From Antedon mediterranea (Eukaryota; Animalia; Echinodermata): a stretch of DNA of 64,000 nt. Location of the stretch: NCBI RefSeq assembly GCF_964355755.1, contig NC_092676.1, positions 4,131,888-4,195,887 of the forward strand, given 5' to 3'. Of the stretch, positions 1 through 64,000 are shown one piece after another. The notes beneath the pieces are model-generated. The model ran no database searches. It worked only from the letters and a program-made list of their open reading frames with translations, and had not been told where the DNA came from. Within the stretch, counting starts at the first letter, position 1; the number at the start of each line of letters is the position of its first letter. The translations under genes and the position numbers were made by a program.

Positions 1-335
1 TAATGTTGTGATCAAAATTATAAGAAATGCAGTTATTTTGTTTCTTACATTGTCAGCATATAGTGTTTTGCTATATAAGGCCATATATATATATAATTAT
101 GTTGACCAAATTTCAAAGTATATAGGTAATAATCTTGACCTAGATCCTTAATGATCTGAAGGTATGATTCCACACCTGTTATTTGAGATATTAGGTTTGT
201 GTCCCACCCCAAAAATAACTTCTTTAGTGATCTCACAATGTAAATATGTATGATTATTTTTATAACTAAAAATAATTCAATTGTTAAAAGATGAAGCTAA
301 ATGGCCCTGTTAGATATGAGGCTTCTATTCTCTAG

Positions 336-545
336 GCTTGGCACCAACCAACCCGTTTACTAACACAGCAAAACCCAGCATAGGATCGCCGTCACGTGGC
401 TATGAACGCCACAGCTGGACTCCAAGCATCCTAGAACCAGAGGGTGGCTTAGAATCTGGCGGTAATGCCGTCGCTGATCTGGAAGCTTTCTTCAGTTCAC
501 CCTCCGTGTCCCCTAGCGGAACACCTACTCGCCAAACAAGATCTG
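336..545 (+). CDS. PICALM: PICALM-like exon (GLAPTNPFTNT...TPTRQTRS); alternative donor at 462 possible
   Basis: Acceptor tctctag|gc, NPF motif, phase-1 donors at 462 (gtaatg) or 546 (gtactt). Confidence 0.65.
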
Positions 546-3500
546 GTACTTTTTTGACATCTGTCATGACCCATTCCTCCTGTGTTTGGATGTTGTTGTG
601 ACTCCTCCCTCTTGTGTTTGAATGTTTGTCATGACTCCTCCCTCTTGTGTTTGGATGTTTGTCATGACTCCTCCCTCTTGTGTTTGGATGTTTGTCATGA
701 CTTCTCCCTCTTGTGCTTGGATGTTTGTCGTGACTTCTCCCTCTTGTGTTTGGATGATGTATGCATTTAGAATGTACTGTGTCTGGAAGCTATTAACCAC
801 TACCATTTTCCATGGGTTTTTTTTCAATGTCTAAATTCTTGATATATCTTTTATTTTTTTCTCATTGTTTTGAATTTTCTCCACAGTACTTTATTTCAAG
901 TGGATGTACTGTTTAGTTATAAAATGAGTCGGACAGAATGATTGAAAGAGAATATATTAATTTAAAAAGACAGCGGTTGAAGATAAATAAAATTTAAATA
1001 TAATTGTTTGGATATCTTCAATATTCTGTACACAAATGTCATGCAAATATTTTTCGATTTCTATGCACAACTTTATGGAGAACACCAATATTAGTGAGTT
1101 CTACTCGGCCCAATTTTAACTTCTCAAACCACCCAAACTGGATAGCTGAAAAGCCTAATTTCACCATAGGCACTCCAGAATTCCTCTGGATATCTGAACG
1201 TACTTAATTTTTTTCAAACCTAGCTTTAACTTATTGACAACCTAACCCCTACAATTCTCTACCTGCCTGGGACACACAGATCATGTTTTTTTTTTTATGA
1301 GGGTGATCCATCCATTTTGTCTAATAGAAGCACAATCATGCAAGGGGATCTGAAATAAATACAAACTCTATTTAAAAAAAATCTTTTTTTTTACACCTTA
1401 CACAAAGTTTAGATATGAATATGTAGCATGGTGGTAATTGTCTATCAACTGTTCAAATGATAACGCATGTTAAGACTTTGTTGTATTTATTTACCATATT
1501 TTCCCTACAATTTCAGTTATTTATGTAAATATGTGTTTGTATAAATATACAGTATCTAATTTTAATCGAAAGTTTAATTATATTTTTTTTTTTAATGAAT
1601 TACTGTATACTTTAATATATTTTTATCCCGTACACACTGTATAATCATGAAAATATACATATTATATTTTATTTATTAGATTATTATTATATATTTAAAT
1701 AATGATTTAATTCCTCTTAAGCTCTGTCTATACTATCAAACTAGTTTGACAAAAAAAGTGTGATGTGCCCAAATATGGTAGTGATATGCTCAAATATGGT
1801 AGTGATATGACAATTGACATCATCATGTCCATATATGGGCACGTCATATTTTTTTGTCACATAGTTTGATAGTGTAAACACAGCTTAATGCTAATTAACA
1901 AAGGTGCTAATTTTTCACAGGCTGCTATACAATATTTAATAAGAAGAATTATTACTTTGTCATTATAATTTTCAGGCATGCTGCCACCAACTAACTCTCC
2001 TTCACCTTCAACCAATAGCCTCATCGATCCAGGCTTAACAGCTTATAGTTCTAGGCCAATTCAAACAGGTAATAAAGGTTGCACGCTGCAAATAACTATT
2101 AAAAGTCTAGCTTTTTTAACAATTTATCACTTTGTATTTAGACTAACATAACAATTTGGTACTAATCAATACTAATGTTTTATAAAGCCTAGTTTCTTTA
2201 AAGTCAATATGCTGCTGATAAAATGTTCCAATTGGTTGAATTTAATATCGACATAGTATGCAGAACAGTATCATGATTTCTTAAGCGGGAAATTGAGTTT
2301 TTTTTAATCCACAAAATGGTCACATCTTATTTTTCTCATCCCACCCCCTTCATCTCATCCCAAGAGATTTTTAATATATTTAATGAGGTTGATCCATCTA
2401 GCAATTGATGATCATTATACAATTCGGTTCATTTTGATAACCCCCTGTGTATAAATGCACGCATAAGTAAAAATGTGTGTAACGAACAAACTTCAAAATG
2501 TCTCTGTTAAAGATCCAACATATTTCGTCTGTCTCCAACATCAGGATTTTAAAAATTACAATTTAAATTGATATTGACAAATTAACGGAAAATTTAGTCC
2601 TGCCAATGCCATGTGCCAGTGAACTTATTGATTTTAAGTAAAACAGGCTTAAGTTTCTATTTAAACTCAAATAATTCAAATCAAATTTAATAACAATAAT
2701 ACAGGTAGGTATTTGAGTTATCAAATCATTGCTTAGTTCAGAATTGTCTCATTGCTCTTAATTTGTAATAGTTTGTACCAAATAATAATAGAAACACAAA
2801 ATACATGAATCGACCGTAATACGCATGACATGATGACCATTTGCCTGATGGCAAGGAACGGGAATGCGTTGATACATTTCGGCAGGTATTGTTATCTCCC
2901 AGAAATGTTAAGGACAGTGTTTAAATTCTGGTACCCTCTGGAATTTCCCCTGGCATGACAGTGTGCGTGACACCCAGGTACCTTGGAATTTCCCCTGGGA
3001 TGACAGTGTGCGTGACACCCTGGTACCTTGGAATTTACCCTGGGATGATAGTGTGCGTGACACCCTGGTACCTTGAAATTTCCTCTGGGATGACAGTGTG
3101 CGTGACACCCTGGTACCTTGGAATTTCCTCTGGAATGACAGTGTGCGTGACACCCTGGTACCTTGAAATTTCCCCTGGGATGACAGTGTGCGTGACACCC
3201 TGGTACCTTGGAATTTCCCCTGGGATGATAGTGTGCGTGACACCCTGGTACCTTGGAATTTACCCTGGGATGACAGTGTGCGTGACACCCTGGTACCTTG
3301 GAATTTACCCTGGGATAACAGTGTGCGTGACACCCTGGTACCTTGGAATTTCCTCTGGAATGACAGTGTGCGTGACACCCTGGTACCTTGAAATTTCCCC
3401 TGGGATGATAGTGTGCGTGACACCCTGGTACCTTGGAATTTCCCCTGGAATGACAGTGTGCAAGGCACCCTGGAATGCCCGTGGCATCACCCCTGGCATC

Positions 3501-6500
3501 TTGTGTTTCTACTATTTTTGTTATAATATAGAATGCTTAGGAATCTGTAGAACCAAACCCTCACGTCAATAACTGTATATATTAACATAATATTTTTATG
3601 TACAAAATAATTCCAAGAAAAAACATTTCTAAACGTCAACTTCCAATTAGTTATAATGAAATAACTACTGAAGTAAACACCAAATTACTGCAGTAATCAT
3701 TTCATTATAATTGATAAGAAATTAACCTACAAACCAGCATGAGTATCCAACATTTTTCAGATGACCTTTGACCCCAAGTAAGTGTCGTATGCTTGTTATT
3801 GTTTTGTATCACTGTGCATTTTTTCCTTCATTTTGCCATTCATTGTTAGGGGTCATGCAAACTCAAGTAGGGGCTAACTTTGATCAAGCCTTTGGTACGG
3901 CATCTACCAAAACGTCAGGTAGGTTCATGCAATGGGTATTAATACCCAAAGAAGGGGTGCAATCTAGAAGTAGTGGTACAATCTAGAATTAGGATACTAA
4001 CTTGAAGAACGGATATAGCAAAGGGGAAAAGGTCATTCCGAAATTCTAGAAACAGATCGAAGCCCTGCCCTTTTGTTTCATAATAGTTCATATTATTTAT
4101 TAATACAAATTTTTCATTCACTAACATTTTTTTTTTTAATTCAAGTTCAACTTTAAAATGAGATATTTTTTTTTTTAAAGCAATTCAAAGAACGGGTCAT
4201 TCTAAACAAAAAATTATTACTTAAACTAATGATGTTACTGTATTGCCAAACAATTGCATTTTACTTTAAAGGCCAAAACTCGAGTTGCAAAAGCTGATTG
4301 ATTTTGATCTTTTTTGTCACATTTTATTGTTTATTTTATGTGTGACATGAGTGACAAATAAAGTATTTACACAAATGTATCATTTCTTACATTGAATCCA
4401 ATACAAATTTTAATTTCTGCCATGTTGTCTTATATTTTGTTGAATTTTAACAATTGTTAATAACATTTTTAATTCATTTAGTGTTTATTGTGTTCAGAAT
4501 GTTCTATTAAGAATGTCATGCGTTATTAATTTGCCAGGCCTGCATAATCAATTTACATTAGAGATTATTTACAATAATGTACTATGCATGTGCTGCCCTC
4601 TCTTGTTTGATTTATCCAAGGTAAGCCTGTGTGAGGGCAGTATAATTGTCAAAACCTTCTAACCATTTCAAGATCTTGTCTCATGTTTAATTTCCCAGGC
4701 ATGCAAAATCATTACATTATGATTATCTTTAATCCTCTATCTCAAATTTACTATGTATGTGCTGCCCTCTCTTGTTTGATTTACCCAAGTTAAGCCTGTG
4801 TGAGGGCAGTATAATTGTCAAAACCTTCTAACCATTTCAAGATCTTGTCTCGTGTTTAATTTCCCAGGCATGCAAAATCAATTTACGTTGTGTATTAGAG
4901 ATAATAGTATATGATTATCTTTAATCCTCCTTGTCTCAATCTAATGTACTATGTATGTGCTGCCCTCTCTTGTTATTGTTTCCAAGATAAACCTGTTTGC
5001 TTGCAGTTTAAAGTTTAATATATGAATATTATTACTATTATTACGAACACTTTGTTTTAATAAGTAGAATGCTGTCAGAAAACTAATATAATAATTAACA
5101 AAATAAAAAATGATTTCATATTGATAAATTTCAGGCGGAGCTGAATTACTCGGAGAGGTTATGCAGCCGATGAACAAGAGAATAGAACCAACACCCCCCG
5201 CAGAAAATCTTGTTTCAAATGGAACAAGCAAGGATATTGATAGCACATTGGCACATCTAGCCACTAATCTAAATATGAAAGGAGGAACACCGAAAAAGTA
5301 ATTATATATGACCTTTGACTCTTAATTTCAAATTCAGATATTTACTTACCTCTTAGAAATGTGTGTATACTCTACACTTATTTTTGTTTTATTTCAACAA
5401 TATTTTACAAGGGTGGTCCAAAGCTGATCATTAGGGACCCTCACAAAAAACAATATGACAAGAAATAAACATATAACAATTCTCACTGATTGTAAACAAT
5501 TAAATTAAAATTAGAATTTATAAAGATAAACAAAATCAAATAATGCACAAAAAAATTTGAATTTAAAAAAATGTAAAATTAGAAATAAAATAAAATAAAT
5601 ATGTATTGTATGTATGTATATTATAACTTCTCTTCCCCATCTTCTCCCACACCCCCTCCTCATCCTATCCAAGCAATCTCACTGTACTTTGTGTCTACAA
5701 GGACTTAATATTATAACTTCTCTTCCCCATCTTCTCCCACACCCCCTCCTCATCCTATCCAAGCAATCTCACTGTACTTTGTGTCTATAAGGACTTAATA
5801 TTATAACTTCTCTTCCCCATCTTCTCCCACACCCCCTCCTCATCCTATCCAAGCAATCTCACTGTACTTTGTGTCTACAAGGACTTAATATTATAACTTC
5901 TCTTCCCCATCTTCTCCCACACCCCCTCCTCATCCTATCCAAGCAATCTCACTGTACTTTGTGTCTACAAGGACTTAATATTATAACTTCTCTTCCCCAT
6001 CTTCTCCCACACCCCCTCCTCATCCTATCCAAGCAATCTCACTGTACTTTGTGTCTACAAGGACTTAATATTATAACTTCTCTTCCCCATCTTCTCCCAC
6101 ACCCCCTCCTCATCCTATCCAAGCAATCTCACTGTACTTTGTGTCTACAAGGACTTAATATTATAACTTCTCTTCCCCATCTTCTCCCACACCCCCTCCT
6201 CATCCTATCCAAGCAATCTCACTGTACTTTGTGTCTACAAGGACTTAATATTATAACTTCTCTTCCCCATCTTCTCCCACACCCCCTCCTCATCCTATCC
6301 AAGCAATCTCACTGTACTTTGTGTCTACAAGGACTTAATATTATAACTTCTCTTCCCCATCTTCTCCCACACCCCCTCCTCATCCTATCCAAGCAATCTC
6401 ACTGTACTTTGTGTCTACAAGGACTTAATATTATAACTTCTCTTCCCCATCTTCTCCCACACCCCCTCCTCATCCTATCCAAGCAATCTCACTGTACTTT

Positions 6501-9500
6501 GTGTCTACAAGGACTTAATATTATAACTTCTCTTCCCCATCTTCTCCCACACCCCCTCCTCATCCTATCCAAGCAATCTCACTGTACTTTGTGTCTACAA
6601 GGACTTAATATTATAACTTCTCTTCCCCATCTTCTCCCACACCCCCTCCTCATCCTATCCAAGCAATCTCACTGTACTTTGTGTCTATAAGGACTTAATA
6701 TTATAACTTCCCTTCCCCATCTTCTCCCACACCCCCTCCTCATCCTATCCAAGCAATCTCACTGTACTTTGTGTCTACAAGGACTTATGCTATATTTCTT
6801 TCTATCTATCCAATGTTAGTTTCATTATGACGCATGACTTATTTCACGGAAAACATAAAGAATTACTAATAATGAATATTTTAGTGGTAATCGTTTCTCA
6901 ACGTTGATAAGAAATTGAGAATTGAGATTGACAATTAAAGTTTGTACATACAGATTTAAATCTGATTGGTTATTTGGTTGCTGGACAAAATGGTAGACAG
7001 TTGATTGGTTGGCTTAATAATAGGCAGTTGATTGGCTGGTAGCTTGAAACAAGTAAAAGATAGTTGATTGAAAGATGGACAAAATTTAAATAGACAATTG
7101 ATTGGTTGAATAAGGTGTAAAGAGCCAAATAGAGGACAAAACTTAAGAGAGTTTATTGGCTAGTTGTTCAAAAAAGTTATAGATGAAAGATAGACGCATG
7201 GTTGACAAAATTAATGATGTTTGATTGGTTGGCAAAATTAAAGATGTTTCATTGGCTGGTTCATTGTAATCATTTCTATCTATGTTTTAAAAAAAAATAA
7301 AACATCATGTCCTAATTTATTTAAAGATATAATGTCCCCCTAAAAATATAATTTTTTAACATATTTTGTAGAATATTATTATTATTTTAATGTCACATAT
7401 TAGTTATTCACTTTGACCAAAAATTGGATCATAAACAAAATGTATTTACCAGAAAAAATTTAATTTAATGCAAAAAATAGTCAAATGGTTTTTGGTTGAA
7501 TTTAACTGTTTGTTTTGTCATTTTATAAGTGAAAACATTATTTTTTGAGTTCTTTTTCCCAATTGAAGTGATTAACTTAATTAAAACTACAAAATAACCT
7601 ATTCAAAGTCTGAATTGATTAATCTTCATTTTTCATGCTTTTGGGGGACAATAAATGTTTACTGATAATTTTCAGAGCCGATCACCAATGGACCAAAAAC
7701 CCTTCCAAGAATATGAAGACAGGTGGCGCTAATTGGGCCCCACAACAGACAACGTCAACAACGACATGGCCACAAGGACAACAATATATGGTAAGATATA
7801 AATAAAAAGAAAACATCATTTCATATTTAATACCCGATTCACTCTAAAAATCTAGTAAAATATCATCTTAAGCTCTGTCTACACTATCAAACTAGTTTGA
7901 CAAAAAAAGTGTAATGTGCTCAAATATGGTAGTGATGCTTAAAGGACAACTTTCCCGAGGACCATATTTTAACAACGTATTAGGGATGTACATATGATTT
8001 CAGAACCATCGCGAATTAAGGATATTGCTGAACGCGCTCGCCGTACAGCCGTCGCCGTAAATTGCTGTGACGTCACAGGTGCATTGCAAAATTTACGTAA
8101 TGATTTTTCAGGCAAAGTCTGTACGGCGAGCGTGTGCGGCGATATCCTTAATCTCGTGATTTTTCTGAAATCATATGTACTTCCCTAATACGTTGTAAAA
8201 ATATGGTCCTCGGTAAAGTTGTCCTTTAAATATGGTAGTGATATGACATCATCATGTCCATATATGGATTTTTTGTGACATCAATTTTGATAGTGTGGAC
8301 AGGACTTAAGTTCTGAGTCAAGAAACAGAACCCTCAATGAAAACTCCAATTTATATATTTTTATGTAATTTTATGGTATAAATTTACAGAAATTTGTAAC
8401 TTTTAAACTTGTATAAATATTTATCTAACAAAATGTAATCACAAATTAAGTAATTGATATAATTAAAAATAAATAAATAAACTCAACTTAATATCAGGCC
8501 AAACTTAGTCTATACAGACGAGGTGTATTAAATCACAAGTCTACAGTAGTTCTAGTAATAATAATAAATACTTTATTTTAACACGCAAATGCTTGTATCA
8601 CCACAAAGGTGTTCTTGTACAAAGACCTGATCTACTTTAATACATTACTAAATGTAAAAATAACAAAAGAGAAAATAAAATAAACTGAAACCTTAATTAT
8701 TTATCCTAGGAATACAAAATAAAATTACACCAATAATCTTTTAAAATTATCGAAAAATAATGATTTGGGTTAAAATTATTTTTCTTTTAAATGTATACAA
8801 ATGTATCTGGCTATTTTCACTTATAATTCAGAATTTTTTGGTCTTCTTTATCTAAGTGAGATTTAATTAAAAAAAAAAAAGTAATATACTAGAATATTAG
8901 AATTGAACGTCAGTTTTACAAATCTATCAACTATGATTGTTTTCAAAGGTAATTGAATTCTACTGTAGAATCATATAATCGGTTATACAGATAGATTTTA
9001 ATTATTAACATGTTCGATTATCTAGCATGCCAGATTCAGTACTTGATAGAAAACGTACAACTAGCGACAATGAATATTTTAGTACTACTGTTAAGCGTTT
9101 TACAGCATTTATGAAAGTCAATGTTCTAAGATTGGCGATTAATGTTTTGTATCTGTACATACTGTATTGAATTGTTATTGGTTGGTTGGTTGTCCGACAA
9201 AATCGTAAACAGTTGATTGGTTGACAAAAGTATGAAGAGCTAATTGTGTGACAAAGTTAAAGACAGTTGATTGGCCGATTGAAACACAAAATCATAGACT
9301 GTTGATTGGTTGATAACATTGTAGACAGTTGATTGGCTAAATAGACAAGGCAGTTAATTTTGAAACAAGTGAAAGATAGAGAGTTGATTGGCTGGTTGAT
9401 TGAAACAAGTCAAAGAAAGTTGATTGGCTGTAATTATACACAGTCGACAAACATCATGTACTATTGAATTGTTAATATGTTTTTTCAAGATGTTGTTTTC

Positions 9501-12500
9501 TTCCTATTTTCAATGCTTATCACAGGAGGTACAGTAATATTATGGTTTGAAAACTAATTTACTCTTTAATCTAGTGTGTGACAATGTTTGTAGATAATTT
9601 GGGAGAATATGAAGATAGGGGAGTCCATTTATTATATAACCGCATCATTAGGTCCATCATCAAGCATTTTGGTCATGTCATATCGTTAATGACATTTTTA
9701 TTGTCATTAATATAATGACAGTGTCATTTATATCATCATCAGTATTGTCATCATCCTTACCATCATTGTTGCCGTCATCATCACCATCATTGTCATCACC
9801 AACATCACGATCATCATCGTTATCATCACCATCACCATCGTCTTTATCACCATCACCATCGTCTTTATCGTCGCCTTTGTCATCTTAATCATCATCACCA
9901 TTATCATCATCTTCAGCATCATCATCATTGTCATTATCATCAAATATCATCATTGACATTGTTTTGCATTGTCATCATCTTATTAATATTATCACCAATA
10001 TTGTCATTGTTCTCCAATATATTTCCATCATCTTATTAATATTATCACCTATATTAGATGAGTGGAAATAGACTTTTCAGTCAAACAAATTGCAACAGTT
10101 TGTTTTTTTGCTGAAATATGCTCAACTATATGTAGATATTATCATATCCAAAATCTACCCTGATCTGCCCATTATAAATTACCTAATTTGCATAAAATCA
10201 AAATGGCTGCCATTTTACAACTTTGATCCCAATTATCTCTTAAACCATAAAGAATTTGGTGTAAGAATGTATTGAACACAAATATAAACATGACCCCAAA
10301 GATTCAGAATAATATATTTGATTTGTCTTTGGGGTCAAGGTCAAAGGTCATTCCAGTATGGCCTCTAAAATATGCTAATTATCTCTTAATCCATTAGGTA
10401 TTTTGAATAAGAATGTATAAGTACAAATATAAATGTGACCCTAAATATTTAAAATAATGTATTTGATCAATATTGTCAGTATCAATTGTAAACAGCATGG
10501 TTCATAGCCATTTTGTCTCAATAAGCATGTTATATTTGATGGTTCTAAAATAAACGTGTAAATATTATAATTTTTACATTACACAAAAATTAGAAATTAT
10601 GTAAAATAATGTTCAGTGAAATTCTAAGTAGGATTTAATTATGAACATTATTACCATATTTGGCTAATTACAAATGCTAATATTATCTTTTTTGGATAAC
10701 CCGTATCGCCGTAATTATATAAAAACACTATACCATTTGAATAAACTTAGTATATCCCACAAGGCCCCACCACAGAAGAAAGCTGAAAACATTATTGGAT
10801 GCAACTAATTACAGTAGTCAAATACATGATTGCTAAACAAAAAAATAAATTATATATTATTTCTTAATTTGTAGCAACATACTAGAAATTTTATGTACAA
10901 CTTGCACCATTTGTTTTTATTTATTTATTTTTATTTTAATTCAAATTATCACACAGGCACAAAAATAGAAAAACATAAAATAAACCATGACATTAAACTT
11001 AGCACTTAGCAACAAATTATATATATTTGTATGTACAGTACTATAAACTCTTTACAACTGCATGTTTCAATATTATTATTTTTCTTTATGTTCTTCTTGT
11101 AATTTAGTATACCTTACATCTGTTATCCATCACTATGTATAAACATATGTTAGTTATTTTTTGTAAAATTCTGCATGAGTTCCACTTACAAGTAAACCTG
11201 TTTTATTTACCTTTGACATTCTTAAAGGAGGGAATCCAGTCTCAGCCACCCAAGCTGGTAAGTAGACACACATATGCACACTATTCATACGGACCTCTTA
11301 CTCATCTTCGGGTTTTGAAAAATTATAATGTTTCGTTTTTCGGCATGCATGATGTACGAGATTTATTAGTTTTGATAACGTCACGGTGAAGAATTCATAT
11401 TAATGGAATCAGATAGAATAGAAAACATCACATCATCATCAATGTATTTACTGTAGTTTAATCATGACAACTGGTTGGGTATTGTAGTTGGTTTATAATT
11501 AATTCACTATACTGGCTTTGGTATAGCACTCTATCCAATAAAGTATAACATACTGGTAACATACTGAACTCCTATCTCATAATGGGTAACATACTGAACT
11601 CCTATCTCATAATGGGTAACATACTGAACTCCTATCTCATATTAGGGTGACATACTGAACTCCTATCTCATATTAGGGGTAACATACTGAACTCCTATCT
11701 CATAAAGGGTAACATACTGAACTCCTATCTCATATTAGGGGTAACATACTGAACTCTTATCTCATAAAGTATAACATATTGAACTCCTATCTCATAAAGT
11801 GTAACATACTGAACTCCTATCTCATAAAGGGTAACATTAACCGCTTAAAATAATCTTTGTAACATCACCTATTTAGGAGATAATTTCCCATTAAAATGAA
11901 CTAGAAGCGATATGTGTGCTAACATGACGGCCGTATTAAGGGTAAACTTTTGTTTGGTCCTGGAGTTGTCATATTAATACAGGTTGTACTGTATGAACAT
12001 TTAATATACTTTATAACAGTGTGATCAATGATTATTAATAATATTAACATGTTTCATAATGGTGTTGAATATGAATTTACAAAAAACATATTGATAACAT
12101 TAGTTTTAGTCATCTTATAATATATTCTAATATCATATAAAAAATACATAATATTTTAGCCTATAATTATTTTAATATGTTTTATTTGTAATACGCTTCC
12201 ATTGAGATCAGTGCTACTAAATCAACAAAGACATTTAGTATATGTTATATATGTATGTGACCCCTTCATTCAGAGATGATATCATGGTGACCTCTGCCCC
12301 CATCCAAAAAAACCCCTCTATTACTGAATAGTGTTCTATTCTCTATAGTTTAATGCAGGCTTTTTATTGGCTTACATATCAAATTAATAGCAGAAAATAT
12401 TTTAAACCTTCATTACATTTACTAAATATATATTTCTTCCCGTCGTCTTGTGCGGTTAAGGACTGTAAACTGTAGGTCAAATGTACACAAAAATGCTTGT

Positions 12501-15500
12501 GTACACTTTAAAGAACTTAGTACATCTTTCGAGACGAGTAGGGGGTCACCCCGGTGTACTAGTTCACACTCAGCCACTGTGAGTAGGCTACCCGGTGTAC
12601 TAGTACATCACAGCCACTGTGAGTAGGCTACTGTGTGCCCTCTTGGAGAACAGTCCTTGATTGAAGAGTTCACACAGTATAAAGAAGAAACAAAAACTGG
12701 TTTTAATAACAAAATGTTAAAAATCAAACAATATATCTGTATACCATATCTATACAACTGTTTATGGTTCTAGATTTGTATTTCCAGTACTTTGTTCTTG
12801 ATGTTTCTATTAAAGAAACTAGACCTGCAATTTTTGACGTTTTCTAAAAATAATATATAACTATTATTTTTAAAAACATTAAACCAGGTCATTTCTTTTC
12901 TTAAATGTGCGTTCTACGGTTAATTGTGATAGAAAGAGAAAAACAATGCACTACCTATAAGTAGCTCGGGTCGTAAGTTCTCTTGTGTAGACGTGTAGGC
13001 CTAGCTTAGTTAGGCTTAGTTTTGTAGGCCTAGCTGGTAAAGAGCGGTAATGTACGAACATTGCTCGCTAGCTATAGGCCTAGCCTGACGTCCAGTTGCT
13101 AAATTAATTGTCTTTCCTTTTTTGGCAGAGAATTCGATAAAATAAATTGGAGAAGACCTGATATTTTTGCTGATAATTTACGGTTCTTTTATTTGGCTAT
13201 TTTTCACGCGATCGGTTGAAGTGGGTACATACATCACAATATGAAAATATCAATCCGTGCGCAATGCATGTTGGGATTTATAACCGGCCGCTAAAATGAT
13301 TAGAATCGACTTATTTTCACATTTTTAACCGTTTAAAGATGAAGAAATATCGCAATAGGTCCATATAATATATGTGTGTAGTGTGTAACCTTAAATTAGG
13401 TCAAAGAGACATAGGGCTAGTGTCTTTAATTACAGTCTGGAGAATCTAATTTTCAAATTTACGTTGTTTTATTTTGATCAAATAAACTACTAGACTTTGT
13501 TTGAAATTTAAAGTTCAGATCTTGATGTGGCTTGCTTTGATTGCTATCACAGCAACGGATGTGTATCATATCGCTAAAAGCAACTATAAATAATTTATGC
13601 AGCTACCAGGAAAGTGTTTGTTAATTCATATTAATCAAAGTACTGCAATGAAGATACTGTTAGGATAATAATTATGAATTATGATATGTTAAGATAAACA
13701 ATGGAATAATTATAATAATTCAAAAGCCTTCGTTCGTTATTGAATAAACTCTGTTGAGAATTAACGATTAAGAAAAGTTTGTCAATACCAATAACAAAAC
13801 TAAATTAAACAATATTTATATTATTAAAATTCTTATTTTTACCCAACCGACTTGTGTAAATGTAAAATGCAATTTAGGCTACAATTTTTTTGTACTGTAT
13901 TTAAAGATGTGTTGTCCCTGAAAAATATGAAAAATAACGATTTAAAATATCAGACTTTTTTTAGGCCATTTTACAAATTACAGTTTTAATGAAGTTATTC
14001 AATTCCATTTAAAACAAAACAAAAACAGACTATATTTTTAAAGATATTATCATTAAAAGGTTTTGTTGAATCAAATCTTCCAAACATTATTAAATCAACT
14101 TTAGAAAGTTTCATTACAAATGATAACGTGTCAGAAATCTTGTAGTTAGTTAGGAATGTAATAACATAATAGAGTAAAAAAAGCCTAAATAATAATCATA
14201 AAGTATAGGTTTAGGCCTAAAAGCTATTTCTACTAGGATGTAACGCAAGAATGTGAGTGAGTTGACCAATCACAAGCGACAGTTAGGATGATCCATCGCG
14301 TCGTGATTGGTCAAATTACATATGTTGTGCTCACGTCCCTGCGTTCCATCCAAGTAGGAACCAAGTGTATGATATTAATATTAATAATAATTCAAAATTA
14401 TTGTTCAATTTTGCATTAAGGGTTTTATTTTAGGATTTTAGCATATCACTTTTAAACCTTTTTGTATTTGCAACAATTTCTATTTTTTCCTTGTGTTTTT
14501 TAACTTCTAGTACATTGTATGGTATATTGTATCAACTGCACATATATTAAATTGTGTGTTTATTTTTGTGCTATAATTATGATTTTTTTTTAATATAATT
14601 TATTTTTCTTTTTTTTTTTAATTTCTTTTCTAATGGTCTTTTAAGAATGTTTATAAGTGTTTAGTTGTCAAATATTTAAATTTCTTTGATGTGACAGGGA
14701 TGGGTGGGTGAAAACATTCTAAAATAGTATTATTTGTGTGCCTCTCTTGTTGAGAAATGGATTCTTTGCAGCTGTGCAAACTACTTTAATTATTACCTCT
14801 AGTGCATGGAAGGAATGGACCTATTCTCATTCCTCAGCAATATCTGCACATATTGTGTATAAATAATAATAATCATTTTTTCAGTTATTGTGTGTGATCA
14901 TATTAATTTTATATCGAATATAATAATTTGTTAAGCCTTGAAAATAATCCTTTTTTTTTACTGTACTTTTAATCTTTCCTTTGTAATATTGAATATAAAT
15001 AAATTGATGTTAATATTAGTTCAAAGATGATTTTAGTGAAATATTCAAGCATATTCAATTGCTTGTTTTTTACATTTTGTAGATGAAAATCCAGTACTGA
15101 ATAAGATAAGGCAATATGATATAATGATAATATTACTAAAAATTATTTTTAAATTAATATTTTAATGTTTACTAAACCATTTAACATCATGTAAAATAAA
15201 ATTACAAGTCATCTACCACAAAAACTACTTTATATTCTACTAGTGCTTCTATTGTTACAATTACTTTCAGTTTGTTTTTTAATCAAAATTAGTTTACTCG
15301 TATTTGGTACGTTCCATTGTTGTTGCAGGGAGGTCAGCCAGCTGATTGGAGATCAGGAGCTTTTTCTGGACAGTTTGTGGCACCTAATCAACAAATGGTA
15401 TGTCTCCTAAATAATTTCTAAATTCACAGTTTTGTAGATATAACAAAATAATAATAATTAATATATATCTTATTTCCTATATTCCTTTTGTTATGTAAAC

Positions 15501-16913
15501 GTATTTGTACAATAAAGTTAAAATGATTCAAAAGCCTCCCTTCGTTTGTTATTGAATAAAGTTTGACAATACCAATCAATTCAACATAACAAAATAGATA
15601 AATTTATACAAATAGTGTTCATGATTTTAAAGTTATGTTGACACAAATATTTGTCCTGCACTGCCCCGCATTGAGTGCATTACAATGATGTGCCATTTTG
15701 TAGAAAGTTGCGGGACATTGCATGAAATACATGCCCAAACATCAATATTTACGCCTGCATTTATATTCCTGAATTGTGCAATAATACGCACCATGGTTGC
15801 AGCCGTGCATGTTATTGTGGGAAATGACACGCATTTCACGACTAGTTCATGACATGTGGTATAATAATTTGTGCATACTTTACGCTGGTTTTTTAGGTAA
15901 TAGGTTGCCCATGACCATGTGACCTATAGGGTACTATTTGTGACAATGTAACATTATATGGCACAACATTGAATGTAAAACAGTGTGGGCGAAAATGTGT
16001 GATAGTGAATCAGGACCTAACTAATCACTATAACAAGTGTTGATTACTTCATTATTTTAGGGAATGAGAACAGGTATGGCATACAATGCAGCAGGAGCAC
16101 AGCAAATACATAGACCACCAACACAGCAAAATACAGATCCATTTGTAAGTACGGAAGTCACCCACAGAGCACTACATAAGTAAGCGCCACAGTCCAGTAA
16201 GCGCCGCAGTCCAGTAAGCTCTGCAGTCCAGAAAGCTCTGCAGTCCAGTAAGCGCTGCAGTCTAGTAAACGCCACAGTCTAGTAAGCGCCGCAGTCTAGT
16301 AAGCGCCACAGTCTAGTAAGCGCCACAGTCCAGTAAGCGGCACAGTCCAGTAAGCGCCTCAGTTCAGTAAGCGCCGCAGTCCAGTAAGCGACGCAGTCCA
16401 GTAAGCACCACAGTTCAGTAATCGCAACAGTCCAGTAAGCGCCACAGTTCAGTAAGCACAACAGTCCAGTAAGCGCCACAGTGCAGTACGCACCACACAA
16501 GTAAGCAGTCATGCCAGTAAGCACCGCAGTCTTGTAAACGCCATAGTCTAGTAAGCGCCGCAGTCCAGTAAGCGCCTCAGTTCAGTAAGCGCCGCAGTTC
16601 AGTAATCGCAACAGTCCAATAAGCGCCACAGTTCAGAAAGCGCAACAGTCCAGTACGCACCACACAAGTAAGCGCCACAGTCCACAAAGTGCCACCGTCC
16701 AGTAAGCTCCTCAGTCTAGTAAACTCCGCAGTCCAGTAAGGCACAACAAATTCAAAGCTTATTAAAATTGACAATTTTATTTTTTCTTAAGCAATTATTT
16801 ACTAATTATTATATGCTGTAGATTTGTATAAAATCTTTGATTCAATTTTGATGAAGTGAGAAATAAATTTATTTCTACTATAATTTTTTTTATATTTGCA
16901 GGGAAGTCTGTGA
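336..16913 (+). CDS. PICALM: 3' portion of a phosphatidylinositol-binding clathrin assembly protein gene (PICALM/AP180/LAP/UNC-11 family), spliced; the ANTH-domain 5' half lies upstream of the window
   Basis: Hand-assembled AG/GT exons with matching phases: 336-545, 1976-2068, 3850-3918, 5135-5297, 7676-7790, (11228-11257), 15329-15397, 16061-16144, 16902-16913. The translation has AP180-type C-terminal motifs: TNPF, NFDQAFG, LLGEVMQP, DIDSTLAHLATNLNM, WTKNPSKNMKTGGANWAPQQTTSTTTW, and terminal DPFGSL*. Confidence 0.88.
562..756. repeat. 33-bp minisatellite (~6 copies)
   Basis: Unit tgtcatgactcctccctcttgtgtttggatgtt; explains ORFs 564-827, 582-770 and 622-834. Confidence 0.9.
1721..1884. mobile_element. 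MITE flanked by TTAA
   Basis: TIRs gctctgtctatactatcaaacta / tagtttgatagtgtaaacacagc; ttaa on both sides; a second copy lies at 7872-8305. Confidence 0.8.
1976..2068 (+). CDS. PICALM: PICALM-like exon (GMLPPTNSPSPSTNSLIDPGLTAYSSRPIQT)
   Basis: ttttcag|...cag|gtaata; 93 nt, phase 1-1, open frame. Confidence 0.75.
2929..3475. repeat. 45-bp minisatellite (~12 copies)
   Basis: Unit tgacagtgtgcgtgacaccctggtaccttggaatttcccctggga; explains the repetitive ORFs at 2908-3572. Confidence 0.95.
3850..3918 (+). CDS. PICALM: PICALM-like exon (GVMQTQVGANFDQAFGTASTKTS)
   Basis: tgttag|...cag|gtaggt; 69 nt, phase 1-1; FDxxFG motif like the PICALM DFESVFG motif. Confidence 0.8.
4580..4995. repeat. Local ~170-200-bp direct repeat (2-3 copies)
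   Basis: tactatg(c/t)atgtgctgccctctctt... recurs at ~4580, ~4749 and ~4947. Confidence 0.7.
5135..5297 (+). CDS. PICALM: PICALM-like exon (GGAELLGEVMQPMNK...KDIDSTLAHLATNLNMKGGTPKK)
   Basis: tttcag|...aa|gtaatt; phase 1-2; matches the conserved AP180/PICALM DLDSSLANLVGNL helix. Confidence 0.88.
5618..6787. repeat. 90-bp minisatellite, ~13 near-identical copies
   Basis: Unit tattataacttctcttccccatcttctcccacaccccctcctcatcctatccaagcaatctcactgtactttgtgtctacaaggacttaa; explains ORF 5869-6690. Confidence 0.97.
7676..7790 (+). CDS. PICALM: PICALM-like exon (ADHQWTKNPSKNMKTGGANWAPQQTTSTTTWPQGQQYM)
   Basis: tttcag|...atg|gtaaga; phase 2-0; matches the conserved W...K.TGG.NW motif. Confidence 0.9.
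7872..8305. mobile_element. Second copy of the 1721-1884 MITE, interrupted by a nested palindromic MITE
   Basis: Same termini and internal aaatatggtagtgat repeats as 1721-1884. Confidence 0.8.
7943..8225. mobile_element. Palindromic MITE with TTAA TSD (Kolobok-like AG termini)
   Basis: ttaa|aggacaactttcccgaggaccatatttt ... aaaatatggtcctcggtaaagttgtcct|ttaa; arms complementary over >100 bp. Confidence 0.85.
9720..10050. repeat. Degenerate (CAT)n microsatellite
   Basis: catcatcatcagtattgtcatcatc...; explains ORF 9728-9943. Confidence 0.9.
10056..10500. mobile_element. Diverged fragment related to the arms of the 19935-22773 foldback element
   Basis: Shares aacaaattgcaacag...tatcatatccaaa...gcataaa.tcaaaatggc.gccattt with 19970 onward. 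Confidence 0.55.
11228..11257 (+). CDS. PICALM: Probable 30-nt (alternative) micro-exon of the PICALM-like gene (EGIQSQPPKL)
   Basis: ttcttaaag|...ctg|gtaagt; phase 0-0, compatible with the flanking exons; GC-richer than its surroundings. Confidence 0.55.
11556..11836. repeat. 30-32-bp minisatellite (~9 copies)
   Basis: Unit gggtaacatactgaactcctatctcata(at). Confidence 0.9.
12440..12690 (+). mobile_element. 5'-truncated SINE, same family as 41698-42034
   Basis: Shares aaac.gtaggtc...cactttaaa.aac.tagtacatctttcgagacgagtaggggg.caccccggtgta...cagccactg with the full copy. Confidence 0.75.
12814..13425. mobile_element. Non-autonomous DNA transposon flanked by TTAA (Kolobok-like)
   Basis: ttaa|agaaactagacct ... 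agggctagtgtct|ttaa, imperfect TIRs; CpG-richer interior. Confidence 0.6.
14222..14367. mobile_element. Small MITE; related copy in opposite orientation at ~18528-18657
   Basis: Internal inverted ttgaccaatcac / gtgattggtcaa; shared sequence with 18528-18657. Confidence 0.55.
15329..15397 (+). CDS. PICALM: PICALM-like exon (GGQPADWRSGAFSGQFVAPNQQM)
   Basis: ttgttgcag|...atg|gtatgt; 69 nt, phase 0-0. Confidence 0.8.
16061..16144 (+). CDS. PICALM: PICALM-like penultimate exon (GMRTGMAYNAAGAQQIHRPPTQQNTDPF)
   Basis: attttag|...ttt|gtaagt; 84 nt, phase 0-0; DPF motif. Confidence 0.85.
16178..16745. repeat. 17-bp minisatellite (~30 copies) in the last PICALM intron
   Basis: Unit agtccagtaagcgccac/gc; explains ORFs 16057-16774. 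Confidence 0.9.
16902..16913 (+). CDS. PICALM: PICALM-like terminal coding exon (GSL*), followed by an AT-rich 3' UTR with AATAAA
   Basis: tatttgcag|gga agt ctg tga gives DPFGSL*, similar to the DPFGAL end of invertebrate AP180/LAP. Confidence 0.8.
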   Translation, partial: GSL

Positions 16914-19900
16914 AGCTAACTGTGATAAATAAAGATATATATATATATATATATACACAAGTTAGCTCTTTTAAGAACTAGACATATTCATCTGAAAAAG
17001 AAGAAAATATAAAGATATTTAATCATTGCGACATTCAAAATATCAGAAATATCATAATTTACAGGATGTAGCAAAATGGTTTTTAGTTAATAATATTTGT
17101 TACCAATGAATTATAAAAATTGTAATTGTCACCCAAAATCATTGTTTTCCTGACACATTTTCAGGGGAGGAAATATATCTTGAAACAACATATATTAAAT
17201 CATTTTATAAAGATAGAGTTACAATTAATTTAATGTGAACAATTAAAATTGTAATTGAGTTGTTTAAATATCTGAGAGAAATCCTCCTTTTGTCGATCAT
17301 GCTAGTAATTCTGTAGAAAGTGAGTTTATATTTTTTATCTGGAGATGTGAATTACATTGTATATTATATAATTTTGTTATATAAAATGTTGGTTTATAGA
17401 TCAACAAATTATTCGTGTGTTTATACTATGATGCTAACACGATACATTGTGAAATGGAAATATGAATACATGTAACAAATATGTATTTCATAATAAATGA
17501 AAGAGTAAAACTAAAACATAAATGCATTTATTTAATTAATTTGTTTTTCATATTAAAATGAAATTAAAATTAAAGAGATACATACATTTGATAAATTTGT
17601 ATTTCATAACAAATGAAATATAGTATAATTACAATATTAAAGGGACAACGTTAGGATCCAAGAAAGTGTCCCTTTAATTTGGGGTGTCCCCTAAATAGGG
17701 GTGTCCCAAAGAAGGGGTTCATACTTTATGTATATACATTAAATCATATAAGGAATAGCCAACGTCTCTCATACAGTTGTTATTTTTTTGTTATGGTCAT
17801 AGTATAAACACATTTTAGGAATTAAATTTTCATTTTTTTTAAAGTAATTCCGAAAATCTTTATTTTATTTATTTCTGATTCTTCATATTTCTTGTTTAAT
17901 TGCTGCCATTGTTTTTAAAACATGAACCAAATACTTTGCCACCTGCAATACTGACCACATGTGCTCAATATGACCCCAAGTGACCCCATATTAATTAGTA
18001 AATTCAGTAACTGATTCATAATTGCAGAATAATTAACAGTTTTTTGTAACGAGCAATAGACGGGTTACAAACAATTATTTGTTTATGAAACTTATATATA
18101 AAGAAAATTATCAATTTTTCCTTTGGTCCTATATTTTTATTTTTGTTATTATATGTTTTTGTTTATTATAATAATATATAATTATAAATGTATAATATTA
18201 CTGTACTAAGACTATAAACATGTTTAGTATAATAGTATTGCATGCTATGTTGAACTCTATCCGTGTTTATATACAAGTATGTGTACCACTTATACAATAG
18301 ACTATATGTTCAAACATTGTTGTTATGCCTTCATTTTTTGTAGACATATGGCTACTGATTTATCTGAATAAGACAATTGAACAGACTAGGTGTTTTTATA
18401 GACCTGGTTCACGCTAGAAATTTGTATGGAGTCATGATTCACACTAGAGAGTTGTTATCGGGAGCTAACTAATCGTGTCAGTCTGTGTAAGAAATTATCG
18501 ATCTTATAGGGCGATCTCAATTTTCATGCTTGGTTCCCACTCGAGGCGCAACACAAGGACGTAACGCAACGTAAGTGATTTGACCAATCACAAGCGATGG
18601 ATTATTCGAACTGTCGATTGGTTAACTCGCTTGCTGTGTGCCTCTAGTGTAAACCAATAGTCGACTAATCAGAATCTGGTTGTTATTATTGGAAACCGAT
18701 TTTGATCAGCCCTAGTATGTATTGCAAATCAGGGTTACCGGTAAAATGACTTCAGTAATTTTATGCGTGTGAAGAGGGGATTTGATTTATGCCTGTGATT
18801 GGTGACCGGGTGTAAACAGAGCCTTGACAGTATGTTTAGCATAATTTACATTAAAGTGCGCAATATGTATTGCGAAAACTGTATAATTCACTCACTCTTT
18901 TCTCAATCAGAGTTAAATACAATCTTACAGATTGACTTGTCATTATATCAGATATCGCCCTGAGACCTAGCAAAGTTATATCGGAGTTATAATCGGATAT
19001 CCCGTAAGTGGTCACCTGCCGTACGCGGCCAGTTTTTCCGGTCCCGAGGGTGGTCGCTTACGGAATGTTCAACTGTATAGGCCTTATATTGTTATTGTCC
19101 AATTTTTTAAACGAATATTACATTTTGTTTGACGAAATTTGGCAATTAAACATTTTAGGTAGGCCTCTTTGGAAGGAAAAAAACGATAATATAATAGTAC
19201 TATATGCACATAATATTAAGGTATCATTGTCTTATGGAGTCATATAAGCAATTATGTCAACAAACAAAAAAAAATTAAATTAAAAAATTAAATTATGCCA
19301 TAATATTGTTATATATAAAAAATTCCATCTACTATAGTATAGCAATTTTCGAAAAATTGACATGCAATAAATGTCGACCCATTTTGACATTGCAGTGACG
19401 TGACATGCGCAGAATCGTATACGATTTCGACCTTTTTCTGTTTTTAGAAAAAGTCTGGAAAGTATGGAAATTACATGCATTTATAGAAATATTAGAGCAT
19501 ATTAAATGAAATTAAAAAACGCAATGTTTTGGGTGATTTTTTTGGTTACTATGACTCTAAGATGATGATAACGCAACATATGCGCATATATAGTAATATT
19601 ATTGCATAATTATTGAATTTTAAAGAGTCGATATTTTGGCTATTTTTTAAAAAATCCCTGTACTATAGTACACGGAAATTTTCGAAAAATGACAAAATTT
19701 CGACGCTTTTATTTGTTGACATACCTACAGTTAGTATGACTCTATAAAGATGATGATAACGCAATATAATATGTGCATATGGCAACATTATTGCATAATA
19801 ATTTAATTTCAAATAATCGATGTTTTGGCCATTTTTGAAAAAAGCCCTGTTTTCGAAAAATTACCAAATTTGGACCCTTTTATTTGTTGACATAACTAGT

Positions 19901-19934
19901 TACTATGACTCTATAAGATGATAACGCAATATTA

Positions 19935-22773
19935 GTCCAGTAAAGATAAGTCAAAAATAGGGTGAACCTAGAACAAATTGCAACAGAATTTGTTTTTGTT
20001 TTGTCTGGTAAATATGGTTCAAATGAATATCATATCCAAAGTTTACCAAAATCGGACATCGGGAAGTGGGTTAATTAGCATAAATTCAAAATGGCCGCCA
20101 TTTGCTATTTTGAAGCCTCATATCTCTCTAACGGTTGGATTTAGACCACCTAAGTGCATTACGAGTAGATATAAATGTGATATTAAACATTCTAATTAGC
20201 ATATTTAAATTTCCATATGACGTACTTATGACGTCATATGGTAGTTGTGACGTCATATATTATGTTATAACTGTTTAAATGACATTATACTATTCGAACA
20301 ATTTAGGGACTGCAAGAAAACATGTTTCTTGACATTCTCCTTGTTAAAATGAACATTATTTCCAAAGTTTACCAAAATCGGACGTCAGGAAGTGGGTTAA
20401 TTAGCATACATTCAAAATGGCCGCTATTTATCATACCATTTTGAAGCTCCATATCTCCTTAACGCTTGGTTTTAGACCACCTAAGTGCATTGAGAGTAGA
20501 TATAAATGTGATATTAAACTTTATAATTAGCATATTTAAATTGCCATATAACGTACCTATGATGTCATAAGACATATGACGTCATGTATTTTGTCACAAT
20601 AATGCTCAATTGGCATTATTCTAAGGGGAAAATATAGAAACCGAAAGGAAAAAATGATTTTAATCTCATGAAAATAGTAGAACATTTACCACATCCAGGT
20701 TAAGATCATGGGTATCAGAAGTTATTCGGCCACCCTTCACAACATGCAATAGAACATTCCAGTTAATTTTCTGCAACTGCAACTTTTTATAACTGCATAT
20801 ATATCTCATATATCTCATATATAATATTTAAAGAAATAGGATTCTTAATTAAGTAATGAGTCTGGGATTTAATAATTCGACCCCATCCTAAATATGGAGT
20901 TGGATCACAGTAAGTTTCCAATCCAAAGTACATACATAGAAAATGTAATGTTGGCGCCGTCAAAATACTTCCACCATACATGTAGGCACAGCAAGTCTAC
21001 TTCATTGGCTTTTCTGATGTCTTTTTAAATTTTGGACCAAACAGTTCTTGCTTAGAATAGAATGCATCCCCCTGTTTCTTTGCAAGTGCAGAGCATTACA
21101 AAGATGTTGCAAATTTGCTCCTTAAGATGTTTTCTTTAAGTACCAATTATTCCACTATTTTTTGCTTCTTCTGTCTTAAAACGCAATCGCTTTTTTTAAT
21201 TATGGCAAAGTAAGATATTTAATAGATCCCCATCTGCATTCAAAGTTTCTATTCCATTTTTCTGACATTTTTTGTCAAGGAAGTTGAATACTGTCTTGTC
21301 GAAAAATAAAATACTGTAATTAGTAGTGGCAAGTTTGAAAATTACTGTATTACCTTAACAACCCCTTTTTGGATTCCGTTGATGTGTATCTTTTAACTGA
21401 TGGTTCTTCATCCTAGTTAACACTAGGATGAAGTGTCCTTGTTATATGCTCATTGAATCTTGGAAACAGCATTCAAAAGATAAACATTATATAAAACATC
21501 ATAAACAGTTGTTGTCTCATAAATGATCGACACCAAACAGATGCAATGAAATAGCAAATTTGAAAGAGCAGAATGGAGATGCTGACTATACAGAAAACTA
21601 CAGTATGACATTTATCATTTTCATTTCAATTGAGATGAGTTTGTGGGAATGATGGGTTTGAATAGCCTGACCCACAATCAATCGCCTCATTACAATATTT
21701 TTTTTATTCCTTTACCAATTTAAAGAGATAAAGTTCTAAAAGATGTAGTTTTAGAAAACACAAAACAAGATGTGCGCTTGAGTACAAATCAGTTTCGGAA
21801 ATACAGTTGATGATCACCTTTCATACGGTTCTGTAGAATATCTATTTTCATAAGATTTTGTAAATGGAAACTTAATGATAAATTTCAATGGTTTTTACAT
21901 ATATATCTACTCGTAATGCACATAGGCTGTCTAAACCCAACCGCTAAGTAGATACAGGGCTTCAAAATGGTATTTTGAATTTATGCTATTATTGACCCTC
22001 TTGAAGTCTGATTTTGGTGAACTTAGGATATCATGTTCATTTCAACAGGAAATTGTTAGAAAATTGTTTTCCTGCAGTTTCTACATTTTTTAGCATGGGA
22101 TAATGCCATTTAAGCAGTTATAACATAATATATGACGTCACAACTACCTTATGACGTCATATTTACGTCATATGGTAATTTAAATGTGCTAATTGGGAAG
22201 TTTAATGTCACATTTATATCTACTCGCAATGCACTTTGGTGGTCTAAAACCACCATTAAGGAGATATAGGGCTTCAAAATGATATAGTAAATAGCGGCCA
22301 TTTTTAATTTATGCTAATTAACACACTTCTTGACGTCCGATTTTGGTCAACTTTGGAAATTATGTTCATTTCAACAAGGAGAATGTTAGGAAACTTGTTT
22401 TTCTGCAGTTTCTAAATTGTTCGCATAGTATAATGTCATTTAAGCATTTATAACATAATTTATGACGTCACAACTACCATATGACGTCATAGGTACGTCC
22501 TATGGAAATTTAAATATGCCAGTTAGAATGTTTAATATCACATTTATATCTACTCGTAATGCATATAGGTGGTCTAAATCCAACCGTTAAGGAGATATGG
22601 GGCTTTAAAATAGCAAATGGCGGCCATTTTGAATTTATGCTAATTAACCCACTTCCCGATGTCCGATTTTGGTAAACTTTGGATATGATGTTCATGTTCA
22701 CCATATCAACCAAATAAAATAAAAAAAAATTCTGTTGCAATTTGTTCTAGGTTCAACCATATTTTTACTGGAC
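19935..22773. mobile_element. Foldback-type non-autonomous DNA transposon with long modular inverted arms, TA-flanked
   Basis: Termini ta|gtccagtaaa ... tttactggac|ta. Arms ~19935-20620 and ~21900-22773 are inverted (ORFs 19978+ and 22510- are near-identical) and built from ~340-bp subrepeats. It interrupts one copy of a local ~185-bp repeat. Confidence 0.85.
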
Positions 22774-23413
22774 TATATATGCATATATGGCAATAGTATG
22801 GCATAATAATTGAATTTTAAATACAGTAGTCGATATTTTGGCCTGTACTAGTACAGGAATTTTTTCAGAAAATGGCAAAATTTCGAACCCTTTTAGTTTT
22901 CGACAAAAGTGTGTATTATGGCTCTATAAGTTGTTGCAAATAAATTTTTTTTTTCTCTCTTTGGTTTGGTGTGTGCCTCTCTTCATATACATATACATAA
23001 GTAAATAAGGGTTAGTACACTACCAGTGTCTAACTAATACTCCTGATATATTCCCATTATATTCATTTTCTCATTTAGAATGTTCAATTCTTGCAAACAT
23101 TCTTAAACAATTACGTTACCTTCAATTATTAGAATATTGTTATGTGTTATGATATGGACTTTGTTCTGAAATAAAAGTGAATTGATTTGAATTGCATTTA
23201 GCCTTTGTTCTAAAAAACCTTAGATAATAATCAATAGTACAATAGTCAATTCACATTCATTACTGTTTATCTTAAATCTATATATGTAATTGCTTATTCG
23301 AACAAAACAATTAAATATTAATATCAACTACTAACCAAAGTCATACACCTGGTGAACTGATTTATCTAAATTATTTAAAACTCTTTTGCAACAATACTAA
23401 AAGAAACAATATT

Positions 23414-23561
23414 ATGTCAAACGTTGAGATGACTTTGGGAGATAAAGTTTACTACGCACATCACGGTACTGAATTGCGTAAGAAGATGTTTGTCTTTAAA
23501 GTGGTAATAATATTGGTGGAGTTATCGTTTTCTAGTTGTGCTGATGTTGGTTCAAATTCTG
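23414..23561 (+). CDS. Probable first coding exon with signal peptide ([25 protein letters not shown]; ATG at 23486 or 23414)
   Basis: Hydrophobic stretch ending in SCA; donor g|gtatga, phase 1, matches the SRCR1 acceptor. The link across the 17.7 kb intron is inferred. Confidence 0.55.
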
Positions 23562-26500
23562 GTATGATTCGTTCTTTTAATATTTATCATTTGTAATAGA
23601 TATTATAATATAGTAGGGCATTATAATAATTCATGACCTTTTCTGAATTTGAGGCTAGGTCTAACCATCCTTATTTTACAATATTTATTATTCTATAATG
23701 TTTTATTGAAAATGAAATGAAAATATTTTTTCGAACTAAATATTTTAGCTTTATTATATACGGTACTGTGATCAAATTCTTTAGTTAATGTTGTCAATAG
23801 TTTACCTTTTAATGAACAAATAGTAAAATTTTAATTTCATGAGTTTTTTTTCCATTTGTTCATAAATTAATATTTTGCACTAATTTGTTCACCTTTTGAT
23901 GTATCCACACACTTAAGACCGGTTCACACTGAGCATTTTACACGCGCGTCAAGCGTCAAACCGAAACGATTCGCGACTAAACTTGAAAAAGTTGCCCATG
24001 TTGGGGAGCAACAACTGAAAATATAACATACACTATATACCGCATATATAAGCTGTCTGCGAGCTCATCTATATATAAATTTACGTAAGGGCAAAATTCG
24101 GTAAATCGCGCCTTACTTTTAGAATTTTTACTCGATGGTATATAAAGTTGGTTCGTACTTTCGGTACTGATTTTAACAGCCTGATGTAACCCTGTTTACT
24201 AATTAAATTAAGTTAGATAATTAGTTATTGACGATTAAAACGAATTTAGGTTCAACAATTTGCCCCAAATAGGGGTGTTTTCCGATCGTGGTATACACTG
24301 TCTAATGGATGTCTATCTTGAAAAATACCCGCCACAAAAATGCGAGGAGGCTTCGCATTTTCCTATCTCCTCCTACGATAATTGTTTTTAATAGCTGAAA
24401 ACCGGTTGAACAGCTCGAGTACAGTATCATAATGTTGAAGACAGGCCGATTTTCTCAAAAAAATACTATTTTGATAGAATTAATATACGTTTATGCAAAT
24501 GTATTGATTTGAAATGAATGGAACATTCCAATCTCTGTTCCACAAGTGTCTATTCCCTCAGGCGTCGTAAAGGCAAGTACTGTACACTCATAACAGAAAT
24601 TCGATCCATTTTTTTTTTCAATCTGTGCTGCAGAGGTTGGATATAGATATTTTTTAACGGATAATGAGCTAGCGTTTTCAGTCGCCGTATATTATGTACA
24701 AATCTTTATTATTGCAGTTAAACCACCCACGTGACAGCATCACCCTTCCCCCACTGGCATGAGTAGCGTTGTAAAGCCAGTAGAGGATAGGCCTACGGTG
24801 CATCACATGCCCTAAACGCAGAACAACTTTGGTGGGTAGGGTTAGGAACCAACTTAAGTATGAATTGGCTCTAAGAAACAATTGAAACCCATTAGGCCTA
24901 CTAATTAAGTTGAGTTAGATAATTTAATATTTATTACTCGAATTTATGATTTGCCACGAATAGGTGTGGTTTTCACAAATTGTTTTACATTATATAAACA
25001 TATTATACACGTAGTAGTGATGTATCGTTACATGTACTATACTATTTCAATCGACTAGGACGGTGATAGTTTCAACAAAGTATTACATCGCAATGTTTTA
25101 CTGTGTTTAGTGGTATATTATTTGTAAAACATGAAAACAATTAATATTTCGTTACTACATGGATAAAGAATATATTTAAAAATTGTTCCTCTTTGCACCC
25201 ATCCTCTTTCCCATCCCTCAACCCTAATGTTACATACAAAACACAAATTAAGTTTGTTTAAATTTGACTTAAACAATTGGTCTCATTTTGTGACAAGTTT
25301 CTCTTTCGGAAGTAATTCCAAGGGTGCTAATTTTAGTTCAGTACATAAATCACAGTGTTTATTTATTCGTTCCTGTAAACGACATGTATTATTGTCCTGC
25401 GGTACGTACATTTGAAATCGCCAGTTTTTTAACGCTGAAATTATTATGTATTCGAGAACCATCTGTGGGCACGACCTAGATGGTACGCGAGCGAAGCGAG
25501 CGTACCATCTAGTTTCATAAATTTGTCAAAACACATTAAAGTATTATTGTATTTCCCAGAATATATAACATTTTATCGTTATTGTTATTGGTGCAGAATA
25601 TTTCCCACACATCTAACTCATTATGCTAAATTAAATCTTGTGTTTTTATTTGTTCTTCTCTTATACATTACAATGCATCTCAACTGAATATAAAGTGAGA
25701 TATGTCCTCTATGTTACCACATTTCCATAATGTAGATAATTTTCCTCGGTCCATTTTCTTAATAATTTAAAGGTATATCAAGTTTTCAAGTTCAAGTTCA
25801 AGTTTATTGTTTCACACAATACAATACAATAGAACAGTAACATAAATTAATAAAAACAATTGTGTGAGGAGGACGCATTAAGCCAAGGCTTTAAGTTTGG
25901 TCCTCCAGATAATTAACGTAGCAGATGTACGGGTGAGACGGGTGGGTCTGTCTATTACGGGAAATAAATTAGCTGAATATATACAATTTAAAAAATCTGA
26001 TGTTAGTGTATGGGAACTGAATTTAAGCAAATCAATATTAAAATCTCCACAAGCATAAAAACTTTTTTTTCTGTGTTGATTACTTCAAATAATAGTGATA
26101 TGTTTTCATTAAAAGTTTTTATGGATTTTTCTGGTGGTCGGTATATTACTGAGAAAATATAATTTTTTGGTTTTAATTCTATTTCAATGCAGATATTTTC
26201 AGCTTCATTATTAATTAAAGAACTCAAATCATCTCTCATTCTAAAATTAATATCATCCATAATATAAAGACAGACGCCACCACCTTTCTTATCTACTCTA
26301 TCACAATAAATTAATGTATAACCAGGAATGTTATATAAAGTATGTACAGTATTTGAACTAAACCAGGTCTCAGTGAAACATAATATATTAAATTTGTGAT
26401 TAAGAGTTTCAAGATATTCAGTTATTTCAGTAAAGTTTTTTACCAGGCTACGTGAATTAAAATGAATAAAACTAAAATTGTTATTAATATTTTCAATTGA

Positions 26501-29500
26501 ACTATTAAAGTTATCGCTGAGATGATATCTACATGTAGAAGGAATGGATGTATTTACGTCAAAAGGGTTAATACTTAATGAATTTAGATGATCAAAATCA
26601 ACAAATTGGTTTACGTGAAATTGTTTTATTTCATGTAAAAACTCATCATCATTGAGTATATGATTAAACGGAAGTAGAGAAATATTACATGACGTACAGT
26701 ATTATTATTATTATTATTATTCACTTTTATTTCAAATATCAAAAAATTGACCAAAATTACAACTCGTGGCTAAGAGCCAAATTGCGTGTAAAATACATGT
26801 CATATCAAAAATATAAATATATATAAAAAAAATGAAAAAAAAAAACAACAAAGAAGGGGAGAGCAGTCGCAAGCGAGCAGGGGAGAAAATTAAGAATTTA
26901 GTAATTTGATGAAGTAGGGTATAGGGCTATTGGTAAATCTGGATGTTTTAGACGCTAGCTGGGTAATTTTGTTTTTATTTCTTAAATTCCTACCATGACA
27001 GCTATGTCTGGTCGGTGGGATTAAATCAGCTGTTTGTTTAATTTTGGGGAGATACTCAGCGAACTTGCGACAATGCTCCACCCTTCTTTGAGCCAAAGTC
27101 TCTAATTTAAGAAAATCAAGGGCACCAGAGTAAGAAAAGTAATCATTGCCTAACATAATACGGCAAGCCCTCTTTTGAACATTTTCAATACAATCGCTTA
27201 ATCTACTAGACAGGCCAGAATGCCAAACAACATCAGCATACTCAACAACTGGTCTAATGTAACCACAAAAGGTCAATTTAAGCTCTTCAATGTTAAAACC
27301 AAATCGTTTTAGAGATCGTAAAAAGAAAAGTTTCCTGGAAGCTTTAGTGATGATGGAATCAATATGACAGTCCCATTTAAGGTTGTCTTGAAAAAAAAAC
27401 TCCCAGGATCTTGGCTTTATTAACATATTGGAGCTTATCAGTTCCCAAGTGTATGTCAACGTGTGAAGGTTGGGTAGAACTGAAACACACCTTAAGGGCT
27501 TGACATTTTTTGGGGTTAAGCACTAAACAGTTGTTGTTACACCAGCGGAAAAAAGAATTAGGATCATCTTGTAAAAAAACAGGCAATGAGAGCTTACGAT
27601 TTTCACAAAATGTAAGATCATCTACATATTTCAGATACTTAGTTTTAGCATTTGTACCAGCATCGTTGATCATGATCTGGAAACATAAAGGGCCTAACTT
27701 GGTTCCCTGTGGGACACCAGCTTTTAAGTAAGAGTAATTAGATTAGGTACCATTATATTTAACACACTGCATACGCATAAAAAGAAAATCACACAACCAT
27801 GGTACCAAAGCCCCCCTGACACCAATATCAATGATCTTATTAACAATGATGGTATGGTCGATAAGATCAAAGGCCTTGGAGAAATCAGTAAGAACCATGG
27901 TACCAACATTGTGCTTATTCTCAGCACCTTGACAGAGATAATGCACCAAGTGGGTCAGGTAATGAGCAGTAGACAAACCCTTAACATTTCCAAACTGGTT
28001 AACATCGATTTTTGAACTTATATCTTGTAAGATCCAGTCAGTGATAAACTCCTCAGCTACTTTGGCAAACACAGAAGTAATGGAGATAGGTCTGAGTTTG
28101 TCAATAGTAGGAGGCTGAACCTTGGGCACAGGGACTACAACTGCCTTTTTCCACTGAGAAGGGACAATGCCTTCAGAAAAAGAACAGTTGAGTATATCAC
28201 AAAGTGGTTCACAAAACTCCATGGCAAATAATTTAACAGGCCTTGTTTTCTTTAATAGATCTTAATTTTTTATAAATATCCCAAGGATAAAGTTTAGGTG
28301 CAGGTTTGTCAGAGGGAAGGAATGCAGGGAGTTGGGTTTTATTTAGAAAAGGGATGTGAGCACTAATGTTAGTAAACAAGTCATTGATGACATTAGCAAT
28401 GGATTTATGATCCAATGGAGAGATTTAAGGAACTGGTATATTGAGATCAATTTTCTTAGTGTTTGTCATAACTCTGACCTGTTGGTGCCATTTACCTGGG
28501 TCAGTTTTTTGCAGGTGTCTAACTCTATCTACATTAAATTTTACTTTAGATTTAATGATTTCCCTCTTGACTTTGTTTCTGCAAGCTTTCCAATGGGTTA
28601 AGTTATTGGATTTAAACGCTTTTTGGCGTTCAGAAATAGAATTTCTGATATTTTGTGTTAGCCAAGGTTTATCAGTATTGTGCGTTTTAATATTTTTCAA
28701 CGGGAAAAACTTATTAATAGCAGTGATCAGTTTGTAATAGAAAGCATCAACTTTACTCTGTGTAGACATGCAGCTATAAATATCATTCCAATTCTGAGAT
28801 ACAATCCAGGTGCCAAACGATCTTATTCTGGTATCATATAAGGGACGAACACTTATAGATCAGTACCATTCTGGTTCTATGGAAAAACATTGGGCATGTG
28901 CGTACCCATTACATAATGCACATCTGTTTAGATTAATATCGCCACTCATGAGAGCGTTTCTGCATACAATACAAATCATATTAATAAGAAATTGTTTTTA
29001 GAAAATATAGTGTTCGTTTTGTCTCAAGGGACATAATATATTCATAAAAGTATATTGCCATGCACAACAAGTAATAATAAATACATATACATATATAATA
29101 AAAATAAACGACGAAAATAGAAAAAAAAGGTAATATGCCTTTAATATGTAAATTTAAAAATTCCAAACTTCTAATGGAGTAAATTTTTAAAAAGTGTTGC
29201 ATTTGTAATCTGCAAGGAAAAGTAAAAAAAAACAGTTATTTAATAAACAATGGTATCAGAGTCTACTCTCGTCTACGTTTAACCGAATGTGATAAAAGAA
29301 AATATCTTTTAAATTATTATGTGGAGAAAAAGCTACTAAATAAATAATGTTAGTTATAAAATAATAATAATAACGTTAGGTTTGACTGTCCTGCAACTTC
29401 CGTTTATGTACAAGTTGCCATTTCTGAAGGACGGCCTTTTCCCCTCTCTATAAGCTATGGCCATTGTGTCTTTCAGGCTTCGTTTTTTAATTAGGTCCGC

Positions 29501-32500
29501 CTCACAGAGATCATCGATGACATATATGTTACTGCTTTTTAGTGATGACTTCGACTTGGAGAGAACTTGATGTCGCTGGGGACGATATATGAACTTGGCG
29601 ATGATATGCCTGGGCTTGTCGTTAGGTCCTCGCGGCTTACCGGACCGGTGCGCATTTTCTATTTTAACATTAGGAATGCATAACTCATTTTCAATCAGGT
29701 CTGTGATTTTCTGGACTGTATTTTCATTGATTTCTTCCGGTAAGCCACCAAATCGCAAATTAAAAGACCTTGAATAGCGTTCAAGCTTGTTCAGTTGATT
29801 TTGTACCGATAAGCACTTTGATTTTTCAGCTTCAACAGTAGGTGATACGCCTTTAAGCTCTGTAGTTACATTTTTCATTTTGATTTCCATTTCTGATATC
29901 GTACTGCTAACAAATTCAATTGATGTTTCAAGTTGAGTTTGTTTGTTTTCAATTTTGTCTATCCTTCCAAGTATGGTATTCTGATTTGTTAGGACCGTGT
30001 CCAGCTGGTTACGTATACCAAACAATTCTCTTGCTATTGTTGAATTTCGCGCCTCAGTGCTTCCGTGCTGGTCGCATCGGCTGCTTCAAGCACAGGGGGC
30101 GACTCCAGTGATTGTTGGCCTACGTCTGATGTTTTTTGGATTTCGCGCCTCCTGCTGGTCGCATCGGCTGCTTCAAGCACAGGGGGCGACTCCAGTGATT
30201 GTTGGCCTACGTCTGATGTTTTTTGGATTTCGCGCCTCAGTGCTTCCGTGCTGGGCGCCTCGGCTGCTTCAAGCACCGGGGGCGACTCCTGTGATTTTGC
30301 GCCTACGTCTGTTGGCTTTTTTTTTTCCCATTTTGAGTGCTTGATTTCTCTATTAAAGTCAGATTCAATTTGTTAAATGCACTTACAGTTTTTTTTACGG
30401 TTTATTTGTCCAACGTTGTATTAGTGTAGCATGTATCTATATTATAAGTGAGAGAGTTTGTCTGTCTGTCTGTTTGTTTGTTTGTTTGTTTGTTCGTTAT
30501 ACAAATTTTTGTTACTGCACGTAATCTTACATATGGGGTATCAAAATGACCGCAATTGTACCGGGAATGTTCTAAGCTATATTTCAACATCATCCGCCAC
30601 CTAGGATCCATGTTAGGGACCAAAATGTGGTCAAAACCCCCACTTTCGATGTTTGTTCGTTATACAAATTTCTGTTTCTGCACGTAACCATACGTATGGG
30701 GTATCAAAATGATGGCAATTGTACCCGGAAGGTTTTAAACTACATTAAAAAAAAATTCCCCCCGACTCCTGGGGTTTTTGTGGGAGAGGTGGGTGGTGTG
30801 GTGGTTTGTGATGTCACATTTTTGCTAGGGCTCGGGGTTGTAGGCTATCGAATTGTAAAATATATACTACAAAAGTTTTACAGTATTTGAATTATCCTCA
30901 GCAAGGCGTTTGGGGAAATATAGATATAGATATACATATTTTATTCATTAACCAATATGACACCTATTCAATTACACATTTAGCAAAGTACTTTAACCAT
31001 ATCCAGCTATGTATCGGTCTCTTGGATTGTCTCATTACAGACATCCATACCTGTGTGAACATACACATGATGTTTACTGTTACTGTGTTCAACTACATCA
31101 CCAATCCTCCAAGAAAAAAACGTCAATTGTGGGAGAGTGGGGTTGGGAGATAGGGTTTGGGTTCAGGGGATTTTGCTTACACCAGAATTGTGGTTGGAAA
31201 ATGTTAAAGTATTTAATCATCCCTGGAAGCAGATGGGAGTTTGGGGTGGGGATGTAGGCCTATCACCATGACCGAAACTGTATTTGGAATGTTTTAAACT
31301 ACATTTGAAAACTGCCACTGAGGGATTATGGGTTGGGAGTGATAATAACATAATTTGTACTGGGGTGTAGTGTAGTAGGGGGAGGAGGAGCGAAAATACT
31401 AGCGTAATGAAGTAGCCTATATGATTGGATTGTACTAGGAAAAGTTACTAAATTTGAACTGTCCAGGGGAGGAGTTAAGGTTTGTTGATGGTGGCTGGGG
31501 TGGTGAAAGGAGAAAGAAGGCTGGGGGACCGCAGTATCTAAATTACATATTTTAATTATCATCCAATATGACACCTATTCATTTACACAATTTACAACGT
31601 ACCATTTAACCATTATTAGACCCATCGTAGCTATGCATACTCCTCTCAATTCGAAGCTTAGGTTGAATTGAATTTGTCCATCACTGGGAAGAATTTGTTT
31701 TTAAGAAAGAGTATGGGGTGTTATTGAAGAGGGGTGGAGGTTGGCGAGTATAGACAGATACTGGCGTCGGGTGTTATGTACTGAGAAGGCTGTAAACTAA
31801 TTTTGAAACCCGCCCTGGGGCGGGTATAATTGCTAGTTATTTATATATTAGACGGAGCAAACTATCCACGTCTGTTCACTCACGTAGCATCTTATTACTT
31901 TTTAATATATAGTATTGGAACGAACTTCACATTTAAGACGATAATATTTGTTTTATCAAAAGATAAGGCTTCAATTTTAATTTCACATACAAATTGTTGA
32001 TTACCTAAAATATTTTGTTTTAGTAAATTAAACCAACATATGGTTCGAATGTTAGTAACAAGCGAATTTATAGGCGCAGAGGCTCCGCAAGTTCCGCATT
32101 CTCCGCGTTTGGAGTTGAAAATCGACTGACGCTTGTCACATTCGATTTCATGTTCCCTCTGATGATATTGTTTTTGGAATTTTACGTGTGTCACTTCGCG
32201 TGTAGATTGTTCAGTGCGTGCACAATACGTAGCAATATGGAGCTTTGATTTGCAACGACCCAATTAGGTCAGGTCAATCGATGTGTCATCGATCGCCGCC
32301 TGGACCTACAAACCATTATAATGTGTGTAGAGGTGGAGAGCGGGGAAACACGTCCCAATTTCCCCGCATGGGTACAATGAATAAAATAACATCATTTCGT
32401 CGTCGGTCGTCGTATAGCTCCCTATACGCTCGCAAAGACAGAACTTTTAATATTACAAGAGAAACGGAGACAATGGCTACTATTATGAAGCTAATTTACA

Positions 32501-35500
32501 TAATATTAAAGTTAAGGTAATACAATTAACATTTTCCTTTCCTTGACATAATTTCATTAAACATCCACATACAGTACAACTCTTCTTAACAACATTTTTT
32601 TCAATCTTCTATCAACTAAAAGTCGTAGTTAGTCATGTCTCGGGTCACATTCTATGGTCACCGTACAGATAGGCTACTACATCAGTACTTCTATGACTGG
32701 ATGACTAGTTGGTGAGAAGAACGCTAGTTGGTCATACCCAGTACCGTTTTGATTTTACGATCATTCGGGAAACCACCTCACGACGATACTATTATTAAAA
32801 TATAACACTCTCTTTTCGTTAGAGTAATACAATTAACATTTTCCTTTCCAAATTTCAACTTCGTATTATCACATACGATTGTTAGGTCACACTTTATAAG
32901 ATTTGACTGGTTTTAATCGCCGGACATTGCTTCCATTTTGTATGCGTATTATCACATACGATTGTTAGGTTACACTTTATAAGATTTGACTGGTTTTAAT
33001 CGCTGGACATCACTTCCATTTTGTATGCGTATTATCACATACGATTGTTAGGTCACACTTTATAAGATTTGACTGGTTTTGATCGCCGGACATCACTTCC
33101 ATTTTGTATGCGTATTATCACATACGATTGTTACGTCACACGTTATAAGATTTGACTGGTTTTAATCGCCGGACATCGCTTCCATTTTGTATGCGTATTA
33201 TCACATACGATTATTACGTCACACTTTATAAGATTTGACTGGTTTTAATCGCCGGACATAACTTCCATTTTGTATGCGTATTGTTTTGATCGCCGGACAT
33301 CACTTCCATTTTGTATGCGTATTATTACATACGATTGTTACGTCGCACTTTATAAGATTTGACTGGTTTTGATCGCCGGACATCACTTCCATTCTGTATG
33401 CGTATTATCACATACGATTGTTACGTCGCACTTTATAAGATTTGACTGGTTTTGATCGCCGGACATCGCTTCCATTTTGTATGCGTAATATCACATACGA
33501 TTGTTACGTCACACTTTATAAGATTAGGCTGGTTTTAATCGCCGGACATCGCTTCCATTTTGTATGCGTATTACCACATACAATTGTTACGTCACACTTT
33601 ATAAGATTAGGCTGGTTTTAATCGCCAGACGTCACTTCCATTTTGTATGCGTATTATCACATACGATTGTTACGTCACACTTTATAAGATTAGGCGGATT
33701 TTAATCGCCGGACATCGCTTCCATTTTGTATGCGTATTACCACATACAATTGTTACGTCACACTTTATAAGATTAGGCTGGTTTTAATCGCCAGACGTCA
33801 CTTCCATTTTGTATGCGTATTATCACATACGATTGTTACGTCACACTTTATAAGATTAGGCTGATTTTAATCGCCAGACGTCACTTCCATTTTGTATGCG
33901 TATTATCACATACGATTGTTACGTCACACTTTCTAAGATTAGGCTGGTTTTAATCGACGGACATCGCTTATATATATAAACTTTATTTAGACACGAGACT
34001 GATGTGCAGTACAACTCGTTCAATCAATATTGATTGTTTTTACACAAGTTCGTGAAACTGTATTACAAAACAAAAAAAAATCAACACCATATAAATACAA
34101 CAGAAACGAAAAAAATTGAAATTGAAAAGAAACAAAATTACAGCAGAATCCCCTTCATCTGACAACTCTATTTAGGGTACACCATACCGGTACTTCCCGT
34201 GTAAACGGAAACCCTTATCGAAGTGTAGAATTCATGGGGATTCAACTGTAATACATAATAAATCTTTTGGATTTCATTTACCTTAAAATAATAGTGATAA
34301 AACACACATTTTACATAGTATTTAGCCATTTTAAAAGTTGGATGTAGATCGTAGATTACCATACCATTATGTTTTAAAATGCATTTTTCAGATACGTTTT
34401 AAACAACTTCCATTTTGTATGCGTATTATCACATACGATTGTTACGTCGCACTTTATAAGATTTGGCTGGTTTTGATCGCCGGACATCACTTCCATTTTG
34501 TATGCGTATTATCACATACGATTGTTACGTCACACTTTATAAGATTTGACTGGTTTTAATCGCCAGACATCGCTTCCATTTTGTATGCGTATTATCACAT
34601 ACGATTGTTACGTCACACTTTATAAGATTTGAATGGTTTTGATCGCCGGACATCACTTCCATTTTGTATGCGTATTATCACATACGATTGCTACGTCGCA
34701 CTTTATAAGATTTGAATGGTTTTGATCGCCGTACATAACTTCAATTTTGTATGCGTATTATCACATACGATTGCTACGTCGCACTTTATAAGATTTGACT
34801 GGTTTTAATCGCCGGACATCGCTTCCATTTTCGTTGCATAGTATACATACGATTGTTACGTCACACTTTATAAGATTTGACTGGTTTTGATAGGCGGACA
34901 TCGCCTCCATTTTCGTTGCATAGTATCACATACGATTGTTACGTAGCACTTTATCAGATTAGGTAGGTTTTAATCGCCAGTCATCGCTTCCATTTTCGTA
35001 GCATAGTATACATACGATTGTTACGTAGCACTTTATAAGATTTGACTGGTTTTAATCGCCGGAAATCACTTCCATTTTGTATGCGTATTATCACATACGA
35101 TTGTTATGTCGCACTTTATAAGATTTGACTGGTTATAATCGCCGGACATCACTTCCATTTTGTATGCGTATTATCACATACGATTGTTACGTCACACTTT
35201 ATAAGATTCGGCAGGTTTTGATCGGCGAACATCACTTCCATTTTCGTTGCATAGTATCACATACGATTTTTACGTAGCACTTTATAAGATTCGGCAGGTT
35301 TTGATTGCCGGACATCACTTCCATTTTCGTTGAATAGTATCACATACGATTGTTACGTCACACTTTATAAGATTTGGCTGGGTTTGATCGTCGGACATCG
35401 CTTCCATTTTGTATGCGTATTATCACATACGACTGTTACGTCACGCTTTATAAGATTATCAAGGTTTTGATCGGCGGACATCGCTTCCATTTTCGTTGCA

Positions 35501-38500
35501 TAGTATCACATACGATTGTTACGTCGCACTTTATAAGATTTGACTGGTTTTGATTGCCGGACATCGCTTCCGTTTTCGTTGCATAGTATCACATACGATT
35601 GTTACATATAGCACTTTATAAGATTTGACTGGTTTTGATTGCCGGACATCGCTTCCATTTTCGTTGCATAGTATCACATACGATTGTTACGTAGCACTTT
35701 ATCAGATTTGACTGGTTTTAATCGCCGGACATCGCTTCCATTTTCGTTGCATAGTATCACATACGATTGTTACGTCACACTTTATAAGATTTGACTGGTT
35801 TTAATCGCCGGACATCACTTCCATTTTGTATGCGTATTATCACATACGATTGTTACGTAGCACTTTATAAGATTTGACTGGTTTTAATCGCCGGACATCA
35901 CTTCCATTTTGTATGCGTATTATCACATACGATTGTTATGTCGCATTTTATAAGATTTGACTGGTTTTAATCGCCGGACATCACTTCCATTTTGTATGCG
36001 TATTATCACATACGATTGTTATGTCGCACTTTATAAGATTTGACTGGTTTTAATCGCCGGACATCACTTCCATTTTGTATGCGTATTATCACATACGATT
36101 GTTACGTCACACTTTATAAGATTTGACTGGTTTTAATCGCCGGACATCACTTCCATTTTGTATGCGTATTATCACATACGATTGTTATGTCGCACTTTAT
36201 AAGATTTGGCAGGTTTTGATAGGCGGACATCGCCTCCATTTTCGTTACATAGTATCACATACGATTGTTACGTATAGCACTTTATAAGATTAGGTAGGTT
36301 TTGATCGCCAGTCATCGCTTCCATTTCCGTTGCATAGTATCACATACGATTGTTACGTAGCACTTTATAAGATTTGACTGATTTTAATCGCCGGACATCG
36401 CTTCCATTTTGTATGCGTATTACCACATACAATTGTTACGTCACACTTTATAAGATTAGGCTGGTTTTAATCGCCAGACGTCACTTCCATTTTGTATGCG
36501 TATTATCACATACGATTGTTACGTCACACTTTATAAGATTAGGCTGATTTTAATCGCCAGACGTCACTTCCATTTTGTATGCGTATTATCACATACGATT
36601 GTTACGTCACACTTTCTAAGATTAGGCTGGTTTTAATCGACGGACATCGCTTATATATATAAACTTTATTTAGACACGAGACTGATGTGCAGTACAACTC
36701 GTTCAATCAATATTGATTGTTTTTACACAAGTTCGTGAAACTGTATTACAAAACAAAAAAAAATCAACACCATATAAATACAACAGAAACGAAAAAAATT
36801 GAAATTGAAAAGAAACAAAATTACAGCAGAATCCCCTTCATCTGACAACTCTATTTAGGGTACACCATACCGGTACTTCCCGTGTAAACGGAAACCCTTA
36901 TCGAAGTGTAGAATTCATGGGGATTCAACTGTAATACATAATAAATCTTTTGGATTTCATTTACCTTAAAATAATAGTGATAAAACACACATTTTACATA
37001 GTATTTAGCCATTTTAAAAGTTGGATGTAGATCGTAGATTACCATACCATTATGTTTTAAAATGCATTTTTCAGATACGTTTTAAACAACTTCCATTTTG
37101 TATGCGTATTATCACATACGATTGTTACGTCGCACTTTATAAGATTTGGCTGGTTTTGATCGCCGGACATCACTTCCATTTTGTATGCGTATTATCACAT
37201 ACGATTGTTACGTCACACTTTATAAGATTTGACTGGTTTTAATCGCCAGACATCGCTTCCATTTTGTATGCGTATTATCACATACGATTGTTACGTCACA
37301 CTTTATAAGATTTGAATGGTTTTGATCGCCGGACATCACTTCCATTTTGTATGCGTATTATCACATACGATTGCTACGTCGCACTTTATAAGATTTGAAT
37401 GGTTTTGATCGCCGTACATAACTTCAATTTTGTATGCGTATTATCACATACGATTGCTACGTCGCACTTTATAAGATTTGACTGGTTTTAATCGCTGGAC
37501 ATCGCTTCCATTTTCGTTGCATAGTATACATACGATTGTTACGTCACACTTTATAAGATTTGACTGGTTTTGATAGGCGGACATCGCCTCCATTTTCGTT
37601 GCATAGTATCACATACGATTGTTACGTAGCACTTTATCAGATTAGGTAGGTTTTAATCGCCAGTCATCGCTTCCATTTTCGTAGCATAGTATACATACGA
37701 TTGTTACGTAGCACTTTATAAGATTTGACTGGTTTTAATCGCCGGACATCACTTCCATTTTGTATGCGTATTATCACATACGATTGTTATGTCGCACTTT
37801 ATAAGATTTGACTGGTTATAATCGCCGGACATCACTTCCATTTTGTATGCGTATTATCACATACGATTGTTACGTCACACTTTATAAGATTCGGCAGGTT
37901 TTGATCGGCGAACATCACTTCCATTTTCGTTGCATAGTATCACATACGATTTTTACGTAGCACTTTATAAGATTCGGCAGGTTTTGATTGCCGGACATCA
38001 CTTCCATTTTCGTTGCATAGTATCACATACGATTGTTACGTCACACTTTATAAGATTTGGCTGGGTTTGATCGTCGGACATCGCTTCCATTTTGTATGCG
38101 TATTATCACATACGACTGTTACGTCACGCTTTATAAGATTATCAAGGTTTTGATCGGCGGACATCGCTTCCATTTTCGTTGCATAGTATCACATACGATT
38201 GTTACGTCGCACTTTATAAGATTTGACTGGTTTTGATTGCCGGACATCGCTTCCGTTTTCGTTGCATAGTATCACATACGATTGTTACATATAGCACTTT
38301 ATAAGATTTGACTGGTTTTGATTGCCGGACATCGCTTCCATTTTCGTTGCATAGTATCACATACGATTGTTACGTAGCACTTTATCAGATTTGACTGGTT
38401 TTAATCGCCGGACATCGCTTCCATTTTCGTTGCATAGTATCACATACGATTGTTACGTCACACTTTATAAGATTTGACTGGTTTTAATCGCCGGACATCA

Positions 38501-41500
38501 CTTCCATTTTGTATGCGTATTATCACATACGATTGTTACGTAGCACTTTATAAGATTTGACTGGTTTTAATCGCCGGACATCACTTCCATTTTGTATGCG
38601 TATTATCACATACGATTGTTATGTCGCATTTTATAAGATTTGACTGGTTTTAATCGCCGGACATCACTTCCATTTTGTATGCGTATTATCACATACGATT
38701 GTTATGTCGCACTTTATAAGATTTGACTGGTTTTAATCGCCGGACATCACTTCCATTTTGTATGCGTATTATCACATACGATTGTTACGTCACACTTTAT
38801 AAGATTTGACTGGTTTTAATCGCCGGACATCACTTCCATTTTGTATGCGTATTATCACATACGATTGTTATGTCGCATTTTATAAGATTTGACTGGTTTT
38901 AATCGCCGGACATCACTTCCATTTTGTATGCGTATTATCACATACGATTGTTACGTCACACTTTATAAGATTAGGCTGGTTTTAATCGCCGGACATCGCT
39001 TCCATTTTGTATGCGTATTACCACATACAATTGTTACGTCACACTTTATAAGATTAGGCTGGTTTTAATCGCCAGACGTCACTTCCATTTTGTATGCGTA
39101 TTATCACATACGATTGTTACGTCACACTTTATAAGATTTGGCTGGTTTTGATCGCCGGACATCACTTCCATTTTGTATGCGTATTATCACATACGATTGT
39201 TACGTCACACTTTATAAGATTTGACTGGTTTTAATCGCCGGACATCGCTTCCATTTTGTATGCGTATTATCACATACGATTGTTACGTCGCACTTTATAA
39301 GATTTGACTGGTTTTAATCGCCGGACATCGCTTACATTTTCGTTGCTTATTATTACTAACCCTTGATACGTCACACTTTGTAATGTTAGGCTGGTTTTGA
39401 TCGCCGGACATCGCTTCCATTTTGTATGCGTATTATCACATACGATTGTCTTTATAAGATTTGGCTGGTTCTGATCGCCGGACATCACTTCCATTTCCGT
39501 TGCATAGTATCACATACGATTGTTACGTAGCACTTTATAAGATTAGGTAGGTTTTAATCGCCGGACATCGCTTCCATTTTCGTTGCATAGTATACATACG
39601 ATTGTTACGTCACACTTTATAAGATTTGGCAGGTTTTGATAGGCGGACATCGCCTCCATTTTCGTTACATAGTATCACATACGATTGTTACGTATAGCAC
39701 TTTATAAGATTAGGTAGGTTTTGATCGCCAGTCATCGCTTCCATTTCCGTTGCATAGTATCACATACGATTGTTACGTAGCACTTTATAAGATTTGACTG
39801 GTTTTAATCGCCGGACATCACTTCCATTTTGTATGCGTATTATCACATACGATTGTTACGTAGCACTTTATAAGATTTGACTGGTTTTAATCGCCGGACA
39901 TCACTTCCATTTTGTATGCGTATTATCACATACGATTGTTATGTCGCACTTTATAAGATTTGACTGGTTTTAATCGCCGGACATCACTTCCATTTTGTAT
40001 GCGTATTATCACATACGATTGTTATGTCGCACTTTATAAGATCTGACTGGTTTTAATCGCCGGACATCACTTCCATTTTGTATGCGTATTATCACATACG
40101 ATTGTTACGTCACATTTTATAAGATTCGGTAGGTTTTAATCGGCGAACATCACTTCCATTTTCGTTGCATAGTATCACATACGATTGTTACGTCACACTT
40201 TATAAGATTTGGCTGGTTTTGATCGTCGGACATCGCTTCCATTTTGTATGCGTATTATCACATACGATTGTTAGGTCACACTTTATAAGATTTGACTGGT
40301 TTTGATCGCCGGACATCGCTTCCATTCTGTATTCATATGATCACATACGATTGTTTTTTTTTTTTTTTTTTTTATTCAGTATATTACACAGAGGCGCCTT
40401 ACAAGATGGAACCATCTTAGCTTCAAGGCGCCTCAGATTAACAAATACAACATTTTAAAACAACTAACAGAAACATTAATTAAATCTTCCAGAATTAACA
40501 AGAAATTGTTGTACATAATAAAATAATAAAGCATTTTCACAATTCGAAAGAAGATCGGAACCAAAAATAAAAATTTCACTTAAAAATGTAAAATTAAATG
40601 TTAAAGAAAAATCCTTGGCTAAGATATCCTCAATAATTGAGTTAGCGCTTACAAGTAGAATATCTCTTTGTGTATTATACATACATATATTACATACGAT
40701 TGTTACGTCACACTTTATAAGATTTTACTGGCTTTGATCGCCGGACATCCCTTACATTCTGTATTCATATGATCACATACGATTGTTACGTCACACTTTA
40801 TAAGATTTTACTGGCTTTGATCGCCGGACATCCCTTACATTCTGTATGCATATGATCACATACGATTGTTACGTAACACTAAGATTCGGCAGGTTTTGAT
40901 CTCTGCACATCACTTTCATTTTCGTTGCATAGTATCACATACGATTACTGTTTTATCTAATTGTCGCATTTGATAATTTATAGATGATAAGCAGTAATTA
41001 CTATAATTAAGTAATAATAATTTAATTTTAGGCTTCAGTAAACATTTTCCGCAAACTATATATTTACTTATTTGTAGGGCAGAATATTATTACCCCTCAC
41101 TTTAAGAATACCGTGAAAAAGTACTACTACTACTGCACCACTACCACCCCCACCACCACTACTACTAACATTCAGTAGGATTAATAGCAGTATACATTTA
41201 AATAAAGAAATGTTTTAAACTATATTGTAATTGTTGTTATGCAGACATTAGACTTGTGGATGGCAGCAATATTTATGAGGGACGAGTTGAAGTTTACGAT
41301 GGCACAGAATGGGGTACAATATGTGATGATGACTGGGACATCAACGACGCTCAGGTTGTATGTCGACAATTAAGACTAGGACCAGCTATCCAAGCTCCAA
41401 TGCGAGCTCATTTTGGCCAAGGGACTGGTCCGATTATGCTTGATAATGTTCGGTGTTCAGGAAGTGAGACATTTATCACAGGCTGTCTTAATAGAGGAAT

Positions 41501-44500
41501 GAGGGTACACGATTGTGGACATTCTGAGGATGCTAGTGTTATTTGTGGAGGTAAAAAGGATTAACACAGAAAACAACAATACTCTAAGGCCAAGACACTT
41601 TTTTAACTAGGAAATGTCAATATGTTTATCTCAGTTTAAAAGGAAAATGTGTTTTTTTCATATTTTTGTTCATTGCCACCATTCAGACTTTGTGTCCTTT
41701 GTATCATTACTTTGTGAGTGGCCGAGCGGTTAAGACATTGGAACCGTAATTACGTAGCCATAACATCGGCAGGGGTTCGAGGCACACTCACTCCATGGTT
41801 GTGGTGGTAGAACGAGTCTTCTCGGATAAGGTCTATAAACCGTAGGTCCAGTGTACACATCTAGCTCGTGTGCACTTTAAATAACCTAGTACATCTTTCG
41901 AGACGAGTAGGGGGTTACCCCGGTGTATTAGTACATCACAGCCACTGATCACCAACTGGGCCCTCTGGGAGACCAGTCTTTGACTGAAGAGGTTACCCAG
42001 TATAAATATATATTTCAATCAATCAATCAATCAATCCACGTCTCAGTTATATTACTCATTAAATGTTAAAATAAAAACGTTAAGCAATTTCAAGTTGCTA
42101 CTCATCTTATAAAATAATGGGCAGTTTGTCAGAGTTGGAAAACAGAACCAATTTATTTTTTATTTAGTTGCAATCTCAAAATCATAATTTGTTTAAGAAA
42201 TGTATTATCCATTTAAACATATTCATTCATCATTTAATTTTATATCTGTTTATTTCAGTTCATTCAATTTTTACAAAACAGTAGACATAAATGTAAAAAG
42301 GTAACAGAAAATAATAAACTAATAATGAAGATAATGTTATTTTAGTGATGAAAGCTTAAAATGTTAAAAATATTTCTAAGGGCAGATATTATCTCATATT
42401 AAGATATACCTCATCATTTAAATATCCTTTTTATTGAACAGGTTTTAAATTTAGGAATAAACTGTTTAATAGCAGTAATTAATAATACTATATTAGGTAC
42501 CCTTACAATGGACGGGCGCCATCTTATGATTATTTTAAGGTTCGGGAATCAAAAACATAGTACAGTAATATAATGTAATGTCCTGAGTTACTAGTGTGTC
42601 AGATTTACGTCAGCTGTTCAAATAGACTTAACGAGAGTATAGCTTCACAGTGAGAGATATATCAATATAAAGAAATGATTTTAACTTGTACATTTGTTTC
42701 ATTTAGTAAACATTAGACTTGTGAATGGCAGCAATATTTATGAGGGACGAGTTGAAGTTTACGATGGCACAGAATGGGGTACAATATGTGATAATAGCTG
42801 GGACATCAACGACGCTCAAGTTGTATGTCGACAATTAAGACTAGGACCAGCTATCCAAGCTCCAAGACAAGCTTATTTTGGTCAAGGGATTGGTCCGATT
42901 ATGTTTGATAATGTTCAGTGTTCAGGAAATGAGACATCTATCACAGACTGTCCTAAAAGAGGAATGAGGGTACACTATTGTGGACATTCTGAGGATGCTA
43001 GTGTTGTTTGTGGTAAGTAAAATAGTAACTGTAGAAAAAGGATTAATAAATGCAGACAACAACAATACTGTAAGGCCAACACACTTTTTAAACTAGGAAA
43101 TGTTAATATGTTTATCTCAGTTTAAAAGGAAAATGTCTTTTTTTTTCATATTTTTGTTCATTGCCACCATTCACACTTTGTATCCATGTCCCAATTATAT
43201 TACTCATTAAATGTTAAAATAAAAACGTTAAGCAATTTCAAGTTGCTTCTCATCTTATAAAATACTAGGCAGTTTGTCACAGTTGGAAAACAGAACCAGT
43301 TAATTTTTTATTTAGTTGCAATCTCAAAATCATAATTTGGTTAAGAAATTTATTATCCATTTACACATTTTCATTCATCATTTCATTTTATATCTGTTTA
43401 TTTCAGTTCATTCAATTTTTACAAAACAGTAGACATAAATGTAAAAAGGTACCAGAAAATAATAAATAAACTAATAATGAAGATGGCATTATTTAGAGAT
43501 GAAAGCTTAAAATACAAAAAATAGTATTTTTCTATGGGCAGATATTATCTCATATTAAGATATACCTCATCGTTTAATCATCCTCTATTGAACAGGTTTT
43601 AAATTTAGTTTTAAACTGTTTAATAGCAGTAATTAATAATACTATATTAGGTACCCTTACAATGGACGGGCGCCATCTTATGATTATTTTAAGGTTCGGG
43701 AATCAAAAAGATATTACAGTAATATAATGTAATGTCCTGAGATACTTGTGTCAGATTTACATTAGCTATTCAAATAGACTTAACGAGAGTATAGCTTCAC
43801 AGTGAGAGATATATCAATATAAAGAACTGATTTTAACTTGTACATTTGTTTCATTTAGTAAACATTAGACTTGTGGATGGCAGCAATATCTTTGAGGGAC
43901 GAGTTGAAGTTTACGATGGCACAGAATGGGGTACAATATGTGATAATGGCTGGGACATCAACGACGCTCAAGTTGTATGTCGACAATTAAGACTAGGACC
44001 AGCTATCCAAGCTCCAAGACAAGCTTATTTTGGTCAAGGGACTGGTCCGATTATGCTTGATGATGTTCAGTGTTCAGGAACTGAGACATCCATCACAGAC
44101 TGTCCTAATAGAGGAATGAGGGTACACGATTGTGGACATTATGAGGATGCCAGTGTTATTTGTCAAGGTAGGAAAATTTGACACTAAATACAAACTTCAG
44201 TACTAACAGACGGTATTACAATACACTATTGACTAAGAGGGAGTGTTTTGTTTTATAAATTATATAAAAATAAGTTCTATTTTCAATAGTTTTACCCATT
44301 TAGAGAAAAAAGAGATTAAAGCTACATTTGGCGTCGTTTATTCTCCTTATATAATATTCCATTGTTTAACACGACGAAATGAACAATACCATTAAATTAA
44401 ACAGTGTAATAATGAAGCTTAAATATAATATGTTTTTATTTCACCTGTATCGAATTATAAGAATTTATGTTCATGTTTAAATTACTCATTGTTATCACAC

Positions 44501-47500
44501 CACCAGTCAGGGGTGGCGCCAGGATCTTCCCGACGCGGGGGCTACATTCCCCGACGAGGGGGCTATGCGAGCGAAGCGAGCATCACTAGGCTGGGGGACA
44601 GGGGGCCGCCAAGGGCCCCCGGTGGGGGTCCAGGGGGCGAAGCCTCCGGAAGCAACGCGTTCTAGCGTCATTTGAGGTCATTTTAATCAGATTTAGGGTA
44701 GCCATTTTTTTCCATTTTTTATAATGCATAAATAAAATACTAAAATACTGCGTGCAAAAAAACGATGCGCGATGACTGTTTCAATCTATATTTTTCAATT
44801 TAAAAAATAAAAGTTCAAAGAAAATTTAGAAAAATAGAGTTTTGGAGGTCCCGGAAATTGAACTTATTATACTTCAAAACATGAAACAAAATATATAAGT
44901 CCCTATAAAGGTTGTGACTGAGCTAAGAAATGTTGAAAAATAGAGATGTTAGGTCCCGGAAAATGCACTTCCTTGTACTTCGAAATATGACCAGCTTTAT
45001 TGTTGGGGCTGAGCTAAGAAACTGTTTAAAACTAGAGCTGCAGGTCTTCAAAAAATTGCATTTTATACTTCGGAAAAATCAGGCCTAGAGGCTTAAAAAA
45101 AGCAAGCGTAGACCTTTTTCAGTCGGGGAAATAAGTTTATTCCTCCCAAGTGTATGCGTGCGTACCATCTGGACTCCCGAGTGGTGAGAAATTCATGACA
45201 TACAGGACATTGAAAATGTAATAACTTAGCTATAATAAGATGTTGGCTAAGCGAAAATGGCATGTTTTTTTGTTTAGTAATGGATGAAAAATGTTTTTTA
45301 GGTGCCCCACGGTACAGAAGGTTACTTGTAAAAAATTGGTGAACATACGAACAATTAACATAATTCGTTTTTGCTGTAGTGTAGCGTACGTCGACGCAGT
45401 ACACGATGTAACCGTCAGTAAACTTCGCCTGGAAAATAACTACAGTACACATTTTGGTCCCTGGATGGAACATGATATCACGCGTCTCGACCCAACGTTG
45501 AACGATTCGTACAAAGGGATACCGCCAGACAAGTGCGAACCTAGCTATTGTTTAGTAGTAAGTTAGATCGCTGGCAATAATGAATGCATATAAAGTGCAT
45601 AATATCACTCTGACGTGCTCTCACGGTCAATGAAACGTCGCGGTTTTCTAGGCGCTGAAGCTAGCTACGAAGTGAACGCGAACGCTTTTTACTGTATATT
45701 ATATTCCCCGACAAAAAGTACCCGTGTTCCCTTCGGTAACCGTCGGTAAACTTCGCCTAGAAAATAACTACATTACACATTTTGGTCCCTGGATGGAACT
45801 TGATATCACGCGTCTCGACCCAACGTTGAACGATTCGTACTGAGGGATACCGCCAGACAAGTGCGTACCTAGCTAATGTTTAGTAGTAAGTTAGATCGCT
45901 GGCAATAAATGAATGCATAAAAGTGCATAATAGCCCTCTGACGTACTCTCACGGTCAATGGAACGTCGTGGTTTTCTAGGCGCTGAAGCTATATGAAGTG
46001 AACGCGAACGTTTTTTACTGTATATTATATTCCCCGACAAAAAGTACCCGTGTTCCCCGACGGGGGGGGGCTAGGCTCCCGACGAGGGGGTTAGAGCCCC
46101 CGTAGCCCCCCCGCTGGCGCCACCACTGCCACCAGTATTCATCATTATCGTAGTGTTCTACTATGTAAGATAGAAATAAAGTACTTGGTAATGCTGTTGT
46201 TTTACATGAATTACTGAATTGTATTATTTACTGCTTGTGTTTTTTTTTAACAAAATCATTGTAGTCAGATGCCCAACATATTGCACCTGTAATGTCCAGA
46301 CGTGTTACTTAGCAAGTTGTTATAATAACACTAGATGTACTCAATGGAATGCAAATATACATACAGAACTTGTTGACTACAATGTATATGATCCAATAAC
46401 AAGATTGTAAGTAGAACTAAGTTTATGTCATACTGTGAGCAAAATAAACAATTTATATTTCTTTGATAATATAGGTCCATGCTATTTATACAGCAGAATC
46501 ATGATAATATTGAACAGATGGGGAGTGGGTGGATTTTGTTAATGTGGAACTACTGGTCTTGTGGCGGTCTACAGTATATTTAGGTCGTTTCAATCAGTTT
46601 ACGGGCTCATCAGTAATCTGGTCATTTTCCGTATACGACATTTTACGTAAGAATGTGATAGTAGACTAAAAATAACATTTTTTATTTTAACATAGTATAT
46701 TGTGACATCACTAAAGTACATACAATAGAGTACATGCAGTATAACTACTGTATAATGTACAGGAAATGTAGAAATTTCAACATTTGAGGTGACAGAAAAA
46801 CTAAAATAATTTAAAAACAGCTTGGATATTGTGATTTACTTACACTGTGCATTCTTTGGGATTTGACCTATAACCAAATTAAGTACATGTTGGTTAAACA
46901 ATGATAATGGTTTAATATTATATTGATTTCACAATTTGTGATCTTATAAAAATAACTTTAAAAATCAAGTTTTTTGTTCATCCACCATGTAATGAACTTT
47001 ATTTTTTTTATATATAATAATTCAAAATCAATTTTTATTGTAAATATCACAATATAAATATAATTATATTTATATATATCATCATAACAAATGTTACTAA
47101 ATAATTAAAATTTGTTTATGTATTAATTTTGTCTTATGAGAAAAAATGTTTCAAAATATAAATATATATTTTATATTTTGACATTAAAATGTTTATGCAA
47201 TACAGTGAATGCATTGTAGGATCAATTGTAATATTGGACTAATATGCTATACATTATGACTATTTACAGTAAAAAGAATTTTAAAATAAACATTTTTTAA
47301 ATGTATCCACCATGATTGAACTATTTATTTTGGTAAGATCTAACAATTGAAACTAAATCTGTATTACATATAGATAATACATTTATTATATGGTTGCTAA
47401 CGAACAATTTGAAATTGGTGTAGAAATTTTGTTTTAATAAAATAAGTTATCAAAATAAATTTACCACATTTTTATTTTAACATAGTATATTTTGACATCA

Positions 47501-50500
47501 CTAAAGTACATACAATATAGTACATGCAATATAACTACTGTATAATGTAGCCTACAGGAATGTAGACATTTCAACATTTGAGGTGACAGAAAAACTAAAA
47601 TAATTTAAAAACAGCTTGGATATTGTGATTTACTTATACTGTGCATTCTTTTTACTTTTAAGGTCTTTGTACGATAACCAAATAAGTACATTGCAAGCCA
47701 ATGCATTTGCTGGTTTGACAGCATTGGAAACACTGTAAGTGTATTGCTTATGTTTGCTAACTTTTATCAGTTTGGTTTTAATCTAGAAATTAAATTACAA
47801 ATTATTTTGAATTGTTGATTAAGCAATTATAATGGATTAATATTATTACATAATTGCACAATTTGTGATCGTATAAAAAATATCTTTATAAATCACAAGT
47901 TTTTAGTTCATCCACCATGAATGAACTTTATTTTTGTGTAATACATAATAATTCTGAATTAATCTTAAATGTAAAATTTCACAATATAAATATCATTATA
48001 ATGATTGTTATACTAATTAATTAGTATTTGTTTATGTAGTGATTTTGTTTTATGATAATAAAAATTATTAAAATATAAATATATATTTTATATTTTGACA
48101 TCATTAAAATATTGATACAATACAGTGCATGTATTGTAGGATCAATTGTAATAATGGACTAATAATATTTACCTTATGATTTCATGATTATTCACAGTAA
48201 AACAAATTTAAAAAGCAACAATTTTGTAATTTATCCACCATGATTGAATTATTTATTTTTGTAATATATAACAATTGAAACTGAATTTACATTACATATT
48301 AGATAATACATTTATTATATGGTTGCTATCAAACAATTTGAATTTGTTGACATTTTGTTTTAAGAAAATATGTTATTCAAATAAATTTACCATATTTGTA
48401 TTTTAACATAGTATATTTTGACATCACTAAAGTACATACAATAGAGTACATGCAGTATAACTACTGTATAATGCACAGGAATGTAGACATTTCAACATTT
48501 GAGGTGACAAGAAAAACTAAAATAATTTAAAAACAGCTTCGATATTGTGATTTACTTATACTGTGCATTCTTTTTACTTTTAAGGGATTTGGGCAGTAAC
48601 CAAATAAGTACATTACAAGCCAATGCATTTGCTGGTTTGACAGCATTGGAAACACTGTAAGTGTATTGCTTATGTTTGCTTACAGTTACTAATTTGGTTT
48701 TATATTATAAATTAAATTATAAATTATTTTATATTGTTGGTTAAACAATGAAAATGGATTAATATTATTCTATAATTTCACAATTTGTGACCTTATAAAA
48801 AATATCTTTATAAATCACTAGTTTTTACTTCATCCACCATGAATGAACTTTATTTTTGTGTAATACATAATAATTTTAAAAATAATATTAATTGTAAAAT
48901 TTCACAATATAAATATCATTATAATGATTGTTATACTAAATAATTAGTATTTGTTTATGTAGTGATTTTGTTTTATGATAATACAAATTATTAAAATATA
49001 AATATATATTTTATATTTTGACATCATTAAAATGTTGATACAATACAATGCATGTATTGTAGGATCAATTGTAATAATGGACTAATAATATGTATCAACA
49101 TTTTTAAAATGTATCCACCATGATTGAACTATTTATTTTTGTAAGATATAACAAAACTGAATCTGTATTACATATTAGATAATACATTAATTATATGGTT
49201 GTTAACAAACAATTTGAATTTGTTGTAGACATTTTATTTTTAATAAAATAAGTTATTAAAATATATATACATTTTTACTTTAACATAGTATATTTTGACA
49301 TCACTAAAGTACATACAATATAGTACATGCAATATAACTACTGTATAATGTACAGGAATGTAGACATTTCAACATTTGAGGTGACAGAAAAACTAAAATA
49401 ATTTAAAAACAGCTTGGATATTGTGATTTACTTATAATGTGCATTCTTTTTACTTTTAAGGAATTTGTACAGTAACCAAATAAGTACATTACAAGCCAAT
49501 GCATTTGCTGGTTTGACAGCATTGAAAACACTGTAAGTGTATTGCTTATGTTTGCTTACTTTTACCAATTTGGTTTTAATTTAGAAATTAACAAACTTTA
49601 TTTTTTTGAATAATATTATAATAATTCAAAATACATTTTTATTGTAACTGTCACAATATAAATATTATTATAACAAATGTTACTAAATAATTAGTATTTG
49701 TTTATTTAGTGATTTTGTTTTATGAGAATAAAAATTATTGAAATATAAATATATATTTTATATTTTGACATTAAAATATTGATACAATACAGTGCATGTA
49801 TTGTAGGTTTGATTGTAATAAGGGAGTAATAATATGTACTTTATGATTTCATGATTATTTATAGTAAAAATAATTTTAAAGTGAACATTTTAAAAATGTA
49901 TTCACCATGATTGAACTATTTATTTTTGTAAGATATAACAATTGAACTGAATCTGTATTACATATAGATAATACATTTATTATGGTTGCTATCAAACAAT
50001 TTTTAATTTGTTGTAGACATTTTATTTTAATAAAATAAGTTATTAAAATATACATTTTTACTTTAACATAGTATATTTTGACATCACTAAAGTACATACA
50101 ATAGAGTACATGCAGTATAACTACTGTATAATGTACAGGAATGTAGACATTTCAACATTTGAGGTGACAGAAAAATTAAAATAATTTTAAAACAGCTTGG
50201 ATATTGTGATTTACTTATACTGTGCATTCTTTTTACTTTTAAGGGATTTGAGGGGTAACCAAATAAGTACATTACCAGCCAATGCATTTGCTGGTTTGAC
50301 AGCATTGAAAACACTGTAAGTGTATTGCTTATGTTTGCTAACTTTTAACAATTTGGTTTTAATTTCGAAATTAAATGAAAAATTATTTTACAAAGTTGGT
50401 TAAACAATGATAATGGATTAATATTATTATATAATTTCACAATTTGTGATCTTATAAAAAATAACTTAAAAAATCAGTAGTTTTTTGCTCATCCACCATG

Positions 50501-53500
50501 AACAAATTTTAATTTTTTAAATATTATATAATAATTCAAAATAAATTTTTATTGTAAATGTCACAATAAAAATATCATTATAACAAATAATACTAAAACT
50601 AAATAATTAGTATTTGTTTATGTAGTGATTTTGTTTTATGAGAATAACAATTATTAAAATAGGAATATATTTTATATTTTAACATTAAAATATTGATACA
50701 ATACAATGCATGCATTGTAGGATCAATTGTAATAATGGACTAATCATATGTACCTTATGATTTCATGATTATTTACAGTAAAAAGAATTTTAAAGTCAAC
50801 ATTATTTTTATTTGTAATTTATCCACCATGATTGAAGTATATATTTTTGTAAGATATAACAATTGAAAGTGAATCTGTATTTAATACATAATAGATAATA
50901 CATTTATTATATGGTTGCTATCAAACAATTACATTTGGTGAAGACATTTTATTTTAAGAAATTAAGTTATTAAATTATATTTACCACATTTTTATAAAAC
51001 TGACAAAATGTTTCTAAGTAGGCCTAATCAATATTTGTTTATGTACATTTTTGTTTATTTTAACAAAATAAGTTATTAAAATATACATTTGTATTTTAAC
51101 ATAGTATATTTTGACATAACTAAAGTACATACAATAGAGTACATGCAGTATAACTACCGGTACTGTATAATGTACAGGAATGTAGACATTTCAACATTTG
51201 AGGTGACAGAAAAACTAAAATAATTTAAAAACAGCTTGGATATTGTGATTTACTTATACTGTGCATTCTTTTTACTTTTAAGGAATTTGAGATGGAACCG
51301 AATAAGTACATTACAAGCCAATGCATTTGCTGGTTTGACAGCATTGGAAAAACTGTAAGTGTATTGCTTATGTTTGCTACTTTTACAATTTGGTTTTAAT
51401 CTAGAAATTAAATTACAAATTATTTTGAATTGTTGATTAAGCAATTATAATGGATTAATATTATTACATAATTTCACAATTTGTGATTGTATAAAAAAAT
51501 ATCTTTATAAATCACTAGTTTTTAGTTCATCCACCATGAATGAACTTTATTTTTGTGTACATAATAATTCTGAATTAATCTTAAATGTAAAATTTCACGA
51601 TGTAAATATCATTATAATGATTGTTATGCTAAATAATTATTATTTGTTTATGTAGTGATTTTGTTTTATGAGAATAAAAATTATTAAAATATAAATATAT
51701 ATTTTATATTTTGACATTAAAATGTTGATACAACACAATGCATCCATTGTAGGATCAATTGTAATAATGGAGTAATATGTACTTTATGATTTTCTATAAT
51801 TTCACAATTTGTGATCTTATAAAAAAACTTTAAAAATCAATAGTTTTTTGCTCGTCCAACATTAACAAACTTTATTTTTTTGAATAATATTATAATAATT
51901 CAAAATACATTTTTATTGTAACTGTCACAATATAAATATTATTATAACAAATGTTACTAAATAATTAGTATTTGTTTATTTAGTGATTTTGTTTTATGAT
52001 AATAAAAATTAATAAAATAAAAATATATATTTTGACATTAAATATTGATACAATACAGTGCATGTATTATAGGATCAATTGTAATAATGGACTAATAATA
52101 TGTACTTTATGATTTCATGATTATTTACAGTAAAACCAATTTTAAAATCAACATTTTTAAAATGTATCCACCATGATTGAACTATTTATTTTTGTAAGAT
52201 CTAACAATTGAAACTGAATCTGAATTACATATAGATAATACATTTATTATATGGTTGCTATCAAACAATTTGAATTTGTTGACATTTTGTTTTCAGAAAA
52301 TATGTTAATCAAATAAATTTACAACATTTTTATTTTAACATAGTATATTTTGACATAACTAAAGTACATACAATAGAGTACATGCAGTATAACTACTGTA
52401 TAATGTACAGGAATGTAGACATTTCAACATTTGAGGTGACAGAAAAACTAAAATAATTTTAAAACAGCTTGGATATATTGTGATTTACTTATATTTATTA
52501 CCAGCCAATGCATTTGCTGGTTTGACAGCATTGAAAACACTGTAAGTGTATTGCTTATGTTTGCTTACTTTTATCAATTTGGTTTTAATTTAGAAATTAA
52601 ATGAAAAATTATTTTACATTGTTGGTTAAACAATGATAATGGATTAATATTATTTATAAAATTTCACAATTTGTGATCTTGTAAAAACAAACTTAAAAAA
52701 TCAATAGTTTTTTGCTCATCCAACATGAATGAACTTTTTATAATATATAATATTTCAAAATGATTTTTTATTGTAAATGTCACAATATAAATATATTTTT
52801 GTAAATCAACAATTTCAGCCGTCGGGCTGCATGTTTTTTATTATATAAACCTGAATAAATAAATAAATAAATTATTACAATTGATCCTACAATACATGCA
52901 CTGTATTGTATAAACATTTTAATGTCAAAATATAAAATATGTAATCACTACATAACAAATACTAATTATTTAGTATAACAATCATTATAATGATATTTAT
53001 TGTGAAATTTTACAATTAATATTATTTTTAATTATTATGTATTACAGAAAAATAAATTTCATTCATGTTGGATGAATTAAAAACTAGTGATTTATAAATT
53101 TATTTTTTATAAGATCACAAATTGTAAAATTATGTAAATTATGTAATAATATTAATCCATTATCATTATACAGTTGTTGTACTGCATGTACTCTATTGTA
53201 TGTACTAGTGATGTCACAATATGATATGGGTAAATAAAAATGTATATTTTAATAACTTATTTTATCAAAATAAAATGTCTACAAAAAATTAAAATGTTTT
53301 GATAGCAACCATATAATAAATGTATTATCTATATGTAATACAGATTCGGTTTCAATTGCTATGTCATGGTGGATAAATTTAAAAATTGTTGATTTTAAAA
53401 TTAGTTTTACTGTAAATAATCATGAAATCATAAGGTACATATTATTAGTCCATTATTACAATTGATCCTACAATGCATTCACTGTATTGTATAAACATTT

Positions 53501-56500
53501 TAATGTCAAAATATAAAATATATATTTATATTTTAATAATTTTTATTCTCATAAAAAAAATCACTACATAAACAAAATACTAATTATTTAGTAACATTTG
53601 TTATAATGGTATATATATATATATGGAAACACAAATATTTAAAAAAATACCAAAATTTATACAAAATATAAAAAAATTTGAAAAATTCAGTTAAAAAAAT
53701 AAAATTATGTTAAAAAAATTACAAAATTTATATACAAATGCATAGGCCTATATATGTAAATATTTATAACATAGCCATCTTCAGCGTGATCAGTTTAGGT
53801 ACTGTTTAAATTAAGGATTCTACTTATAGTAAGGGCAGGCGAGGTCTTAAGACGGTTAGTTCTACAAACAGGTATATTAATTAGGGGTTTATGGACTAAT
53901 ATGTACTTTATGATTCCATGATAATTATTTACAGTAATTTTGTTTTAAGAAAATAAGAAATAAGTTATGAAAATATATTTACAAAAGTATATTTTGACAT
54001 ACTAAAGTATACAATAGATGGATTACATGCAGTATAGTGTATTTACTGTACTACAATTTAGTTTTAATTAAAAAGGTAAATTAGAAATTGTATTTTACAT
54101 TGTAGAACAATTATAACAAAATATTTAATATATAATTTCATTATTATGTGATTATAAGTTTAAACCCCACCTCACCAAAAAAAACCACAAACAACTGGTT
54201 TTTCGTATATGATAATATAGGCCTAATAAATCAAATATCAATTTTCAGTTGTTATTTTACAATATAAATATCATTTAAAATATCATTTAAGTTAATTTTA
54301 CTACATTTAGTATTTGTTTACTTTAACCAGAAAACAAACAAAAATAAAAGGGATAAATGCAGTGTTTATATTACCGTAAATCAATAGATAATTGGCAACT
54401 AACTTAATTAACTGCTAAAGCCCAAACTAGCAAGACCATAATGTGCATTATTTATCATATACTGTGTATTTTTTATCATTTAAGGTGGTTCATGAATGGT
54501 AACCAAATACACACATTGGAAGCCTATGCATTTGCCGGTTTGGAATCATTGACAGAACTGTGAGTATTTTTTCAATACTTGTACAAACTTCCTTATTTTT
54601 AAAAGAAACTTTATTTATTGTTGTTTTAGAACTATTCTAATTACTAGATGGTACGCTTGCTTCGCTCGCGTACCATCTAGGTCGTGCCCACAGATGGTTC
54701 TCGAATACATAATAATTTCAGCGTTAAAAAACTGGCGATTTCAAATGTACGTACCGCAGGACAATAATGTCGTTTACAGGAACGGATAAATAGACACTGT
54801 GATTTATGTACTAAACTAAAATTAGCACCCTGGGATTTACTTCCGAAAGAGAAACTTGTCACAAAATGAGACCAATTGTTTAAGTCAAATTTAAACAAAC
54901 TTAATTTGTGTTTTATATGTAACATTAGGGTTGAGGGATGGAAGAGGAACAATTTTTAAATATATTCTTTATCCATTTAGTAACGAAATATTAATTGTTT
55001 TCATGTTTTACAAATAATGTACCACTAAACCATGGAGGTATTTATACCCCCATGACTAAACACAAGTAAAACATTGCGATGTAATACTTTGTTGAAACTA
55101 TCACCGTCCTAGTCGATTGAAAAGTACAGTACGTATAACGATACATCACTACGACGTGTATATGTTTATATAATGTAAAACAATTTGTGAAAACCACCTC
55201 TATTCGGGGCAAATCATAAATTCGATTTAATCGTCAATAAATATTAAATTATCTAACTCAACTTAATTAGTAGGCCTAATGGTTTTCAATTGTTTCTTAG
55301 AGCTAATTCATACTTAAGTTGGTTCCTACCCTACCCACCAAAGTTGTTCTGCGTTTAGGGCATGTGATGCACTGTAGGCCTATCCTCTACTAAACATTCT
55401 AGAAATAACGCGCTATTTACCGAATTTTGCCCTTACGTAAATTTATATATAGATTCCAGTTGATACTGTATGTCATACTGCCCTAATATTGCTGTAACAC
55501 CGGTGCCAATCAATTTACATCTAACAACATGAATTATATTATTGTTTATATACATGAAAATTTTATTCAAAGATCTCTTTTGTCAATACATTTTTTATTA
55601 ATGAAAATTTACAATCATACAGTATCAAAACAACTTGGATGTATATGATTTTAATTACTATGAATCATTTTATTTTGAAGACGTTTGAATGGTCACAAAA
55701 TCAGTACATTGCCAGCTAATGCATTTAATGGTTTGACAGCATTGACAACACTGTAAGTGTTTTATTTAGTTCATAATACTTTTATAATTATTTTTTTTAA
55801 TTATACATTTTAAAATAAAATTTAATGAGAAAAAAGATAGATGCTGTTAATTTTACTCATTTGTTCTTTAGAATGGTTCCGAAACGTTGATCTTTTTTTG
55901 TCATTACATTTTATTTTAAAGTTATGTAGTAAACGTCTCTTAATTTGTAATTATGAATTCCTTTTTAAATTATAGTTAAATGTAAATCATGCAATTTTCT
56001 AAATGCAAATTTTAATGTAATGGTCCTATAGAGTAATTGTTTCACTTCATTTAATAATTAATATTTGATTAAAACTCCGAACAATGGGTCTTGATGTCCC
56101 CTTAAGGAGGTCCAGTAATATCATTTTCAGTATTTCTATCAAAATTATATTTACTGTCAAAAAGTATTTAGGTAACCGGTTACGGGATTATAAATACATG
56201 AAAAACCCCTTATTGTCAAAAATTGTCTGTGTGCCTATGGTACAGTAATATACGTTTATACAAATGTATTGATTTGCAATGAATGGAACATTCCAAATTA
56301 TTTGGTTTAACCATACTTGCATACCTCTATGGTTTAACACAAGTAGGTAAATTGATAGACCCTTGGAGAATAAACAGAAATAGTACTGTAATGCTATACA
56401 ATACTGCAAATAGGTATTAACCACTTTTGATCGCCATTTGAATCAAAAGTGTGTTGTACTGTTAGATATAATATAAACAAATATACTAATAAACTTTATC

Positions 56501-59500
56501 ACTTATTATAAACACATAATAATATAATACTTTATTACTGTCAGTTGTTTCTCAACGTTTGTATTAATTAATAATTACAAAAATATAAACGTATTAGTGG
56601 TCTTTAAATGTACTTTACTATTTCAATCGACCATGAGACAGTGACAGTTTATAAAGTATTAAATCGGAAATGTTTTACTCTAATTAGTGGTATATTATTT
56701 ATAGTATTAAGTAATGAAGGAAGAAAGTTTGTGGAAACAAACATATTGAATTTGAATTTAAATAATAGGTGTTTAAGACTATCTTCTGTTAGTTGAGGAA
56801 CATAGATTTAAGTATTTTTAAAAATTGTATTTATTTTGTTAATGCAAATTTTTAGAATTGTTAATTATACAAAAAAAATTGTTTTTTTTTCCTGTCCTCT
56901 TTTGGAAGTCTGTTTAATAAAAGGCCAAGTAATTAAATAGAAAAGACACACAAAGACTTTTGGGCGAGTGTCCGTTATGAGAGTTGTCCATTTACGAATG
57001 GTGTCCACACAGGGAGTTTTGGACCATTACTTAGGAAAGATAAAGCATCAAACTTTACAGTTTATTCTTTATTCTTTGTAGAAGGTTGGACGATAACCAA
57101 ATAAGGAAATTGCCAGCAAATGCATTTAATGGTTTGACAGCATTAAAAAAACTGTGAGTGTATCTCAAATTTATCCCAATTCATTAATTTACGTTTTAGA
57201 ATAATGACAGATTCATATTATTTAGTTTATCATTTCATAATGTGATCTTGTAACAAACAATTAATGAGAGGCAATGATCACCCAAGATCCATGAAATAAC
57301 ACCTTTGTACCAATAGGGTTACATGCTCTAGCATAATTTTAAAGGAAAAAAATTCACAAGAAAAGTTTAAGACTAATTAGCCGTGGATGGAAGAAGAAAT
57401 ATAATCAGAAAAATAAAGGGGTAAACACAGTGTTTATATACGGTAAGGTGTAGAAATCAATAGATAATTCACAACTAACTTAACTGCTCAAGCGTAAGCT
57501 AGCAAGACTATATACTATGCATTATTTATTATTTAAGGCGAATGAATGGTAACCAAATACACACATTGGAAGCCTATGCATTTTCTGGTTTGGAATCATT
57601 GACAGAACTGTGAGTATTTTTTCAATACTTCACTTTACCAACTTTCTAATTTCAAAAGAAATTGATTATTGTTTAGAACCATTATAATGTCAAATTATTC
57701 CAGTTAATACTGAATGTCATATAGACTGCCCTAACAAACATTGAGTAAACAGTGTCAGTCAATGGAATTACAATGAACAACATGAATTATATTGTGATCC
57801 TTTTGATTCCAAGATATTTTTTGTCACAAAAAAAGAAATAATGACATTTTACCATAATACTGTATCAAACAACTACTATATATATATATATATATGATGT
57901 ATATATTATATGATTTTCCTTAGTATGAATTATTTTATGTTGTAGTCAGTTAAGAAAATAATATCATAAAGTAGTTAAGTGTACTGTAGATTTGAATCCA
58001 ATTTGTTTGCTAAATATAAACGAAATATTTAACAAAGACACTAAGTTAGGGAAGGGCCGGACATATTGATAACCTTTGTAAAAATACAAAGAAAACAAAT
58101 AGGTGTTTTATATAAACTAAGATATTTGGTTTCTTTTAAAATAAATATTAATTTTAATATATAACTTCTTTATTTTACCGTTATTATTTATGGTATAGAA
58201 GTCTGGGGAAACACTCATATAATGTTACATTTTCTGATTTCATTTTATATAATTGTTTAAACAACTTAATATTATAGATGTTTAAAAGTTATGTTATATG
58301 TTTTGTGTTTTAATTATTATCATTTGTATTTATTATTTATATGCTATATTCATTTAATAACTATATCGGCGTCTATTAAAAAATTATTTATGTGTTACAT
58401 TTCGAAGGCCAAATCTCGCCAACCGAAAGCTTTTTATTTAGTCGTTTTGTCAAATAAGTAAATCATGTAATTATTATTATTTTACATTTTGTAAAAAAAG
58501 TCAAAAAGACTATGCATTATATTAAATAAAATAAACAGAAGGGCGTGAAAGATTACTGCAATTTTTGACTAAAAATCATGATCCTAATACATTAAAAGTT
58601 TTAATTTCTTTTGTGAGTTGTTGAAGCTTCCATAACATGAACAAGTGTTCGTTGCTATAGGTGTTTAGACAATCTCCTGTTAGTTGAGCAACATAGATTT
58701 AAGTAGTTTTAAAAACTGTATTCATTGTGATAATGCAAGTTTTTAGAAGTTAATAATACAACAAAAAATGTTTTTTTCCTGTCCTCTCTTGAAAGTCTGT
58801 TTCAATTATTAAATAATAAATTATTTTACATTGTTGGTTAAGCAATGACAATGGATTAATCACAATTTGTGGCTTATAAAAGATAATTTTTAAAAATCAC
58901 AGTTTTTAGTTCATCTATCATGAATGAACTTAATTTTTTTTTTAATTATTCCAAATCATTTATCCCCAAGTCAATTACAGTTTTCAACAACACCATTACT
59001 AGATACTTTGGTTCTGTTTAAGTAAATTGTTGTGTACTAGATGGTACGCTCGCTTCGCTCGCGTACCATCTAGGTCGTGCCCACAGATGGTTCTCGAATA
59101 CATAATAATTTCAGCATTAAAAAACTGGCGATTTCAAATGTACGTACCGCAGGACAAATACATGTCGTTTACAGGAACGAATAAATAGACAATTTGATTT
59201 ATGTACTCAACTAAAATTAGCACCCTGGGAATTACTTCCGAAAGAGAAACTTTTCACAAAATGAGACCAATTGTTTAAGTCAAATTTAAACAAACTTAAT
59301 TTGTGTTTTGTATGTAACATTAGGGTTGAGGGATGGGGAAGAGGATGGGTGCAAAGAGGAACAATTTTTAAATATATTCTTTATCTATTTAGTAACGAAA
59401 TATTAATTGTTTTCATGTTTTACAAATAATATACCACTAAACACAGTAAAACATTGCGATGTAATACTTTGTTGAAACTATCACCGTCCAAGTCGATTGA

Positions 59501-62500
59501 AATAGTACAGTACATGTAACGATACATCACTACGACGTGTATATGTTTATATAATGTAAAACAATTTGTGAAAACCACCTCTATTCGGGGAAAATCATAA
59601 ATTCGATTTAATCGTCAATAAATATTAAATTATCTAACTCAACTTAATAAGTAGGCCTAATGGTTTTCAATTGTTTCTTAGAGCCAATTCATACTTAAGT
59701 TGGTTCCTACCCTACCCACCAAAGTTGTTCTGCGTTTAGGGCATGTGATGTACCGTAGGCCTATCCTCTACTGGTTTTACAACGCTACTCATGCCAGTGA
59801 GAGAAGGGTGATGATGTGGGTGGTTTAATTGCAATAATAAAGATTTGTACATAATATACGGCGAGTGAAAACTCTAGCTCATTATCCGTTTAAAAAAAAA
59901 TGTATATCCAACCACTGCAGCACAGATTGAAAAAAAAAATGGATCGAATTTCTGTTATGAGTATACAGTACTTGCCTTTACGACGCCTGAGGGAATAGAC
60001 ACTTGAGGAACAGAGATTGGAATGTTCCATTCATCGCAAATCAATACATTTGTATAAACGTATATTAAATCTATCAAAATAATATTTTTTAAAGAAAATC
60101 GGCCTTTCTTCAACATTATGATGCTGTACTCGAGCTGTTCAACCGGTTTTCAGCTATTAAAAACAATTATCGTAGGAGGAAATAGGAAAATGCGAAGCAT
60201 CCTCGTATTATTGTGTGCGGGTATTTTTCAAGACGGAAATCCATTAGACAGTGTATACCACGATCGAAAAACACCCCTATTTGGGGCAAATCGTTGAACC
60301 TAAATTCGTTTTAATCGTCAATAACTAATTATCGAACTCAATTTAATTAGTAAACAGGGTTACATCAAGTGGTTAAAATCAGTACCGAAAGTACGAACCA
60401 ACTTTATATACCATCGAGTAAACATTCTAGAAATAACGCGCGATTTACCAAATTTTGCCCTTACGTAAATTTATATATAGATAACGTTTATGTGTAGTTT
60501 GTATAGCGTGTATAATGTTCTCATATATTTATTCATTTCTTAAAATAGTGTACAAAAAAAAACAGATTTCTGATTTGTTTTATTGAATCCAATTAATGCT
60601 GTGAGAGCAGCGAATTATTAATGTTATTATAAAGCAATATGTAGAGACAGCAGACTTTCTTCATCGGCATAATACTACTACTGTAGTTGGAAGCAGGAGT
60701 ACTTGTTACTCAGTATAACATTTTGATTTTCAATCATTCTGGAAGTATCCATTCATAATGTAATAATAATTTTACATTGCAGGTTAAACAACTATAACAA
60801 TAGATTTAATATTATTATATAATTTTATTATGTGATTTTATAACAAATTAGTTACAAAAAAAAAACCCAAAAACAACCGGTTTTTAATTAATTCATAATG
60901 AATTATTTTTATTTTTTTGTAAGATAGGCCTAATATAAATATAATTTAAGTGAGATTTTCTACATTTAGTATTTGCTTATGTAGTGATTTTGTTATCAAA
61001 TTATAAATATATTTTTTTAATATTAACAATTACTTTGTATTTCTCTTACTTTGAAGGATATTGCACATCGGGCAAGTCATTGGATATCGGTATTTTTTTT
61101 AAAAATTATTCTTATGAATTTCTTTTGATTAATAATTCATTAGTTCAATATATGTACTGCAAAAATGAATTCATATATGCCATGCAGTTGTTTGAAATGT
61201 TTAATTTTGATAACACATCTAAGTATAGCATTTAAATATTTCCATTCCGTTCAGGGTTAAGTGGTACTACTATCACTACAGTTTTCCTTAAAACAAATTA
61301 GTTTACGGCCATTGCGGCTCTTCTCCACGTTCAAACATTTGAGAGACATCTATTTATTTCCTTTGAGACTTATTATAGGCTAACATTGGCAGAATTGTAA
61401 ATTGTTATAGAAATTTGTCTTGCGACATCAACATAAAGTCTAAAAAAAGCACAAAAAAAATAAGTGTAATGACAAATATGCTTAATTTTGTATAAAATTT
61501 AAAGTAATTGAGTAAACAATTTTTTCTTTCCTTTTCACAACATAATTTAGGTGGCTCTGAGAACAAATTTGTAATTGTTTACTTATAATATTAAATATCA
61601 ATGAATAAATGAATGTGAACAAAACAAGGCTATCAAATTAAATTAATGAAATCACTTTTTCTAAACCTTAAACCTATTCTTAAAAAAACAAGGCCAACAT
61701 CCATTAAGTCGCGTGCTACAATGCATAGTGATACCGGACCGACCGACAGACCGACCGACCGGCATAGTGAACAATAGAGTCGCGTCCACGCGACTAAAAA
61801 GGCATAATTTTGACGAATTTTTGAACTTTTTCATCAAAAACGTGCGCAAATTATCCAATTCGACGTGCTCGTATGACGTAATTTTAAGTCAAAACTGTTT
61901 AAAAGTTGGTAAAATTATTAGAAAAGGCTGCAAAAACATAAATCCCGCGAAAAAAGTATGTATTTAACGCTACGTGCGCACCGCGCGCGTAAACATTTGC
62001 GCGCGTATGGGAATTTTTGACATGCTCAAAATGACAAGAAACGCGTAGAAAGTTGATTAAAAATTAATTTTGCGCATTTTAAAATTTTAAATGCGCGCGC
62101 GCGCGTAACTTTGTGTAAAACACACATTTTTTTTCAACAGAAAGTTAGCGCCTGATATGAATTAAACTTTTGCAAAGCTTCAATTTAAAATGTTATTTGG
62201 TTTTTGCCCTATGTTTAATACGAGAAAATCGTTAAATCGCGCGTAAATCACGTTGCGCAACTCTAACGTCATTCAAAATAGGATGTCCACAATTTCACGT
62301 AAATGCCCACATGTTGACAGTTCAAAAAGTACAGAAAAGCAATAAAACCCATAGTAATACCGGACCGACAGACCGACCGACATAGTGAACTATAGAGTCG
62401 CGTCTACGCGACTAATAAACTTGCCTAACATTATTCAAATTGCTTCTTATACTTCTACCTTTTTACTAATTCATTTCTTATACTAATGTATAATCTTGTT

Positions 62501-63486
62501 CCAATAAGCATGATTATTTTGTGTAATCTTCATAATGAAACTTCATTCAGTACCATTTTTTTGTAAAGACCTGTTTCATTTATTGAGTTGCAGGCTGCAT
62601 TGCAGCGGTGATAACTAATGGTTTTAATATATTGTAGTTGAAAACATATAATTTACATCAAAAATTAAATACTGCAATTTTTAGTCGCGTGGACGCGACT
62701 CCATAGTTCACTATGTCGGTCGGTCGGTCTGTCTGTCGGTCCGGTATCACTATGCGTTTTATCGCTTTCTGACCTTATCTTGATATCAGTTTAATCTAGC
62801 TAAGTCAATTTTTCACAGTATATTCCTTATGGCCAGGAATCGATGTGGTTATGTTTTCCCGGTGCGCAATAACAAATTACGCGGTCTACGCACGACGATT
62901 TAACGAAATCACGTTTGTAATCATATCTTCAAAACCATGAATCACAATTAAATAAAATTTGGTACTTGTAAATTACAGGGCATAAATCATCATATGGCAA
63001 TACAATTACATGCGTAGCGCATGTAACGCATGCGTACGCGCGCTTACAATTTTCAAAATTTATTTTCGATGAAATAAGAGTACGTTTCAGGCAATTTTAA
63101 GCGTTTACAAAATTGCCATGAGTGCGCAGATTTTTGCGCGTTAAATGTTATTGCGCACTCTATTTGCCCGATTTCTGTTTTCTTGACTTACTTTTCAACT
63201 CGAAATTATGTTATACGAGCACGTCAAAAGTGTCAGGCTACGCACGTGTAAATTAAAAAAATATAAATGTTTTTAAACATTTCAACATTTTTAAACATGT
63301 TCAGTAATTTCGGTCAGTTGGTAGGTTGGTCGGTCGGTAAACACTAATGAGCACGCGACTGCAGCCATCTATATGGCCTTGTTAATTCATACTGAACTTT
63401 TTCTTCAGGCCTGGCGTGTGGGACTCTAATCAAATACCTACAATAGAAGCCAATTCATTTAATGGTTTGACATCACTGCTACAACT
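23414..63486 (+). CDS. 5' portion of a spliced SRCR x3 - LRRNT - LRR x>=10 secreted or membrane receptor gene (putative pattern-recognition or LGR/GRL101-type receptor); continues beyond the window
   Basis: Phase-compatible exon chain: signal exon (phase 1), three SRCR exons (1-1), Cys-rich LRRNT exon (1-2), ten LRR exons (2-2), all with canonical AG/GT. Confidence 0.8.
24068..25512 (+). mobile_element. Non-autonomous Helitron, family A copy 1 (1445 bp)
   Basis: A|TCTATATATA 5' end; terminal hairpin ctagatggtacgc...gcgtaccatCTAG|T; no TSD; homologous to 54644-55453 and 59037-60481. Confidence 0.9.
25915..26696 (-). pseudogene. Apurinic endonuclease domain of the host LINE ORF2 (frameshifted near 26060)
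   Basis: Motifs [33 protein letters not shown]. Confidence 0.85.
26702..28860 (-). mobile_element. 5'-truncated LINE carrying a frameshifted reverse transcriptase, (TAA)n tail, 5-bp TSD cagta
   Basis: RT motifs [51 protein letters not shown] in ORFs 26890-28769; (att)n at 26701-26721; cagta at 26697-26701 and 28861-28865. Confidence 0.92.
29354..30331 (-). pseudogene. LINE ORF1 (coiled-coil / RRM-type), interrupted by a stop near 30034, with an N-terminal ~87-102-bp triplication
   Basis: ORF track 29354-30025 and 30034-30276; repeated ESPPVLEAA units. Confidence 0.8.
30436..31836 (+). mobile_element. Non-autonomous Helitron, family B
   Basis: A|TCTATATTATA start followed by a (gtct)(gttt)n microsatellite; 3' hairpin acccgccc-tg-gggcgggt, then CTAG|T. 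Confidence 0.85.
33970..34406 (-). mobile_element. Probable LINE 3'-end fragment inserted in the satellite (copy 1)
   Basis: Unique insert within a monomer; on the minus strand FKTYLKNAF*, then a UTR ending AATAAA plus (TA)n. Confidence 0.55.
36653..37089 (-). mobile_element. Duplicate of the 33970-34406 insert (copy 2)
   Basis: Same sequence at offset 2683. Confidence 0.55.
40356..40691 (-). mobile_element. 5'-truncated LINE with poly(A) tail and ~13-bp TSD (acatacgattgtt)
   Basis: ORF 40476-40682 has a LINE ORF2 C-terminus (IFG...LS..EN..LF..VQ.F...SGRF*); 3' stem-loop gaggcgcctt/aaggcgcctc; poly-T on +; TSD at 40343-40355 and 40692-40704. Confidence 0.88.
41245..41550 (+). CDS. SRCR domain exon 1 (6-Cys, group A-type)
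   Basis: [16 protein letters not shown]...[21 protein letters not shown]...[11 protein letters not shown]; gcag| and g|gtaaaa, phase 1-1. Confidence 0.95.
41698..42034 (+). mobile_element. tRNA-derived SINE with (TCAA)n tail
   Basis: Pol III A box tggccgagcgg and B box ggttcgaggc; (caat)n tail; absent from the paralogous intron at ~43180. Confidence 0.85.
42707..43012 (+). CDS. SRCR domain exon 2
   Basis: ORF 42694-43020; tttag| and g|gtaagt, phase 1-1. Confidence 0.95.
43859..44167 (+). CDS. SRCR domain exon 3
   Basis: ORF 43846-44181; tttag| and ag|gtagga, phase 1-1. Confidence 0.95.
44508..46128. mobile_element. Non-autonomous hAT DNA transposon with 8-bp TSD ccaccagt
   Basis: TIRs caggggtggcgccag / ctggcgccaccactg; TSD at 44500-44507 and 46129-46136; internal ~330-bp tandem duplication. 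Confidence 0.92.
46265..46406 (+). CDS. LRR N-terminal cap exon ([19 protein letters not shown]...DPITRL)
   Basis: CPxxCxC motif; ttgtag| and tt|gtaagt, phase 1-2, bridging the SRCR and LRR exons. Confidence 0.85.
46858..46888 (+). pseudogene. LRR pseudo-exon, 5' half only (DLTYNQ...)
   Basis: Follows the conserved upstream intron block, but the acceptor and the 3' half/donor are deleted. Confidence 0.7.
47663..47734 (+). CDS. LRR exon 1 ([24 protein letters not shown])
   Basis: 72 nt, ttttaag|...ct|gtaagt, phase 2-2. Confidence 0.92.
48585..48656 (+). CDS. LRR exon 2 ([24 protein letters not shown])
   Basis: 72 nt, phase 2-2, canonical splice sites. Confidence 0.92.
49461..49532 (+). CDS. 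LRR exon 3 ([24 protein letters not shown])
   Basis: 72 nt, phase 2-2, canonical splice sites. Confidence 0.92.
50244..50315 (+). CDS. LRR exon 4 ([24 protein letters not shown])
   Basis: 72 nt, phase 2-2, canonical splice sites. Confidence 0.92.
51283..51354 (+). CDS. LRR exon 5 ([24 protein letters not shown])
   Basis: 72 nt, phase 2-2, canonical splice sites. Confidence 0.92.
52497..52541 (+). pseudogene. LRR pseudo-exon, 3' half only ([15 protein letters not shown])
   Basis: Donor gtaagt intact; acceptor and variable 5' codons deleted. Confidence 0.8.
54485..54559 (+). CDS. LRR exon 6 ([25 protein letters not shown]; 75 nt)
   Basis: tttaag|...ct|gtgagt, phase 2-2, one codon longer than its paralog, exon 9. 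Confidence 0.8.
54644..55453 (-). mobile_element. Non-autonomous Helitron, family A copy 2 (internally deleted)
   Basis: Same TC/CTAG termini; inserted at A|T; empty site visible in the paralogous intron (aatta|ttccagtt at ~57693). Confidence 0.9.
55681..55752 (+). CDS. LRR exon 7 ([24 protein letters not shown])
   Basis: 72 nt, ttttgaag|...ct|gtaagt. Confidence 0.88.
57082..57153 (+). CDS. LRR exon 8 ([24 protein letters not shown])
   Basis: 72 nt, tttgtag|...ct|gtgagt. Confidence 0.9.
57538..57609 (+). CDS. LRR exon 9 ([24 protein letters not shown])
   Basis: 72 nt, tttaag|...ct|gtgagt. Confidence 0.9.
59037..60481 (-). mobile_element. Non-autonomous Helitron, family A copy 3 (1445 bp)
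   Basis: Full-length reverse-complement homolog of 24068-25512 with the same termini. Confidence 0.9.
61687..62416 (-). mobile_element. HINE/DINE-1-like (Helentron-associated) non-autonomous element with a duplicated terminus
   Basis: Terminal hairpin agtcgcgt.cacgcgact next to a (gacc/gaca)n microsatellite (twice); other end aacaaggcc. Confidence 0.65.
62678..63383 (+). mobile_element. HINE/DINE-1-like element, opposite orientation to 61687-62416
   Basis: ttttt-agtcgcgtggacgcgact hairpin, (gtcg)n, sub-terminal gcacgcgact, ends ggccttgtt. Confidence 0.65.
63409..63486 (+). CDS. LRR exon 10 ([26 protein letters not shown]; 78 nt)
   Basis: ttcttcag|...ct|gtgagt, phase 2-2, in frame but with an atypical 5' end. 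Confidence 0.75.
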
Positions 63487-63574
63487 GTGAGTATTTTTTC
63501 AATTTGTATACTTCTACAAACTTCCTAGATTTTTCAAATACAACATGTCATTTTAGAATATTTTTCAGTAGATT

Positions 63575-63945
63575 TTGTATCAAACAAAAATCAGCAAAAC
63601 ATGGCCAATCACAAGATGGTATATAAAACATCAACATCATCCATGGGTTACCAATGACATCAATCAATTTATCAATATAAAGCATAGACTGTTCAGAAAA
63701 GCCAAACGTATTGGTTCTGTATCTGCATGGGATGACTATAAGTCTATTTGTAATAAGGTTAAGCGTCTATGCAATAAGTCGTATTATTCATATGTCAACA
63801 AATTATTTACAAGTGACTCTACTCGTAAAGCTTTCTGGCGTTTTGTTAGAGAACGTAGAAGATCACCAGAACCCGTTATCTTTTAATATTAACGGTGTGA
63901 ATGTTTTGTCACACCCTGTAATTGCTAGTTCATTTAATTAGGTTA
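63575..63945 (+). mobile_element. LINE ORF2 fragment (endonuclease-RT linker region), degraded
   Basis: PWVTNDI...KHRLFRKAK...WDDYK...KAFWRFV...IASSFN pattern typical of CR1/L2-type ORF2. Confidence 0.75.
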
Positions 63946-64000
63946 TATGCATGATATGCATATAACCTCTTGATTCTGTCAAAATCTTTATTTATTTATT

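Follow-up and report, generated by a model that had tools for sequence, protein, structure and literature searches.

The locus of Antedon mediterranea described here raises the question of what kind of gene carries a row of near-identical single-LRR exons that differ chiefly in a few codons of one face of the repeat, and by what process those codons have come to differ. The window, by which we mean the whole 64-kb stretch of DNA that was analysed, holds 10 intact single-LRR exons of phase 2, along with two that are broken, within 46859-63486. The reading that we favour, with a probability of roughly 0.6, is that of germline exon birth-and-death combined with diversifying selection on the recognition surface of an LRR-GPCR, probably a sensor of non-self.

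The array almost certainly constitutes the LRR arm (ectodomain) of an Antedon GRL101-like LRR-GPCR. Nine of the 10 intact LRR exons occur letter for letter in the A. mediterranea RefSeq model P0150 (XP_071956189.1/XP_071956192.1), which matches Pfam LRR_8 (E=3e-72) and, at residues 406-674, Pfam 7tm_1 (E=4e-30), and in which an LGR-type Cys hinge (YSEYSSLCC...SCEDLL) is followed by a rhodopsin-family 7TM, both encoded beyond the window. In its predicted structure (pLDDT 84) each repeat contributes one beta-strand, seven long helices are present, and LGR4 is the best fold match; the best solved relative by sequence is the relaxin receptor RXFP1 (E=1e-88), followed by LGR4 (4e-59) and FSHR (6e-43), and relatives carry the RefSeq names GRL101-like or relaxin receptor. 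Judged by sequence, the hinge and 7TM are nearest to the relaxin-type (type C) LGRs, and the gene shares with RXFP1/2 (C1) and GRL101 (C2) an LRR arm followed by a short hinge rich in Cys and a 7TM of the rhodopsin family, and with the gonadotropin receptor genes the arrangement of one LRR per phase-2 exon. It differs from type C LGRs in having at least 15 LRRs, near-identical repeats and hypervariable x sites, and in that no LDLa is found in P0150, nor any match in the window to the LDLa-bearing P0164, the corresponding place upstream being taken by SRCR exons, which would have replaced the ancestral LDLa repeats.

All 12 LRR units sit inside this gene, with no further units elsewhere in the 64-kb window and no intact LRR exon on its opposite strand. 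The splice borders are AG...GT and of phase 2-2 in 10/10 intact LRR exons, whose length is 72 nt in eight and 75 or 78 nt in E7 and E11, so that any subset stays in frame, as the earlier note on this DNA had stated. The exons E1-E5, the x codons and the pseudo-copy D-L-T-Y that it named were all found; pseudo-exon B, the inverted intron copy, the three SRCR exons, the predicted signal-peptide exon and the extent (46265-46406) of the LRRNT-like exon had been overlooked.

Upstream of the array, a hydrophobic first exon (23486-23561), in frame with the downstream exons, is followed by three SRCR exons and a Cys-rich cap, and the resulting chain from predicted signal peptide through SRCR to LRR lies on one strand, with compatible phases and 0 stops over 633 codons. 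It is likely, if somewhat less secure than the assignment of the array itself, that the signal peptide, SRCRs and LRRNT-like cap are joined to the LRR-GPCR gene. RefSeq keeps SRCR-only models (P0081, P0012) apart from LRR-7TM models, and SRCR ahead of LRR-7TM occurs in none of the relatives listed; the sea anemone protein P0180, which combines SRCR, LRR and 7TM, was rejected as an instance of the same architecture, its SRCRs coming after the 7TM. Among the best 120 of 925 matches of the SRCR query, DMBT1-like proteins dominate, and an SRCR-LRR-7TM protein may stand among the others. The cap is called LRRNT-like because P0156 and P0161 have similar Cys-rich caps, and it has no Pfam match; a search against 1.84 billion representatives gave 7 matches, none with LRR, SRCR or 7TM (Pfam, E 1e-5), which were dismissed as chance, six having unrelated Pfam families and one none. 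An end of this exon at 46336 was discarded for its wrong phase and weak donor, and 46406 was adopted instead.

Table 1. Coding exons, broken exons and inverted intron material assigned to the receptor gene in the 64-kb window
Feature	Position	Strand	Remarks
First coding exon, predicted signal-peptide-like	23486..23561	+	phase 1 donor; matches N-terminus of paralogue model P0081 (XP_071956195.1) with two changes; join to SRCR presumed
SRCR exon 1	41245..41550	+	306 nt, phase 1-1; 95% to last SRCR of P0012
SRCR exon 2	42707..43012	+	306 nt, phase 1-1
SRCR exon 3	43859..44167	+	309 nt, phase 1-1; Pfam SRCR E=3.8e-33; 94% to P0012/P0081
Cys-rich LRRNT-like cap exon	46265..46406	+	142 nt, phase 1-2; open frame, GTAAGT donor
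Pseudo-exon A (D-L-T-Y-N)	46859..46888	+	acceptor deleted, 3' half gone
LRR exon E1 (S-L-Y-D-N)	47663..47734	+	absent from P0150, whose RefSeq model begins with E2
LRR exon E2 (D-L-G-S-N)	48585..48656	+	identical to P0150 residues 7-29
LRR exon E3 (N-L-Y-S-N)	49461..49532	+	matches P0150
LRR exon E4 (D-L-R-G-N)	50244..50315	+	matches P0150
LRR exon E5 (N-L-R-W-N)	51283..51354	+	identical in P0150 and P0147
Pseudo-exon B	~52495..52541	+	3' half of LRR exon; donor retained; acceptor and variable codons deleted
Inverted copies of repeated intron unit	52871..53623	-	~71-85% identity to array introns
LRR exon E7 (W-F-M-N-G-N)	54485..54559	+	75 nt
LRR exon E8 (R-L-N-G-H)	55681..55752	+	peptide common to P0150, P0147, P0122, P0123
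LRR exon E9 (R-L-D-D-N)	57082..57153	+	matches P0150
LRR exon E10 (R-M-N-G-N)	57538..57609	+	duplicate of E7
Mini-exon, 33 nt, phase 2-2	61057..61089	+	in RefSeq models; doubtful: weak donor, pLDDT <50
LRR exon E11 (atypical start P-G-V-W-D-S-N)	63409..63486	+	78 nt; further LRRs, hinge and 7TM beyond window

The variation among the young exons E1-E5 is concentrated to an unusual degree, in that the nine bases of the three x codons differ in 49/90 pairwise base comparisons (0.544), as against 22/630 outside the x codons and ~0.09 in the introns. Of the x-codon bases 8/9 segregate, as against 5/63 of the other exon bases (Fisher p=9e-7) and 8/190 columns of the 5' flank (p=4e-9). The enrichment over intron divergence goes beyond chance: none of 582 intron windows of equal shape attains the x-codon value (maximum 0.344), and neutral simulations attained it in 0/40000 runs at 10% divergence and 1/40000 at 20%. 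The pN is 0.61 in the x codons, 0.039 in the remainder of the exon and 0.085 in the introns, with pS at the x codons also raised, to 0.19, on the basis of ~1.5 sites only; a rigorous dN/dS is out of reach for five short, recombining exons. Projected on the motif LxxLxLxxNxL, amino-acid variation affects 6/6 concave x positions and 1/18 others (p=5e-5), in agreement with the diversifying selection proposed earlier for these positions, and the pairwise amino-acid difference of E1-E5 is 0.65 at the six concave positions and 0.02 elsewhere. The pattern recurs in P0234, which belongs to another Antedon subfamily, one whose representative is 64% identical in the 7TM: its 11 modules, built on a different scaffold, show a pairwise amino-acid difference of 0.66 at these six positions, against 0.06 for the rest.

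In the alignment, E1-E5 otherwise differ only by TTG/TTA, Q/P, Q/R, E/K and T/K, as had been said, and while the Q/R change is real, its position, previously placed outside the variable codons, is itself a concave x position. The replacement of whole codons at the x sites describes part of the pattern: on average 4.9 of 9 bases differ between E1-E5, and some changes, namely GAT/AAT, AGT/GGT and AGG/AGA, are single-base steps. Transitions account for 4/12 minor alleles at the x codons, i.e. there is no transition excess of the kind expected of deaminase-type hypermutation among these 12 alleles.

The near-identity that had been ascribed to the flanking introns is confined to the ~170 nt next to the acceptor, where divergence is 1-3%; the introns as a whole diverge by 6-11.5% with many indels and by ~9% in their middle. 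Turnover of units has left its traces in the two pseudo-exons, one inversion and intron remnants that lack an exon. Exchange between modules, as previously suggested, is evident from mosaic units: the 24 informative sites divide the five units in 8 different ways, and sites of the same split stand in runs (11 adjacent pairs, permutation p=1e-4), although adjacent-site compatibility overall is not significant (p=0.07). Four of five minor scaffold alleles of the young exons are present in the older modules E7-E11, by a test that disregards recurrence of tolerated changes; the alleles of the variable codons are not enriched among the older modules (7/12, p=0.54), so that no donor template for them was found.

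In the model that we propose, whole intron-plus-exon units would be gained, lost and patch-copied via unequal crossing-over and gene conversion, and selection would favour novel amino acids at the surface predicted to bind, in what is probably a sensor of non-self (microbe or parasite), the ligand presumably binding to the concave sheet and signalling to the G protein through the conserved hinge and 7TM. That the diversification is driven by selection and takes place in the germline is probable. The Antedon protein is likely a fast-diversifying recognition receptor, and possibly one for microbes.

A different model retains the gene and the selection, and ascribes the diversity mainly to splicing, whereby LRR exons would be skipped or chosen, in up to 2^10 in-frame subsets within the window, in the manner of Dscam; the conserved 5' flank, and base-pairing between the inverted intron copy and any upstream intron, might guide the choice. 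The uniform phase and consensus splice sites of all 10 exons would permit this, and in a relative from Anneissia japonica the annotated RefSeq isoforms X1 and X2 (XP_033096707.1, XP_033096713.1) differ by exactly one 24-aa LRR; the LRR exons of brown algal ROCO genes are reported to be alternatively spliced (PMC11378527). It has to be noted, however, that one-LRR phase-2 exons are an old LGR gene layout, described also for the rat LH receptor (PMC11378527), and, phase-2 symmetry being ancestral in LGRs, frame compatibility alone is no evidence for a cassette system; furthermore, the Antedon models examined carry no isoform labels. The low divergence of the flank relative to mid-intron, and a homologous flank in the intron read-through of P0160 (7TM 61% identical), are compatible with a function in splicing, yet the flank is without clear local structure, and a structured RNA element within it found no support (z=-1.83; 12/200 shuffles equally good). 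The inverted copy is able to pair with all six introns in computed duplexes (-413 to -509 kcal/mol vs -95 to -121 for shuffles); any inverted repeat gives strong pairing, however, and a copy that is 80-85% identical and indel-ridden is as expected of passive inversion. Splicing as the main source of diversity is on the whole unlikely.

Equally unlikely, with the genomic mechanism unchanged, is a family tuned not to microbes but to protein cues from outside or from conspecifics (in chemosensation, or in gamete or self/non-self recognition). Consistent with that idea, and counter to an immune role, published expression of GRL101-like genes suggests sensory tissue and not immune cells, their transcripts being enriched in the sensory tentacles of starfish (PMC6267866) and the tentacles of triton (PMC13403566), and rhodopsin-type GPCRs are described as an expanded sensory family in sea urchins (PMC3308324). 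The genes in these tentacle reports are either of LDLa type or GRL101-like without further specification, hypervariable LRRs forming no part of the descriptions given, and neighbouring repeats that are driven apart, together with added SRCRs, would better suit a changing antagonist than a fixed cue. SRCR genes are reported to be expressed by coelomocytes (PMC3308324). Judged by analogy, the chances that the ligand is immune, rather than sensory or reproductive, are about even.

More doubtful still is an anticipatory system derived from a relaxin-type GPCR, in which each feather-star cell would assemble its own LRR arm from the exon cassettes, by regulated exon choice (the inverted intron copy acting as a competing site for pairing) or by somatic conversion, and signal through an invariant 7TM; if true, an invertebrate deuterostome would possess a VLR- or Dscam-like repertoire that signals via a G protein. 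There is little room, too, for a neutral origin of the array by tandem duplication, whether the hormone-receptor gene be decaying or conventional, with the variable patch as a hotspot, a result of relaxed constraint or an assembly artefact. The broken exons, the atypical E8 and E11 and the many truncated paralogue models would fit such decay, and GRL101 has been proposed as an insulin-like-peptide receptor (bioRxiv 2021.04.15.440029). The x codons are, however, ~6x more divergent than the introns and relaxed constraint cannot surpass the neutral rate, so it is inadequate as an explanation; the L (TTG) and N (AAC) codons within the variable patch are invariant in 5/5 exons E1-E5, the same positions vary in the independent subfamily of P0234, the window is without any N, and the joined frame has 0 stops.

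The label "VLR-like" of the earlier note is not supported as a mechanism or a family, the array forming the extracellular arm of an LRR-GPCR whose gene is complete and spliceable, and a true VLR analogue, in which single immune cells would use the LRR exons as templates when converting or rearranging the gene somatically, is the least credible reading: the 24-residue LRRs, variable concave strand positions, LRRNT-like cap and signs of inter-module conversion are shared with lamprey and hagfish VLRs (PMC12264053), and pseudo-exons could serve as donors, but VLR germline genes are described as incomplete and filled somatically from donor cassettes, 129 and 144 of them in two lamprey clusters (PMC12264053), whereas the Antedon gene is complete in the germline, in frame and free of stops in its exon chain, with ~12 units in the window that all lie inside the gene, 10 of them with intact splice sites, the cassettes being ordinary exons between cap and hinge. 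VLRs have an LRRCT, a stalk and a GPI or single TM anchor, in contrast to the hinge and seven-helix domain of the Antedon gene, and the substitution spectrum at the x codons gives no hint of somatic assembly or deaminase action.

For germline birth-and-death under selection, the closest working analogue is found in the brown algal ROCO LRR-GTPases (PMC3341825, PMC11378527), reported to have phase-2 exons of 72 nt with a single LRR each, introns that contain inactivated and inverted material, paralogues that differ only in the LRR region, diversifying selection and a candidate immune role; the ROCO proteins are cytoplasmic GTPases of algae, unlike the cell-surface GPCR of an animal described here, whose inversion contains intron DNA only. 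The 90-bp-exon LRR genes of Tetrahymena (PMC6564038) are likewise described as clonal exon-plus-intron units with phase 2 introns and unequal crossing-over, but with 90-nt exons, thousands of genes and a retrotransposon adjoining the repeat units. The sea urchin TLR expansion (PMC3367398) is comparable as a multigene family of echinoderms in which selection likewise acts on the concave strands of the LRRs and the signalling domain is conserved, and differs in that the TLR genes are portrayed as simple, mostly intronless and TIR-bearing, without per-repeat exon turnover. Group 3 of the octopus adhesion GPCRs, with LRRs in 5/22 sequences, is adhesion-class, the Antedon receptor being rhodopsin-class, and the account given of that group mentions no cassette variation (PMC6408891); amphioxus FrLRR (PMC10199209), by its description a different protein, was rejected as a counterpart. 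We found no report in the literature of comparable LRR exon arrays in echinoderm LGRs.

The family is young and multi-copy, unlike the single GRL101 per ambulacrarian species that has been reported (bioRxiv 2021.04.15.440029). Nine A. mediterranea models, 92.6-100% identical over hinge and 7TM, lie on three chromosome-sized sequences and fall in a 16-model Antedon clade (support 100/100), whose nearest outgroups include the LDLa-bearing P0164 and P0165; the gene itself falls in a clade of crinoids only. The tree comprises 37 rows chosen from 82 matches plus cluster members, matches of unnamed source being excluded, with no reference GRL101 among them, and its outgroups carry long-branch warnings, so no deep orthology is claimed. 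Paralogues whose 7TMs are 93-100% identical bear other cassettes: by the protein models, P0147 equals P0150 from E5 to the C-terminus and carries another cassette (Y-L-N-T-N) upstream, and the 3' modules common to paralogues are unchanged (E8 in four models). This family structure is drawn from RefSeq protein models only, many of them truncated and some visibly unreliable, with intron read-through in P0123, P0160 and P0012, and the cassette differences between paralogues could in part be annotation gaps.

LGRs are familiar as hormone receptors of low copy number whose ligands are conserved. In the present case one lineage of them seems to have become a family of variable recognition receptors, with selection falling, separately in two or more Antedon subfamilies, on exactly the LRR sites that vary in lamprey VLRs and sea urchin TLRs. 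For crinoids, an echinoderm class that has received little study, the locus provides a named, testable candidate for non-self or pathogen sensing via a GPCR of the rhodopsin class. It further offers an animal example of exon-level LRR turnover, most earlier descriptions of which come from brown algae and ciliates, and may represent the kind of germline state that could plausibly give rise to a VLR-like cassette system. The splitting and truncation of these genes in RefSeq may explain why the pattern was overlooked. As a separate observation, the first intron of the gene contains an RT remnant, far from the LRR array.

The LRR array in this window likely belongs to a family of GRL101-like G-protein-coupled receptors (GPCRs) that has been diversified in the fashion of immune receptors, through germline turnover of exons combined with selection. 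A search for units of the form AG-exon-GT that can be read as an LRR recovered nine LRR exons on the + strand of the window and none on the - strand, to which blast added E8 and two fragments. Eight of the ten intact exons (E1-E5, a young near-identical set, and E7-E11) measure 72 nt, one 75 nt and one 78 nt, and all have donors GTAAGT or GTGAGT. Joining 16 exons through their splice sites gives a predicted frame of 633 codons with no stops, and the continuous chain from the first exon through three SRCR exons and the cap to the LRR exons is predicted to be one gene. Two Antedon mediterranea models match one of the SRCR exons at 94% identity, and an LRR profile search matched A. mediterranea GRL101-like GPCRs. 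One of the RefSeq models, P0150 (XP_071956189.1, XP_071956192.1), matches nine of the ten exons exactly, also at the variable codons; beyond them it has a further five repeats, then a hinge (YSEYSSLCC...SCEDLL), then a 7tm_1 domain. At the level of sequence, this identifies the gene as a type C-like LGR whose 5' two-thirds lie in the window. The closest solved structure is RXFP1 by sequence (E=1e-88) and LGR4 by fold. Canonical GRL101 is described as having many LDLa repeats (PMC4079206; bioRxiv 2021.04.15.440029), whereas none was found in the window or in P0150 by comparison with the LDLa-bearing crinoid receptor P0164 and a Pfam search of P0150.

The hypervariability proposed in the earlier note for the x codons of the L-x-L-x-x-N patch is borne out. 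Among E1-E5, the three x codons (nine bases) differ in 49 of 90 pairwise comparisons (0.544), as against 22 of 630 for the other 63 exon bases (0.035), with divergence of 0.02-0.03 in the 5' flank and 0.06-0.115 across whole introns. Of 582 identically shaped intron windows, not one reached 0.544 (mean 0.085, maximum 0.344), nor did any of 40000 neutral simulations at 10% divergence, and only one of 40000 did so at 20%. The x codons have a pN of 0.61 and the remainder of the exon one of 0.039; pS at the x codons (0.19) comes from about 1.5 sites, which makes the within-codon ratio weak, so that the excess over introns, and not dN/dS, carries the argument. In the standard LxxLxLxxNxL numbering, amino acids vary at all six x positions and at 1 of the 18 others (p=5e-5), and the L and N codons within the patch are unchanged across E1-E5. 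In an AlphaFold model (pLDDT 84), each repeat's strand takes in the residues as far as the first x and then passes into the L-x-x-N turn. The corresponding strand positions are established as ligand-facing in VLRs (PMC12264053), and the x positions here may face a ligand likewise.

Each repeat unit combines an intron with an exon and is 0.8-1.1 kb long. Units are mosaics in which 24 informative sites support eight different pairings, clustered in runs (p=1e-4), with overall adjacent-site compatibility not significant (p=0.07). Four of five minor scaffold alleles of E1-E5 are also present in E7-E11, under a null that ignores recurrent tolerated changes, and E7 and E10 with their flanks form a block duplicate. 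Together with the exon-less remnants and an inversion, these features are likely the trace of unequal crossing-over and conversion. The least diverged parts are the scaffold and the 170 nt ahead of each acceptor, the most diverged the x codons. This could reflect homogenising exchange with selection against losing binding-face differences, or rapid fixation of new binding-face residues; both would require selection. A dispersed 1.45-kb element, present in the first intron and in LRR introns, could promote rearrangement.

A tree was built from the hinge-7TM part of 37 selected proteins. It groups nine A. mediterranea models in one clade (100/98); their identity to P0150 is 92.6-100% across about 330 aa, and they are spread over three chromosome-sized sequences. 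This clade is nested within 16 Antedon models (100/100), the sister of which is three Anneissia models, with the LDLa-bearing crinoid receptors P0164 and P0165 outside. The whole picture of the family, including the comparisons that follow, comes from automated RefSeq models, and intron read-through occurs in several of them. The related P0147 equals P0150 from E5 to the C-terminal end and differs in the preceding cassette. P0234 (XP_071956026.1), a model from another subfamily whose 7TM shows about 64% identity, carries 11 distinct near-identical LRR modules on a different scaffold, differing by 0.66 at the six x positions and 0.06 elsewhere, the pattern of E1-E5; judged by sequence, it is an independent case of variation at the same concave positions. 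In P0160 (XP_071963861.1), with a 7TM only 61% identical, residues 38-56 come from read-through of intron DNA that shares homology with the E1-E5 5' flank, and the LRRs are a duplicated triplet. The SRCR-only models P0081 (XP_071956195.1) and P0012, with six and seven SRCR-like segments, lie on the same sequence as the LRR-7TM models, with accession numbers interleaved between theirs, and are probably 5' halves of paralogues split by annotation, in which case SRCR number would vary as well. With six or seven SRCRs in paralogue models, the SRCR region may be variable too in number and sequence. Pairs of the window's SRCR exons differ by 11-16 non-synonymous and 2-4 synonymous codons, a ratio about neutral or above.

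As to function, the ligand would bind the concave LRR sheet, perhaps assisted by the SRCR domains; signalling to a G protein would go through the hinge and 7TM, both of them conserved. Sensing of non-self is the favoured role, since adjacent repeats are being pushed apart and the signalling part is kept constant, as described for sea urchin TLRs (PMC3367398), and since coelomocytes express SRCR genes (PMC3308324). A sensory role is the alternative, consistent with GRL101-like transcripts in sensory tentacles (PMC6267866, PMC13403566).

It is unlikely that individual cells diversify the LRR arm by exon choice in splicing or by somatic conversion. Every exon subset does stay in frame, as the earlier note held (ten of ten intact exons are phase 2-2), but gonadotropin receptor genes share the phase-2 single-LRR exon layout (PMC11378527). 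Anneissia japonica isoforms X1 and X2 (XP_033096707.1, XP_033096713.1) differ by exactly one 24-residue LRR; isoform labels are, however, absent from the Antedon models examined. The 5' flank of the LRR exons is conserved, but no local RNA structure was found in it, and although every one of the six array introns can pair with the inverted intron copy, strong pairing is a property of any inversion. Somatic assembly of the VLR type is not supported, three of the VLR features tested for being absent and nothing positive pointing to it.

Some sea urchin gene names combine SRCR, LRR and GPCR; if these are right, the domain layout is already known and only the cassette hypervariability is new. No report of an LGR family with hypervariable LRR exons, whether in crinoids or elsewhere among echinoderms, was found in a search thin on subscription journals, and a single GRL101 per ambulacrarian species has been described (bioRxiv 2021.04.15.440029). 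Comparable arrays are described in brown algal ROCO genes, whose 72-nt LRR exons show shuffling, inactivated copies and diversifying selection (PMC3341825, PMC11378527), and in Tetrahymena, with 90-bp phase-2 LRR exons (PMC6564038).

Among the other elements, the inverted repeat pair is probably a DNA transposon, and the GC-rich insertion looks, from its sequence, like a non-autonomous one.

Features of the window, in window positions
Feature	Position	Strand	Remark
Exons of gene upstream	320-601, 1976-2068, 5135-5298, 7675-7790	+	peptides presumably recall PICALM/AP180 C-terminus
Minisatellites, 45, 90, 30, 17 bp	2928-3473, 5618-6787, 11555-11837, 16179-16740 respectively		
Inverted repeat pair, 524 nt	19949-20571, 22087-22769		90% complementary, 1.8 kb apart; immediately 5' of first exon
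Hydrophobic first exon, predicted	23486-23561	+	upstream of SRCR exons
Dispersed 1.45-kb element	24067-25513; 59036-60482, 54642-55454		89-94% identical; first intron (inverted); LRR introns
Broken LINE-like element	26003-30085	-	RVT_1 at 27743-28258 (E=1.2e-8); upstream frames resemble ORF1 and an endonuclease
83-bp satellite, roughly 90 copies	32700-40950		inside predicted first intron
SRCR exons (three)	41245-44167	+	third: Pfam SRCR E=3.8e-33
GC-rich insertion	44505-46135		inverted ends, internal direct repeat of ~320 bp; between SRCR3 and cap exon
Cys-rich cap exon	46265-46406	+	5' of LRR exons
Pseudo-exon A (D-L-T-Y-N)	46859-46888	+	acceptor and 3' half gone
Pseudo-exon B	~52495-52541	+	acceptor and variable codons gone
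Exon-less remnants and inversion of intron unit	52871-54320; 58808-58961; 60757-61042
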